Notes under the pieces: model-generated
What the model was told of the DNA's origin: nothing
What the model saw: the letters and a program-made list of their open reading frames with translations, nothing else
Databases searched by the model: none
In this document: positions 1-38,917 of the stretch, one piece after another
Layout: each line of letters starts with the position of its first letter
How positions within the stretch are numbered: the stretch's first letter is position 1
IMG/VR virus record: IMGVR_UViG_3300045988_014907
Origin: a virus
Reading direction: 5' to 3' (one strand)
DNA: 38,917 nucleotides
Made by a program: the position numbers and the translations under genes

Positions 1-99
1 AAGTAAATGGACGCTGTGAAGTTTTTGCAGGAAAGAGCAAGAATGTGTAAATCCATGAACGGAGATTGCAACCAGCCGTGCCCAATTACTAATTGGTGC
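1..99. repeat. Direct terminal repeat, copy 1 (identical to 38819-38917). Marks a circular or terminally redundant 38,818-bp genome.
   Basis: aagtaaatggacgctgtgaag...ctaattggtgc occurs at both ends of the window, 99/99 nt by direct comparison. Confidence 0.95.
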
Positions 100-375
100 G
101 GGAGAGGCAAAAAAAGACAAGCGGAGTTTGCACACGACATCGTGTCCGCTGTCGAAGCGTGGTCTGCCGCACACCCGCGCAAGACGCGGCAGGATGTGTT
201 TCTGGAGCAGTGGCCGGAGGCGAGGATAGACCAAACCACAGGCGTACTTACCATTTGCCCAGCAGAACTAACAAAAGAATGCAGAGATGATAGAGAGGCG
301 TGCGGGGCATATTCGGTAGAAACGTGTGTTTGCGAACCCTGTCGCCGCGAGTTCTGGTTGCAGGAGGTGGAGTGA
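7..375 (+). CDS. Cys-rich hypothetical phage early protein (5' part duplicated at 38825-38917)
   Basis: 122-aa ORF. Its stop overlaps the next start (TGATG at 373-377). Protein-like composition with several CxxC-like pairs. Confidence 0.6.
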   Translation: MDAVKFLQERARMCKSMNGDCNQPCPITNWCGRGKKRQAEFAHDIVSAVEAWSAAHPRKTRQDVFLEQWPEARIDQTTGVLTICPAELTKECRDDREACGAYSVETCVCEPCRREFWLQEVE

Positions 376-875
376 TGGAACGACTGACGGAATATGAAAG
401 CATTGCAGGACACGCGCACGCAATACCCATCGTAAGCGACATGGATGTCATTATGATGCGCCTCGCCGCCTACGAGGACAGCGGGTGTGCGCCGGAGGAA
501 GTTCTGCCGAAGGATAAGGCGGACGAGATCGCGCTGAAGCTTATGCGGCTTGCTGATTTGGAAAGTCTTTGCAGCTATGACCGCCTGCGAACGCTGGCCG
601 AGGCCGACAAGGACGGGCGCGTGGTGGTGCTACCATGCGAGGTGGGCGATACGGTGTATGCAATAGAAAATCCGTGGACGGGGAAATTGCTAAAAAACCC
701 GATAGAAGCCTACGTCAATGGCATGAAGAAGTTTTCTCACGGTTTATATGTGAATGTGCTTTTCGATACCCGCAAAATCAACGGGACAAGGGACTACGAG
801 GTCAACCATATTGGCAAGACCGTATTTCTGATCCGCGAGGAGGCGGAGAAAGCATTGGAGGCGATGAAGAAATGA
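375..875 (+). CDS. Hypothetical phage protein with an MxRLT...RLAAYEDSG N-terminal motif
   Basis: ATG 375 lies after GGAGGTGG. It shares M[ED]RLT and RLAAYED[ST]G motifs with the 38178-38600 product. Its stop overlaps the next start (ATGA at 872-875). Confidence 0.6.
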   Translation: MERLTEYESIAGHAHAIPIVSDMDVIMMRLAAYEDSGCAPEEVLPKDKADEIALKLMRLADLESLCSYDRLRTLAEADKDGRVVVLPCEVGDTVYAIENPWTGKLLKNPIEAYVNGMKKFSHGLYVNVLFDTRKINGTRDYEVNHIGKTVFLIREEAEKALEAMKK

Positions 876-1420
876 GCAAGGCTGTCATGCTGAGCGTCCG
901 CCCGAAATGGTGCGAGAAGATCGTCAACGGCAAAAAGACCATTGAAGTGCGAAAGACCCGTCCAAAGCTGGAAACGCCGTTTAAGTGCTATATCTACTGC
1001 ACGCTGCAAGGCTGTAACGAGTTTTTTCGAGTTGATCTTGGGCGTGATGTTGCCAAGTGGAACCGCGGCAAGTGGGCAGACCGCAAGGGCAAGGTCATTG
1101 GCGAGTTCACCTGCGACCGGATTTACAAGATTGACAAGGACAGTACGGATTTTCTTTTTAAGGCCGGGGGACTATCCGTCTACAAGCAAGCTGCCGAAGA
1201 AAAGTGTGGCCTGTGTGTGGCTATGACAGACGATGAGTTGCACGGCTATCTTGGACATTGCCAAGGCTACGGCTGGCATATCTCCGGCTTGAATATCTAC
1301 GATAAGCCGAAGAGGTTGGACGAGTTTACTTGTCTGCGTGAAACGAAATTTGGCTCGGAGCCGGTGACAATCAAGCGCGCACCGCAGAGCTGGTACTATG
1401 TGGAAAACATGGAGGGCTGA
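872..1420 (+). CDS. ASCH domain protein (PUA-like fold)
   Basis: The N-terminus MSKAVMLSVRPKWCEKIVNGKKTIEVRKTRP matches the ASCH pattern from memory. Start and stop are coupled to the neighbouring genes. Confidence 0.65.
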   Translation: MSKAVMLSVRPKWCEKIVNGKKTIEVRKTRPKLETPFKCYIYCTLQGCNEFFRVDLGRDVAKWNRGKWADRKGKVIGEFTCDRIYKIDKDSTDFLFKAGGLSVYKQAAEEKCGLCVAMTDDELHGYLGHCQGYGWHISGLNIYDKPKRLDEFTCLRETKFGSEPVTIKRAPQSWYYVENMEG

Positions 1421-1422
1421 CA

Positions 1423-1650
1423 ATGGCTGAATTGAAACGCTGCCCTGAGTGCGGTGGAGTTGCAACCGTTATCCATATGTACGATACCTACGATAGAGCA
1501 GACTTTGGGTGGGATGCCGGTTGTGGGAGATATAGGGCTGGTGATGGCCTCCACACAAAGAAGATGAAAGTATCTGGGCTGCCCAGCAAAGAAAAGGCAA
1601 TCGAAGCATGGAACAGGAGGGCTGACAATGGCAACAAAGAGAGTGTGTGA
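1423..1650 (+). CDS. Lar-family restriction-alleviation-like Zn-ribbon protein
   Basis: 75 aa with an N-terminal LKRCPECGG Zn-ribbon half and a C-terminal KEKAIEAWNRRA motif typical of the Lar family. SD GGAGGG lies 7 nt upstream. Confidence 0.6.
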   Translation: MAELKRCPECGGVATVIHMYDTYDRADFGWDAGCGRYRAGDGLHTKKMKVSGLPSKEKAIEAWNRRADNGNKESV

Positions 1651-1978
1651 CCGCTGCGGAGCGGAGATCAACCCGCCCAACTCCGTCACCTATGCCGGTA
1701 TGCGGCGAGTTAAGACAGACATAAACGACAACGACTACGAGCTGTGTGTTTCGTGCGCTCACGAACTGCGGAAGTGGTTCAATATCGAAAATGCTCCTGA
1801 CACTGTCGTATCTACCGCGGTGCATGGGGTGCGTGGGCGGTGGGTAACGCACTACCGAAGCGGCACGCCTGTTGCCGAGGGGTATGTATCAACGTGCTGC
1901 GATATGTGGAATAACCGCAAGAGCGATTTCTGCCCCAGCTGCGGCGCGGTGATGGACGGAGGTGCTGACAATGGCTGA
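1628..1978 (+). CDS. Zn-ribbon hypothetical protein (HGxRGRW...CPSCGAVMDGG type)
   Basis: CDRCG and CPSCG pairs. Overlaps its neighbours. Paralogous C-terminus with the next two ORFs. Confidence 0.6.
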   Translation: MATKRVCDRCGAEINPPNSVTYAGMRRVKTDINDNDYELCVSCAHELRKWFNIENAPDTVVSTAVHGVRGRWVTHYRSGTPVAEGYVSTCCDMWNNRKSDFCPSCGAVMDGGADNG

Positions 1979-2270
1979 ATATATTAAGCGCGAAGTGGCG
2001 ACAGACGCAGTTACAGAGGTCTACTACAATACGCCGAATGTTAATCTATCCGGGGCAAAGTTTGCGGCGGCAATCAACGCCATCCCCGCTGCTGATGTTG
2101 CCCCGGTGGTGCATGGGCGATGGGAATACACCCCGCAAACGTTTAACACACTCGGTCAGATTAGGTGTCCGTTTTGTGCGTGGTGGTCTCTTGACCAGTC
2201 CATTGACGGCATTTATAAATACTGCCCCAACTGCGGGGGGAAAATGGACGGGGGGATAGTTGATGGTTAA
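1971..2270 (+). CDS. Zn-ribbon hypothetical protein (VVHGRW...CPNCGGKMDGG type)
   Basis: ATG 1971 lies after GGAGGTG. Carries CPFC and CPNCG pairs. Confidence 0.6.
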   Translation: MAEYIKREVATDAVTEVYYNTPNVNLSGAKFAAAINAIPAADVAPVVHGRWEYTPQTFNTLGQIRCPFCAWWSLDQSIDGIYKYCPNCGGKMDGGIVDG

Positions 2271-2472
2271 AGTGTTCTGTGATATGTGCGGGCGCGAGAT
2301 CGACTACGAGGTTGACGGCGTGAATCTGGATTTCAACCACTATGGCGTTGTGAATTTTAAGTTAAAATTTTCTGCGGAGAAACAACTGTGCCTCTCCTGC
2401 GCGGCCAGAGTCTGCAACTTTGTGGAGAACGGCGCGAAGATGGACGGAGGTGACAACGATGCGGCTGATTGA
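2263..2472 (+). CDS. Small Zn-finger hypothetical protein ending in AKMDGG
   Basis: CDMCG and CLSC pairs. ATG 2263 overlaps the upstream stop codon. Confidence 0.55.
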   Translation: MVKVFCDMCGREIDYEVDGVNLDFNHYGVVNFKLKFSAEKQLCLSCAARVCNFVENGAKMDGGDNDAAD

Positions 2473-2740
2473 CGCAGAAGAATTAGAGGGCTTGTTTAAC
2501 GAGCAAATTGAACACGGCGCAACAGATGCGTTTGATGCGTTTGATGATGCTTTGCAAGATGCAACCACCGTAGACGCAGAAATCGTGGTGCGCTGCAAGG
2601 AATGCAAGCACTACGACATGGGCGTTTGCCTGAAAATTTACTCAGACGGCAACGTACACTCAGCGGCTTGGCAAAAGCGAAATCCGGAGGACTTCTGCTC
2701 CTACGGCGAGAGAGAGGACTGCGGCGATGCAGATCGGTGA
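2459..2740 (+). CDS. Hypothetical small acidic/Cys protein
   Basis: ATG 2459 lies after GGAGGTG. Contains a CKECKHYDMGVC motif. 93 aa. Confidence 0.55.
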   Translation: MRLIDAEELEGLFNEQIEHGATDAFDAFDDALQDATTVDAEIVVRCKECKHYDMGVCLKIYSDGNVHSAAWQKRNPEDFCSYGEREDCGDADR

Positions 2741-2921
2741 TACCATCCGTGCGCGGTTTCTGACGATGCCGGAGCCGTTCCCCGGCGCCGGGGCGACAAA
2801 GGACAATCTGTACCCTGTGCGCAAGGCGGCGGTGGTGTATGTGCATCCGAAGGGTCGATACATCGTGGCGGAGTGCAAGGGCGTGCGGGAAACGTTTTTC
2901 CCGGAGGAGGTGCTGACATGA
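2727..2921 (+). CDS. Hypothetical small protein
   Basis: 64-aa ORF overlapping both neighbours in operon fashion. Confidence 0.5.
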   Translation: MQIGDTIRARFLTMPEPFPGAGATKDNLYPVRKAAVVYVHPKGRYIVAECKGVRETFFPEEVLT

Positions 2922-3151
2922 GCGAATTCCCGGAACGGCTTAGAAAGCTGCGGGAGAAAAAGAGACTGAAGCGGTATGTGCTGTCGGAGCGCTGCGGGCT
3001 GAATTCAGATGCTATACGCCGATATGAGCTGGGGACGGCGAAGCCGACGATGGACGCGCTGAAGAGCATAGCGGATGAATTCGGCGTGTCGGTGGACTAT
3101 CTGATGGGAAGGACGGACTATCCCTGCGTGGTAGATATTGCAGAAAAATAA
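2918..3151 (+). CDS. XRE-family helix-turn-helix transcriptional regulator (operon-terminal, Aca-like position)
   Basis: ERLRKLREKKRLKRYVLSERCGLNSDAIRRYELG...VSVDYLMGRTD is a canonical HTH_3 pattern. ATG 2918 lies after GGAGGTG. Confidence 0.8.
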   Translation: MSEFPERLRKLREKKRLKRYVLSERCGLNSDAIRRYELGTAKPTMDALKSIADEFGVSVDYLMGRTDYPCVVDIAEK

Positions 3152-3205
3152 ATTTTGAAAATTCCACTTAAAAGTGGAAAAATTAAAAAAACGCACTTTA
3201 TCATG

Positions 3206-3249
3206 GGAGATGCAGAGGCAAACTCTGCATCTCCATTCTTTTTCTTTTC
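3206..3249 (+). terminator. Rho-independent terminator
   Basis: Perfect 12-bp stem ggagatgcagag / ctctgcatctcc with loop gcaaa, followed by attctttttcttttc. Confidence 0.85.
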
Positions 3250-3404
3250 ACCCTTCTTTCCTGATGGGCGGTGCTTCGGCTCCGCCCGGATGGAGCAATA
3301 TGCAGACGTAGCTCAGATGGTAAGAGCATTTCGCCAATAATGAAGTTGTAGAGGACAACTACGATCCTGTTTTACCGGCAGAGCCGAAGAGCAAACTTGG
3401 CGCT

Positions 3405-4160
3405 GTGTACCAGCTTGGAGACCATCGCCTTATGTGCGGAGATAGCACGTCTTTGACAGACGTACAGAAGCTCGTGGGGGGGGCACAAATGGATTTGCTG
3501 CTCACAGACCCTCCGTACAATGTGGACTATCAGGGCACCGCCGGGAAGATTAAGAACGACAATATGGAGGATACGGCATTTAGACGGTTCCTGACGGACG
3601 CGTTTTCCAATGCGGCGATGGTTATGAAACCCGGCGCTCCATTTTACATTTGGCACGCAGACAGCGAGGGGTATAACTTTCGAGGCGCGTGCAGAGATGC
3701 GATGCTGCGTGTCCGGCAGTGCCTGATCTGGGTGAAGAACTCCCTTGTGATGGGGAGACAGGATTTCCAGTGGAAACATGAGCCTTGCCTGTATGGCGAG
3801 AGCGAGATTGAAGAAGAAGCACACGAACCTTGCCTGTACGGCTGGACGGAAGGGAAGAAGCATTATTTCTTCAAGAACCGCAGGCAGACAACCGTGTTGA
3901 ATTTTGATAAGCCTGTCAAATCTGCAGAGCATCCGACGATGAAGCCGATTAAGCTGTTTGATTACCAAATGCAGTGCTCCAGTAAGCCAGGTGAGAATGT
4001 GCTTGACCTGTTCGCTGGGTCCGGCACAACGATCATGGCGGCGGAGCAGAATGGCAGACACGCTTTCTGCATGGAGTATGATCCGAAGTATGCCGATGTC
4101 ATTGTTGACCGGTGGGAGAAGTTTACGGGGAAGAAAGCGGTGCTTTTGAATGACGATTGA
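3405..4160 (+). CDS. N6-adenine/N4-cytosine DNA methyltransferase (N6_N4_Mtase family), apparently N-terminally truncated
   Basis: Contains DPPY (motif IV) and FAGSGTT (motif I). The only start is GTG 3405, with a weak SD. The in-frame upstream sequence (3324-3404) still reads like the linker of ParB-methylase fusions. Confidence 0.85.
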   Translation: MYQLGDHRLMCGDSTSLTDVQKLVGGAQMDLLLTDPPYNVDYQGTAGKIKNDNMEDTAFRRFLTDAFSNAAMVMKPGAPFYIWHADSEGYNFRGACRDAMLRVRQCLIWVKNSLVMGRQDFQWKHEPCLYGESEIEEEAHEPCLYGWTEGKKHYFFKNRRQTTVLNFDKPVKSAEHPTMKPIKLFDYQMQCSSKPGENVLDLFAGSGTTIMAAEQNGRHAFCMEYDPKYADVIVDRWEKFTGKKAVLLNDD

Positions 4161-4255
4161 AGAAGCACAGGAGATTATTGCCAAAACCAGCAGCCCGTAT
4201 TTGAAGCGGGACATGGAGAAGTTTATTAAACGCCAACGCAGAAAGGAGGGCGTGT

Positions 4256-4624
4256 ATGGCAAGGCCAAGAAAGGAAATAGACCAGAAGCAGTTCGAGAAC
4301 CTCTGCGGCCTGCAATGCACGCTTGAGGAGATCTGCGGTTGGTTTGATGTGACTGATAAAACACTGGACAGTTGGTGTAAACGCACCTATCATGCCAGTT
4401 TTTCCGAGGTATTTAAGCAAAAGCGAGGAGCGGGGAAAATTTCGCTGCGTCGGAGCCAGTGGCAGCTTGCGGCAAAGAACGCAAGCATGGCTATTTGGCT
4501 GGGGAAACAGTACCTTGGGCAGCGTGATATTGTTGAGCTGGGTTTGCCGACGGACAACACAAAGGACGACGCATTGAGCGTGAGCTTGCGTGAAATGGCA
4601 GAAGGGTTGGAGAGCGATGATTAG
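4256..4624 (+). CDS. terS: Terminase small subunit
   Basis: ARPRKEIDQKQFENLCGLQCTLEEICGWFDVTDKTLDSWCKR is an HTH-type N-terminus. The gene lies immediately upstream of and overlaps TerL. SD is GAAAGGAGGG. Confidence 0.75.
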   Translation: MARPRKEIDQKQFENLCGLQCTLEEICGWFDVTDKTLDSWCKRTYHASFSEVFKQKRGAGKISLRRSQWQLAAKNASMAIWLGKQYLGQRDIVELGLPTDNTKDDALSVSLREMAEGLESDD

Positions 4625-5837
4625 CCCGAAGCAGCAGAAGATCCTTGCTTTCCCCTATTCCAAGTATGACGCGCTGATCTGCGACGGCGCTGTGCGTTCC
4701 GGCAAGACCTCCATCATGATGTGGGCGTTCGTCCGCTGGGCGATGGAGAATTTCAGCGGTCAGCGTTTTGGCGTGTGTGGACGCACGGTGGACAGCTGCA
4801 CCAAGAACATCATCGTTCCCTTCACGGCGATGAGCCTTGCAAAGGAACGCTATATCATCCGCTGGCGGCGCGGCGACAAGGTAATGGAAGTGCGGCGCGG
4901 AGCCGTGACAAATTACTTTGAGGTGTTCGGAGGAAAGGACGAGGCAAGCTTTACGCTGATACAAGGCCGCACGCTGGCGGGGGTGCTGCTGGACGAAGTA
5001 GTGCTGATGCCGCGCTCGTTCGTGGAACAGGCATTGACCCGTTGTTCGGTAGACGGGGCAAAGCTGTGGTTTTCCTGCAACCCGGGAAGCCCGCAGCACT
5101 GGTTTTATACAGAGTGGATACAGCGGAACAAAGAGCGAAACGCGCTGTATCTGCATTTTGAAATGACGGACAACCCCGGCCTATCTCAAAAGACACTGGA
5201 ACGCTATCAAGCAAATTTTTCCGGGGTGTTCTACGACCGATACATTCGCGGCCTGTGGGTGGTGGCCGAGGGGCTGATCTATCCCATGTTTGACGAGAGC
5301 TGCATTGTGGATGATATTCCGCATAAGGGTGAGTATTACATTTCCTGCGACTACGGCACACTTAACCCGTTTTCCGCAGGGCTGTGGTGCTGGGACGGCA
5401 AGTCGGCCACGCGCATCCGCGAGTATTACTATTCCGGGCGCGAGAACCAGAAGAACAAGACGGACGAGGAATACGCCGACGAAATTAAAAAGCTCGTCGG
5501 CGAGGCGGATGTCAAAAGCATCATCGTTGACCCGTCTGCCGCCTCGTTCATCGAGGTCTTGCGGCGGCACGGTTATATGGTGCGAAAGGCCAACAACGAC
5601 GTAACCAACGGCATTGTGACTACGGCACGGTTTTTGCAGGACGGCGTAATCAAGATACACCGAGATTGCAAAGACTGCATCCGCGAGTTTGGTTTATATC
5701 GGTGGGATGAAAAATCCGCCGACGACAGACCAATCAAAGAAAACGATCACGCAATGGACGAGACGCGCTATTTTGCCTATACGATTTTGAAAAATAAGGC
5801 GTATCGACGCGATTATACACCACTTTGGAACAGATAG
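4617..5837 (+). CDS. terL: Terminase large subunit (PBSX/Terminase_6-like)
   Basis: Walker A-like CDGAVRSGKTS, plus LLDEV (Walker B-like) and a C-terminal nuclease-type region (DHAMDETRY). Confidence 0.9.
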   Translation: MISPKQQKILAFPYSKYDALICDGAVRSGKTSIMMWAFVRWAMENFSGQRFGVCGRTVDSCTKNIIVPFTAMSLAKERYIIRWRRGDKVMEVRRGAVTNYFEVFGGKDEASFTLIQGRTLAGVLLDEVVLMPRSFVEQALTRCSVDGAKLWFSCNPGSPQHWFYTEWIQRNKERNALYLHFEMTDNPGLSQKTLERYQANFSGVFYDRYIRGLWVVAEGLIYPMFDESCIVDDIPHKGEYYISCDYGTLNPFSAGLWCWDGKSATRIREYYYSGRENQKNKTDEEYADEIKKLVGEADVKSIIVDPSAASFIEVLRRHGYMVRKANNDVTNGIVTTARFLQDGVIKIHRDCKDCIREFGLYRWDEKSADDRPIKENDHAMDETRYFAYTILKNKAYRRDYTPLWNR

Positions 5838-5872
5838 GACGGTGAGCGGCTATCAAAACATATAACGACCTC

Positions 5873-7228
5873 GTGGCGGTCGGTGACAACGAGCAGGCGC
5901 GGATAGAGTTTATCCGCAGCGCGATCAATGAGCATCGCGATAGCACGGCGTATAAAACGGCGGTAGATGCGGAGGCGTACTATGACGGCTTGAATCCGAC
6001 CATCAACCGCTATGAGAAGATCATCTACGATATGCAGGGGCGCAGCCACACGGATATGTGGACGGCGAACCATAAGCTTGCCAGCCGCTTCTTCGGTTTG
6101 GCGGTGGATCAGGAGGTTTCGTATCTGCTGGGAAACGGCGTGACCTTTGCGGAGAAGGACACACCGAACAAGCTATGCCCGGACTTCGACCAGGAAGTCA
6201 TGGATGCGGCGCGGGCGGCGAAAATCGCAGGCGTATCCTTCGGCTTTTGGGATCTGACGCATCTTCGGGTGTTCTCCCTGCTTGAGTTCGTTCCCCTCTA
6301 TGATGAAGAGGACGGTGCAATGAAAGCCGGCATCCGCTTTTGGCAAGTGGCGCCGGATAAGCCTTTGCGAGCGACACTGTACGAGCTGGACGGCTTTACC
6401 GAATATTTCCAGCCGAAGAACAAAGATATGAGCGTATTGCAGGAAAAGCGCAGCTATAAGCTCGTTATCCGCAAGGCCGAAGTCGGCGAAACAGAGATTT
6501 ACGACGGCGGCAATTATCCGAGTTTCCCAATCGTCCCGCTGAAAAACAACAAGCGGTGTCTCTCCGAGATCGTCGGCAAGCGCAACACCATTGACGCGCT
6601 GGATCTGGCGTCCTCTAACATGGTCAACAACGTGGACGAGGGCAATCTGATCTATTGGGTGCTGTCCAACTGCAACGGCATGGACGATCTCGACGATGCG
6701 AAGTTTGTGGAGCGCCTGAAAACCACTCATGTCGCCCACGCCAACGGCGACGATGGCGCGAAGGTGGAGAGCAAGACCATCGAGGCACCGTACGAAGGCA
6801 CGAGCAGCACCATTGATATGCTGAAAAAGAAACTCTATGAAGATTTCCAGTGCTTTGATGCTGCGGCGGTATCTGCCGGCAACCAGACGGCGACGGCAAT
6901 CAAGGCCAGCTATGTGCCGCTGGATTTGAAAACGGACAAGTTTGAATCCGAGGTCACGCGGTTTATTGTTGAGATTCTTCGCCTGGCAGGCATTGAGGAT
7001 CAGCCGAGTTACACGCGTAATCAGATTATTAGCAAGAGCGAGGAAACACAGAACATTCTTCTGGGCGCAGCGTATTACGATGACGAGTACATCACAAAGA
7101 AGCTGCTAACGATCAACGGCGACATTGACCAGTACGAGGACATGGCGAAGCGCAAGGCGGCGGAAGAGATTGACCGGAGTTTTGCGGAACCGGATGCGCC
7201 GGGGGTGAGCGGCGATGGCGAACAGTGA
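5873..7228 (+). CDS. Portal protein (SPP1 gp6-like)
   Basis: Size (451 aa), position after TerL, and an N-terminal pattern typical of SPP1-type portals. The start codon is uncertain (see findings). Confidence 0.8.
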   Translation: MAVGDNEQARIEFIRSAINEHRDSTAYKTAVDAEAYYDGLNPTINRYEKIIYDMQGRSHTDMWTANHKLASRFFGLAVDQEVSYLLGNGVTFAEKDTPNKLCPDFDQEVMDAARAAKIAGVSFGFWDLTHLRVFSLLEFVPLYDEEDGAMKAGIRFWQVAPDKPLRATLYELDGFTEYFQPKNKDMSVLQEKRSYKLVIRKAEVGETEIYDGGNYPSFPIVPLKNNKRCLSEIVGKRNTIDALDLASSNMVNNVDEGNLIYWVLSNCNGMDDLDDAKFVERLKTTHVAHANGDDGAKVESKTIEAPYEGTSSTIDMLKKKLYEDFQCFDAAAVSAGNQTATAIKASYVPLDLKTDKFESEVTRFIVEILRLAGIEDQPSYTRNQIISKSEETQNILLGAAYYDDEYITKKLLTINGDIDQYEDMAKRKAAEEIDRSFAEPDAPGVSGDGEQ

Positions 7229-8861
7229 CCTCGGCCACAAGCTGACCGACAAGGAGCTTGCAAAGCTGGAACGGCGGATTGCAAAACTATACCGCGAGGC
7301 GGGGGAAGAACTGCAAGCTACCATCGACGCATATTTCGAGCAATTCAAAAAGCGCGACGAGGAAATGAAGGCTCTGATCGGCACCGTGCAGAACGGTAAG
7401 GAATGGACGGAGGCCGACTATAAGCAATGGCGGCTGAATCAGATCGGACGCGGGGAACGCTACCAGGCCATGCGCGACAAGGTGGCGCGCCGCGCGACCG
7501 ATGCAAACGCCGTGGCGGTTTCCTATACCAACGATGCAACGCCGGGTATTTACAGCCTGAACCGCAATTATGCGGCTTACACCATCGAGCAGGTCGCTGG
7601 GAATATCGGATTTGATCTGTGGGACGAGCAAACGGTAAAGCGGCTTATGGTAGATCAGCCGGACTTAATGCCGTATTACCCGCCGAAACGCGCCTTAAAG
7701 CGTGGTATCGACCTCGCATATGGTAAGAAGCAGATCACGGCAAGCGTGACAAGCTCTATCTTGCAGGGCAAGAGCATCAAGCACATGGCGGACGACCTGC
7801 AAAAGCGCATTACCACCATGAGCCGCGATTCCGCCATCCGCACGGCCAGAACTGCCGTCACCGGAGCGCAGAACGCCGGACGCATGGACAGCTACGCGGC
7901 GGCGGAGAAGATGGGAATAAAGCTCAAAAAAGAATGGTTGGCTACGCTGGACTCGCGTACACGCCACTCTCACGCCATGCTTGACGGCGAACAAGTGGCG
8001 CAGGACAAGAAGTTTTCAAACGGTTGTCGTTTCCCCGGCGACCCGCAAGGGCCACCGTGGGAGATATATAACTGCCGCTGTACGCTGATTGCCGCCGTGG
8101 ATGGCGTAGACACCCCATCGGCGCAGAGACGCGCCAGAAACCCCGCTACGGGGCAAACAGAGGTTATTTCGAATATGACCTATGCGGAATGGGCGGGATG
8201 GAAAAAGAGTGTTAGTACAAATGTTTTGACAATAGCAATAGAAAAAATACGAAGTGCCGATAGCGTTTCTGCCGTTTCCAATATTATGCAGGAAAGAACT
8301 AAAAAGACAGTTAATTTGTCAGGAATGGATTTAGACCTTGCAAAAGAAAATATGGAGCAGATTTTACGGTTGGGGGATGAATACGGGTATCATTTTAGCG
8401 AGATTGTAACAACTTCCGGACGCGCGGCACTTGGAGAAGTAAAGCGCTCTGGTGCAAGGGCTGAAAGAGTATCACTGCAATACCCTAAGAAATATTACAA
8501 AGACCAAAACAGCCTGTTTACCGAGCTGCGTAAATCTTCAACGGCTGGCGAAAGCCCGCGATTGGGGCGCCGGCAAATCGGGGTATATACAACAACGCAC
8601 GAGTTTGCGCATACCCTGTCCGAAGAATTAACCAGCCGTTTGTATGGATACGGCGAAGAACTCGCGTTTTGGGACGAAATCGAAGAGGTTTATAAGGTCG
8701 CAAAAAATGACCGACCGGACGAATTGGGAAAGTATGCCTTTTCCAATCAAAATGAGTTTCTCGCGGAATGTTTTGCCTATGCAAAATTGGGGGCAACGCC
8801 GAATCAATACGCCGATGAGGTTTTGAAAATCGTTGACAAGTATTTCAGGAGAAAGAAATGA
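7215..8861 (+). CDS. MuF/SPP1 gp7-like minor head protein fused to a C-terminal HExxH (anthrax lethal factor-like) metallopeptidase-type domain
   Basis: The MuF core ends with DSRTRHSHAMLDGE...WEIYNCRCTL. The C-terminal ~220 aa contain HEFAH (8598-8612) and NEFLAECFA (8751-8777). Confidence 0.8.
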   Translation: MANSDLGHKLTDKELAKLERRIAKLYREAGEELQATIDAYFEQFKKRDEEMKALIGTVQNGKEWTEADYKQWRLNQIGRGERYQAMRDKVARRATDANAVAVSYTNDATPGIYSLNRNYAAYTIEQVAGNIGFDLWDEQTVKRLMVDQPDLMPYYPPKRALKRGIDLAYGKKQITASVTSSILQGKSIKHMADDLQKRITTMSRDSAIRTARTAVTGAQNAGRMDSYAAAEKMGIKLKKEWLATLDSRTRHSHAMLDGEQVAQDKKFSNGCRFPGDPQGPPWEIYNCRCTLIAAVDGVDTPSAQRRARNPATGQTEVISNMTYAEWAGWKKSVSTNVLTIAIEKIRSADSVSAVSNIMQERTKKTVNLSGMDLDLAKENMEQILRLGDEYGYHFSEIVTTSGRAALGEVKRSGARAERVSLQYPKKYYKDQNSLFTELRKSSTAGESPRLGRRQIGVYTTTHEFAHTLSEELTSRLYGYGEELAFWDEIEEVYKVAKNDRPDELGKYAFSNQNEFLAECFAYAKLGATPNQYADEVLKIVDKYFRRKK

Positions 8862-9262
8862 GCGTTGAAATCCAAGACCACAGTGCGGAGGTTTCTGCTG
8901 AGATCAAGGCGGCGCTGCTTCGCGGGCTTGAAAAGTGCGGGCTGGTAGCAGAGGGATATGCGAAAAAGCTGTGCCCCGTTGACACCGGCAATCTGCGCAA
9001 CAGCATCACCCATGTGGTATACGAGCAGGAACCAGCGGCAATCATCGGCACGAATAATTCCTACGCCGCTTACGTTGAACTTGGCACCGGCATTTACGCC
9101 GAAGGCGGCGGCGGACGGCCTACGCCGTGGGTATACCAGGACGCGAAGGGCAATTGGCATTACACGCGCGGCAACAAGGCACAGCCGTTTTTGAAACCCG
9201 CTGCCGCCGACCATGCGAACCAATACCGCGAGATATTGGAGGATGAGCTGAAAAATGGATAA
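8858..9262 (+). CDS. HK97 gp10-family phage protein
   Basis: Carries the hallmark CPVDTGNLRNSI motif. ATGA overlap with the MuF gene. Confidence 0.7.
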   Translation: MSVEIQDHSAEVSAEIKAALLRGLEKCGLVAEGYAKKLCPVDTGNLRNSITHVVYEQEPAAIIGTNNSYAAYVELGTGIYAEGGGGRPTPWVYQDAKGNWHYTRGNKAQPFLKPAAADHANQYREILEDELKNG

Positions 9263-9357
9263 GGACTTTATCAAGGAGGTAAAACCCGCGAGGTACAGCG
9301 GTTTTATACAATCTATCGCCGCGACGGACTGCGGACAAGGGAAAGGAAGATAGAACA

Positions 9358-9963
9358 ATGGCACTTACACGCAACCTTTTGAAGGGCATGGGTCTCACCG
9401 ACGAACAGGTGGATACCATCATCGAGGCACATACCGACACCGTGGACGGCTTGAAAGCTGATGTCAGCAAGTATAAGGCGGACGCAGAGAAGCTGCCCGG
9501 CGTCCAGAAGGAGTTGGACGACCTCAAGGAGGCAGGTGACGGCGGTTATAAGGAGAAGTACGAGAAGGAACACTCGGCCTTTGAAGCCTTTAAGACCGAC
9601 ATCACGGCAAAGGAAAGCAAGGCGGCAAAGGAAAAGGCCGTGCGGGCTTACTTTGAGAGCAAAAACATCACCGGCGCGAATCTCGACCTTGCGATGCGTG
9701 GCTGCGGCGAGGAAATGGCCGAATTGGAGCTGGACGGCGAGAAGATCAAGGACACCAAGGCCCTTGATGCGCTCGTAGACGGCACCTACAAGGGGCTTGT
9801 CTCCACCACGCAGACAAAGGGCGCGAATCCAGCCACTCCCCCGGCGAATACCGGCGGCGGCGCAATGACTAAAGATCAGATCATGGAGATCAAGGACAGG
9901 GCGGAGCGCCGCGCGGCAATTGCTGCAAACATCAATCTTTTTGAAAACAAGAACGGAGGCTAA
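9358..9963 (+). CDS. Head scaffolding protein
   Basis: Charged helical 201-aa protein directly upstream of the capsid gene. Its N-terminus LLKGMGLTDEQVDTIIEAH is typical of GP20-like scaffolds. Confidence 0.7.
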   Translation: MALTRNLLKGMGLTDEQVDTIIEAHTDTVDGLKADVSKYKADAEKLPGVQKELDDLKEAGDGGYKEKYEKEHSAFEAFKTDITAKESKAAKEKAVRAYFESKNITGANLDLAMRGCGEEMAELELDGEKIKDTKALDALVDGTYKGLVSTTQTKGANPATPPANTGGGAMTKDQIMEIKDRAERRAAIAANINLFENKNGG

Positions 9964-9965
9964 TT

Positions 9966-11105
9966 ATGGCTGCTGAAACCAATCTGATCAAGAAAAATGA
10001 TCTCGCCCGCGTGCGCGAGATCGAATTTACCGAAATGTTCGGGTACTCCATCAAGAAACTGATGGAGGCGCTCGGCGTTACCCGCAAGATTGCCAAGCAG
10101 GCGGGCACTGTGCTCAAGAGCTACAAGGCGACCGGCACGCTTGAGAGCGGCGTTGTGGCCGAGGGCGACACCATCCCCCTCTCCCACTACAAGACCGAGG
10201 CCGTGAACTACAAGGAGATCACGCTCAAGAAGTGGCGCAAGGCCACCTCCGCCGAGGCGATCACCGACCGCGGCTACGATCAGGCGGTGGAGATGACCAC
10301 CGACGAAATGCTCAAGGACGTGCAGAAGGGCATCCGCAAGAGCTTCTTTGACTTCCTATCGACCGGCACCGGCGCGGTGAGCGGTAAGAACTTCCAGACT
10401 GTTCTTGCGCAGGCGTGGGGCAATCTGCAGGTCCTTTTCGAGGATGACGAGATCGGCGCGGTCTACTTTATGAATCCGCTGGACGTTGCGGATTACCTGT
10501 CTACGGCCAACATCACCGTGCAGACCGCATTCGGCATGAGCTACGTCGAGAACTTCCTCGGCCTCGGCACGCTCATCATGAACGCCAGCGTCCCCAAGGG
10601 AAAGATCTACGCTACGGCGAAGGACAACATCGTTCTCTACTACATCCCCGTCAACGGCGCGGATCTGCAGGAGGTCTTCACCTTTACCACCGACGCGACC
10701 GGCTACATCGGCATCCACGAGGAGCCCGATTACACCAACATGACCGCATCGGACACTGTCATCAATGGCATGGAGCTGTTTGCCGAGCGCATTGATGGCG
10801 TTGTCGTCGGTACCATCGACAACGGCACGCTCGGCTCGCTGACGGTCACCTCTGCTGCTGGCTCCAAGAGCGGCGACACCAAGCTGACCGTGTCTCCGGC
10901 AAAGGCCGCTGCGGGCAACAAGTATAAGTACACGTCCGGCTCTTCTGCCGCGACCGTCGCTTACGGCAACAACGTTGCCGGTTGGAAGGATTGGGACGGC
11001 AAGAGCGACCTGACCATTGCAAGCGGCCAGACTGTGACTGTGGTCGAGTGCGACGGCAACTACCACGCGCTCAAGAGCGGCAACGCGAGCGTGACCGCAG
11101 AGTGA
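9966..11105 (+). CDS. Major capsid protein with a C-terminal Ig-like domain
   Basis: 379 aa, positioned after the scaffold gene. The C-terminal ~90 aa (LTVTSAAGSKSGDTKLTVSP...TVTVVECDG) look like a Big_2-type Ig fold. Confidence 0.8.
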   Translation: MAAETNLIKKNDLARVREIEFTEMFGYSIKKLMEALGVTRKIAKQAGTVLKSYKATGTLESGVVAEGDTIPLSHYKTEAVNYKEITLKKWRKATSAEAITDRGYDQAVEMTTDEMLKDVQKGIRKSFFDFLSTGTGAVSGKNFQTVLAQAWGNLQVLFEDDEIGAVYFMNPLDVADYLSTANITVQTAFGMSYVENFLGLGTLIMNASVPKGKIYATAKDNIVLYYIPVNGADLQEVFTFTTDATGYIGIHEEPDYTNMTASDTVINGMELFAERIDGVVVGTIDNGTLGSLTVTSAAGSKSGDTKLTVSPAKAAAGNKYKYTSGSSAATVAYGNNVAGWKDWDGKSDLTIASGQTVTVVECDGNYHALKSGNASVTAE

Positions 11106-11121
11106 TAAGGAGGGCGGCGTA

Positions 11122-11553
11122 ATGCTTGAACAGGTCTTACGGCACTTGAACAACTGGTTTCTCGTGGAAATCCACGAGGGAACGTTCGCCGTGGAGAATG
11201 GCAGCATTGCGCTGCCCTTTCTCCTGACCAATCAATATTTCCGCATCGTCGGCTCCGTGTTTAACGACGGGCTGCACCGATATCCGGCGACCGATCTGAC
11301 GGACGAAACCTTTGCTGGGACGGTATGGGCGCTCGCTGTGCCAAAGGCGGTTGTGACGCTTTCCGAGGATATCGCCGCGTGGGAGGAAAAAAACGGTGAA
11401 GCCGTTGCAAGCCCGTATCAAAGCGAGAGCTTCGGGGGCTACTCTTACACCAAACGCAGCGCGGGAAGCGACAGCGGCACGTTAAACGGCTGGCAGGATG
11501 CGTTCCGTGGGTGTTTGAACGACTGGCGGAAGCTTAAGGGGGTGGAACCGTGA
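11122..11553 (+). CDS. Head-tail joining region protein (hypothetical structural)
   Basis: Call rests on position between capsid and head-closure genes, plus a good SD (AGGAGGG). Confidence 0.5.
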   Translation: MLEQVLRHLNNWFLVEIHEGTFAVENGSIALPFLLTNQYFRIVGSVFNDGLHRYPATDLTDETFAGTVWALAVPKAVVTLSEDIAAWEEKNGEAVASPYQSESFGGYSYTKRSAGSDSGTLNGWQDAFRGCLNDWRKLKGVEP

Positions 11554-11909
11554 GTTTACTGGACGATTTTGCCCACAAGTGCATTCTGATGGAGAAAAAG
11601 CGCACGCCTGACGGCGCAGGCGGCTACATCACCGTATGGGAAGAGGGCGCGGAGTTCCTCAATTACCAGTCGCTTGACACCTCGATGGAGGCACGAAAAG
11701 CGGAAAAGGACGGAGTTACGTCGGTATATTCCGCGCTGGTCAATCAGAGTGTGCCCATCGAGTACAACGACTATTTTCGTGATACGGAAACGGGGATTAC
11801 CTATCGCGTGACCTCTAATCCCGAAGAAAAAGCCGCGCCGAGGTCTGCGGGCGCAATCATCAAGGCGCTGAAATTCTTCACTGCGGAGCGAAAGGAGCTG
11901 CCGAAATGA
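11550..11909 (+). CDS. Head closure / head-tail adaptor-like protein
   Basis: GTG start overlapping the upstream stop. Size and pattern resemble the SPP1 gp16 / Phage_H_T_join family. Confidence 0.5.
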   Translation: MSLLDDFAHKCILMEKKRTPDGAGGYITVWEEGAEFLNYQSLDTSMEARKAEKDGVTSVYSALVNQSVPIEYNDYFRDTETGITYRVTSNPEEKAAPRSAGAIIKALKFFTAERKELPK

Positions 11910-12274
11910 CAAAGGACAAGGCTCTCCATGCGTGGTTTTCTCAATTCCTCCCGGCGTATCCGACCTCTAACGTGCCGGAGGACGCGGTTTTCCCGTGGCT
12001 GACCTATGAGCTGATCACGGGATCATGGGAGAGCGGCGAAATTGCGCTGACGGTCAATCTCTGGTATTACACCGAGGGCGAGGCGGTGCCTAATGCAAAA
12101 GCGCAGGAAATCGCCGACGCTATCGGATATGGGGGTACGTTTGTCTTTTACGACGGCGGCGCGATGTGGATCAAGCGCGGCTCCCCGTGGTGCCAGAACA
12201 TCGCGGACGAGAGCGATAAGAACATCAAGCGGAGGTATCTCAACATCACGGTTGAGTTTCTGTCGCAGAACTGA
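11906..12274 (+). CDS. Tail completion/terminator-like structural protein
   Basis: Call rests on position between the head-closure and major tail genes, and an ATGA overlap. Confidence 0.45.
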   Translation: MTKDKALHAWFSQFLPAYPTSNVPEDAVFPWLTYELITGSWESGEIALTVNLWYYTEGEAVPNAKAQEIADAIGYGGTFVFYDGGAMWIKRGSPWCQNIADESDKNIKRRYLNITVEFLSQN

Positions 12275-12289
12275 TGAAAGGACGACGAT

Positions 12290-12877
12290 ATGAAATTTAC
12301 AAAAATCCCTTCTGATGCGTTTCAGAAGCTTCAGATCAATGCGGGCATTCTGACGACCGACTTCACGCCTGCCTCCGGGGAAATCGGAGTGGAGGGGCAG
12401 ATCGGCGCGACGACCGGCGGCGTGACCTTTACGGCGACGCCGACCTTCTCCGACTTCGGCGAGGATATCGACAATTGCCCGAAGAACATGAAGGAGCTGA
12501 AAAAGATCGATTCGTGGGAAGCCAAGATGACCGGCACGCTTGTCAATGCCGATACCGCCATTGCAAAGCGGCTGTGCGGCGCGGCGGACATCGGGATGAC
12601 CGACACGACCAAGGTCACACCGCGCAACGACCTCAAGGACGCAGACTTTGACGATATCTGGCTTGTGGGCGATTACTCTGACAAGAACGGCGCGAAAAAC
12701 GGCGGCTTTATTGCTATCCATATGCTCAACGCACTTTCCACGGGCGGCTTTCAGCTCAAGACGGCGGACAATGCCAAGGGACAGTTTGCGTTTGAGTTTA
12801 CCGGACACTATTCCATGAGCGCACAGGACACCGTTCCTTTTGAAATCTACATCAAGGCCGGCACGGCGGAGGCGTAA
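12290..12877 (+). CDS. Major tail protein
   Basis: 195 aa, directly upstream of the chaperone/tape-measure pair. Confidence 0.7.
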   Translation: MKFTKIPSDAFQKLQINAGILTTDFTPASGEIGVEGQIGATTGGVTFTATPTFSDFGEDIDNCPKNMKELKKIDSWEAKMTGTLVNADTAIAKRLCGAADIGMTDTTKVTPRNDLKDADFDDIWLVGDYSDKNGAKNGGFIAIHMLNALSTGGFQLKTADNAKGQFAFEFTGHYSMSAQDTVPFEIYIKAGTAEA

Positions 12878-13273
12878 ATGAAAATTTCCGACATTCAGGG
12901 CGAGCGGGTGTTTGACGTTATCGCGGACGTCATCGACCCCATCGCCAATATTGCACAGGACGAAAAAGCTTCGGCCATGTTTCGGCGTGAACCGATACCG
13001 AAGGGCATGACGGCAAAGCAGTTTGCTACGCAGAGAGCGCGAAAAGCGCTCCCAGCGCTGCTCAAGGGCCACAAAGGCGATATTATTGCCATTCTTGCGG
13101 CTATTGAGGGCGTGAGCGCGGACGATTACAGGGGCGCACTGAACCTTGTGAAGCTGACGCGGGACGCGGTGGAGCTGTTGACGGACGAAGCATTCGTCAC
13201 GCTTTTTATCTCGGCGCAGAGCGAGAAATCCTCTGGCTCTGCGCAGGAGAATACCGAGGACAAAAGCGAATAA
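12878..13273 (+). CDS. Tail assembly chaperone (gpG-like)
   Basis: Acidic 131-aa protein between the major tail and tape measure genes. Confidence 0.75.
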   Translation: MKISDIQGERVFDVIADVIDPIANIAQDEKASAMFRREPIPKGMTAKQFATQRARKALPALLKGHKGDIIAILAAIEGVSADDYRGALNLVKLTRDAVELLTDEAFVTLFISAQSEKSSGSAQENTEDKSE

Positions 13274-13512
13274 AACCGTTCCTGCGATACTGCACGGCAC
13301 GGCTCAATGAAAAAGCAAGAAACGACGCATACCGCATCTATGTAACGGACGCGCTGCGCATTGTGGCAGAAAACACGGCGCGATACGCGGGCGGGAACTA
13401 CATCAAGGCGCGATACGCTGATATGATTGAGCCAAAAAAGCAAGACAACAGAACGTGCGAAGAGATTACCGCCGATGTGGTCGCGCGGTGCGGATTGGTG
13501 GTGAAAAAATGA
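12878..13512 (+). CDS. Tail assembly chaperone, -1 frameshift fusion product (gpGT-like). The shift is predicted near the T5 run at 13203-13207.
   Basis: The -1 frame is open from before 13204 to TGA 13510-13512 and encodes protein-like sequence (FLRYCTARLNEKARNDAYRIYVTDALRIV...). It has no start codon of its own. Confidence 0.65.
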
Positions 13513-15143
13513 ACCTGCTTGATCTTTTTGTAAAAATCACTGTTGATAACAGCGACGTAGACAGGGGGTTGGGAGAAACAAGTAGCAGAGCAGAAACGCT
13601 CGCAAATAAGCTTAAAGGCGGTCTTGCGACTGCCGCCAAAGTTGGCGCGGCGGCTGTTGCTGTAGGAGGCGCGGCTATTGTAGCTGTTAGCAAACAGGCG
13701 ATGGCAGCGTATGCAGACTATGAACAGCTTGCGGGCGGCGCAGAGCTGATGTTTGGCGAAGCCTATGATTTTATCGCAGAGAAGGCAAAGAACGCATACA
13801 GTACCGTGCAAATGAGCCAGAACGACTATTTGCAGCAGGTGAACGGCTTTGCTACTGGACTGAAAACGGCACTTGGCGGTAATGAACAGGCGGCGGCAGA
13901 GCTTGCCGACAGGATCATCAACGCGGAAGCGGACGTTGTAGCAGCAACCGGCAATTCGCAGGAAGCCGTGCAGAATGCCTTCAACGGCATCATGAAATCC
14001 AACTATACCATGCTGGACAACCTGCAAATCGGTATCACGCCTACGAAAGAGGGATTTCAGGAAGTTATTGACAAGGTAAACGAGTGGAACACGGCAAATG
14101 GACGTGCCACAGCATACCAGATTGAAAACTTTGCGGATTGCCAAAACGCTCTTGTCGATTACATCGAAATGGTCGGAATGCAGGGGTACGCGGCAAACGA
14201 AGCGGCAAGTACGATCCAAGGTTCTGTTGCGTCCATGAAGGGCGCGTGGAGCAACCTGCTTGTCGGCATCGCTGACGAAAACGCAGATTTCGAGACGCTG
14301 ACAAGCAATTTCGTTGATAGCCTTGTTGCTGTTGGAGCGAACATAATTCCGCGTGTAAATGTAATTATTCAGGGGCTTACACAACTTATCACGCAGGCAT
14401 CGCAAACGATTATCCCGTTGGTTGTGCAGAAACTGCTTGAAAACCTGCCCAGCATCATTGCTGCCGGTATGGATTTAATCATGGCACTTGTGAATGGAGT
14501 TCTTGACAACATCGATCTGCTTGTTGACTGTGTTCTCGAGCTTATTGACGTTATCGTGGATAAGCTGATTGAGAACCTGCCGAAGTTGATAGATGGTGGA
14601 ATCAAACTTACTGTCGCGCTTGCAAACGGCCTGATTAAAGCAGTACCCGATCTGTTTTCCAAAATCCCGCAGATTATCTATGCCGTTGTGAACGGCCTTG
14701 TGAGCGGTATTCCTGACATTATGGAAGTTGGCAAGAATATGGTTCGCGGAGTATGGGAAGGCATCACAAGCATGGGTGACTGGCTGTGGAGCTGCGTTAA
14801 AGGTTTCTTCGGCGGCATTGTTGATGGCGTGAAGAACTTCCTTGGTATTGCATCCCCGTCTAAAGTCTTTGCTGGAATCGGTGGTTTTATGGCGGAGGGA
14901 CTTGGGGATGGATTCGGGGAAAAATTTGCATCTGTAAAAAAAGACATTGAAGGAAGCATGACGTTTGATGCCGCAGAAATAGGCCTTTCTGCGTCTACGC
15001 ACATCGGAGAATTACCAGGCACAAGCAGTGCTTGGGGAAGCGATAGAAGCATCCACCTTACCGTCGTTTCGCCAAATGGAAAGGAACTGGCGCGGTTCGT
15101 TGCACCGTATATGGGCGCACAGCTTCAGTTGGTTAGGGGGTGA
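13509..15143 (+). CDS. Tape measure protein
   Basis: 544 aa, Ala/Gly-rich and helical, with repeated LxxLIxxL segments. Positioned after the chaperone. Confidence 0.85.
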   Translation: MNLLDLFVKITVDNSDVDRGLGETSSRAETLANKLKGGLATAAKVGAAAVAVGGAAIVAVSKQAMAAYADYEQLAGGAELMFGEAYDFIAEKAKNAYSTVQMSQNDYLQQVNGFATGLKTALGGNEQAAAELADRIINAEADVVAATGNSQEAVQNAFNGIMKSNYTMLDNLQIGITPTKEGFQEVIDKVNEWNTANGRATAYQIENFADCQNALVDYIEMVGMQGYAANEAASTIQGSVASMKGAWSNLLVGIADENADFETLTSNFVDSLVAVGANIIPRVNVIIQGLTQLITQASQTIIPLVVQKLLENLPSIIAAGMDLIMALVNGVLDNIDLLVDCVLELIDVIVDKLIENLPKLIDGGIKLTVALANGLIKAVPDLFSKIPQIIYAVVNGLVSGIPDIMEVGKNMVRGVWEGITSMGDWLWSCVKGFFGGIVDGVKNFLGIASPSKVFAGIGGFMAEGLGDGFGEKFASVKKDIEGSMTFDAAEIGLSASTHIGELPGTSSAWGSDRSIHLTVVSPNGKELARFVAPYMGAQLQLVRG

Positions 15144-15147
15144 CAAG

Positions 15148-15819
15148 ATGATGAAATGGTATATCAACGGGCATGAAATGTCATCCAATGGTGTTTACAT
15201 CGCCACCGGCTACACCGTCACGTCTGCGCCCATTAGCCGGTCTGTCTATTCTGGCGGCTGTGCGTCATACGTTGCCACAAAAGCCAGGATCGGCCTGAAA
15301 ACGCTGAGGCTGCCTGTCAGGATCGTCCGAGACACAACGGACAAAGCTGACAGCCTCCGGTCATGGGTGCTGTCCTTGTGTTTTGGAAGTGAAGTTGATA
15401 TAGCGCTTCCGAACGGAAAGCGCTATGTCGCCGCACTGACAAGCACGGGCGAGGTTGAGAAGTTCGCGGAAGGTGTGATTGACTTCACGCTTGAGTTCGC
15501 GGGATATCAGCGCGGGGAGCTTGTCACAGCGCAAACACCAGACGTGATGTGCTTTTCTACGGTGCCGGAAACGCCGTTCAAGATTACGGCCACCGTTGCT
15601 GCCGCAGGTTCCTTTTCAATGGCTGGCGTGACATTCACAAAATGCGCAGTCGGTGATGTGCTTGTCATTGACGGGCTAAATGGAAAGCTGACAAAGAACG
15701 AATCAGCCGTGCTTATTGCCGACACAGACTTTGTTAGCTTCCCTGTTCTTTCTCCGGGACATAATACGGTGAACTGCACCGCAAATGCAATGGTTGAATA
15801 CTATCCGGTTTTCATGTAA
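15148..15819 (+). CDS. Distal tail protein (Dit-like)
   Basis: Call rests on position between the tape measure and Tal genes. 223 aa. Confidence 0.6.
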   Translation: MMKWYINGHEMSSNGVYIATGYTVTSAPISRSVYSGGCASYVATKARIGLKTLRLPVRIVRDTTDKADSLRSWVLSLCFGSEVDIALPNGKRYVAALTSTGEVEKFAEGVIDFTLEFAGYQRGELVTAQTPDVMCFSTVPETPFKITATVAAAGSFSMAGVTFTKCAVGDVLVIDGLNGKLTKNESAVLIADTDFVSFPVLSPGHNTVNCTANAMVEYYPVFM

Positions 15820-15832
15820 GAGGTGAACAATA

Positions 15833-17812
15833 ATGCTTGTACTTGCAGATGGGACGATTCTTGCAGTAGATGACTATTGCATAAAACAAAAATACAACGG
15901 CATCAATGAGCTGTCTTTCTCTTTCCCCGATGACATCAAGATCGTAAATGAGCAGAGCGTCCACGAAACCACGCGGAACCAGGCATATCTTGTCAAGATT
16001 GTCAATGGCAACAACATCACTTGTGAACTTGACCTTGATGAACTGCGTTCCGTTCAAACGGACTACGATGCGAGCGCAACACCGCACGATCATTTGTCGG
16101 CAGCTCTTACGTCTGTCGGATGGAATCTTGTTGATAACACCGGGGTTACAACGCGCAGGACGATTACCGGCGCTTTGACACCGATGGAGATTATCGAACA
16201 GGTGGAAGACACATGGGCCGGTGTGACCGCTATGTTTGACACAGCGACAAAGACCGTCACAATCCTTTGCCCGTCCGACAACAAGCCGCAATACGCTTTC
16301 TTGGCGGAAGAATTGAACCTTCGGCAGCTTGACATTGCAGGTGACAGTTCTTCCTTCTGCACACGTCTACGAGCGAAAGGTGCTGACGGAATGACTTTCG
16401 CCAGCATCAACAACGGCAAAGACTACGTTGAAAACTATACCTATTCCAACAGAATCATCTATGGCGTAGCTATCAGCGATGAACGCTTTACAAACAAAGA
16501 ATCCCTGCTTGAATATGCACAAGCCACGCTGGACGCAAATGCTGTCCCGGCTGTCAGCTATGAGTGCGATGTTGTGGACGTTGCTGCAATCGACAGCGAC
16601 TACAGCTTCCAGAAGTTGCAGATGCATAAGGCTGTGTGGCTGCTTGATAAGAAGTTCGAGACAAGAGTTGCGCATAGAATTGTTGAGTATTGCATCTATC
16701 CGAATGATGCAAGCAAAAACAAGGTCACTTTGTCAACTGTGATTCCGTCTTTGCAAGGATCTGTAAAATCTTTGCAAACTGCGATTTATGATCCGAACAG
16801 CGCAGTCCGGCAGCGGGAAACATCAGCAGTCGAGAACGCCACAAAGGCTATTACTGGCGCTTCTGGTGGGAATATCCGCTTTGTGTACGATGGCAACGGA
16901 AAGCCAATTGAGTTCCTTATCATGGATACTGACGATATTGCAACCGCTCAAAAGGTGTGGCGCTTCAATATTGGCGGCTTTGGCTTCAGCAGCAACGGTT
17001 ACAACGGGACATACGCAACAGCAATCACACAGGACGGTCATATTGTAGCTGATTTCATGGACGTTGGGACGCTTACGGCTGTACTTATCAAGTCACAGGA
17101 TGGGAAAAGCAAGTGGAATCTAAGCACGGGAGATATGGAGCTGTTCAACACAAAACTATCCACAATCGGAAGCGGCGCAACATATCAGAATTCGGACTAT
17201 TCACAGGCCGATCTTGACCGCATCGGGCAAATCAACATCAAGGCTGTCACGCCTACACTGGTGGACTATGAAAAGCTGGACGTAAACGGGGACGGCACAA
17301 TTAGTATCACTGATACCGTACAGATTCAACAGATCATCGCAGGTACGCGCACTGTCAATTTTACTACGCGATGGGCGATGCGGCTTGATCCTTCTGACGG
17401 TGATAACCTGCTGAAAATATACCGTGTGTACCACAACAACACCACCGGAGCCGACACAGAAAACGTTGTTTTTTCCGTTGGGTTTGGGAGAGCCTTAGCA
17501 AATACTCTCGAAGCGCAGTATGGGGACATTGAAAAAGACTTGTCCGTTGGCGGATCAGTAGATGCTTCAGGCTATAAGATCAACGGTGCAGCTGTTACGT
17601 TTCCGGCACAAAAGACCATTGGTTATGTAGTTTATTGCACTGGCGGCAGTAATAACAAGGCCAGCTGCTTTATACCGTCAGGCGTATCGGGGTCATTCCA
17701 GTGTGCATCCAATGATTGGTATTGCGCATTTAACTTTGACGGCAGCGGCAACGTTACAAAGACCGGCGGAACCGGAAGTGTTGCGTCCGTCTCCGAAGTG
17801 AAAAACTTTTAA
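15833..17812 (+). CDS. Tail-associated protein (Tal / prophage tail endopeptidase-type minor structural protein) with a dockerin-like Ca-binding repeat
   Basis: 659 aa, positioned after Dit. Contains LDVNGDGTISITDTVQIQQIIAG at 17276-17343. Confidence 0.7.
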   Translation: MLVLADGTILAVDDYCIKQKYNGINELSFSFPDDIKIVNEQSVHETTRNQAYLVKIVNGNNITCELDLDELRSVQTDYDASATPHDHLSAALTSVGWNLVDNTGVTTRRTITGALTPMEIIEQVEDTWAGVTAMFDTATKTVTILCPSDNKPQYAFLAEELNLRQLDIAGDSSSFCTRLRAKGADGMTFASINNGKDYVENYTYSNRIIYGVAISDERFTNKESLLEYAQATLDANAVPAVSYECDVVDVAAIDSDYSFQKLQMHKAVWLLDKKFETRVAHRIVEYCIYPNDASKNKVTLSTVIPSLQGSVKSLQTAIYDPNSAVRQRETSAVENATKAITGASGGNIRFVYDGNGKPIEFLIMDTDDIATAQKVWRFNIGGFGFSSNGYNGTYATAITQDGHIVADFMDVGTLTAVLIKSQDGKSKWNLSTGDMELFNTKLSTIGSGATYQNSDYSQADLDRIGQINIKAVTPTLVDYEKLDVNGDGTISITDTVQIQQIIAGTRTVNFTTRWAMRLDPSDGDNLLKIYRVYHNNTTGADTENVVFSVGFGRALANTLEAQYGDIEKDLSVGGSVDASGYKINGAAVTFPAQKTIGYVVYCTGGSNNKASCFIPSGVSGSFQCASNDWYCAFNFDGSGNVTKTGGTGSVASVSEVKNF

Positions 17813-17825
17813 GAGGTGATATTGA

Positions 17826-19367
17826 ATGAGCGTCAATCAAGCGGTAAACCTTAATCTTTCCACCGACATTGTGCCGCCCGTCCTGAAGATGGTGCAGAAT
17901 GACAGCAACAGCCGTTACATTGTAGCTTCCTTGTGGGACGGCGCAAGCGCATACGATGTTGGTTCTGCAAGTGTTATGATGCGTTTCGCGAAGCCTGATG
18001 GTACAGGCGGAATGTATGACGCAGATGAAGCGGGAAATGCTGTTAGCGTTGACGGAAATGTTGTCACAATTCCCGTTGCCACGCAAGTCCTTACCGTTGC
18101 AGGTGATGTGTTTGCACAGGTCGATATTTACGGATCGAGCAACAGCAAACTCGCTTCTTTTGCATTCAAGATTGATGTTGCTGCATCCGTGTATCCTGAT
18201 GCGCAAATCATATCGAGCGATTACTATAATATTTTGACAGCCACTATTGCAAACGCCGTGACTGCGGCGCAGAACGCAGCGGCAAGCGCAACGGCTGCGG
18301 CCCAGAGCGCGGATAGCGCTGCGGCATCGGTTGACGGTGCCGTCAAGTATAACGCACCGCAAACCCTAACAGATGCGCAGAAGCAGCAGGCACGGGACAA
18401 CATCAATGCGTCGGCGCCGTATACGGCCGGGGAGAACATCTCCATCAGCGGCAGCGTCATCGCTACCAAGGCGTTTCCGTGCAACCCGAACCTGCTGGTC
18501 AACTGGTACTTTGGCAATCCCGTGAATCAGCGGGGACAGACCAGCTACCCCGGCGGTGCATATGCCATCGACCGGTGGCTCCCCAGCAGCGGCAACACAA
18601 GTCTGGTCGTCAAGGATGGTTTCCTCACGGTAACAACGCGGACGGACGGCGCGGCGGTAGATCAGATTCAGGAGTTTCCATACCCGCCCGGCACAGTGCT
18701 GACGCTCTCTGCGCTGATGCGCTGCACAACGGCGAACGCGGGACTTCAATGCAGATTTGGCAAGGATGGTACAGCCACGGACTACTCTGAAACCGTCACG
18801 CTTACGGGTACGGGTGACTGGGAGCTGGTCACGCTGCCGCTTACCATTCCGAGCGGGATCGGAGCGGTTCTCCAGAGTCCGCGCTTCCGCGGGACAGCTG
18901 CCGGTATAACGTATGACATCAAGGCCATCAAGCTGGAGCTTGGCACCCAGCAGACGCTGGCCCATCAGGAGAACGGCGTGTGGGTACTCAATGAGATCCC
19001 GGATCACAGCGAGCAGTACCGGCGCTGTTTGCGGTACTTTCAGTCCATCCAAGGGAAGAATTTCCCTATTTTTGCGGGCGAGGTTGGCGCAACTGGACGT
19101 TTGTACTTTACCGTTCCGCTCATAGAGCCGATGCGCAGCGGCGTCACTGTTGCGGATGTAGCAGCGTCAGACATCTATACGACAGCCGGGCGCGCAAAGC
19201 TGATCGATGCACCGGGCTACGGGGTGTGGGCGCAGCATCTCAATACCGTCACGATATGGACGGCAAAGAACAGCGTAAAGGACTACACCACCGATGCGGA
19301 TATCGCGGGCGCGGGCGCGGTGTGTATGGCGACGCTGAATCTGTCGGCGGAGTTGTCCGGCGTATAA
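17826..19367 (+). CDS. BppU-type baseplate/receptor-binding protein (tail fibre)
   Basis: N-terminal BppU_N-like pattern, an Ala-rich coiled coil, the KYNAPQTLTDAQKQQARDNINA collar motif, and a ~300-aa distal domain. Confidence 0.65.
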   Translation: MSVNQAVNLNLSTDIVPPVLKMVQNDSNSRYIVASLWDGASAYDVGSASVMMRFAKPDGTGGMYDADEAGNAVSVDGNVVTIPVATQVLTVAGDVFAQVDIYGSSNSKLASFAFKIDVAASVYPDAQIISSDYYNILTATIANAVTAAQNAAASATAAAQSADSAAASVDGAVKYNAPQTLTDAQKQQARDNINASAPYTAGENISISGSVIATKAFPCNPNLLVNWYFGNPVNQRGQTSYPGGAYAIDRWLPSSGNTSLVVKDGFLTVTTRTDGAAVDQIQEFPYPPGTVLTLSALMRCTTANAGLQCRFGKDGTATDYSETVTLTGTGDWELVTLPLTIPSGIGAVLQSPRFRGTAAGITYDIKAIKLELGTQQTLAHQENGVWVLNEIPDHSEQYRRCLRYFQSIQGKNFPIFAGEVGATGRLYFTVPLIEPMRSGVTVADVAASDIYTTAGRAKLIDAPGYGVWAQHLNTVTIWTAKNSVKDYTTDADIAGAGAVCMATLNLSAELSGV

Positions 19368-19379
19368 GGAGGTGACCTG

Positions 19380-19709
19380 ATGGAAGCATGGACGAATGTC
19401 GGCGTGCCACTCCTTGTGGCGCTGCTGACCTCTACGGCGCTGTGGGGCGTGGTGAGCAAGGTGATCCTCAAGCGGATGGAGCTGGCGGCCAAGCGCAGCA
19501 AGGCAGACGAGTCGGAGCGGAAGATGCTGGTGGGACTGGCTCACGACCGCATCATTCACCTTGGCATGGTGTACATCGAGCGGGGCTACGTCACGCAGGA
19601 CGAGTACGAGAATTTGCAGGTGTACCTCTACGAGCCGTATGAGGAGATGGGCGGCAACGGCAGCGCACGGCGCGTCATGGAGGAAGTGCGGAAGCTGCCC
19701 ATACGGTGA
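19380..19709 (+). CDS. Membrane protein of the lysis cassette (single N-terminal TM)
   Basis: TM segment VGVPLLVALLTSTALWGVV. SD is AAGGAGGTG. Lies directly upstream of the holin gene. Confidence 0.55.
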   Translation: MEAWTNVGVPLLVALLTSTALWGVVSKVILKRMELAAKRSKADESERKMLVGLAHDRIIHLGMVYIERGYVTQDEYENLQVYLYEPYEEMGGNGSARRVMEEVRKLPIR

Positions 19710-19752
19710 GGCATAAAATGGAACAGGCCGACAGGCCGGAAAGGAATTTGTT

Positions 19753-19968
19753 ATGAAGCTGAACAACAAGGTATACGACATTATGAAATGGCTGGTCATC
19801 ATCGTCATGCCTGCCGTGGCCACGCTGTACGCGGCGCTGGCGGCGGTGTGGGCGTGGCCCTACGCAGACGAGGTGGTGACCACCATCACCGCCGTGGACA
19901 CGTTCCTCGGCGCGGTGCTGTGCATCAGCACGGCGCAGTATCACAAGGAAAACAAGCTGGAGGTGTGA
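19753..19968 (+). CDS. Holin (Dp-1-like family)
   Basis: 71 aa with two TM segments. KVYDIMKWLVIIVMPAVATLYAALAAVW matches the pattern of Dp-1-type holins. Adjacent to the endolysin gene. Confidence 0.7.
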   Translation: MKLNNKVYDIMKWLVIIVMPAVATLYAALAAVWAWPYADEVVTTITAVDTFLGAVLCISTAQYHKENKLEV

Positions 19969-19971
19969 GCC

Positions 19972-20790
19972 ATGCCGACGGTACAGGCTGTGGTGGCGCT
20001 GCTGGAGGGCGAGCGGGGCTATCTGGAAAAGAAGTCCAACGCCCAGCTGGACAGCAAAACCGCCAACGCGGGGTATAACAACTACACCAAGTATACGCGG
20101 GATATCGACGCGGCGGACATCAACGACGCACGGTATCAGGGACAGGCGTGGTGCTGCAGTCTGGCGATCTGGCCGGAGCTGCACCTGTCTGGCGCGGCAG
20201 AGGCGCGGGAGCGGTTCTACCTGCCGGTGCCGTCCAAGTGTAAGGCGTACAACTGCGAGTGGCTGGCGGGGTATTTCCGCAGCGCCGGTGCGTGGTACGC
20301 GGAGCCGCAAGTGGGAGACTTCATCTTCTTCCGCACGGCACGGTACAGCTACGCCCATGTGGGCCGCGTGGTGGCCGTGGAGGGCAACACCGTGTATACC
20401 ATCGAGGGCAACACCTCCGGCGCAGACGGCGTGGTAGCCAACGGCGGCGGGGTGTTTCGCAAGTCGTACCAGCGGGGGTCGTGGAACATCGTGGGCTACG
20501 GCCGCCCGAAGTGGAAGGAAGGCGAGCGGGACGATCCCGCAGAGGCGAAGGAGGATGAGGAGAAGTTGGATATGCAGGTACGGATGCTGCGCCGCGGCAT
20601 GAAGGGCGCGGACGTGAAGACTCTGCAAGCGGCGCTGATCGCCTACGGATTCTCCTGCGGTGCGGCCGGTGCGGACGGCGACTTCGGCAGCGGCACGGAG
20701 ACGGCGCTGAAGAAGTTCCAGACCAAGTACGGCCTCGGCGCTGACGGTATCGCCGGAAAGGGGACTTGGGGCAAGCTGCTGGGGCAGTAA
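19972..20790 (+). CDS. Endolysin: CHAP amidase/peptidase domain plus PG_binding_1 domain
   Basis: CHAP-like Cys (GQAWCCS) and His (YAHVGRVV...TIEGNTS). C-terminal GADVKTLQAALIAYGF...DGDFGSGTETALKKFQ...GLGADGIAG. Confidence 0.85.
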   Translation: MPTVQAVVALLEGERGYLEKKSNAQLDSKTANAGYNNYTKYTRDIDAADINDARYQGQAWCCSLAIWPELHLSGAAEARERFYLPVPSKCKAYNCEWLAGYFRSAGAWYAEPQVGDFIFFRTARYSYAHVGRVVAVEGNTVYTIEGNTSGADGVVANGGGVFRKSYQRGSWNIVGYGRPKWKEGERDDPAEAKEDEEKLDMQVRMLRRGMKGADVKTLQAALIAYGFSCGAAGADGDFGSGTETALKKFQTKYGLGADGIAGKGTWGKLLGQ

Positions 20791-20863
20791 GGAAATCGTT
20801 TTTTTTATGTGAAGAGAGCGACACATTTACGGATCCAAAACTCTGGACGAAACAGGGATAACG

Positions 20864-21160
20864 ATGCGCCGACCCCTGCTTCCGCCAAAGCTCCGCAAGT
20901 CCACGGCGAATATGATCGCCATGAATACAACTTACCGAGACATCCGCGCAAGACTGCGCAGTATGTCCCCGCAACGCGCCATTGATTACGTTGCCGCGCT
21001 TGAGCTTCCGGGAGACGAGGCGTTTTGCATCATCGCGTGCGACGTTAAGCAACAATCCCGCCAGCAGGTGGCAAACAGGCTGTTTTCATCGGTCGAGTAT
21101 GTCAAGAAGTGCCGCCGCAACGGTTACCAAAAGATTGCCGACCATATCAAAAACCCATAA
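20864..21160 (+). CDS. Sigma-70 region-4-like HTH protein (start uncertain)
   Basis: The C-terminal part QQSRQQVANRLFSSVEYVKKCRRNGYQKIADHI resembles a sigma r4/LuxR-type HTH. Followed by a strong terminator. Confidence 0.45.
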   Translation: MRRPLLPPKLRKSTANMIAMNTTYRDIRARLRSMSPQRAIDYVAALELPGDEAFCIIACDVKQQSRQQVANRLFSSVEYVKKCRRNGYQKIADHIKNP

Positions 21161-21168
21161 AGTAAAGA

Positions 21169-21210
21169 CCCAACAAAGACCTTTTTCAGGCTCTTTGTTG
21201 GGCCTTTTTT
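21169..21210 (+). terminator. Rho-independent terminator
   Basis: 11-bp stem cccaacaaaga / tctttgttggg followed by ccttttttgttg. Confidence 0.8.
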
Positions 21211-21244
21211 GTTGTATGTTGTGAGATATACAGGGGGTGTCGAA

Positions 21245-21394
21245 ATGAGTGTAATGGAGCGGCTGTTGACGTGCGGGTATACGGCGGATATGGCGCGGGA
21301 TATATGCGACCAATACGGAGCGGACTTTGCTGGATTGCTTTTCCTTGTGCGCATCGTGGAGCTTTTCCACGACGATAGGCGCGAATATGTATAG
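21245..21394 (+). CDS. Small hypothetical protein (49 aa)
   Basis: ATG lies after AGGGGGTG. Overlaps the next ORF. Confidence 0.45.
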   Translation: MSVMERLLTCGYTADMARDICDQYGADFAGLLFLVRIVELFHDDRREYV

Positions 21395-21770
21395 CTACTA
21401 CAATGAAAACCCACGAGGTAAAAACGTAGGCGACTGTACCGTCAGAGCCATATCAAAAGCAACTGGCAAGGACTGGGGTGAGACGTACCTCCGGCTTTGC
21501 GTACAAGGATATCTTGACGGGGATATGCCGTCGGCTAATTCCTGCTGGGGCGCTTATCTTCGGTCGGTAGGTTTCCAACGGTACATCGTGCCGGATACCT
21601 GTCCTGATTGTTACACAGTTGGCCGTTTTGCCGATGAGCACCCATTTGGAACGTATATTCTCGCGCTCTCCGGTCATGTCGTGTGTGTACAAGATGGTGT
21701 TTTATATGACAGCTGGGACAGCAGCAACGAAACAGTTTTGTATTATTGGGAAAGGACGGATGAAGCATGA
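21387..21770 (+). CDS. Hypothetical protein with a papain-like Cys/His/Asp arrangement
   Basis: GKNVGDCTVRAIS (candidate nucleophile) and LSGHVVCVQDGVLYDSWD (His/Asp). The fold assignment is inference. Confidence 0.45.
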   Translation: MYSYYNENPRGKNVGDCTVRAISKATGKDWGETYLRLCVQGYLDGDMPSANSCWGAYLRSVGFQRYIVPDTCPDCYTVGRFADEHPFGTYILALSGHVVCVQDGVLYDSWDSSNETVLYYWERTDEA

Positions 21771-22177
21771 ACTACCCATACTACGGAAACCCCTATATGC
21801 CGCCGATGCAGGACAATCTCGCCCAGCTGAGGCAGCAGCAGATGCAGGCCATTCCTCCGATGCCGCAAAATCCCCTGCCGCAGAGCGGCGTGCAGTGGGT
21901 ATCCGGCGAACAGGAGGCAAGAAGCTGGATGGTCGCTCCCAATGCGGCGGTGGCGCTGTGGGATTCAACGGCGCCCACGGTGTATCTGAAACAGGCCGAT
22001 GCAAGCGGCAAGCCGACGCTCAAGGTGTATGACCTCGTGGAGCGGCTTGCAAGCGCGCCTGACGCGCAGAAAGCGCCCGCTGCTGAATATGTGACCCGTA
22101 AGGAGTTTGACGCGCTGGCGGCGCTTGTGAGTGAAATGAAGGGCAAGAAGCGCAAGGAGGAAAAGAGCGATGAATAA
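21767..22177 (+). CDS. Hypothetical protein with a Pro/Gln-rich N-terminus
   Basis: 136-aa ORF with an ATGA overlap to the upstream gene. Confidence 0.55.
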   Translation: MNYPYYGNPYMPPMQDNLAQLRQQQMQAIPPMPQNPLPQSGVQWVSGEQEARSWMVAPNAAVALWDSTAPTVYLKQADASGKPTLKVYDLVERLASAPDAQKAPAAEYVTRKEFDALAALVSEMKGKKRKEEKSDE

Positions 22178-22370
22178 TCCGTTTTTCGGTGCAATGGGCG
22201 GCGGCAACGGCTTTATGCAGATGGTGCAGCAGTTCAAGCAGTTCAAGGCGAATTTCCAGGGCGACCCAAAAGCAGAGGTGGAGAAGCTTTTGCAGAGCGG
22301 CAAGCTCACGCAGCAGCAGTTGAACCAGCTCCAGCAGATGGCGAAGCAATTTCAAAGTCTGATGGGATAA
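22170..22370 (+). CDS. Small Gln-rich hypothetical protein
   Basis: 66-aa ORF that overlaps the upstream gene. Confidence 0.5.
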   Translation: MNNPFFGAMGGGNGFMQMVQQFKQFKANFQGDPKAEVEKLLQSGKLTQQQLNQLQQMAKQFQSLMG

Positions 22371-22396
22371 GCAAAGTCTAAGCAAAGGCTTAGCAA

Positions 22397-22429
22397 AAAC
22401 ATAAGACGAAACATAAGACGAAACATAAC
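22397..22429. repeat. 12-nt tandem repeat aaacataagacg x2.75
   Basis: Copies at 22397-22408 and 22409-22420, plus a partial copy at 22421-22429. Preceded by three copies of taagcaaag-like 11-nt units (22368-22398). Confidence 0.9.
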
Positions 22430-22436
22430 TTGTTTC

Positions 22437-22464
22437 TTGATCGTGGCCGCGATTTAGATAAATT
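22437..22464 (+). promoter_or_regulatory. Candidate sigma-70-type promoter of the cargo cassette
   Basis: TTGATC, 16-nt spacer, TAAATT, about 25 nt upstream of the AAAGGAG SD of the 22489 gene. Confidence 0.3.
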
Positions 22465-22488
22465 ACATCAATAAAAAGGAGTGATACT

Positions 22489-23184
22489 ATGTCTCTTTCC
22501 GAGGGTATGCCCACCATGACCATGCCTGTGACCCCTGCCAATGGCAGCGGTAACGGCTTTGGCTTTGGCGGTGACGGCGCGTGGTTCCTTATCATCCTGT
22601 TCCTGTTCGCGTTCTGCGGCTGGGGCGGCAATGGCTGGGGCAACAACGCTGGCAATTCCGGCGGTGTGGTGGACGGCTATGTGCTGGCCTCCGACTTCTC
22701 CAATATCGAGCGCAAGATGGATCTCATCAACGGCGGGCTGTGCGACGGCTTCTATGCCGTGAACAACACGCTGTTGACCGGCTTCGGCAATGCCGAGCTG
22801 TCCCGCGCCAACCAGCAGGCCGCACTGATGCAGCAGCTCAGCGCTATGCAGATGCAGGCGGCAAACTGCTGCTGCGAGAACAGAGCCGCCATTGCGCAGG
22901 TGCGCTACGACATGGCGACGCAGGCGTGTGACACGCGGAACACTGTGCAGAACGCCACCCGCGACATCGTGGAGAATCAGAACGCCAACAGCCGCGCCAT
23001 CCTGGACTTCCTGACCAACTCCAAGATGCGCGATCTGGAGAGCGCAAATCAGGAGCTGCGTCTGGCCGCGTCTCAGGCGGCGCAGAACAACTACCTGATC
23101 TCCCAGCTGCGGCCTACGCCCATCCCGGCGTATGCATCCTGCAACCCGTGGGCTGGCAGCTACACCGGCTGCTCCGGCTGTTGA
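22489..23184 (+). CDS. Membrane protein: Gly-rich N-terminus, one TM, coiled-coil/Cys-cluster ectodomain, Cys-rich C-terminus
   Basis: Contains GSGNGFGFGGDGAWFLIILFLFAFCGWGGNGWG, a CCCE cluster, and ends CNPWAGSYTGCSGC. SD is AAAGGAG. Confidence 0.7.
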   Translation: MSLSEGMPTMTMPVTPANGSGNGFGFGGDGAWFLIILFLFAFCGWGGNGWGNNAGNSGGVVDGYVLASDFSNIERKMDLINGGLCDGFYAVNNTLLTGFGNAELSRANQQAALMQQLSAMQMQAANCCCENRAAIAQVRYDMATQACDTRNTVQNATRDIVENQNANSRAILDFLTNSKMRDLESANQELRLAASQAAQNNYLISQLRPTPIPAYASCNPWAGSYTGCSGC

Positions 23185-23241
23185 CAACTGCGCGGCGGGG
23201 CAATAGCTCCGCCGTCTGCATTTTTGAAAGGAGTGAGTATT

Positions 23242-23664
23242 TTGGCTGAGTATACCAATACAAACATCGTTTCTGTTCCTGCCGGACAGAATGTGCCGCT
23301 GACGGAAACTGCCGTTGCGGGCAAGTCCTGCATCGTACACCGCGAGGGCAGCGGGCAGGTGTTCCTGCGCGGCCTGACAAACCAGTGTAAGGCACGGTTT
23401 CGCGTGTCCTTCGGCGGAAACATTGCCATCCCCACCGGTGGCACGGTGGGCGCAATCTCCGCCGCGCTGGCTATCAACGGAGAGCCGCTGACCAGCGCCG
23501 TGGCAACGGTAACGCCCGCCGCCGTAGAGAACTATTTCAATATCTTCGTCGCTGCCAACGTGGACGTGCCGAAGGGCTGCTGCGTAACGGTGGCGATGGA
23601 GAACACCAGCGCTCAGGCGATCAGTTTTGCCAATATCAACATGATCGTGGAGCGCGTCTGCTGA
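23242..23664 (+). CDS. Small all-beta (possibly C1q/TNF/BclA-C-terminal-like jelly-roll) protein
   Basis: TTG start 8 nt after AAAGGAG gives MAEYTNTNIV... The sequence alternates in a beta-rich pattern. The fold is inference. Confidence 0.55.
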   Translation: MAEYTNTNIVSVPAGQNVPLTETAVAGKSCIVHREGSGQVFLRGLTNQCKARFRVSFGGNIAIPTGGTVGAISAALAINGEPLTSAVATVTPAAVENYFNIFVAANVDVPKGCCVTVAMENTSAQAISFANINMIVERVC

Positions 23665-23676
23665 AGGAGGTAAAGC

Positions 23677-24066
23677 ATGAGCATGAAATCTATGTATGAG
23701 CTGCGCGATATGCTTTGCGATGAGCTGGACGAAATTGCCAGAAAGGGTGAGCTTGGCGCAGGTGACCTGGATATCGCGCACAAACTGGCAAGCACCATCA
23801 AAAATCTGGATAAAATTGAGGCAATGGAAGGTGGCGGCTATTCCAGAGCTGGGTATCAGCCGCGTCGGTATCCGCACGATGAGTACGGAGGTGGTAGCTC
23901 CTACGCAAGAAGCCGAAAGCATTATGTCCGGGGTCATTACAGCCGCGACAGCGCACGCGACGGAATGAGACGGCAGTTGCAGGATATGCTGGATAGCGCA
24001 GACGATGACACCATCCGAAGCGCCATTCAGCGCTGCATGGACGTGCTGGAGGACGAAAGGGGGTAA
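23677..24066 (+). CDS. Hypothetical protein with a central Arg/Tyr/Gly/Ser-rich disordered segment
   Basis: SD is GGAGG. Helical ends flank GGGYSRAGYQPRRYPHDEYGGGSSYARSRKHYVRGHYSRDSARD. Confidence 0.6.
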   Translation: MSMKSMYELRDMLCDELDEIARKGELGAGDLDIAHKLASTIKNLDKIEAMEGGGYSRAGYQPRRYPHDEYGGGSSYARSRKHYVRGHYSRDSARDGMRRQLQDMLDSADDDTIRSAIQRCMDVLEDERG

Positions 24067-24073
24067 ACACCCC

Positions 24074-24388
24074 ATGATTGATGAGACCGAGATCAAAAGG
24101 TGGATAGCGCGGTTAGAAACCGAAGAGTCCAGCTGGACAAACTATGAACGCCTTGCCGTGCTGTATACGGTGCTTAACCAGCAAAACGACGTTAACAACA
24201 AAATGTCGCCAATGCTGTATTCCGCCGCTCCTGCACCGGTTGAAGTTTTCGGCGACAGCGACTTTCTGCGGGCCGTATCAGCTGTTGAGCCAAGTGTGGC
24301 ATGGGCGGTTATGGACGAACTGATGGACAGTTTGAAAGTTGTTAACGAGCGCGTCTACAACAGCGTCATGCGTAAACTCGATAGGTAA
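24074..24388 (+). CDS. Hypothetical protein (last gene of the cargo cassette)
   Basis: 104-aa ORF followed directly by a strong terminator. Confidence 0.55.
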   Translation: MIDETEIKRWIARLETEESSWTNYERLAVLYTVLNQQNDVNNKMSPMLYSAAPAPVEVFGDSDFLRAVSAVEPSVAWAVMDELMDSLKVVNERVYNSVMRKLDR

Positions 24389-24421
24389 AAAATCCCCCGT
24401 CATTTACGGCGGGGGATTTTT
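24387..24421. terminator. Bidirectional intrinsic terminator between the convergent cargo and integrase genes
   Basis: aaaaaatcccccg ... cgggggattttt: a GC stem flanked by an A-run and a T-run. Confidence 0.8.
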
Positions 24422-24465
24422 AGGTATACTTACCCTTTGTGTCCGCCAAGGTAAAATATGCCTAA
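24420..24465. other. Candidate attP core (imperfect dyad) next to the integrase 3' end
   Basis: ttaggtatacttacc / ctttgtgtccgccaa / ggtaaaatatgcctaa. The two arms are imperfect inverted repeats. Confidence 0.3.
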
Positions 24466-25790
24466 CGCGGCGTTACGAAAAACGCGCCATCGTTGTCTGC
24501 ATCAATCCGCTTGATGAAGCGCGTCCAGAATTCCTTTTTTTCTTCCCGAGAGTATGTGCCATATTCGCCCAGCCCGTTTCTCAAGGCGTCGAGGTCTGTC
24601 TTCGGCTTTTCCTCCACGGTTTCGAGGGATCTTTTCAAGATCGAGTATTCCGCTTTATAATCGTCAAGCTCAATCAAATCGTTTAGGTATAGCGTTTTTA
24701 GCTTGCTCATTTTCTTTCGTATCGAGTCCGCGCTTTGCGTGGGCTTTTTTTCGGCCTTTTTGTAGTACCTATTGTTCCGCTCTGCGATTCCAGCAAGCTC
24801 GTGTAGTAGGTAGTCTTCCAACACGTCCTCTCGTATCCTTTTTGTGTGCGGGCAAGAGGTGTTATCAAGCATCCGCGTCCGGCATCGGTAATATGTATAT
24901 GTCTTCTTTACGGTTTCCGATTGCATCGTTTTCCCGCATTCTTTACAATGCAGTATCCCGGAAAACAGATACACGCGGTCTGTGTCAACTCCCGCACAGC
25001 GTTGTGACCGCTGGCGAATAATATCATTTACAATGTCAAAGTCTTGCTTGCTCACCAACGCGGGGCAAGCATTTTCGATGCCGTAAACCTCGCCGATGTA
25101 AAGACGGTTACGGAAATAGTTTACATACTTGCTGTAAGTACGGTCAATGCCCCATGTGTCAAGCATATATCGCTTTACGGCAAGGACGCTTTTTAGCCGG
25201 ATAAACGCCGCGAACATATCTCGCGCCGCATCTGCCGTGCCGTTATCAATCTGGTATTGCCTGTCCTTGATGGCATACCCTAAAGGCGCTTTTGAGCCTG
25301 CCGGTTGTCCTTTTGCCCGTTTCCCATCGTTGATAAATTTGATTCGTTCACTCGTGCGGTCGGCCTCATCCTGCGCGACTGACAACATGATATTGACTTT
25401 CAAACGCCCTGATGCGGTGCGCGTTTCGTAATCTTCTTCCGTCGCTTGCCATGTTACGCCGTACTGGTCGAGCTGTGTTTGTACATCGTAATACCCTGCG
25501 ACATTGCGAAACCAGCGGTCAAGTTTGACAAACAGAATCATGTCTATCTGACCGTCTTTGCAATCGCCCAGCAGTCGCAGGAGCGCAGGGCGCTTTTTAT
25601 ACGGCTTTCGCGCGGATATTCCTGCGTCCTCATATATGCCCACCACGGTCATCTTGTGTTCTTTTGCATATCTTATCAGCGCGTCCCGCTGCTCTTGCAG
25701 GGACAGGCCATGCCGCGCCTGTTCTTCGCTTGAGACGCGGATATACAAAGCCACTCTTATCAAAGCCACTCTCATCAATGCCGCTATCAT
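24462..25790 (-). CDS. Large serine recombinase (phage integrase)
   Basis: Resolvase-type N-terminus (YIRVSSEEQ...), recombinase domain, a Zn-ribbon (CKECGKT...YYRCRT...CPH) and a coiled-coil C-terminus. ATG 25790 lies after GGAGGGGG. Confidence 0.9.
   Translation of the reverse strand: MIAALMRVALIRVALYIRVSSEEQARHGLSLQEQRDALIRYAKEHKMTVVGIYEDAGISARKPYKKRPALLRLLGDCKDGQIDMILFVKLDRWFRNVAGYYDVQTQLDQYGVTWQATEEDYETRTASGRLKVNIMLSVAQDEADRTSERIKFINDGKRAKGQPAGSKAPLGYAIKDRQYQIDNGTADAARDMFAAFIRLKSVLAVKRYMLDTWGIDRTYSKYVNYFRNRLYIGEVYGIENACPALVSKQDFDIVNDIIRQRSQRCAGVDTDRVYLFSGILHCKECGKTMQSETVKKTYTYYRCRTRMLDNTSCPHTKRIREDVLEDYLLHELAGIAERNNRYYKKAEKKPTQSADSIRKKMSKLKTLYLNDLIELDDYKAEYSILKRSLETVEEKPKTDLDALRNGLGEYGTYSREEKKEFWTRFIKRIDADNDGAFFVTPR
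25746..25790 (-). repeat. Three tandem 15-nt copies of the integrase start region (encoding MIAAL / MRVAL / IRVAL)
   Basis: Minus strand reads atgatagcggcattg | atgagagtggctttg | ataagagtggctttg. Confidence 0.85.
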
Positions 25791-26206
25791 CAAATCCCCC
25801 TCCAAAATCCGTAATCTATACAATGAAAATCAATGTACACGCACCACGCAGCGAGAAGAACAATTATAAAAAACATTATAGCAATCACGCCGTTGCGGAT
25901 ACGCACTCCACGCCGCATGATCTCGATCATGTCTGCTTTTGCGTCAACATGGCGTTCCAGCTCATCATTCCGCGCCTGCAAAGTTTCCTCGGTCGGCGTC
26001 AGGTGTTCGGAAATTCCGAACGTCTCGTCAAGGGATATGCCCATTGCCTTGCAGATCGGCGCAACAGTGTAAATGGACGGCGACTTTGAAAACTTGGAAA
26101 AGAAATTCTGCACGGTGGACAACGGTACGCCGGAAGTGTCGGAAATGTCCTGATAGGTCAGTTTCAATTCTTCTTTGCGGATTCTACACACCTCTTGAAT
26201 GTTCAT
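25790..26206 (-). CDS. Membrane-anchored XRE-family HTH regulator, translationally coupled to the integrase
   Basis: N-terminal HTH (LTYQDISDTSGVPLSTVQNFFS), coiled coil, and a C-terminal TM (VIAIMFFIIVLLAAWCVYI). The stop overlaps the int ATG (TGATG). The start is 26206 or 26212. Confidence 0.75.
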   Translation of the reverse strand: MNIQEVCRIRKEELKLTYQDISDTSGVPLSTVQNFFSKFSKSPSIYTVAPICKAMGISLDETFGISEHLTPTEETLQARNDELERHVDAKADMIEIMRRGVRIRNGVIAIMFFIIVLLAAWCVYIDFHCIDYGFWRGI

Positions 26207-26370
26207 TTGCATCACCTTAATTTCTCCGATTTTGACGTCGCGAAGTCGCAAGATGAGGGCTTACCGAACCTCACCAAACGCTGTTTTATTGCAAGGTTTT
26301 GTCGTTGAAGTAGTCAAGCAACGCGGAGTATGGTCAAATCATGCAGCGGCGACCGCTCCTCGCTGCCTGC

Positions 26371-26412
26371 AAAAAGGCACTGCCGTTTGTTGCGGAGAGC
26401 GGCAGTGCCTTT
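26371..26412 (-). terminator. Rho-independent terminator of the lipoprotein gene
   Basis: 13-bp stem aaaggcactgccg / cggcagtgccttt with a T-run on the minus strand. Confidence 0.75.
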
Positions 26413-26418
26413 AGTTAC

Positions 26419-26853
26419 TTATTGCTTCTCAAGTTTTACGGTCTGCGTAACTCCCATAGCAGACACTTCGTAGCTAATTACGCCGTCCTGATAGGTAAAC
26501 GTCTTGGTGTCATCGCCGCTGGCGAGAATTGCCATATCGGTCTGGTCTTTATCATTTTCCGATTCCCATGTGTACGGCTCATCCGCCGTGGTAGGGGCAT
26601 CGAAAGAACCGGCCCAATAGAGGGCTTTTGTGTCTCCGTTATCAGATACCCAATACACTTCAATGGCATCTCCGGCAATGGTAGCGGCCTGCCATGCGTC
26701 CTCTGCATCGCTGTTTGTCTGCTTCCACTCTCCAACGAGATCGGGCGGAGTTACCGGCTCGCTTTCGGGTTCGGTCTGATTTGTTTTCCCGCAGGCGGTT
26801 AACATGCCGAGCGCGAGAACCGAAGACAGCGCGATAAGCAAAAACTTTTTCAT
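26419..26853 (-). CDS. Lipoprotein (prophage-expressed surface/exclusion candidate)
   Basis: MKKFLLIALSSVLALGMLTAC is a signal peptide plus lipobox. SD is GGAGAG. Confidence 0.8.
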   Translation of the reverse strand: MKKFLLIALSSVLALGMLTACGKTNQTEPESEPVTPPDLVGEWKQTNSDAEDAWQAATIAGDAIEVYWVSDNGDTKALYWAGSFDAPTTADEPYTWESENDKDQTDMAILASGDDTKTFTYQDGVISYEVSAMGVTQTVKLEKQ

Positions 26854-26944
26854 CTCAACTCTCCATTTTCTCATATTTTCGACTGCACAAAGTGCAATAA
26901 TCGACATATAGCCCCGTTACTATAATTATTTGGAGGGACACAAA

Positions 26945-27067
26945 ATGTTGTGTAATGACGTGAAAAGTGATACAATAGAGTATCAAAAGATGCTGGCAGA
27001 AGCCTTTGACCTGATACAAAAGTTATCCGACGAACAACTTCAAAAAATCATGGAGGCTCTAAAATGA
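26945..27067 (+). CDS. Small ORF (40 aa), below the ORF-track threshold
   Basis: SD GGAGGG lies 8 nt upstream and TATAAT is at 26921-26926. Product: MLCNDVKSDTIEYQKMLAEAFDLIQKLSDEQLQKIMEALK. ATGA overlap with the next ORF. Confidence 0.45.
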   Translation: MLCNDVKSDTIEYQKMLAEAFDLIQKLSDEQLQKIMEALK

Positions 27068-27240
27068 AAATTTGGGCAATCAGAAAAGAAAAAGGTGCCG
27101 AATACGAAGTCGGCATGGAATGTGACGGCATGGATCTCGAGACCGTAATGACCGAGCTTTACCGAATGGCGCGAAACCTGTTTACCGGGGAACTTGAACT
27201 TTTTTGGAAAGAGGCAGAAACCGGCAAGGCCTCATTTTAA
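27064..27240 (+). CDS. Small ORF (58 aa), below the ORF-track threshold
   Basis: Product: MKIWAIRKEKGAEYEVGMECDGMDLETVMTELYRMARNLFTGELELFWKEAETGKASF. Coupled to the upstream ORF. Confidence 0.45.
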   Translation: MKIWAIRKEKGAEYEVGMECDGMDLETVMTELYRMARNLFTGELELFWKEAETGKASF

Positions 27241-27608
27241 CCGTTGGCTTTCCGCTTGCACTCGATCACGGTATTTAGCTGCGTCAAGATCGCGTCGCAA
27301 TTTGGCGTAAACCGCTCTATCAATCCGCTGAGTTTGTCAACCTCGACCGCTATTTCCCCGGTCGCCTTTGCCCGATAAATGGAGACGGCATCGGTCGCGT
27401 CATGGAAGCCATTCGGAGACGGATATTTTGCGTAAAGGGAAACGGTAGATACCATTTTGTCAAAATCGGCATCGCAGGCCGTTTCCTTTTCGTGCGCCCA
27501 TATTGTTTGCAGCTTTTTTATTTCTGCCTTTGCCGCCTGTTTTGCAACGACCCATGCGACAATGCCGGAAATAGCAGCACAGCCGAGTGAAATGATGATT
27601 TCTTTCAT
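27237..27608 (-). CDS. Single-pass membrane protein co-transcribed with the CI-like repressor
   Basis: N-terminal TM segment IIISLGCAAISGIVAWVVA. ATGA overlap with the upstream gene. SD is GAGGAAG. Confidence 0.65.
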   Translation of the reverse strand: MKEIIISLGCAAISGIVAWVVAKQAAKAEIKKLQTIWAHEKETACDADFDKMVSTVSLYAKYPSPNGFHDATDAVSIYRAKATGEIAVEVDKLSGLIERFTPNCDAILTQLNTVIECKRKANG

Positions 27609-27976
27609 TGTTCTTCCTCAAAAGCGGCGCGCCCCATTTTTATAAAACGCTCCAGTTTTTCCGGCGGTAATGACAACACAAACTGAATAGCGGCTTTCTG
27701 CAAATCTGTATAGCCCTCGCCCTCTGTGGCGGGGGCTTCTTTTATGCCCGGGTCGTCCGTTTCGCCACGAAGGTATTCGACAGATACTCCGTGCAAAGCT
27801 GAGATTTGGTAAAGATAGTTTTTGTATGATTCCGAATTTCCGGCAATCCAATCAGAAACGATGTGTCCATCTTTAAACCCGAGAGGTCTTGCAAATTGGG
27901 ATAACGCGCCATGCTTAAAAGCGCCATTCTCTTTTTTCGGAATTAAAGCCAGGATTCGTTCCAACGTTGTGTCCAT
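27605..27976 (-). CDS. CI-like XRE-family repressor
   Basis: ATG 27976 lies after AAGGGG. HTH pattern GALSQFARPLGFKDGHIVSDWIAG...LYQISALHGVSVEYLRGETDD. Divergent from the cro-like gene. Confidence 0.7.
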   Translation of the reverse strand: MDTTLERILALIPKKENGAFKHGALSQFARPLGFKDGHIVSDWIAGNSESYKNYLYQISALHGVSVEYLRGETDDPGIKEAPATEGEGYTDLQKAAIQFVLSLPPEKLERFIKMGRAAFEEEQ

Positions 27977-28143
27977 ATTTGCCCCTTGTTTTTTGTGCAA
28001 CCATACAAAACAGTTTATTTGAACCAATTTGGTATTGCAAATGGTTTGAATGTGAGGTATCATATAACCAAGCCCACCGGAAAAGGGCACACAAAAACCA
28101 GCCCCCCATAAAAGCGGCTTTTGCAATGTCTTTTGGCGATTTC

Positions 28144-28172
28144 ATTGTAATACGCTTTCCGGGCAGTGTCAA
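28144..28172 (-). promoter_or_regulatory. Sigma-70-type promoter for the CI-like operon
   Basis: Minus strand reads TTGACA, 17-nt spacer, TACAAT. Confidence 0.6.
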
Positions 28173-28206
28173 GTGTGATTTCTCATGTTTATGAGGTTTC
28201 GGTGGG

Positions 28207-28224
28207 CATTGACTGCGGCGGGGA
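28207..28224. repeat. Left copy of a perfect 18-bp inverted repeat (cattgactgcggcgggga)
   Basis: Exact reverse complement of 28550-28567. Confidence 0.95.
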
Positions 28225-28258
28225 AAAGAAAAAGCACCCGTGGTCTGTTCACGGATGC
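28224..28258 (-). terminator. Rho-independent terminator of the switch-region RNA unit
   Basis: Minus strand reads gcauccgug aacagac cacgggugc followed by uuuuucuuuu. One G-U pair makes it minus-strand specific. Confidence 0.7.
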
Positions 28259-28288
28259 TTTCCCCCCAGATTTGTTTACCAGAACGCA

Positions 28289-28376
28289 TTGCACAGGATG
28301 GTCGGACACGTTGCTTTGTATCCGTCCGAATTGATGGGTTTCTTTCCATCGGCTCGGCAATGCCATCCTGACGCAA
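28289..28376 (-). ncRNA. Candidate structured RNA: three-way junction with twin AAAGNAAC loops
   Basis: P1 is 12 bp (28376-28363 with 28301-28289). P2 is 28357-28326 with loop AAAGAAAC. P3 is 28324-28303 with loop AAAGCAAC. The element lies between a near-consensus promoter and a terminator. Confidence 0.45.
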
Positions 28377-28439
28377 AATCAGACTTGCGCTTCTATGGAC
28401 GCGCCGCTCACTTTGGCAGTTCCGGTTCTGCCCCTTGCC

Positions 28440-28496
28440 CTATCGCATCGCGCCGTTTCTTTGGTCTGGAACGGGCAAAGTCAAAAGGTTGGTCAT
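28440..28496 (-). CDS. 18-codon ORF (MTNLLTLPVPDQRNGAMR) with a near-perfect SD
   Basis: AAGGAGGTGG lies 6 nt upstream of ATG 28496, downstream of the TTGACT-17-TATACT promoter. Confidence 0.4.
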   Translation of the reverse strand: MTNLLTLPVPDQRNGAMR

Positions 28497-28515
28497 GGAA
28501 ACCACCTCCTTGAGA

Positions 28516-28544
28516 TTGCCGCAAAGGGCTAATGGCAGTATAGC
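28516..28544 (+). promoter_or_regulatory. Candidate rightward (cro-side) promoter
   Basis: TTGCCG, 17-nt spacer, TATAGC. Its -10 overlaps the -10 of the opposing promoter. Confidence 0.4.
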
Positions 28545-28565
28545 AAATCTCCCCGCCGCAGTCAA
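28537..28565 (-). promoter_or_regulatory. Near-consensus leftward promoter driving the small ORF/RNA unit
   Basis: Minus strand reads TTGACT (inside the right inverted repeat), 17-nt spacer, TATACT. Confidence 0.6.
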
Positions 28566-28567
28566 TG
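28550..28567. repeat. Right copy of the perfect 18-bp inverted repeat (tccccgccgcagtcaatg)
   Basis: Exact reverse complement of 28207-28224. Confidence 0.95.
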
Positions 28568-28597
28568 ATAACTCACAATGAAGGGAGGACACAAAAA

Positions 28598-28792
28598 TTG
28601 ACATTGAGAGAGCTGCGAGAACGCTCCGGACTGACCCGCGCACAGGTGGCGAAGAAGCTGAATGTTGATCTATCCTGCGTGACGCATTGGGAGCTGGGAG
28701 ACTGGCGACCGGCGCGGAAGTACCACAAGAAACTGGCGAAGATGTACGGCGTGACCGTGGACGAGCTGTTTGAATCCAGCGACGGGCAGTAA
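28598..28792 (+). CDS. Cro-like XRE-family HTH regulator
   Basis: TTG start 9 nt after GAAGGGAGG gives MTLRELRERSGLTRAQVAKKLNVDLSCVTHWELG... The ATG at 28565 has no SD and lies inside the inverted repeat. Confidence 0.75.
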   Translation: MTLRELRERSGLTRAQVAKKLNVDLSCVTHWELGDWRPARKYHKKLAKMYGVTVDELFESSDGQ

Positions 28793-28898
28793 AAAAATGC
28801 CCCGCCCAATGTTGCAGCATCGAGCGGGGCGGGTGGGACAAATCTCACCACAAAAATCATGTCCGTGCTTATTGTAGCACGGGAGAAAGGAAAAGGCA

Positions 28899-29051
28899 AT
28901 GAGTAAAAAGCCGGAGTACAAAATCATTTGGGTCACGCCCCCTGACCCCGTAAAACTGGGGACGATCATGGGCGAGATTTTCGCCCGGGGAAGAGGGCTT
29001 GAGTTTGTAGGCCTCGTGCCGAACGAGAAGAAGTGTGGAGGTGCGAAATGA
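28899..29051 (+). CDS. Small ORF (50 aa), below the ORF-track threshold
   Basis: Product: MSKKPEYKIIWVTPPDPVKLGTIMGEIFARGRGLEFVGLVPNEKKCGGAK. ATGA overlap with the next ORF. Confidence 0.45.
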   Translation: MSKKPEYKIIWVTPPDPVKLGTIMGEIFARGRGLEFVGLVPNEKKCGGAK

Positions 29052-29137
29052 GCGCGTTTACATGGGCGCTGGCGTTTATCGGCGCGGCGTGGCTGAGCTG
29101 GGCTATCGTCAAGGGCGTGGAGGCGCTGGGACGATGA
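29048..29137 (+). CDS. Micro-ORF encoding a 29-aa hydrophobic peptide
   Basis: Product: MSAFTWALAFIGAAWLSWAIVKGVEALGR. ATGA overlaps on both sides. Confidence 0.4.
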   Translation: MSAFTWALAFIGAAWLSWAIVKGVEALGR

Positions 29138-29646
29138 GAGAGCGGAACAGGCGGGCGCGGGAGTATTCCCGGCGCTGCTGGGCGCGGCGGTGGAATAGGC
29201 GGCTTTGGATCCTCAACATCCTGCTTGGGCTGGCTATTGCCGGTATCCTCCTCTGGGCGCTGACGCTGCCGGAGGCACAGGAGCCGGAGGACGCACCCCC
29301 TCCCCTGTCCGCTGCGGTGCAGTCGGCGGTGCTGTCCGCCGCGAAGCCGCCGGAAAACCTGCTGGTCTGCGAAATCACCGGCTACTGCGCGTGCTGCACA
29401 CCTTATTCGGACATCAACCGCAACGAGGCGGGGCAGGTGCTGACGGCCTCTGGGCGGTGGGTGAACATCGGCGAGGCGGTGGCAGTAGACCCGGACATTA
29501 TCCCGCTGGGCAGCACCGTGACTATCGGCGGGAAAACGTATGTCGCCGCCGATACCGGCGTGAAGGGATTTGTGGTGGACGTTTTGATGACCCACGAGGA
29601 GGCGCACCGCGCCGGTGTGAGCCGGGAGCTTGTGAGATGGGAATGA
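29134..29646 (+). CDS. 3D-domain (MltA/RlpA-like double-psi beta-barrel) protein with an N-terminal membrane anchor
   Basis: TM segment LWILNILLGLAIAGILLWAL, then ITGYCACC...ASGRWVNIGEAVAVDPDIIPLGSTVTIGGKTYVAADTG, typical of 3D domains. Confidence 0.75.
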   Translation: MRERNRRAREYSRRCWARRWNRRLWILNILLGLAIAGILLWALTLPEAQEPEDAPPPLSAAVQSAVLSAAKPPENLLVCEITGYCACCTPYSDINRNEAGQVLTASGRWVNIGEAVAVDPDIIPLGSTVTIGGKTYVAADTGVKGFVVDVLMTHEEAHRAGVSRELVRWE

Positions 29647-29843
29647 CCAACTGCCCCATCGAATGCCCCAATAGGCGGGTAGGATGCCGCACCGGCTGTC
29701 CCGTTTGGGAGCAGCACGAGGCGGAGAAAGCCATCTCTTACGCGGAGCGGGTCAAGAACAACGAGTTCAAGGAGTACAAGGGGCGCGTGATGCGCAAGGC
29801 ATACAAGCGCATTCAACAGGGCGCGAAGGGAGGACGGAAATGA
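29637..29843 (+). CDS. Small Cys-rich hypothetical protein
   Basis: CPIECPNRRVGCRTGCPVW. Overlaps both neighbouring genes. Confidence 0.55.
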   Translation: MGMTNCPIECPNRRVGCRTGCPVWEQHEAEKAISYAERVKNNEFKEYKGRVMRKAYKRIQQGAKGGRK

Positions 29844-30538
29844 AGGTTTACAAGGCAACTAATAAGGATATGAAATGCCGCGGGTTCCAGTATGAGCTTG
29901 GCAAAACGGCAGAAGTGGATGGAGACGCTAAACTCTGTGAAAGAGGTCTCCATGCCTGCGAAATGCCGCTTGATGTTTTGGGTTACTACGCGCCCGGCGA
30001 TGGCTCCCGGTATTTCGAGGCGGAGCTGGAGGATGTCAGCGACGAGATGCAGAGCAACGACACAAAGCGCGTCGGCAAGAAACTGACATTGAGCGCAGAG
30101 ATCGGCATTCCGGGGCTTGTCAAGGCGCAGGTGGAGTACGTTAAAGCACAGTGTGATTTTGACAATGCCATCAAAAAGGCGAACAGCGAAAAGAAAAACC
30201 ACGCCACCGGCTGGAGTGGCGCAGCATCCGCCACCGGCGTGAGTGGCGCAGCATCCGCCACCGGCGAGAGTGGCGCAGCATCCGCCACCGGCGTGAGGGG
30301 CGCAGCATCCGCCACCGGCGTGAGGGGCGCAGCATCCGCCACCGGAAAAGGGTGTGTGGCTATGGCTACTGGTTTTTATGGGCGCGTAATGGGAGAGATT
30401 GGAAACGCCGTTGTCTGCGTAGAGCGAAATATGAATGGAGAGATCGCTGCCATTCTATCCGCTGTTGTGGATGGCGAAACGCTGAAACCCGGCGTGTGGT
30501 ATACCGTTAAGAACGGGGAATGGGTGGAGGTGCAGTAA
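29840..30538 (+). CDS. Repeat-containing phage protein (DUF7666-like N-terminus, GAASATGxx nonapeptide repeats)
   Basis: MKVYKATNKDMKCRGFQYELGK...LHACE N-terminal pattern. Five 27-nt tandem repeats are in frame. Confidence 0.7.
   Translation: MKVYKATNKDMKCRGFQYELGKTAEVDGDAKLCERGLHACEMPLDVLGYYAPGDGSRYFEAELEDVSDEMQSNDTKRVGKKLTLSAEIGIPGLVKAQVEYVKAQCDFDNAIKKANSEKKNHATGWSGAASATGVSGAASATGESGAASATGVRGAASATGVRGAASATGKGCVAMATGFYGRVMGEIGNAVVCVERNMNGEIAAILSAVVDGETLKPGVWYTVKNGEWVEVQ
30203..30346 (+). repeat. 27-nt tandem repeat x5.3 (gccaccggcNNNagKggcgcagcatcc), coding
   Basis: Copies start at 30203, 30230, 30257, 30284 and 30311, with a partial copy at 30338. Variation is limited to 3-4 positions. 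Confidence 0.95.
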
Positions 30539-31056
30539 TGAACCGATTGAAGGAACGGCGGCTGGAGCTGGGGCTGACGCAGGAGGCGGTCAGCGGCGTG
30601 CTGAAGCTGGTGGATCCCCGTATCGACACCTGCATGGTGAGCCGGTTTGAAAACGGCGTGTGTCTGCCCACGGAGGAGGTGCTGACAGCGCTGGAGGCGG
30701 CACTGCGTACCAGTCGGGCATATCTGTACGGCGACGAGGAAAAGGCCGACATCCCCCAGCGGACGGCGGAAACGGAGCGCATTGCGGCGCTGATCCCCCC
30801 CGGGCGGCGAAACGCCATCAGCCGTGCGGAGCTGGCGGCGGCGATGCAGACCTCCGACCGGATGATGCGAAAGGCCGTCAGCGAAGCCAAGCGGCAGGGC
30901 GTGATGATCTGCAACGACGGCGAGGGATACTACCAGACGGAGGAGCTGGTAGATCTGTACCGGCAGTACAAGCGGGACACGGCGCGGGCTATGTCCATCC
31001 TCAAGGCGCGAAAGCCGATGCGGGACGTGCTGAAAGCGGCGGGGCGACCGGTATGA
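30538..31056 (+). CDS. HTH (XRE-like N-terminus) plus winged-helix-like C-terminal domain protein
   Basis: MNRLKERRLELGLTQEAVSGVL... Start overlaps the upstream stop (TAATG). Confidence 0.6.
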   Translation: MNRLKERRLELGLTQEAVSGVLKLVDPRIDTCMVSRFENGVCLPTEEVLTALEAALRTSRAYLYGDEEKADIPQRTAETERIAALIPPGRRNAISRAELAAAMQTSDRMMRKAVSEAKRQGVMICNDGEGYYQTEELVDLYRQYKRDTARAMSILKARKPMRDVLKAAGRPV

Positions 31057-31232
31057 GAAGCGTGATGCAGTATTGGGAACCGGAGCGGCCCTTAGAGCCG
31101 AAGGACTACGATCTGCCCGTCTGCCCCGTGTGTGGGGAGGAGACGGACACCTACTACAAGAACAAGGACGGCGTCATCGTGGGGTGCGAGTTTTGCATTG
31201 AGACGGTGGACGCATGGGAGGAACAGAAATGA
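31053..31232 (+). CDS. Small Zn-ribbon protein
   Basis: CPVCGEE...GCEFC. ATGA overlap with the upstream gene. Confidence 0.55.
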   Translation: MRSVMQYWEPERPLEPKDYDLPVCPVCGEETDTYYKNKDGVIVGCEFCIETVDAWEEQK

Positions 31233-31256
31233 GTATGTGGGAAAGGCGGAAGAATA

Positions 31257-31901
31257 ATGCTGAAATCATTTAACGAGTTGATACAGGTGGATGTAAAGCC
31301 GTTTTGCGATCTTCGAGACGCAAAGGACGAGAAGGGTAATGTTATCAAGGTTCCTTATTTGAGCTGGGCAAAGTGCGCGAAGTTGCTCCACGAAAACGGA
31401 GCATCCAGCGTGTGGTATGCCCCTCGTAGGTGCCCGGAAACGAATACATACCTGTGGCCGCAGGCCAAAATTACTACCAGTAAAGGAAGGATTACAGAAT
31501 GCTGGTTTGTGTCTGTTGAAATCCACATTGACGATTTGGAGTTTTCCTACGACATGCCTCTGCTGAACGGGTCCCTTGTGGTATATGAGGATACGTTGAA
31601 CCAACTTCGCATAAACAACGCGCTGGCGAGAGCTTTCGTTAAAGGTGTTGCCGTGCGTACCGGTCTTGGGTTTGACCTTTGGGCAGAGGGTGACGGAGAC
31701 GATGGTGAGGACGATTTGAGCCGTCACAGTATCTTTGCCATAAAGGAGAGACTGGAAAGGCTAATCACCATGAAAGAACGAAACGGGCTTGACCACAACG
31801 ACCTGCTTCGGGGACTTGGGATCAACGAAAAACAGCTTGTGCAGTTGATGGGTTATTTTGCAAAGCTGGACGCGCTTGAAAAGGCTGTGAGTAAGCTATG
31901 A
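31257..31901 (+). CDS. Rad52-like single-strand annealing protein (Sak/DUF1071-like)
   Basis: VPYLSWAKCAKLLHENGA pattern. Lies upstream of the exonuclease partner. Confidence 0.6.
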   Translation: MLKSFNELIQVDVKPFCDLRDAKDEKGNVIKVPYLSWAKCAKLLHENGASSVWYAPRRCPETNTYLWPQAKITTSKGRITECWFVSVEIHIDDLEFSYDMPLLNGSLVVYEDTLNQLRINNALARAFVKGVAVRTGLGFDLWAEGDGDDGEDDLSRHSIFAIKERLERLITMKERNGLDHNDLLRGLGINEKQLVQLMGYFAKLDALEKAVSKL

Positions 31902-32482
31902 TACGAAACCACGACAGAAGCGGGTGGTTTGGCGCAAGCGACACCGCCACCATCATGGGGAACTGGAATACAGATACATTTCGCAGATGGTGGCTGGTGA
32001 AGCTGGGGGTTAGAAAAGACAGGTTTGTCACACCGTCAATGCAGTGTGGCACGGCCTACGAGCACAAGATACTTGACGCGCTGCGCGTGAAGATACGAGA
32101 CAGGCAGATACGCATCCGTTCGTTCCGTTTGCGGGTGAACTATGACGGGGAAAGCAGACAACTTATTACCGAAGTGAAAACGCACAGCAAACCTGTGTTC
32201 AAGGTTACGAAAGCGTATTGGCAGCAGTGCCAGGTGGAGATGTTTGCCAGCGGATGCAGATTGTTTCGAAAGAGGAAGTTTTGCAGGATCGTGGCATACC
32301 GCGTTACAGAAGACGAATTGTTTAATTTTTTCCTGCCAATAGACGAAAACAGGTTGACACAGCACAAGGTTGATTATGACGCGGAGTGGGTCGAGGGGTG
32401 TTATCTACCTCGCCTTAGGTATTTGGCAAAATGCTTACGAGCAGGACATTGGCCGCAGGAGGAAGAATTATGCGGCAGATAA
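31898..32482 (+). CDS. YqaJ-like PD-(D/E)xK recombination exonuclease
   Basis: GASDTATIMG near the N-terminus, GTAYEHKILDAL, and NYDG...ITEVKT (a D...E-x-K arrangement). Confidence 0.65.
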   Translation: MIRNHDRSGWFGASDTATIMGNWNTDTFRRWWLVKLGVRKDRFVTPSMQCGTAYEHKILDALRVKIRDRQIRIRSFRLRVNYDGESRQLITEVKTHSKPVFKVTKAYWQQCQVEMFASGCRLFRKRKFCRIVAYRVTEDELFNFFLPIDENRLTQHKVDYDAEWVEGCYLPRLRYLAKCLRAGHWPQEEELCGR

Positions 32483-33009
32483 CGGTTGACGCGGCGCGTT
32501 GGTCGCAGGACAGCGAGGGCGCGTGGCTCTGCCTGCGGGTGAAGTCACCGGAGGCGGCGATGGAGGTCTGCGACGCTCTGAAGCCGGGCAAGGAGTACAC
32601 CGCCACCGTCAAGGGCAAGGGACGGAGCCTCGATGCCAACGCCTATGCGTGGGTGCTACTGGAAAAGCTGGCGGCGCACTACGGCGTTGCGAGAGAGAAG
32701 GTATACCGGCAGGAGATACAGAGCATCGGCGGCGTCAGCGAGGTGCTGTGCCTGCGGGAAAAGGCGGCGGAGGCGTTCTGCCGGAGCTGGGAGCGGAACG
32801 GTATCGGCTGGATGACCGATACCGGCCCCAGCAAAATCAAGGGCTGCGTGAACGTGCCCGTCTGGTACGGCAGCTCTGTATACGACACGGAGCAGATGGC
32901 GCGGCTGATAGACGCCATCGTGCAGGACTGCCGGGATGTGGGCATTGAAACCATGACACCGCGAGAGCTGGATGCCCTGGTGAGCCGGTGGGGAGAGGTG
33001 AGCGTATGA
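32470..33009 (+). CDS. NinB/Orf-like recombination mediator (tentative)
   Basis: GKGRSLDANAYAWVLLEKLA resembles the NinB RSLDQNxxxW motif. Sits in a recombination-gene context. Confidence 0.4.
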   Translation: MRQITVDAARWSQDSEGAWLCLRVKSPEAAMEVCDALKPGKEYTATVKGKGRSLDANAYAWVLLEKLAAHYGVAREKVYRQEIQSIGGVSEVLCLREKAAEAFCRSWERNGIGWMTDTGPSKIKGCVNVPVWYGSSVYDTEQMARLIDAIVQDCRDVGIETMTPRELDALVSRWGEVSV

Positions 33010-33284
33010 ACGACAAGCGATGCTTTTTGTGCGGGCGGAATTACCCCGGTGACCCGCTGGAGCGGCACCACATTTTTGGCGGCGCAAATCGGAAGAAGAG
33101 CGAGAAGTACGGCCTTGTGGTGTACCTGTGCGGCAATCGCTGCCACCGGAACGGGCGTGGCGCGGTACACAAGAACGGCGACCAGATGCGGCGTCTGAGG
33201 CGGTACGGGCAGCTCAAGGCAATGGAGGAGCAGGGCTGGACGGAGGAGGACTTCCGCCGCGAGTTTGGAAAAAGTTATTTATGA
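33006..33284 (+). CDS. Zn-binding HNH-like/NinG-like small protein (tentative)
   Basis: CFLCG...ERHHIFGGANRKKSEKYGLVVYLCGNRCH. Confidence 0.4.
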   Translation: MNDKRCFLCGRNYPGDPLERHHIFGGANRKKSEKYGLVVYLCGNRCHRNGRGAVHKNGDQMRRLRRYGQLKAMEEQGWTEEDFRREFGKSYL

Positions 33285-33297
33285 GAGGAGATAAGAA

Positions 33298-33690
33298 ATG
33301 CTGAACAAGATTTTCATTATGGGACGCCTGACCCGCGATCCGGAGCTGCGCAGGACGCAGAACGGCACTGCCGTCACCAGCTTCACGCTGGCGGTAGACC
33401 GGGACTTTAAGACTGCGGACGGCACCAAGGACACGGATTTTATTGACGTGGTGGCGTGGCGCAACACCGCCGAGTTCGTATCCAAGTATTTCTCCAAGGG
33501 CCGCATGGCCGTGGTGGAGGGGCGTTTGCAGCTGCGGGACTGGACGGACAAGGACGGGAACAAGCGCCGGAACGCCGAGGTGCTGGCGGACAACATCTAC
33601 TTTGGCGATGCCAAGAAGGACGCGGACAGCGGCGCGGCGCGACCCACCGGCTTTACCGAAATCGAGGATGACGGCGACCTGCCGTTCTGA
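33298..33690 (+). CDS. ssb: Single-stranded DNA-binding protein
   Basis: OB-fold pattern MLNKIFIMGRLTRDPELRRTQNGTAVTSFTLAV... and an acidic C-terminal tip DDGDLPF. Confidence 0.9.
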   Translation: MLNKIFIMGRLTRDPELRRTQNGTAVTSFTLAVDRDFKTADGTKDTDFIDVVAWRNTAEFVSKYFSKGRMAVVEGRLQLRDWTDKDGNKRRNAEVLADNIYFGDAKKDADSGAARPTGFTEIEDDGDLPF

Positions 33691-33707
33691 TGGGAGGGGT
33701 AAGCGGC

Positions 33708-33935
33708 ATGGATTACTGGCACAAGCGGTACACCTGCCCCTACTTCACCAGCAGCGAGAAACGGCGGGTCTGCTGCGAGGGCGGAAGCCGCGTCAGTTTC
33801 GAGACGGGCGGCGCGGCATCCCGCTTCATGAATCAATTCTGTGCCGGTGCGGCGTGGGAGAATTGCACCATCGCACGGCACCTGACGGACGAGTACGAGA
33901 GAAAGGAAGAAAAGAATGGGAAAGATGCAGGATGA
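33708..33935 (+). CDS. Cys-rich hypothetical protein
   Basis: ATG lies after GGGAGGGG. 75 aa. Confidence 0.5.
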   Translation: MDYWHKRYTCPYFTSSEKRRVCCEGGSRVSFETGGAASRFMNQFCAGAAWENCTIARHLTDEYERKEEKNGKDAG

Positions 33936-34230
33936 GATCAAGGGTCTGCGGCGGCAGAATCGGCACTTGGAAAACATCGTACAGCGCCAGCGGCAGCACA
34001 TCGAGGACGCGGAGATCGTGAACGAGGCGTTCAGGCGCGGCATGGATGCGCACTACGCCGCCTGTGCCGTACAGTTTGGCGAGAAGCGTGAAGACTGCGA
34101 CACGCTGTGGGGCTACCATCTGGAGATCCCTGCGGAGCTGGTGACGCAGGCCCTGACAGACTACACCGTGCAGGTGGCGCTGGACAAGGAGCGCGGCGTT
34201 TACGTCATCGGGGCGATGAAGAAGGAGTGA
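33916..34230 (+). CDS. Hypothetical coiled-coil protein
   Basis: 104-aa ORF that overlaps the upstream ORF. Confidence 0.5.
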   Translation: MGKMQDEIKGLRRQNRHLENIVQRQRQHIEDAEIVNEAFRRGMDAHYAACAVQFGEKREDCDTLWGYHLEIPAELVTQALTDYTVQVALDKERGVYVIGAMKKE

Positions 34231-34236
34231 GGCGGT

Positions 34237-34470
34237 GTGAAGCGCAAACAATTCACGTTTTACAGCTCCTACTGGGATGCGATACAGCCTCTCCCCAAAA
34301 AGCAGCAGGCGGAGATCCTTCTGGCGATCTGCGACTATGCGCTGAACGAAACAGAACCGTCCAGCAGTCTCTCCCCCGCCGCCAGTGTCGCGTTTAATTT
34401 GATTCGCCCCACACTGGACAGCGGCAGGAATAAAGCCGCCAACCGCCAGAACAAATCAGAATCAAACTGA
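34237..34470 (+). CDS. DUF6291-like (replisome-organizer N-terminal-like) protein, possibly lacking its usual low-complexity tail
   Basis: GTG start after GAAGGAG. KRKQFTFYSSYWDAIQPLPKKQQAEILLAICDYALN pattern. Ends at TGATAA just before a polypurine tract. Confidence 0.55.
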   Translation: MKRKQFTFYSSYWDAIQPLPKKQQAEILLAICDYALNETEPSSSLSPAASVAFNLIRPTLDSGRNKAANRQNKSESN

Positions 34471-34502
34471 TAACAAACGCATAACAAACGCACAACAAAG
34501 GC
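34470..34502. repeat. 11-nt tandem repeat ataacaaacgc x3 (third copy degenerate)
   Basis: Copies at 34470-34480, 34481-34491 and 34492-34502. Confidence 0.85.
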
Positions 34503-34562
34503 GCAAGGAGAAAGAGGGGGAGAAAGAGAGAGAGCAAGAGAGAGAGGGAGAGTAAGAGAACG
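34503..34562 (+). repeat. Polypurine (GA-rich) tract, followed by the A/T-rich tgttatatattaa
   Basis: About 60 nt, almost exclusively A/G on the plus strand. Confidence 0.9.
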
Positions 34563-34612
34563 AATGTTATATATTAAGGCGGCGGGAGTATGTACTACCG
34601 GAGGAGGAAGAA

Positions 34613-34978
34613 ATGGACAAATGCGAGGTTGAGAAGCTTTTTACCCTGTTTTCCCAGTTCTGGCCGAACAAGCAGGTCACGGCAAAAATGAAGCTGGCGT
34701 GGGAGATCACTTTAGAGCCTTACAGCTATGCGGACGTAAGAGCCGCCGCCGTCGCCTATGCCAGACGCAATAAATTTTTCCCCGATGTGGCGGATATCAC
34801 GATGGGCATTGAGCCGCAGGAGGAGCAGACGCAGGAAGAACAGGCACCGGACACGATGGAGCGTTTTGCCTGGATGCGGTACTACGTCCGCAAGGAGCGA
34901 AAGCTGGGCCGTATCTCCCGCTATGCACGGGAACACGGGATAACGTGGCAAGAGGCCGAGGAGGTGCTGGATGGATAA
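34613..34978 (+). CDS. G39P-like replicative helicase loader/inhibitor
   Basis: LFSQFWPNKQVTAKMKLAWEITLEPYSYADVRAAAVAYARRNKFFPDVADI matches the G39P-family pattern from memory. Confidence 0.55.
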   Translation: MDKCEVEKLFTLFSQFWPNKQVTAKMKLAWEITLEPYSYADVRAAAVAYARRNKFFPDVADITMGIEPQEEQTQEEQAPDTMERFAWMRYYVRKERKLGRISRYAREHGITWQEAEEVLDG

Positions 34979-35183
34979 AGGCATCTGGCGTGTGGCCAGA
35001 GCGCGGCTGTGCGTGGTCTGTTTGCAGGAGATGGCGGCGGATTACATCATCGAGCCAGCGTTCCACGGCTGGGCGCAGGGCGTGTGCCAGCGCTGCGGAA
35101 AAGAGCAGAAAATGACGACGGCCAAGCGCTACACCATGAGCAGGCGCGGACTGGAGAAAAGAGGGTTGTTGGATGAACAGTGA
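34971..35183 (+). CDS. Small Zn-finger-like hypothetical protein
   Basis: CVVC...CQRCG. Overlaps both neighbouring genes. Confidence 0.5.
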   Translation: MDKGIWRVARARLCVVCLQEMAADYIIEPAFHGWAQGVCQRCGKEQKMTTAKRYTMSRRGLEKRGLLDEQ

Positions 35184-35598
35184 GGATCTGATGCGGCTGG
35201 GGCCTGCGGCACAGAAGCAGGTCATGGAGAAGATGCGCAAGCCAAGCAAGTACAAGGCGCAGAAGACGCGGCGCGGCAAGCTGACCTTTGACAGCAAGAA
35301 GGAGGCAGAGCGCTACGACGCGCTGATGCTGCTGCAAAAGGCCGGGGAGATACGGGGTCTGAAATTGCAGGTGCGGTACTGCTTGCAAGAGGCGTACACG
35401 ACGTTTGAGGGCGACCGCGTGAAAAGTATCGACTACATCGCGGACTTCGTGTACGAGCGCCGGACGGCTCCTGACAGCTACGGCCAGCGATACTGGCTTC
35501 CGGTGGTGGAGGACGTGAAGGGTGTGCGGACGCGGGAGTATGCCATGAAAGCAAAGCTGTTCCGCAATCGATACGGATTTGCCATCCGGGAGGTGTGA
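35173..35598 (+). CDS. DUF1064 protein (RecU-like / PD-(D/E)xK resolvase-like)
   Basis: KYKAQKT...FDSKKEAERYDALMLLQKAGEIRGLKLQV...IDYIADF...VEDVKG pattern. Confidence 0.65.
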   Translation: MNSEDLMRLGPAAQKQVMEKMRKPSKYKAQKTRRGKLTFDSKKEAERYDALMLLQKAGEIRGLKLQVRYCLQEAYTTFEGDRVKSIDYIADFVYERRTAPDSYGQRYWLPVVEDVKGVRTREYAMKAKLFRNRYGFAIREV

Positions 35599-35600
35599 GC

Positions 35601-35791
35601 ATGGCCACGGTATACATGATCGTACCCGTGATAAGTACCGCCTGCCCCGCTGGTGGGGTACGACCACGGCGGAGTTTGCGCAGTTGTCCGGGCGGAAGTA
35701 TCACAATGTCCGTGCGGCGATTTGTAAGGCATTCCGGCACGGCGGCAGCTACGGCTGCTACGAGGTGGTGCGTCTGGAGGAGGGCGAGTGA
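35601..35791 (+). CDS. Small phage protein whose reading frame is broken. Start plus SD are in one frame and the protein-like body is in the -1 frame (shift near 35618-35624).
   Basis: GGGAGGTG plus ATG 35601 gives MATVYMIV. The protein-like sequence TRDKYRLPRWWGTTTAEFAQLSGRKYHNVRAAICKAFRHGGSYGCYEVVRLEEGE is in the -1 frame and ends in a GTGATG overlap with the next gene. Confidence 0.45.
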
Positions 35792-36066
35792 TGGGCAAGC
35801 AGCATTTGAGCCGGGACGACCGGATCTTTATGGACGGCAAACGCAGAGGTACGCAGGAGTGCATGGACATGGTGGCGATGGCACTCATCGACAAGTGCGG
35901 CTGGCACGTTCAGGAGGAGACGCCGGACAGCCGCGACACGCACAGCATCGCGTATCTGTACGAGTGTCTGGAAAAGATCACACAGGAGATCAACGAAGGC
36001 CGTATCAAGCGCAAGCACATCAAGGATATGCTGAAGGACGAGTGCGGCGTGGTGTTTGGAGAATAG
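35791..36066 (+). CDS. Hypothetical protein
   Basis: 91-aa ORF with TGATG coupling to the upstream gene. Confidence 0.55.
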   Translation: MGKQHLSRDDRIFMDGKRRGTQECMDMVAMALIDKCGWHVQEETPDSRDTHSIAYLYECLEKITQEINEGRIKRKHIKDMLKDECGVVFGE

Positions 36067-36069
36067 AAT

Positions 36070-37776
36070 ATGATTTTTGCACAAGAGACGATGACCGGCG
36101 AGATCATCGTGGATAATTTCGCTGGCGGCGGTGGTGCGTCGACGGGCATTGAGATCGCCACGGGCCGGTTGGTGGCGCTGGCCGTCAACCACGATCCGGC
36201 GGCTATCCTGATGCACCGCACCAACCACCCGTACACGGAGCATTTTCAGGCATCCGTGTGGGACATTGACCCAAAGACCGTGTGCCGGGGTCGGCCTGTG
36301 GGGCTGGCGTGGTTCTCGCCGGACTGTAAGCATTTCAGTAAGGCCAAGGGGGCGGCGCTGGTTGACCGGAAGATTCGCGGTCTCGCGTGGATCACCCTGC
36401 GATGGGCGGCGACGGTACGGCCCCGCGTCATCATTCTGGAAAATGTGGAGGAGTTCCAGACATGGGGGCCTGTCAGAAAGGGCAAGCCGGTGAAGAAGCT
36501 GGCGGGCACCACGTTCCGGAAATTCATCGACCAACTCACTGAGCTGGGGTACACCGTAGAATATCGGGAGCTGATCGCGGCGGACTACGGTGCGCCTACC
36601 TCTCGTAAGCGCTTCTATCTGGTCGCCCGCTGCGACGGGAAACCCATTGTGTGGCCGGAGCCCACCCACAGCAAGACCGGTGCGGACGGGCTGCCCAAGT
36701 GGCGCAGCGCGGCGGAGATCATCGACTGGAGCCTGCCCTGCCCGTCGGTATTCGCCACAAAGGCGGAGATCATGGAGCGATACGGCCTGAAGGCGGTGCG
36801 GCCGCTGGCGAAGAACACCATGCGCCGCGTCATTCGCGGCGTGGACAAGTTCACTATCCGCAGCGGTCAGCCCTTCATCGTACCTACGGGGTACGGTGAG
36901 CGCAAGGGGCAGGCGCCCCGCGTGCATGATCTTGACGCGCCGTTACCCACCGTGGTCAGCACCGGCAAGGAGAACCTGTGCAGGCCCCTGCTGGCGCCCG
37001 CGCTGATCCAATATCACACGGAACAGACGGAACACGTCCGGGCATCTGGGCTGGGGACGCCCATCAACACGGTGGACGCCTCCAACCGATACGGCCTGAC
37101 CTGCGCTAATCTGGTGGAGTATTACACCGGCGGGCGTCCGCTGGACGTGGCAGAACCCATGCACACCGTTACCAGCCACGACCGCGAGGCAGTGGTCGCC
37201 GCTCACATTGCCAAGTATTACGGCGGCGTGGTCGGCGAAAAGGCAGACGAACCTTTGCCGACGGTGACAGCCATTGACCACAATGCGGTATGTGCCGCTC
37301 ATGTGGTGAAGTTTAAGGGCGATGAGGTTGGGACACAGCCCACGGAATCGCTGCCCACGCAGACGTCCTCCGGTGTTTTCGCCGTGTGCAGGGAACATCT
37401 GGCGAAGATGCGCAGCGGTGACGATCTGGGCTACTGGCCCGAGATTCGCGCCCTGCTGAACGAGTTTTGCGGATACGAGTTGGCGGAGGACGAAGTGCTG
37501 CTGCTGGAGATCGGCGGCGCACTGTACTACATCGCGGACATTGGGCTGCGGATGCTGTCGCCCCGCGAGCTGTACAACGCGATGGGTTTCCCGCCGGATT
37601 ACATCATCGACCGTGACTATGAAGGCAACGAATACAAAAAGAGCGCACAGGTGGCGCGGTGCGGCAATGCGGTGTGTCCGCCGGTGGCATCCGCTTTGGT
37701 GCGTGCCAATCTGCCGGAGTGGTGCGGCGTGACCATCAACACAATGGCGCAGTTGATGGACTGCGTGGCGGTGTGA
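36070..37776 (+). CDS. DNA (cytosine-5) methyltransferase
   Basis: Motif I DNFAGGGGAS, motif IV FSPDCKHFS, motif VI ILENVEEF, motif VIII TSRKRFYLV, and motif X CGNAVCPPVA. Confidence 0.9.
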   Translation: MIFAQETMTGEIIVDNFAGGGGASTGIEIATGRLVALAVNHDPAAILMHRTNHPYTEHFQASVWDIDPKTVCRGRPVGLAWFSPDCKHFSKAKGAALVDRKIRGLAWITLRWAATVRPRVIILENVEEFQTWGPVRKGKPVKKLAGTTFRKFIDQLTELGYTVEYRELIAADYGAPTSRKRFYLVARCDGKPIVWPEPTHSKTGADGLPKWRSAAEIIDWSLPCPSVFATKAEIMERYGLKAVRPLAKNTMRRVIRGVDKFTIRSGQPFIVPTGYGERKGQAPRVHDLDAPLPTVVSTGKENLCRPLLAPALIQYHTEQTEHVRASGLGTPINTVDASNRYGLTCANLVEYYTGGRPLDVAEPMHTVTSHDREAVVAAHIAKYYGGVVGEKADEPLPTVTAIDHNAVCAAHVVKFKGDEVGTQPTESLPTQTSSGVFAVCREHLAKMRSGDDLGYWPEIRALLNEFCGYELAEDEVLLLEIGGALYYIADIGLRMLSPRELYNAMGFPPDYIIDRDYEGNEYKKSAQVARCGNAVCPPVASALVRANLPEWCGVTINTMAQLMDCVAV

Positions 37777-37789
37777 AAGGAGGCATGAC

Positions 37790-38194
37790 ATGACACAAAA
37801 AGAGATTGTGACCGCGCTGCGGTGCTGTGCGGGAGACAGTTGCGAAGGATGCCCATATGATGAAATTTTTACCATAGAAGACGCAAAATGTATCGGGAAA
37901 ACGATGGGCTACGCCGCTGACCTGATCGAGAACCAGCAGCGGGAGATAGAGGTGCTGAAATCTGCTCTGCATGAAATGGCTGCTGACCTTGTGGCGTGGG
38001 GAAGGGTTGATTATTGGCTTTGCGACGATGTACCGGATAAACTGCACATGAAGTACCAGCCGAAAAATGACGGGAATTACGAAAATGAACCGTGTGTCGA
38101 ATGTGTGAAAGAATATTATTTGCAAAAAGCGAGTGGTGAAATCGATGCAAGAAGTAGGGCAGATGAAGGAGAAACCGATGGACAGACTGACTAA
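37790..38194 (+). CDS. Cys-rich hypothetical early protein
   Basis: ALRCCAGDSCEGCPYDE. SD is AAGGAGG. Confidence 0.55.
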   Translation: MTQKEIVTALRCCAGDSCEGCPYDEIFTIEDAKCIGKTMGYAADLIENQQREIEVLKSALHEMAADLVAWGRVDYWLCDDVPDKLHMKYQPKNDGNYENEPCVECVKEYYLQKASGEIDARSRADEGETDGQTD

Positions 38195-38600
38195 GCGCAG
38201 CAAAGAAACCACGCATGAAAACGGCGTATGCTGTACGCATTTTGGCGGAATGGAGTGTTTCGCGCGGAACGGCGACTGCTCCCGCGGTTGCACATGGGAG
38301 GAAGCGGCGTGGAGCCGCCTTGCCGCCTATGAGGACACCGGCCTGATGCCGAACGACGTGACCGATATGATGGCGGCAAACGGAAACGCGATTTGTGAGA
38401 TCGTGAAACTGAAGGAAGAATTGCAGGGTGCGAAGAACACCGCCGAGCAGTATGCAGCCATCAACGACACCCTGTATGACAGCAACATGAAGCTGGGCGC
38501 AGACCGCAAGGCGCTTATCAACGAGCTATGCCAACACTGCGGAAAGTACAAAAAAGCACATAAGGGTGCCTGTGACGGGTGCAAATGGAGGGAAATATGA
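38178..38600 (+). CDS. Hypothetical protein with an MDRLT...RLAAYEDTG motif (paralogue of the 375-875 product at its N-terminus)
   Basis: ATG 38178 lies 6 nt after AAGGAG. An alternative ATG is at 38163. Confidence 0.55.
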   Translation: MDRLTKRSKETTHENGVCCTHFGGMECFARNGDCSRGCTWEEAAWSRLAAYEDTGLMPNDVTDMMAANGNAICEIVKLKEELQGAKNTAEQYAAINDTLYDSNMKLGADRKALINELCQHCGKYKKAHKGACDGCKWREI

Positions 38601-38824
38601 TGGACGCTGTATTTCGCATTATCGGTATTATCGTGTGTGGGCTGGGCGGAGGCCTTTTGTGCGTTGCCATCGTCGGGTTTCTCGGGTGGTTGGTATGCTG
38701 TGCATGGATAGCGTTTAGCAACAAGTTTCGGGCTGTCTGCAAGGGGGAAAGTCTGATTTTCGAGTACCATAAGTACCACGAACAGTTTTTGGCGTGGCTG
38801 AAACTTAGCGAGGAGGATAAGTAA
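38597..38824 (+). CDS. Small membrane protein
   Basis: TM-rich FRIIGIIVCGLGGGLLCVAIVGFLGWLVCCAWIAF. ATGA overlap with the upstream gene. Confidence 0.55.
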   Translation: MMDAVFRIIGIIVCGLGGGLLCVAIVGFLGWLVCCAWIAFSNKFRAVCKGESLIFEYHKYHEQFLAWLKLSEEDK

Positions 38825-38917
38825 ATGGACGCTGTGAAGTTTTTGCAGGAAAGAGCAAGAATGTGTAAATCCATGAACGGAGATTGCAACCAGCCGTGCC
38901 CAATTACTAATTGGTGC
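38819..38917. repeat. Direct terminal repeat, copy 2 (identical to 1-99). Contains the first 93 nt of the 7-375 gene.
   Basis: Exact 99-nt identity with the start of the window. Confidence 0.95.

Follow-up and report, generated by a model that had tools for sequence, protein, structure and literature searches.

Among the described systems closest to the locus analysed here is the exosporium nap of Bacillus, built from the ExsFA/BxpB trimer and the leader of BclA or F-Anchor; ExsF has a Pro-rich leader peptide as its ligand, and BclA undergoes cleavage before it is attached (PMC12357932). ENA subunits combine a jelly roll with a Cys-bearing N-terminal connector, and TNF-family ligands join a membrane-anchored stalk to a TNF-fold trimer. 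On the phage side, comparison can be made with the morons lying between lysin and attR in Gram-positive temperate phages, and with the lambda Rz/Rz1 spanins and the T4 holin T. Since membership tests did not place our locus in known systems, we judge it new by exclusion, and it may possibly be a known function in a new guise. A literature search on DUF7841, the PHROGs of the module, BclA or ENA in phages, crAss spanins and C. perfringens phage proteomics found nothing.

The window is a stretch of viral DNA of 38,917 nucleotides (IMG/VR record IMGVR_UViG_3300045988_014907), analysed as a whole. A sequence-only reading had described in it a self-contained four-gene cassette with its own promoter. 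The four plus-strand open reading frames, P1 to P4, are present as described, each behind a GGAG-type Shine-Dalgarno site, in keeping with the strong sites claimed; only the start of P2 had to be moved, from 23224 to the TTG at 23242, which matches the MAEYTN start of its homologues. These genes are, however, the distal half of a nine-gene array (sigma-70-region-4 HTH, S0, PA, PB, PC and P1 to P4), laid out as follows.

20864 to 21160, plus strand: sigR4, a small HTH protein of 98 aa, last gene of the lysis operon and first gene of the array
21164 to 21207, plus strand: intrinsic terminator ending the lysis operon (16-nt inverted-repeat arms; -21.8 kcal/mol, z -4.5; U-run after)
21245 to 21394, plus strand: S0, a small helical protein of 49 aa (open reading frame with an SD site)
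21387 to 21770, plus strand: PA, 127 aa, with Cys/His/Asp and a CPDC motif, a putative minimal papain-like peptidase (phrog_3754 match)
21767 to 22177, plus strand: PB, 136 aa, Q/P/Y-rich at the N-terminus, with a small beta domain and a charged helix at the C-terminus (phrog_21718 match)
22170 to 22370, plus strand: PC, a Q/K-rich helical protein of 66 aa (phrog_22984 match; in 135 loci)
22368 to 22429, plus strand: repeat tract, AGCAAA at about 11-nt spacing and then two tandem copies of AAACATAAGACG
22440 to 22466, plus strand: dyad ATCGTGGCCGCGAT (22440-22453) and then a -10-like TTAGATAAAT, the candidate operator/promoter of P1
22489 to 23184, plus strand: P1, 231 aa, the signature protein of the module (phrog_16490 match, 2.7e-48)
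23189 to 23225, plus strand: hairpin with T-run in the P1-P2 spacer, taken for an attenuator/intrinsic terminator (-22.7 kcal/mol, z -4.0)
23242 to 23664, plus strand: P2, 140 aa, a predicted TNF/C1q-like jelly roll of the BclA-CTD/ExsF type (phrog_20016 match, 3e-60)
23677 to 24066, plus strand: P3, 129 aa, helix, R/Y/G/S-rich disordered core and helix, an exchangeable accessory (phrog_28802 match)
24074 to 24388, plus strand: P4, a helical protein of 104 aa, an exchangeable accessory
24388 to 24421, both strands: bidirectional intrinsic terminator at the module end (12-nt perfect inverted-repeat arms; -23.3 and -18.3 kcal/mol on the two strands)
24462 to 25823, minus strand: large serine recombinase (integrase), convergent with the module (Pfam Resolvase, 1e-29, and Zn_ribbon_recom; phrog_95 integrase)

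The cassette is thus not self-contained at four genes. S0, PA, PB and PC, which are co-directional and translationally coupled (the start and stop codons of PB overlap those of PA and PC) and fill the interval between the first terminator and P1, belong to it as well, and the core PB-P1-P2 straddles the left boundary formerly drawn. Gene order from the HTH gene to P3 was kept in at least 94 of 166 related loci. P1 was present in all 166, PB in 152 (always upstream of P1), P2a in 135, PA in 128, P3 in 126, P4 in 89 and P2b in 19, showing that PB, P1 and P2 form the minimal core and that PA, P3 and P4 are exchangeable. The gene-neighbourhood check bore out the view that P1 to P4 belong to one functional module, P1, P2 and P3 occurring together in about 126 of the loci. 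Both terminators that had been described were also recovered, the first of them at a slightly different position (previously 21169-21210). The upstream lysins came from at least nine catalytic families and the downstream integrases from both the Tyr and the Ser type, with the module unchanged. We conclude that the nine-gene array is an autonomous, conserved phage accessory module.

P3, whose core is R/Y/G/S-rich as claimed, was found by tblastn only in 11 phage records, all of which also hold P2, and it is 42% identical in L006-L011 despite P1 and P2 at 97 to 100%. P4 is swapped for a DUF7841 protein in arrays of the P2b type. S0 had no Pfam match; a counterpart lies at the same position in Butyrivibrio phage Ceridwen (L001, 5881-6087).

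At its left end the array reaches into the late lysis operon, within which sigR4 precedes the terminator at 21164-21207. The endolysin of this operon is preceded by a two-TM holin-like open reading frame of 71 aa (19753-19968) and by a TM protein (19380-19709). With holin and endolysin both present upstream, the lysis cassette is complete without the module, which counts against the explanation that we favour below. Iterative HMM searches detected the sigR4 family in 119 of the 166 loci, and among 53 members scanned with Pfam, 32 matched Sigma70_r4_2, 26 Sigma70_r4 and 20 GerE; the copy in the window had no direct Pfam match and is tied to the family only through the iterative HMM. The protein could be a repressor, a point against the explanation favoured below. 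Specific binding of sigR4 to the dyad upstream of P1 found no support, since unrelated HTH variants share the same dyad and recognition helices are alike across dyad types; HTH sequence type and dyad type showed no covariation, which likewise counts against that explanation.

Upstream of P1, the repeat-rich region that had been noted consists of two 12-nt tandem copies of AAACATAAGACG and two 11-nt copies of TAAGCAAAG. The 12-nt repeats were discarded as a conserved regulatory element, being confined to close relatives and varying in copy number and sequence. The dyad ATCGTGGCCGCGAT has its sole exact copy in the window here, and dyads of the type TCGTG(G/C)(C/G)CACGA were present in 75 of 130 distinct P1 upstream regions, while the -10-like motif was present in 40 of the 130, versus 5.3 in shuffles. 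This conserved dyad and -10-like element are a candidate for the own promoter that had been claimed; a consensus scan revealed no sigma-70 promoter upstream of P1. The dyad was rejected as an RNA hairpin: the palindrome continues across its centre (GGCC, GCGC, TGCA, CCGG), and its RNA fold reaches just -7.3 kcal/mol (z -1.7). Between P1 and P2, a hairpin similar to that of the window (-10 kcal/mol or stronger, then at least four Ts) was found in 75 of 127 distinct spacers. Because of this hairpin and T-run, P1 to P4 are not a plain operon.

P1 has the Gly-rich hydrophobic N-terminus and the many cysteines that had been claimed. Its layout comprises a hydrophobic segment flanked by Gly, a helical region that is Q/N-rich and contains an invariant CCC, and a tail of the form LRPxPxPAY...NPW...GCxGC. 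In 123 full-length representatives, CCC was conserved in 91% and the Cys-rich C-terminus in 79%. The hydrophobic segment is the sole one of the module, and its flanks showed no positive-inside signal. The N-terminus presumably resembles YjcZ-type tiny Gly-rich membrane proteins, a family for which NCBIfam gave no match. The P1 family comprises 1632 clusters at 50% identity, and copies 98 to 100% identical are recorded in hundreds of gut metagenome contigs; a search against PDB sequences returned nothing. No lipobox was visible in P1 or in the neighbours examined. A holin function was rejected, as the endolysin already has a canonical holin and a TM protein ahead of it, and P1 matched no holin family in Pfam or PHROG.

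P2 carries a conserved GCC motif and lacks a signal peptide. The jelly roll that had been suspected was recovered in an all-beta AF2 model (pLDDT 89), for which Foldseek against the PDB returned F-BclA, ExsFA, BxpB and BclA (9H38, 7R1M, 9H3D, 8D02 and 1WCK; E about 1e-6, TM 0.70-0.78). By this model, the predicted fold of P2 is a TNF-like jelly roll of the ExsF/BclA-CTD type. The BFVD matches included small stand-alone phage proteins (TM 0.8-0.9), whereas sequence searches gave no Pfam or NCBIfam match, BclA-C included, and no PDB match. In a group comparison, P2 was 74 to 80% identical to the window where P1 was only 56 to 59% identical, which points to purifying selection on P2; it is therefore not a diversifying receptor or antigen.

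In some arrays other proteins stand in for P2. P2b is a beta-rich protein of about 130 aa with a Cys-rich N-terminus (MACKPVCQLCKRL...); it matched no PDB chain in a profile search and no Pfam family. Remote homology of P2b and P2c to P2a had no support (hhalign probability 0.2% and 1.1%), and this lack of detectable homology counts against our best explanation. Cysteine is a recurrent trait: the median per protein is 6 in PA, 5 in P2a and 9 in P2b, and P1 has a median of 10 beyond its hydrophobic segment; PB, PC and P4 contain none.

In PA, residues C17, H97 and C75 were invariant and D108 was at least 90% conserved among 40 sequences, placing conserved Cys, His and Asp/Asn in papain-like order. 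The AF2 model was confident (pLDDT 93). Foldseek against the PDB gave only weak matches, the best being Josephin-2 (E 0.27, TM 0.41), a non-significant result for the fold that counts against a peptidase step; the other weak matches were also Cys peptidases (PCAT1 C39, Tae4, PaTox and IdeC). Searches against PDB sequences, with the single sequence and with a profile, returned nothing.

Our best guess, held with low confidence at a probability of about 0.35, is that the module makes a very late, membrane-tethered, cysteine-rich complex. The late operon would deliver the HTH protein and turn the module on very late in lytic growth, and the attenuator would lead to P1 being produced in excess. 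P1 may enter the cytoplasmic membrane via its uncharged, Gly-flanked segment, and its helical domain and LRPxPxPAY-NPY-GCxC tail would recruit P2 trimers, in a docking that we liken to the way ExsF trimers clamp the Pro-rich exosporium-leader peptide of BclA/F-Anchor. One component would be processed by a small peptidase, which would be PA here and a Zn-peptidase in other lineages, and the Cys clusters of PA, P1 and P2 might bind metal or disulfide-lock the assembly once the cell opens. Signal peptides are absent from the soluble partners, as from the phage endolysin, so that these partners would act in the cytoplasm or after holin firing. The endpoint would most likely be an envelope-level step ending infection, that is, release/lysis control or the coating of released material; a host-surface trait expressed from the prophage is unlikely.

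Somewhat unlikely, on our assessment, is that the module is cargo expressed from the prophage, its dyad-controlled promoter acting in the lysogen to the benefit of host or prophage, for instance in superinfection exclusion or in a membrane anti-phage system with P1 as effector. The position at the integrase end that had been noted holds, a serine integrase lying 40 nt downstream and Tyr or Ser integrases making up 67 of 116 distinct downstream neighbours; in most temperate loci the module sits at the prophage end or beside the integrase. About 38 contigs end less than about 0.8 kb from the module, and in a cultured organism, Vescimonas fastidiosa MM35, host genes directly adjoin it. The integrase/attR-adjacent position is the classical site of prophage-expressed cargo and counts against the late-lytic view. 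The only PLSDB match proved to be a prophage within a V. fastidiosa replicon of 861 kb, and carriage on plasmids was thus rejected. Prophage expression is further favoured by the module's own terminators and conserved operator-like dyad, by a LexA-like repressor gene near the array in L167-L170, and by highly varied genomic contexts, as for a mobile accessory unit; lytic phages, moreover, carry exclusion genes too, such as imm and sp of T4.

Several observations nevertheless weaken the lysogenic conversion that the sequence-only reading had proposed. Ceridwen, a phage seen only in lytic growth, has the same array order, with no integrase in the 16-kb stretch examined, and analogous arrays occur in C. 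perfringens phage CPD1, crAss-like cr116_1, the plaque-isolated Bacteroides phage C3_41T2LP and the head-gene block of a Blautia phage; in L124 the array lies within the head-gene block. Through its HTH gene the module is coupled to the late operon, module content is fixed where variable cargo differs, and GC is 0.56-0.58 across 22-24 kb against a window range of 0.47-0.63, so that base composition is not deviant. As had been stated, the four products matched no toxin, defence or lysis family (Pfam, NCBIfam, PADLOC). PADLOC component models gave zero matches for all eight proteins compared, with E allowed up to 1; Pfam and NCBIfam revealed neither a nuclease nor an ATPase or sensor domain in any of the proteins, and seven co-conserved proteins would be unusual for exclusion.

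It is less probable still that the products are virion accessories, with P2 as a capsid or fibre decoration trimer, PB as a structural coiled coil and P1 as a membrane-active ejection or pilot protein packaged with the peptidase. The fold of P2 also matches phage knobs (the phi812 central spike, the A-1(L) short fibre and BFVD tail fibres), and the C-terminus of the Bacteroides PB analogue matches phrog_473, "virion structural protein" (1.4e-8). In L124 the head genes stand on one side of the array and downstream late genes on the other, and in cr116_1 scaffold and capsid genes are close by. Polyvalent-protein and PolyVal-peptidase genes are nearby, and the P1 segment, without flanking positive charges, is like latent membrane-insertion segments. 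Yet the standard siphovirus structural functions of the window are all upstream, behind the lysis cassette and terminator, and P2 has no shaft or attachment domain.

Slightly less probable again is a dedicated role in lysis, with P1 disrupting membranes in the manner of a spanin or fusogen (TM segment, heptad helices, Pro/Cys-rich end) and so finishing or redox-timing envelope breakdown: although the array directly follows endolysins of at least nine catalytic families and is near holin and lysin in cr116_1, although crAss-like homologues carry the annotation "spike protein/glycoprotein", and although the architecture of P1, including its Cys and Pro-rich end, is reminiscent of an Rz-Rz1 fusion, the window phage, Ceridwen and CPD1 all infect monoderm hosts and so find no outer membrane to fuse, a lipobox partner is absent, holin and endolysin are already encoded, and the array is away from lysis genes in CPD1, C3_41T2LP and L124.

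A bolder reading, which we consider very improbable, is that phages of gut and rumen Firmicutes and Bacteroidota, perhaps with methanogen viruses (only P1 relatives were detected in Methanomassiliicoccales viruses), share a self-assembling exosporium/ENA-like system that has so far gone unrecognised. It would consist of a jelly roll, either TNF-like or with a Cys connector, a membrane scaffold of the poly-Cys kind, Q/Y/R-rich proteins of low complexity, and a peptidase for processing. Production would fall at the very end of infection, with thiol locking as the anaerobic cell opens. Progeny virions or membrane debris would then be coated, tethered or clustered, and the system would amount to a phage equivalent of a spore coat or spore appendage that aids survival and passage from one anaerobic host to the next.

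P1-type proteins are a large family without a Pfam model. The closest relatives are in Oscillospiraceae. The module recurs in phages from gut and rumen and is shared by those of Oscillospiraceae, Lachnospiraceae, Clostridium, Negativicutes and Bacteroidota, crAss-like phages included; viruses of Methanomassiliicoccales have relatives of P1. One multi-protein phage function across such differing cell envelopes would be new phage cell biology, whether its endpoint is lysis/release, exclusion or the virion. Cultivable carriers are Butyrivibrio phage Ceridwen, Bacteroides uniformis phage C3_41T2LP and the Vescimonas fastidiosa MM35 lysogen.

Set against the described systems, the module shares with the spanins and holin T an N-terminal membrane segment, a large helical domain, Cys and a Pro-rich end in P1, as well as a place adjoining the lysis genes, but it differs in the monoderm hosts, the missing lipoprotein partner, the lack of any holin or spanin family match and the presence of a canonical holin. 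It resembles lysin-attR morons in position, own terminators and convergence with the integrase; unlike them, it has a seven-to-nine-gene content fixed over more than 90 loci, normal GC and a regulator tied to the late operon, and it occurs in lytic phages and inside structural blocks. TNF-family ligands offer the pairing of membrane-anchored stalk and trimer proposed here, although in the module the two parts are separate gene products and there is no sequence relationship. P2b resembles the Ntc/CC-motif logic of Ena1 and Ena3, a likeness drawn from sequence, without PDB-chain or Pfam match, and to be taken as a lead only.

The exosporium nap differs from the module in that P2 is only 8 to 14% identical to its proteins and has no Pfam match, BclA-C included. 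No collagen GXY repeat was visible in the module protein sequences, and the exosporium-leader motif is likewise missing. The module is phage-borne, several of its hosts are not known to be spore formers, and the partner P1 has a hydrophobic membrane segment. Against these differences stand the shared jelly roll of P2 (7R1M, 8D02, 9H3D and 1WCK), Cys-rich partners as in ExsY/CotY and ENA assemblies, a putative peptidase gene beside a system whose counterpart BclA is cleaved, and the conserved Pro-rich motif of P1, which could stand for the Pro-rich exosporium leader.

In this siphovirus-type genome the module occupies the right end, beyond the structural genes; its anatomy in the window, which we regard as established, is as follows.

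Features of the right end of the genome (window coordinates; strand given for the module genes and the integrase)
19380-19709, TM protein following the structural genes
19753-19968, holin, 71 aa
19972-20790, endolysin, CHAP and PG_binding_1
20864-21160, +, sigR4, sigma-70 region-4 HTH gene, 98 aa, after the endolysin
21164-21207, strong terminator after sigR4 (fold -21.8 kcal/mol, z -4.5)
21245-21394, +, S0, translationally coupled with PA, PB and PC
21387-21770, +, PA, same coupled set
21767-22177, +, PB, same coupled set
22170-22370, +, PC, same coupled set; a spacer of 118 nt follows
22489-23184, +, P1
23242-23664, +, P2, 140 aa from a TTG start, matching homologues
23677-24066, +, P3
24074-24388, +, P4
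24388-24421, bidirectional terminator after P4 (fold -23.3 kcal/mol on one strand, -18.3 kcal/mol on the other)
24462-25823, -, serine integrase, convergent to the module

The open reading frames, Shine-Dalgarno sites, repeats and terminators described by the sequence-only reading are real: all were located in the window, and the terminators fold strongly. The eight small module proteins (S0 to P4) had no match in Pfam, NCBIfam or PADLOC, and seven of them belong to function-unknown PHROG families. An antisense frame of 542 aa (22468-24096, - strand) covers the entire P1-P4 cassette and resembles one of 383 aa (19675-20826) that overlies the endolysin. Since the plus-strand genes have homologues, Shine-Dalgarno sites and PHROG matches, both antisense frames were rejected as genes and read as by-products of GC-rich codon usage.

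The extent of the module was determined on loci with P1 relatives, 80 from IMG/VR and 80 from GTDB genomes, whose frames were classed by iterative HMMs. Over 166 loci, P1 was present in 166, PB in 152, PC and the jelly-roll P2 of the window type (P2a) in 135 each, PA in 128, P3 in 126, sigR4 in 119 and P4 in 89. The commonest gene string, sigR4-PA-PB-PC-P1-P2a-P3(-P4), occurred in at least 94 loci, and those departing from it were mostly truncated at contig ends; the synteny, too, is established. A second flavour carries a Cys-rich beta protein (P2b) in place of P2a and a DUF7841 protein in place of P3 and P4. In the most divergent loci PB-P1-P2 is all that remains, and in six relatives (L006-L011) PB, PC, P1 and P2 are 97 to 100% identical to those of the window, whereas PA is about 63% and P3 about 42% identical and P4 is absent. 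These two patterns indicate that PB-(PC)-P1-P2 is a co-inherited core, and we consider it established that PB-P1-P2 form the core and that PA, P3 and P4 are exchangeable. The view of P1-P4 (22437-24421) as a self-contained four-gene unit was therefore not borne out, the core extending across its left boundary.

P1 has a single very hydrophobic segment, each 25-aa flank of which holds about 0.4 K/R and 6 to 9 Gly, followed by a median of 10 Cys and a tail with the consensus LRPxPxPAY...NPY...GCxC. At 50% identity the family falls into 1632 clusters; a CCC is seen in 91%, the Cys-rich C-terminus in 79% and the Gly-rich N-region in 89% of 123 full-length representatives. PB, PC and P4 contain no Cys and P3 a median of 2, and inspection of the window sequences revealed no signal peptide in the soluble module proteins.

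The AF2 model of P2 (pLDDT 89) matched the F-BclA CTD, ExsFA, BxpB and the BclA CTD in Foldseek (E of about 1e-6, TM 0.70 to 0.78), followed by TNF ligands and phage fibre knobs, and in BFVD it resembled many stand-alone phage proteins of 130 to 145 aa (TM 0.8 to 0.9). We take the fold predicted by this model as established. P2 is also the best conserved protein in distant groups, at 74 to 80% identity, compared to only 56 to 59% for P1, a pattern that speaks against its being a receptor or antigen under diversification.

PA has conserved Cys, His and Asp residues and a CPDC motif; its AF2 model (pLDDT 93) gave only weak, non-significant Foldseek matches, several of them to papain-like peptidases. 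PA relatives are encoded by stand-alone genes as well. They occur in Tsamsa-like phages of Bacillus, where some bear the label 'putative peptidase', in Prevotella Lak megaphages and, matching over the C-terminal half, in numerous Pseudomonas phages about 90 kb in size (PAK_P2, PaP1, JG004). PA is thus a widespread phage domain that the module has recruited.

The regulatory elements of the module are likewise established. A consensus scan found no sigma-70 promoter before P1. Of 130 distinct upstream regions, 75 contain a GC-rich dyad (consensus TCGTG(G/C)(C/G)CACGA), whose distance from the start codon is constant and whose only window copy lies at 22440-22453; in distant loci the symmetry is kept and the sequence changed (e.g., TGCGGCCGCA, TCTGGCCAGA). 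Because it is palindromic through its centre and its RNA fold is weak, we read it as a putative DNA operator. It is followed by a TTGaTAAAT-like element (40 of the 130 regions, versus 5.3 in shuffles). A hairpin with a T-run, kept in 75 of 127 distinct spacers, follows P1, implying an excess of P1 over P2-P4. SigR4 is linked through the iterative HMM to a Sigma70_r4/GerE family and is predicted to be co-transcribed with the lysis genes in both the window and Butyrivibrio phage Ceridwen.

Two further elements were noticed. A 12-nt tandem repeat (AAACATAAGACG or AAACGTAAGAC) lies upstream of P1 (window 22397-22429; L005-L011, L049) and phages with 97 to 100% identical P1 proteins differ in its copy number (about 2 to 4) and sequence, so that it acts like a hypervariable minisatellite next to the conserved putative operator. 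Between the sigR4 terminator and S0, at 21207-21245, stands a TTGTGAGATATAC element akin to the -10-like motif after the P1 dyad; it may therefore serve as a second such promoter.

The reading we favour, at a probability of roughly 35%, is one that we infer throughout: the HTH gene of the late operon would drive very late expression of the module, P1 would insert into the membrane, and P2 trimers, in analogy to ExsF on the exosporium leader peptide, would dock on its Pro-rich tail, while proteolytic processing would occur within the system and thiols or metal would lock the assembly. Three rivals are less probable: an exclusion or conversion function expressed from the prophage is rather unlikely, a role as virion accessory is more so, and one as lysis accessory is the least probable of these readings.

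The integrase-end location claimed for the cassette holds, 67 of 116 distinct downstream neighbours being tyrosine integrases (50) or serine recombinases (17), with a few host genes among the rest; about 38 contigs stop no more than some 0.8 kb from the module. On the upstream side the neighbours include endolysins, which represent at least nine catalytic families. Lysis and integration genes to either side thus vary while the module itself stays constant, the reverse of what variable moron cargo would show. Ceridwen has the same order (lysin, TM protein, sigR4, terminator, S0, PA, PB, PC, P1, P2, an HNH insertion, P3, P4) and no integrase adjoining the array; only lytic growth is on record for this phage, and its authors judged it virulent. 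A plasmid-database search gave one match, a prophage at 252-255 kb of NZ_AP023416.1 in Vescimonas fastidiosa MM35, a cultured human-gut isolate and a lysogen ready for experiments. Its order is holin, amidase, a gap without a listed gene, PB, PC, P1, P2, P3, P4, with lactate permease, LDH, miaB and mutL about 1.2 kb after P4 beyond one hypothetical gene; PGAP labels all its module genes 'hypothetical protein'.

Sample sources, wherever stated, were all gut, rumen or faecal. The best 120 metagenome clusters for the window P1 were all 98 to 100% identical to it, individual sequences being listed for as many as 555 contigs (longest, 827 kb), and the closest match to the window P2 was just 94% identical. 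The window lineage, as phage or prophage, is extremely common in human gut samples, and the module is internally mosaic.

In a Blautia MAG the array stands between portal, scaffold, capsid and connector genes and downstream late genes. The C-terminal half of P1, from an invariant CCC onward, recurs in several distant groups, namely, C. perfringens phages, crAss-like phages (annotated 'spike protein/glycoprotein'), the plaque-isolated Bacteroides uniformis phage C3_41T2LP and Methanomassiliicoccales viruses. CPD1, cr116_1 and C3_41T2LP have analogous neighbours, namely a small beta protein containing Cys, a beta plus coiled-coil protein, a protein with a helix and an R/D/Y-rich part and a helical or DUF7841 protein, with a small Zn-peptidase (PolyVal type) where PA would stand. 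In a sister lineage (L167-L170, positions 1-6478) a giant ORF immediately precedes the module; its called length is 1075, 1823 or 2727 aa depending on the contig, and the 2727-aa copy has a PBECR5 nuclease domain, as is typical for polyvalent proteins. SDR, LexA-like repressor and rolling-circle Rep genes lie 3' of the module. Downstream genes in L046 encode ArdC-N and a PolyVal peptidase.

Four phages unrelated to one another have an HNH or I-HmuI-type endonuclease gene within or adjoining the module (positions are those of the loci analysed): Ceridwen (8452-9315), CPD1 (4017-4667), Dulem virus 33 (6410-6961, - strand) and C3_41T2LP (4270-4890). Judging from these insertions, the conserved DNA of the module may be a homing target. 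In the locus analysed from the Methanomassiliicoccales virus vir215, a reverse transcriptase gene (3152-4186) that may belong to a diversity-generating retroelement is found immediately upstream of the P1-like gene, with an integrase about 4 kb downstream.

Literature searches found no paper mentioning the module protein families. Since membership tests gave no clear assignment to any known system, we judge the module, by exclusion of those systems, to be new in kind.

Follow-up and report, generated by a model that had tools for sequence, protein, structure and literature searches.

Antisense and immunity RNAs of temperate phages include lambda OOP, P22 sar, P1 c4, and the P4 CI RNA, and coliphages 186 and P2 have switches with convergent promoters. 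Invertons (fimS, hin, and the promoter switches of Bacteroides) are phase-variable invertible promoters. Correia elements carry promoters and form hairpins that are cleaved by RNase III when the elements are co-transcribed. Morons were reportedly described by Juhala and Hendrix in 2000 as autonomous promoter-gene-terminator units in prophages. FuFi-1 is an RNA motif with a 3′ intrinsic terminator that does not lie in 5′ UTRs and is found in a prophage context (Weinberg et al. 2017, PMC5737381). That study gave no function and found no self-cleavage, and it picked FuFi-1 among a few widespread structured RNAs with a likely sophisticated function (PMC5737381). The literature that we searched reports no function since 2017.

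We analyzed the switch region of a 38.9-kb stretch of viral DNA, called the window here (features in Table 1). A repeat search found two 18-nt arms that are 100% complementary and lie 325 nt apart. The left arm reads CATTGACTGCGGCGGGGA and the right arm is its exact reverse complement. The 18-mer itself is non-palindromic and has just two matches in the window, even with up to 3 mismatches; two matches were seen in 0 of 100 shuffles (mean 0.10). The arm pair recurs in about 146 independent viral and metagenome contigs in all, far above chance. The preliminary description had reported perfect 18-bp inverted repeats in the middle of the CI/Cro intergenic region, a promoter and an RNA between them, and a right arm that supplies the −35 and half of the spacer. 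The repeat search, the promoter scan, and the flanking CI-like and Cro-like genes bear out all of this, and the segment holds a leftward promoter, a FuFi-1 match, and a terminator. The repeats are probably the conserved outer ends of a self-contained leftward cassette in the switch of a family of temperate phages from the human gut. Their hosts may be of the Oscillospiraceae type, given a weak DNA match to a Flavonifractor phage.

Table 1. Features of the switch region (feature, position in the window, strand, remarks)
Left arm, 18-bp inverted repeat	28207..28224		terminator-side cassette boundary; kept in about 146 contigs
Right arm, 18-bp inverted repeat	28550..28567		promoter-side boundary; holds −35 TTGACT and 10 nt of spacer
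Predicted cassette promoter TTGACT-17-TATACT	28537..28565	-	TG before −10; 10/12 consensus matches; −35 within right arm
Intrinsic terminator	28225..28262	-	hairpin 28231-28261, then U tract reaching left arm
FuFi-1 RNA (Rfam RF02986)	28228..28453	-	full-length match; ~60-nt insertion in one hairpin
5′ domain of transcript beyond Rfam model	28454..28530	-	start hairpin, motif AAGGAGGTGG, conserved TGACCAACCTTTTGACTTTGCCCGTTCC
Mini-ORF in 5′ domain	28496..28440	-	within FuFi-1 transcript
CI-like gene, 123 aa	27605..27976	-	same strand as cassette; homologues in related loci
Predicted CI-like gene promoter TTGACA-17-TACAAT	28144..28172	-	11/12 matches; ~37 bp beyond left arm
Candidate rightward (lytic) promoter TTGCAA-17-TATCAT	28035..28063	+	promoter scan
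Cro-like HTH gene	28598..28792	+	HTH_31/HTH_3 (Pfam); ribosome-binding site 13 nt past right arm; without own promoter
Operator-like 13-mer TGTGAGGTATCAT	28051..28063	+	overlaps rightward promoter −10; also listed as repeat
Operator-like 13-mer TGTGATTTCTCAT	28174..28186	+	adjoins CI promoter −35
Operator-like 13-mer TGTGAGTTATCAT	28565..28577	-	abuts right arm and cassette promoter −35
Second inverted repeat, left arm GCCCACCGGAA	28072..28082		start of rightward transcript
Second inverted repeat, right arm TTTCGGTGGGC	28197..28207		directly abuts 18-bp left arm

The bracketed DNA is predicted to be one complete leftward transcription unit, running from a promoter through an RNA of ~300 nt to an intrinsic terminator. 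Promoters and read-through are predictions from consensus matches throughout. An equivalent promoter, at equal spacing from the arm, is found in every class of cargo carried between the arms. The cassette terminator ends one base from the left arm, which is an inverted copy of the right arm placed directly after the terminator. Cassette and CI-like gene are co-oriented (leftward). A weaker rightward promoter proposed earlier inside the segment, TTGCCG-17-TATAGC, has no counterpart in the other cargo types and was missed by the promoter scan because the final T of its −10 is missing; it is just the leftward promoter's TG-extended −10 read on the other strand.

The cargo in the window matches the FuFi-1 covariance model over positions 1-175 of 175, with 105.6 bits where the gathering threshold is 59.6 (E = 2.8e-23), and a second run repeated the Rfam match. 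As in the described motif (PMC5737381), the RNA is a full-length member with a 3′ Rho-independent terminator, a location outside a 5′ UTR, and a prophage context. The gene after it (CI-like) has its own predicted promoter. Unlike the published description, the RNA here is placed in a phage switch, on the CI strand and predicted to be antisense to the leader of cro; a conserved 5′ domain extends it beyond the Rfam model, and within one phage clade its inverted-repeat bounds are invariant. Its transcript would start near 28530, as judged from the −10. The 5′ domain is conserved across low-GC and high-GC FuFi-1 loci, and the whole 306-nt RNA folds with a z-score of −5.2.

FuFi-1 appears to be located in the phage switch even without the repeats. 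Among the repeat-free FuFi-1 loci examined, most have a CI-type HTH gene downstream in the same orientation, and several have a small HTH gene upstream and divergent. The reproducible position between cro-like and CI-like genes, antisense to the predicted lytic leader, gives a testable hypothesis of function: placement on the CI strand and against the lytic leader points to immunity or lysogeny control. In this FuFi-1 would resemble OOP, sar, c4, and the P4 CI RNA, as a small RNA from the lysogeny side acting against a lytic transcript in the immunity region, and as in the 186 and P2 switches, strong leftward promoters are predicted to face a rightward lytic promoter. FuFi-1 differs from the known RNAs in being large, highly structured, and widely conserved, in occupying a slot that also takes unrelated cargos, and in that its link to immunity is drawn from sequence. 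We rejected the idea that the repeats are a general FuFi-1 trait; in about 20 FuFi-1 loci of other phages, flanking repeats do not exceed 7-10 nt. An idea that the arms are complementary to a FuFi-1 loop, as in a guide RNA, was dropped because the same arms also bracket unrelated cargos.

At least three unrelated cargos occur between the arms: FuFi-1 variants, a different structured RNA of ~110 nt, and a 44-aa ORF. Loci with different classes cease to be homologous at the inner arm edges. Cargos counted in flank family F2 are class A (25), class B (10), and FuFi-395 (8), those in flank family F3 are class A (2) and FuFi-395 (21), and FuFi-425 is found in F1, F4, and three other contexts. An Rfam search of the class A cargo gave nothing significant. 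Because cargos reassort among flank families with breakpoints at the arms, we regard the arms as conserved cassette boundaries. Cargo may be exchanged by recombination at or through them. Like morons, the cassette is a self-contained promoter-cargo-terminator unit that is present, absent, or swapped between otherwise similar phages. It differs from morons in lying inside the immunity switch, not between late genes, in carrying mostly non-coding RNA, and in having a perfect inverted repeat at its ends, with promoter sequence in one arm. A repeat-bounded slot with reassorted cargos is an unusual form of module exchange in a region where phage genomes are usually deemed tightly integrated. No empty site (arms adjacent or ≤30 nt apart) was found in viral contigs, and this blank scan gives no evidence for an ancestral palindrome. 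A 16-mer scan of genome contigs was too unspecific, with 120 chance matches and no genuine pair.

A Pfam search of the CI-like ORF gave no match. The ORF has 42-48% identical matches in three related loci (L045, L121, and L131), and in L045, the one locus checked for position, the match lies left of the FuFi-1 RNA. The position of the CI promoter is kept in other flank families. The gap between right arm and cro is too small for a promoter, and cro would need a rightward promoter beyond the left arm because it has none of its own. We infer that its transcription begins at a rightward promoter ~175 bp beyond the left arm; scanning of four flank types showed a rightward promoter-like site in each, at −171 to −180 relative to that arm, and a fifth, in L001, was read by eye only. 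On its way to cro, such a transcript would run through both arms and the antisense cassette between them, which would place the cassette antisense inside the cro leader and convergent with lytic transcription. The cassette is probably a lysogeny-side unit. The cassette promoter, like the CI promoter, appears to have an operator-like 13-mer just upstream of its −35. The 13-mers (TGTGAGnTATCAT) at all three promoters are likelier CI/Cro operators than the arms are. At the cassette promoter the TGTGAGTTATCAT site differs by flank family (TGTGAGATTTCAT, TGTGAGTTTTCAT), with the arm unchanged.

The preliminary description preferred an invertible promoter switch, in which a recombinase flips 28225-28549 and re-aims the strong promoter toward cro. 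As in invertons, inverted repeats of 10-30 bp, here a perfect 18-bp pair, surround a promoter-bearing segment of a few hundred bp, and the window encodes the serine recombinase that had been claimed. However, this is the only recombinase found among the ORFs scanned, and its 453 aa with Resolvase and Zn_ribbon_recom domains are of the large serine integrase type; no small serine invertase of the Hin/Gin type or tyrosine invertase of the FimB/E type is present among the window ORFs scanned, and the cassette has no dedicated invertase. A scan of viral contigs with an arm 15-mer returned 119 loci, 49 of them with inward-facing pairs, and a metagenome scan returned 120 loci, about 75 genuine. Orientation was called from two flanking landmarks, the reverse-strand ribosome-binding site on the outer side of the promoter arm and the CI promoter on that of the terminator arm. 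The search for both orientations among related phages, run on these contigs, gave a single one: all 133 cassettes with full window-type flanks share the window orientation, and the reverse arrangement was seen in none. Three scans for inverted-junction patterns over two collections gave 0 matches in viral contigs and 0 among 241 million metagenome records. An inverton promoter reads across the repeat into a flanking gene, whereas the cassette transcript is predicted to end within the segment. A flipped copy would transcribe FuFi-1 and stop short of cro because the terminator sits just inside the left arm, and a flip would not redirect expression. The arms also persist around a promoterless FuFi-1 remnant in L019, L076, and L099. 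In a single contig (L272) the neighboring segment between a shorter pair of repeats, which bears the CI promoter, is inverted, so inversion in this region is physically possible; further junctions of this type had 0 matches in viral contigs. With a fixed orientation, no inverted junctions, and only a large serine integrase, the invertible-switch reading is unsupported and extremely improbable, and nothing suggests that the bracketed segment flips. Perfect inverted repeats around a promoter are insufficient evidence of phase variation, and inverton finders applied to gut metagenomes could mis-flag this locus.

Three other explanations concern the arms themselves. They may be two identical DNA sites for a conserved phage or host protein that loops or co-regulates the cassette and CI promoters, which we consider unlikely but the least so of the alternatives weighed here. 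Both arms are almost invariant over 33 arm-pair types and the adjacent flanks diverge; the right arm overlaps a −35, and the predicted CI transcription start is ~70-87 bp downstream of the left arm. Uncompensated single-arm changes are tolerated in either sense, and among the main flank families the Cro-like proteins are 65-70% identical, conserved enough that Cro could conceivably bind the arms. Against this, the 18-mer is not palindromic and has no further copies in the window, and by tblastn of the window ORFs against arm-keeping loci elsewhere (L035-type context), the only shared proteins are SSB and one unassigned ORF. The fallback offered earlier, that the arms are a CI/Cro operator pair, is unlikely because phages with radically different CI proteins, whose N-termini fall into two unrelated types, share identical arms, and because the separate 13-mer at all three promoters is the better candidate; operators co-vary with repressor specificity, and it is the 13-mer TGTGAGnTATCAT, not the arms, that varies between families. 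Pure recombination linkers, with no expression role and persisting as short joints for module swapping, are a poorer explanation still. Cargo and flanks are reassorted with homology breaks between cargo classes exactly at the arms, and the phage encodes SSB beside an unassigned 192-aa ORF, also in L035, but nothing requires linkers to be inverted copies, joints that are identical and inverted would accept cargo in either orientation when only one is seen, and the right arm doubles as promoter sequence. The cassette is very unlikely to be a MITE-like mobile element, that is, a non-autonomous carrier of a small RNA inserted in the switch with the arms as terminal inverted repeats. It does share with Correia elements and bacterial MITEs a short length of a few hundred bp, inverted-repeat bounds, promoter hexamers at one end with an outward-independent promoter, and a long hairpin if co-transcribed, a possible RNase III target. 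Arms and cargo are also found in at least three unrelated flank contexts (L035/L158/L167, L123/L152, and L170). Yet there is no target-site duplication at the window arms, as the earlier reading had it when it discounted such an insertion; the flanks there are GGTGGG and ATAACT, and no duplication was seen in any flank context compared. MITEs have multiple dispersed copies, and the window holds one, with two arms only (≤3 mismatches); more than 130 contigs share one site and one orientation, the scan for adjacent arms turned up no empty site, no transposase is evident, and the cargo is exchangeable, changing while arms and flanks stay, which is the reverse of the pattern of a moving element.

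In rightward read-through RNA, the arms may pair as an 18-bp G+C-rich helix with any cargo looped out. This would keep the leader architecture cargo-independent, and the helix could be an RNase III substrate. Read rightward, the terminators of the cargos lack a U tract. The helix is present in both the MFE and the centroid structures of the rightward leader. Across 38 distinct arm pairs, cells of the 14-bp core count as G·U in 16 cases and as unpaired in 5 when read rightward, and as G·U in 2 and unpaired in 19 when read leftward. A variant with G to A in both arms occurs in 7 loci, and left-arm-only variants that mismatch in the rightward sense (L182/L276, L252, and L228) were seen with more loci. 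A rough tally of events after these loci were added stands at about 13 to 4-5, and the single-arm variants could be recombinants. RNAalifold gives near-equal energies for both senses. These results weakly suggest that the arms may pair in the cro-leader RNA. A purely structural helix fits the near-total invariance of the arms amid diverged flanks less well than does sequence-specific recognition or frequent recombination. A wider proposal can be put forward only tentatively: a clade of temperate human-gut phages would have a dedicated repeat-bounded cargo slot in the switch, where regulatory RNAs (FuFi-1 and at least one undescribed structured RNA) or a mini-protein swap at the invariant 18-bp joints; these joints would pair in the lytic leader and loop out any cargo, and FuFi-1 would be a general immunity-region RNA of Firmicutes phages.

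The second, shorter inverted repeat lies between the candidate rightward promoter and the left arm. Its helix (28072-82 with 28197-207) was considered as evidence that the rightward leader is structured, and rejected; neither the MFE nor the alifold structure contains it, and its sense preference is ambiguous, with neither sense favored. Complementarity of the short repeat is kept with different sequences in other families.

The 18-bp sequence CATTGACTGCGGCGGGGA and its exact reverse complement, located by a repeat search, enclose 325 nt in the phage switch. The inverted repeat is real, as in the preliminary description, and strongly non-random: allowing up to three mismatches, the 18-mer matches the 38.9 kb at these two places only, and 0 of 100 shuffles contain two. 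The promoter scan recovered a leftward promoter overlapping the right arm, and the arm therefore supplies its -35 and ten spacer bases, as had been claimed. The weak rightward promoter reported inside the segment (TTGCCG-17-TATAGC) was not recovered, because the final T of its -10 is missing; this sequence complements the leftward promoter's TG-extended -10 and has no counterpart in the other cargo types.

Features of the cassette and related loci (window positions unless a locus is named)
Feature	Position	Strand or sense	Remark
CI-like gene	27605-27976	minus	
Operator-like 13-mer TGTGAGnTATCAT	28051-63		over -10 of rightward promoter
Short repeat, left copy	28072-82		equivalent of GCCCACCGAAAA in L272
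AAAAACC(A)AGCCCCC motif	28093-28107		
Operator-like 13-mer TGTGAGnTATCAT	28174-86		beside CI promoter -35
Short repeat, right copy	28197-207		equivalent of TTTTCGGTGGGC in L272
Left arm	28207-28224		
FuFi-1 RNA (RF02986)	28453..28228	minus	Rfam search, full-length match
FuFi-1 5' domain	28440-28530	minus	outside Rfam model
Cassette promoter TTGACT-17-TATACT	28565..28537	leftward	promoter scan; TG before -10
CRISPR spacer match	28546-28579	minus	right arm and flank; 34 nt, exact
Right arm	28550-28567		
Operator-like 13-mer TGTGAGnTATCAT	28565-77		abuts right arm and cassette -35
cro-like gene	28598-28792	plus	
DUF7666 ORF	29684-30538	plus	
Class A cassette	L003 10675-10843		
Class B cassette	L009 2855-3135		
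CRISPR array	L187 6130-8713		repeat ATTTCAATCCACGCCCCCCGCGAGGGGGGCGAC
Skipping-rope RNA (RF02924)	L035 10560-10630		58.8 bits

The enclosed DNA encodes a FuFi-1 RNA (105.6 bits; gathering score 59.6; E = 2.8e-23) with a ~60 nt insertion within one hairpin. The terminator stem and U tract of the model extend to 28225, a single base away from the left arm, and the ~77 nt separating the -10 from the Rfam match contain AAGGAGGTGG along with a short conserved stretch. The complete 306-nt RNA folds far better than its shuffles do (z = -5.2). Exactly one transcription unit, made up of promoter, structured RNA and terminator, is thus bracketed by the arms. The FuFi-1 motif was described as widespread, with a 3' terminator and seldom in 5' UTRs; self-cleavage was not detected and no function was assigned (Weinberg et al. 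2017, PMC5737381). In the literature searched, FuFi-1 is mentioned in that survey only. The 5' domain, common to all FuFi-1 loci compared, contains a strong SD-like sequence, AAAGGAGnTGG, together with a mini-ORF (M-T-(K/N)-L-L-x-L-P-...) with some third-position variation, yet a variable stop; a leader peptide and an RNA motif are both candidates.

In L001, a human faecal phage record, the layout is the same and the FuFi-1 RNA is only ~74% identical; the core TGACTGCGGCG persists on both sides. A viral-contig scan with the 15-mer TGACTGCGGCGGGGA gave at least 119 loci, and 49 of the 119 listed (41 distinct sequences) have an inward-facing arm pair. The metagenome scan with TCATTGACTGCGGCGGGG listed 120 loci, ~75 of them genuine, and a viral scan for the FuFi-1 core gave 60. 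Viral and metagenome loci combined, both arms are present in at least 148, and at least 146 cassettes contain a recognisable promoter and terminator.

Identical arms enclose at least three unrelated cargos: FuFi-1 (~355, 395 or 425 nt, plus remnants), a class A cassette of 166-169 nt that encodes a different RNA (folding z = -6.4; no Rfam family), and a class B cassette, 281 nt long, that contains an RBS plus a 44-aa ORF rich in Lys/Ser/Thr. Every cargo has its own terminator and its own -10 at the correct spacing from the arm, and between phages with near-identical flanks homology stops at the inner arm edges. The cargos are reassorted among families of flanking sequence. Among the matches listed, the window's family (F1) holds FuFi-355 (12 loci) and FuFi-425 (30 loci), F2 holds class A (25), class B (10) and FuFi-395 (8), and F3 holds class A (2) and FuFi-395 (21); F4 and three other contexts hold FuFi-425. 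Arms with cargo also occur in unrelated surroundings (L035, L158, L167 and L170). A search for empty sites with the arms adjacent found none, and no flank context has a target-site duplication. The arms are probably the boundaries of a cargo slot, with cargo exchanged at them. In the window, the phage switch holds an expression cassette, bounded by repeats, exchangeable and non-inverting, with a FuFi-1 RNA as its cargo; it is a variant of the known morons and immunity-region RNAs.

The class A RNA, present in L003 and ~25 other loci among the matches listed, is strongly structured, ~110 nt long, with its own promoter and terminator in the same slot, and is possibly a small RNA not yet described. 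At the class B loci (L009, L034, L051 and L085) the slot has an ORF (MAKNSVRTSKTVASKASKALSSGKTSKTTKTIAASALSNRRSK), not an RNA.

The segment had been proposed to be an invertible promoter switch, to be checked by comparing related phages for both orientations. Among the matches listed, all 133 cassettes with window-type full flanks have the window orientation, scored by the promoter arm adjoining the reverse-strand cro RBS and the terminator arm adjoining a leftward TTGACA-17-TACAAT promoter; no reverse arrangement was seen among the remaining cassettes, whose flanks are too short to score or belong to other contexts. Patterns specific to the flipped state had no match in viral contigs or in 241 million metagenome records. 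The genome does encode the serine recombinase cited for inversion, but it is a 453-aa protein of phage-integrase architecture (Resolvase and Zn_ribbon_recom) rather than a small invertase. Nor would a flip drive cro as suggested, because the cassette carries its own terminator, which would halt the rightward FuFi-1 transcript before cro. Promoterless FuFi-1 remnants at L019, L076 and L099 retain both arms. Within the limits of assembled contigs, the reading of 28225-28549 as an inverton is not supported, and we hold the cassette identity and the absence of inversion, taken jointly, with high confidence. The alternative use of the arms, as a CI/Cro operator pair for looping, is unlikely: identical arms accompany unrelated CI N-terminal regions (L003/L106 type vs window/L121 type), and the 13-mer TGTGAGnTATCAT is operator-like instead. 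Between the window CI and its counterparts in other arm-bearing families, identity is only 42-48%. All three copies of the 13-mer in the window lie in the switch, and the motif differs between flank families while the neighbouring arm is constant; by distribution it behaves like an operator. Some other conserved factor could bind the arms. The Cro-like proteins are 65-70% identical among the main families, but only SSB and one unassigned ORF are common to the window and the L035 context.

The arms may instead act in RNA. Only ~30 nt separate the right arm from the start of cro, too few to accommodate a promoter, and, 171-180 bp left of the left arm, 4/4 scanned flank types have a rightward promoter-like site (TTGCAA-17-TATCAT in the window, TTGACA-17-TATACT in L124, TTTACA-17-TATAAT in L002; in L001 a similar TTGACA-17-TATACT site was read by eye). 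This site faces a near-consensus leftward CI promoter, and the cargo terminators have no U tract in the rightward sense. Most plausibly, a cro transcript from the predicted promoter would traverse both arms and the antisense cassette between them; the cassette would then belong to the lysogeny side and converge with lytic transcription. In this leader the arms would pair into an 18-bp helix, present in both the MFE and centroid structures. Across the 14-bp core of 38 distinct arm pairs, the rightward (cro) sense has 16 G.U and 5 unpaired cells, vs 2 and 19 in the leftward (cargo) sense; one variant changes G to A in both arms (7 viral loci). The larger data set has left-arm-only variants that mismatch in the rightward sense (single-arm variants may be recombinants), RNAalifold scores the senses nearly equally (-36.5 vs -35.5), and the adjacent short repeat prefers neither, so the evidence is suggestive, not decisive. 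A helix role for the arms in the cro leader is a tentative and rather doubtful prediction.

In the promoterless remnants the -10 is missing, as is the 5' half of the RNA, and in L076 and L099 two extra small genes separate the right arm from the cro-like gene. The motif AAAAACC(A)AGCCCCC, at equivalent positions in L001, L002, L003 and L124, lies in the overlap of the convergent promoters and is kept in every flank family, although the surroundings differ.

The nearest case in the data to the proposed invertible switch is a metagenome contig (L272) in which ~115 bp between the short repeats GCCCACCGAAAA and TTTTCGGTGGGC are exactly inverted relative to the near-identical L188 and all other loci, which points the CI promoter at cro. 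No such junction was found when viral contigs were scanned. At ~1/140 loci among the matches listed, this resembles a rare recombination mutant more than a programmed switch. The contig L187 contains a CRISPR array with a spacer that matches the right arm and flank exactly, so some host acquired immunity to exactly this region.

No flanking repeat was found at ~20 FuFi-1 loci of other phages (many low-GC), so the repeats are specific to one clade. Ten loci were examined, and most have the same FuFi-1 layout; L035 is an exception. Where scanned, upstream divergent neighbours are mostly small HTH proteins (HTH_17, HTH_3, HTH_26) and downstream co-oriented neighbours are of the CI-type HTH (Phage_CI_repr, HTH_3, HTH_19, HTH_26). 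Judging from these neighbourhoods, FuFi-1 seems to belong regularly to the lysis/lysogeny switch in Firmicutes phages, which offers for this orphan RNA family a precise genomic role that can be tested. The L035 contig also encodes a skipping-rope RNA, another orphan of the same 2017 survey, ~3.5 kb from its FuFi-1 cassette. In the window, the DUF7666 domain is followed by tandem GAASATG(V/E)(S/R) repeats with a weak collagen-like Pfam match.

Follow-up and report, generated by a model that had tools for sequence, protein, structure and literature searches.

The immunity regions of temperate phages P1 and P7 (c4) and P4 (CI) encode small RNAs that work by pairing of their loops with complementary sites within their own operon, c4 presenting two recognition loops. 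HK022 put consists of two hairpins one base apart, the nutL boxB carries a GAAGA pentaloop, and the Correia elements of Neisseria are small elements bounded by inverted repeats. The described system closest to the locus considered here is the FuFi-1 RNA (RF02986), which its discoverers (Weinberg et al. 2017, PMC5737381) present as a motif that ends in a terminator and has features pointing to a sophisticated function; it belongs to the handful of bacterial RNAs they flagged as likely to be biochemically sophisticated. They report no self-cleavage and argue that FuFi-1 is improbable as a riboswitch because it rarely lies in a 5′ UTR. No function for FuFi-1 was reported in the literature searched.

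The window, by which we mean the whole stretch of 38,917 nucleotides of viral DNA that was analysed (IMG/VR record IMGVR_UViG_3300045988_014907), is a complete temperate siphovirus-like genome. Its plus strand carries the genes for terminase, portal, major head protein (capsid), tape measure, tail proteins and endolysin, as well as early genes that include a Cro-like HTH gene from 28565, a Sak-like annealing protein and a methyltransferase, and its minus strand carries a large serine integrase (24462-25823) and HTH regulators. A scan of the whole window at the Rfam gathering threshold returned a single match, FuFi-1, at 28453-28228 on the minus strand, with 105.6 bits against a gathering score of 59.6, an E-value of 4.2e-22 and a span of the full model (1-175 of 175). 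A permissive scan of 27900-28700 on both strands found no significant family besides FuFi-1, the sub-threshold matches to ctRNA_p42d and a CRISPR repeat being at chance level, and ARAGORN found no tRNA or tmRNA gene in the window. The match and its landmarks are as follows.

28228..28453, minus strand: FuFi-1 RNA, the only significant Rfam family on either strand
28432-28428 with 28419-28415, minus strand: helix GGCAG/CUGCC closing the GAACC loop, a FuFi-1 landmark
28427-28420, minus strand: hairpin loop containing GAACC, a conserved FuFi-1 block
28397-28390, minus strand: CAUAGAAG, the AUAGAAG block, a FuFi-1 landmark
28390-28371, minus strand: hairpin GCGCAAG/UUUGCGU, a FuFi-1 landmark
28293-28290, minus strand: UGCA junction, a FuFi-1 landmark
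28280-28265, minus strand: GGUAAACAAAUCUGGG, carrying the block GGUAAACAAAU(U)UGGG, a FuFi-1 landmark

All conserved blocks of the family, the GAACC loop, AUAGAAG, UGCA and GGUAAACAAAU(U)UGGG, are therefore present in the window, and the RNA agrees with FuFi-1 in every feature that could be tested, namely score, blocks, hairpin stem and 3′ terminator. The initial annotation, made from the letters alone, had described 28289-28376 as a compact stand-alone RNA with a three-way junction that matched no known RNA class, and had proposed an Rfam search as the check; that search overturns the second statement outright. Neither does the first survive, as the conserved core of FuFi-1 lies outside those coordinates and the junction is one peripheral, lineage-variable arm of an RNA of about 300 nt. 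Indeed, the intrinsic terminator that had been assigned to the junction RNA is FuFi-1's own, which places the junction as an arm of the larger, catalogued RNA. The RNA is thus an additional member of a catalogued orphan family and not a novel class, and very probably 28530-28224 on the minus strand is one unit encoding FuFi-1 with the junction as its variable arm. With the RF02986 family the window shares the full model, the single-stranded blocks, the 3′ intrinsic terminator, Firmicutes relatives and the lack of an obvious 5′-UTR setting. It departs from the model in carrying a 55-nt two-hairpin insert where the model has a simple tip, in a transcript that is predicted to reach about 75 nt further 5′ into a structured leader with a masked start and an ORF, and in being bracketed by inverted repeats.

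The branched arm itself is made up as follows.

28294..28370, minus strand: variable arm, the junction of the initial annotation, from the Rfam alignment, RNAfold and relatives
28370-28363 with 28301-28294, minus strand: P1 core, CAGGAUGG with CCAUCCUG, 8 bp
28357-28326, minus strand: P2, apical loop AAAGAAAC at 28345-28338, from sequence and RNAfold
28324-28303, minus strand: P3, apical loop AAAGCAAC at 28317-28310, from sequence and RNAfold
27915-28376 (minus strand), 28166-28513 (plus strand) and 28169-28366 (minus strand): mechanical open reading frames overlapping the junction

P1, P2, P3, their loops and the linkers of 5, 1 and 1 nt had all been given correctly on the minus-strand sequence, and RNAfold on 28376-28289 returns the identical structure, with a minimum free energy of -39.0 kcal/mol and z = -5.20, a stability reached by 0 of 200 dinucleotide shuffles. 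In the covariance-model alignment the P1 core is the FuFi-1 hairpin at model positions of about 88-111, whose consensus tip is GAAA, and P2 and P3 together form a 55-nt insertion that replaces this tip and is tolerated by the model, as are the inserts at 18 of 18 other loci. What the alignment does not bear out is the outward extension of P1 (UUGC 28376-28373 with GCAA 28292-28289), the bases of which serve other FuFi-1 helices: in the family consensus the preceding hairpin, GCGCAAG/UUUGCGU, takes up UUGC in its 3′ strand, and GCAA falls on the conserved UGCA junction and the helix that encloses it. For the L146 clade the extension would leave two of its four pairs mismatched, with the family hairpin intact. 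It had further been argued that G-U pairs make the fold specific to the minus strand, which is right in direction and energetically weak; the plus strand of the junction region also folds well (z = -4.43, against -5.20), so thermodynamics alone barely selects a strand. The minus strand is instead assigned from the Rfam match, which exists on that strand only, from the TG-extended promoter and from the terminator.

The three-way junction fold is more than chance. Among 22 distinct arms of the 77-nt type found in the window, 94.5% of cells are paired, compared with 25-44% when the partners are slid, and one doubly changed pair occurs in each helix: A-U to G-C in P1, A-U to G-C in P2 (8 sequences) and the series A-U, G-U, G-C in P3. 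Covariation had been named as the check on these helices, and the compensatory changes bear them out, with a covariation score reached by 0 of 500 shuffles, counts that represent few independent events among close relatives of 91-96% identity and a control that takes no account of relatedness.

The relatives were collected by pattern scans of viral, metagenome and genome collections, which gave 143 loci, 101 distinct units and 27 sequence clusters. A first pattern, GGTAAACAAATNTGGG, had returned 119 loci of which 25 were real and the rest chance, and was superseded by more specific gapped patterns. BLAST against GenBank phages found only two records, both unannotated. The Rfam gathering score was passed by 18 of 18 representative loci, with matches of 215-270 nt against the 175-nt model. 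For a family known from Firmicutes or Fusobacteria, the genome matches obtained here fall in Lachnospiraceae, Clostridia, Eubacterium and Eubacteriales MAGs, and viral matches are mostly human-gut contigs. Across this collection variation and branched inserts concentrate in the arm, which runs from the preceding hairpin to UGCA and ranges from GG-UGAAAG-CC in minimal relatives to inserts of 30-155 nt in longer ones. Minimum-free-energy folds of the 101 distinct units place two hairpins in the arm of 57, three in 24 and one in 16, and the window-type 77-nt arm recurs in 32 distinct units (45 loci). Loci L148 and L152 are almost identical in leader and core and differ in their arms, which argues that arms are exchanged as modules. 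A three-way junction built from unrelated stems occupies the equivalent place in the clades L146 (z = -5.27), L149 (-3.28), L160 (-2.84) and L235 (-4.88), which supports the junction independently of the covariation counts. The long arms of L001, L079 and L068 fold no better than shuffles, and for this reason we dropped the notion that the arm is always a stable junction. The branched arm in the window is a common, modular variant of FuFi-1.

Beyond the Rfam model, the unit begins with a 5′ domain that is conserved in all clades inspected.

28454..28530, minus strand: structured 5′ leader, from folds of 6 divergent clusters
28440..28496, minus strand: short ORF of 18 codons, MTNLLTLPVPDQRNGAMR followed by a stop, running at its end into the beginning of the Rfam match

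The leader extends about 75 nt upstream of the model and is closed by a helix of GCCCU (28529-28525) with AGGGC (28441-28437), which joins the 5′ end of the predicted transcript to the stretch preceding the first hairpin of the core. This helix encloses a three-tier hairpin (GGCAA/UUGCC, AAGG/CCUU and GGUU/GACC), in which the start codon and the Shine-Dalgarno sequence AAGGAGG (28511-28505) are sequestered. The same architecture was obtained in 6 divergent clusters folded independently, with compensatory variants of GGCAA/UUGCC (GGCGAU/AUCGCC, GGUAG/CUGCC or GGUAA/UUGCC) and of GGUU/GACC (GGUC/GACC or GGUC/GGCC). RNAalifold on a MAFFT alignment of the leader, in which the 5′ part is misaligned, recovered the inner hairpin and one core helix only. 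For the closing helix, cognate partners pair over 6.5 bp and non-cognate partners over 6.1 bp, most clades being identical there.

This leader is the basis of the alternative that survives best, in which the unit is a small mRNA or a dual-function RNA whose ORF of 11-36 codons (M-T-[K/N]-L-L-x-[L/M/S]-P-V-P...) is translated, with the peptide or the act of translating as output; translation running into the first family helix may itself be that output, and such a reading is compatible with our main explanation. The association is close, as the leader and ORF precede FuFi-1 in every clade inspected and in 48 of 51 FuFi-1-like loci collected independently of that element, and a viral scan with the ORF pattern alone gave at least 120 loci, nearly all of which, among those listed, carry FuFi-1. 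The Shine-Dalgarno sequence lies 8-11 nt from an AUG or UUG, at least 11 codons are open in every case, codon 8 uses all four proline codons, and the ten N-terminal codons are conserved. Against this, the three-tier hairpin with its compensatory changes would by itself explain most of the conservation, and differences per site at codon positions 1, 2 and 3 are 0.27, 0.26 and 0.36, a weak periodicity. Moreover, the ORF starts with ACG in 3 of 48 distinct versions, the tail varies in length and sequence, and one FuFi-1 copy (L141, 2444-2619) is without the element altogether. We therefore regard a translated output as possible, though not as the reading to be favoured.

The boundaries of the unit and its neighbours in the window are the following, promoters and terminator being consensus predictions.

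28565..28792, plus strand: divergent Cro-like HTH gene (HTH_31 3e-12, HTH_3 1.7e-9)
28537..28565, minus strand: predicted FuFi-1 promoter, -35 TTGACT at 28565-28560, 17-nt spacer, -10 TATACT at 28542-28537
28224..28262, minus strand: predicted intrinsic terminator, 13-bp stem of 28262-28250 with 28242-28230, 7-nt loop, U-rich tail
28144..28172, minus strand: second predicted promoter, TTGACA-17-TACAAT, 11/12 consensus, preceding the CI-like gene and kept in relatives
27605..27976, minus strand: downstream, co-oriented CI-like repressor-like gene (weak PHROG match to a transcriptional regulator)

The promoter and terminator noted initially hold as consensus predictions and give the RNA a unit of its own. 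The promoter has 10 of 12 consensus matches and a TG extension and is kept in relatives, the start site would lie near 28530, and the terminator stem is paired in 100% of cells in 13 relatives, giving a predicted RNA of about 305 nt from promoter to terminator. The placement of the RNA in the lysis-lysogeny switch region also stands: it lies at the point where lytic and lysogenic genes diverge, between the Cro-like gene, for which TTG 28598, preceded by GGGAGGA, is a better start candidate than ATG 28565, and the co-oriented CI-like gene (123 aa from an internal ATG) and integrase, and is oriented with the lysogeny genes. A neighbour survey, in which all ORFs within 4 kb of FuFi-1 units in the 27 clusters were themselves clustered, found a Cro/C1-type HTH family near FuFi-1 in 23 of 27 clusters (88 loci). 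Mostly this gene shares the strand of the unit, and in 17 of 27 clusters it begins downstream of it, at a median distance of 222 nt; at other loci the Cro/C1 HTH gene is a short divergent gene just upstream. Integrases follow 2.2-2.4 kb downstream, of the tyrosine type in 12 clusters and the serine type in 6. Given these recurrent positions, the gene arrangement of the window is the rule for phage-borne FuFi-1. At one locus (L142) a skipping-rope RNA lies 3 kb from FuFi-1. No gene for a specific RNA-binding partner emerges among the ORFs within 4 kb in the 27 clusters. In this respect FuFi-1, with its generic Cro/C1 HTH and integrase neighbours, differs from three other orphan structured RNAs that are likewise terminator-ended and highly conserved and that have a specific associated protein domain; their folds and models also differ from that of FuFi-1.

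The co-oriented HTH gene, found on the same strand within 700 nt in 17 of 27 clusters, raises the question of a cis-acting leader of the repressor operon, in which conditional read-through into the CI-like gene would make the RNA a sensor or antiterminator. The arm may be likened to phage antitermination RNAs, in that P2 and P3 are one base apart, as are the hairpins of put, L207 has the GAAGA pentaloop of boxB, and GNRA-like A-rich loops are displayed downstream of a switch-region promoter as in lambda boxB and HK022 put. This likeness is a lead only: no boxA-like element or N-like gene was identified for the FuFi-1 unit, which has its own terminator and is then followed by another promoter. 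That second promoter, strong and conserved, separates the FuFi-1 terminator from the CI-like gene, and no alternative pairing is visible for the 13-bp terminator stem with its U tail. The downstream HTH gene is absent in 10 of 27 clusters, and the discoverers' own view of FuFi-1 as an improbable riboswitch (PMC5737381) points the same way. We consider a cis-acting leader unlikely.

A further property of the unit lies in the DNA that flanks it.

28550..28567: left arm (CATTGACTGCGGCGGGGA as read on the minus strand) of a perfect inverted repeat of 18 bp
28207..28224: right arm of that repeat, immediately beyond the tail of the terminator

The left arm covers the -35 box and ATG 28565 of the Cro-like ORF. 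In 27 of 88 units the flanks carry exact inverted repeats of 12 nt or more (shuffle maximum 11); these comprise at least four unrelated arm sequences of up to 28 nt with 96% complementarity. At locus L031 both flanks differ and the cassette is retained together with its repeat arms. Such a pattern, with a lytic gene start inside the left arm, would also be expected if the selected object were DNA, either a 360-bp cassette bounded by inverted repeats that is invertible or mobile, or a pair of looping operators, with the hairpins incidental. Like the Correia elements, the unit measures a few hundred base pairs, has no long ORF and carries repeats of 18-28 bp that overlap promoter elements; unlike them, its repeat arms differ between clades, no target-site duplication was seen and its position at the switch is constant. 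The G-U pairs and compensatory changes argue for selection at the level of RNA, and it is structure that the covariance model scores. In assembled viral contigs the inverted junction was found 0 times, against 19 normal junctions. As to operators of the adjacent repressors, the arms track the RNA clade and stay constant while the neighbouring CI-like and Cro-like genes change, and this version was rejected. A DNA element with incidental hairpins is thus improbable.

The apical loops of P2 and P3 had suggested paired binding sites, and it is true that here they differ at a single base. This near-identity is peculiar to the window, as in relatives the two loops differ at 2-4 positions and change independently of each other, with no co-variation between them. 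What the relatives share is a loop form, R-A-A-G-N-A-(A/R)-N, and both window loops fit R-A-A-G-N-A-A-N. Elsewhere in the family A-rich loops containing AAG appear as GAAGUAAU, AAAGAACU, UAAGGAUU, AAAGGACC, AAGUAA, AAGAAA, AAGCAA and GAAGA. Locus L235 has AAAGAAUC and AAAGCAAU on stems unrelated to those of the window, and L143 has UAAAGAAACU in a single long hairpin, a motif of the AAAGAAAC type at the arm tip on an unrelated stem. Of 160 arm loops, 59 contain AAG (36 +/- 4.6 when bases are shuffled within each loop), a count that is inflated by relatedness and spread over about eleven clades. The motif is frequent and not universal, arms of the L160 type being without it. Pairs of identical loops occur as GCGCAU twice in L160 and AGUGAA twice in L257.

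On the strength of such loops one might still hold to a stand-alone, unclassified junction RNA whose twin loops are kissing or antisense seeds or the half-sites of a dimeric protein. Thermodynamically the junction stands by itself, both loops fit one motif conserved across clades, some clades (L160, L257) have two identical loops, and the recurrence of the AAG motif (AAAGAAAC, AAAGAAUC, AAGCAA, AAGUAA, GAAGA) at the tips of unrelated stems speaks for recognition of the loops. As a separate class, however, the junction is already refuted by its position within a full-length Rfam match, its loops vary independently, and close relatives swap the whole arm. For antisense seeds, a search of the window for targets of the loops and conserved single strands, scoring exact complements, found none on a plausible transcript of the phage; exact complements of the loops lie only on the RNA's own antisense strand or in minus-strand sense opposite plus-strand genes. 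Pairing of the loop AAAGAAA with the terminator U tail was rejected, as it does not co-vary in relatives, and neither does the repeat of AAAGAAAC that lies in the leader (28461-28454). FuFi-1 is, as c4 and P4 CI are, a small phage RNA of the switch region, but complementary loop targets of their kind were not found in the window, and the size of its conserved core goes far beyond the needs of an antisense RNA; a c4-type antisense immunity RNA was accordingly rejected on the exact complements in the window. We hold the stand-alone reading to be very improbable. The last alternative, a remnant of a protein-coding gene suggested by the mechanical ORFs that overlap the region, can be dismissed, since neither Pfam nor PHROG matches those ORFs even at E <= 1 and the conservation is helical, not codon-like.

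We propose a model for FuFi-1 in the context of the phage switch that most reasonably fits these observations. A strong sigma-70-type promoter would make the RNA in the lysogeny direction, and the RNA's own terminator would release it. The released RNA would then act via its conserved core (GAACC loop, AUAGAAG, UGCA and GGUAAACAAAU) as a folded, partner-binding RNA, simple antisense pairing not being its mode. The arm would serve as a peripheral scaffold displaying AAG or GNRA-like A-rich loops, either as a tertiary dock on the core or as a protein contact, and in the window clade this display would be doubled by two stacked hairpins, P2 and P3. We give the arm as a loop display module about an even chance. 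With its promoter directly against the start of the lytic gene, the FuFi-1 unit probably takes part in the switch itself when it fires. A trans-acting, partner-binding mechanism is what we infer, and the co-oriented repressor downstream leaves room for a role in cis. Our high confidence belongs to the identity of the RNA, as a FuFi-1 RNA whose variable arm is the junction, and does not extend to this mechanism.

A bolder reading, which we put forward speculatively, is that FuFi-1 units are self-contained switch cassettes that couple ribosome access or translation of the micro-ORF to lysis-lysogeny, with the inverted repeats functional. Each cassette would consist of a promoter, a 5′ domain that masks the ribosome binding site and contains the micro-ORF, the core, a swappable AAG arm, the terminator and clade-specific repeats, and would be placed precisely between the lytic and lysogenic promoters in many temperate Firmicutes phages. 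The window offers a clean, complete phage in which to study FuFi-1, with promoter, terminator, flanking genes and natural arm variants defined. Its fixed place at the head of the lysogeny module, the masked-start leader, the modular arm with its loop motif and the repeats make the function of FuFi-1 experimentally approachable. Were the switch-cassette reading true, it would provide the first biological role for this orphan RNA class.

The predicted FuFi-1 transcript of the window begins with a conserved 5′ element that the Rfam model does not cover:

28530-28440, minus strand: conserved 5′ leader

This leader contains a Shine-Dalgarno sequence, an AUG or UUG start and an ORF of 11-36 codons (MT[K/N]LLx[L/M/S]PVP...), all of which sit within a closing helix and a three-tier hairpin where compensatory changes are seen, and almost every FuFi-1 unit of phage origin that was examined has it. 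In the classes of L007, L063 and L238, loci from the scanned collections, 100-130 nt of extra conserved sequence between the leader with its short ORF and the FuFi-1 core is a second expansion site. The window transcript (minus strand) holds two copies of the octamer AAAGAAAC, one in the short ORF (28461-28454) and one forming the P2 loop of the variable arm (28345-28338); this repetition is probably coincidental, because the leader copy is unchanged in relatives whose P2 loop is altered.

In the window and in L079, L191 and L141, inverted repeats of 18-28 bp, perfect or nearly so, enclose the whole FuFi-1 unit; one arm lies at the 5′ boundary or the -35 box and the other just past the terminator:

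28550-28567 and 28207-28224: inverted repeat, window
5972-5999 and 6388-6415: inverted repeat, L079
6273-6300 and 6627-6654: inverted repeat, L191
2405-2429 and 2634-2658: inverted repeat, L141, one of two pairs
3101-3128 and 3404-3431: inverted repeat, L141, the other pair

The sequences of the repeat arms differ from clade to clade, and they track the clade of the FuFi-1 RNA rather than the flanking regulator genes. A search of assemblies for the cassette in the inverted orientation found none. L141 is a contig from a Lachnospiraceae MAG on which FuFi-1 is present twice, the copies being 500 nt apart:

3132-3351, minus strand: FuFi-1 copy, L141
2444-2619, minus strand: FuFi-1 copy, L141

Only one of them is preceded by the leader with its short ORF; its partner, which matches the consensus in length, lacks these elements but is still flanked by a 25-nt inverted repeat.

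On L142, a Clostridia MAG contig, a different RNA lies about 3 kb from the FuFi-1 RNA:

3289-3366, minus strand: skipping-rope RNA (RF02924), 72.8 bits, L142

Both are orphan motifs that end in a terminator and originate from the same 2017 survey.

Two further features of the window lie outside the unit:

29684-30538, plus strand: early-region protein, DUF7666 domain and, after it, collagen-like GxSGAASAT repeats
28172-27977, minus strand: strong promoter TTGACA-17-TACAAT and leader to the CI-like gene, 3′ of the FuFi-1 terminator

In five clusters, homologues of the former are again encoded upstream of FuFi-1 units. The CI-like leader, of about 160 nt, contains a GGGGCUUGGUUUUGUGUU-like motif in several clades (about 28098-28078 in the window), and may represent an attenuator or another small RNA.

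L148 and L152, like the clades they belong to, share a near-identical FuFi-1 leader and core but have wholly unlike variable arms (a 77-nt three-way junction versus a 107-nt arm). This indicates that the variable arm is exchanged as a module.
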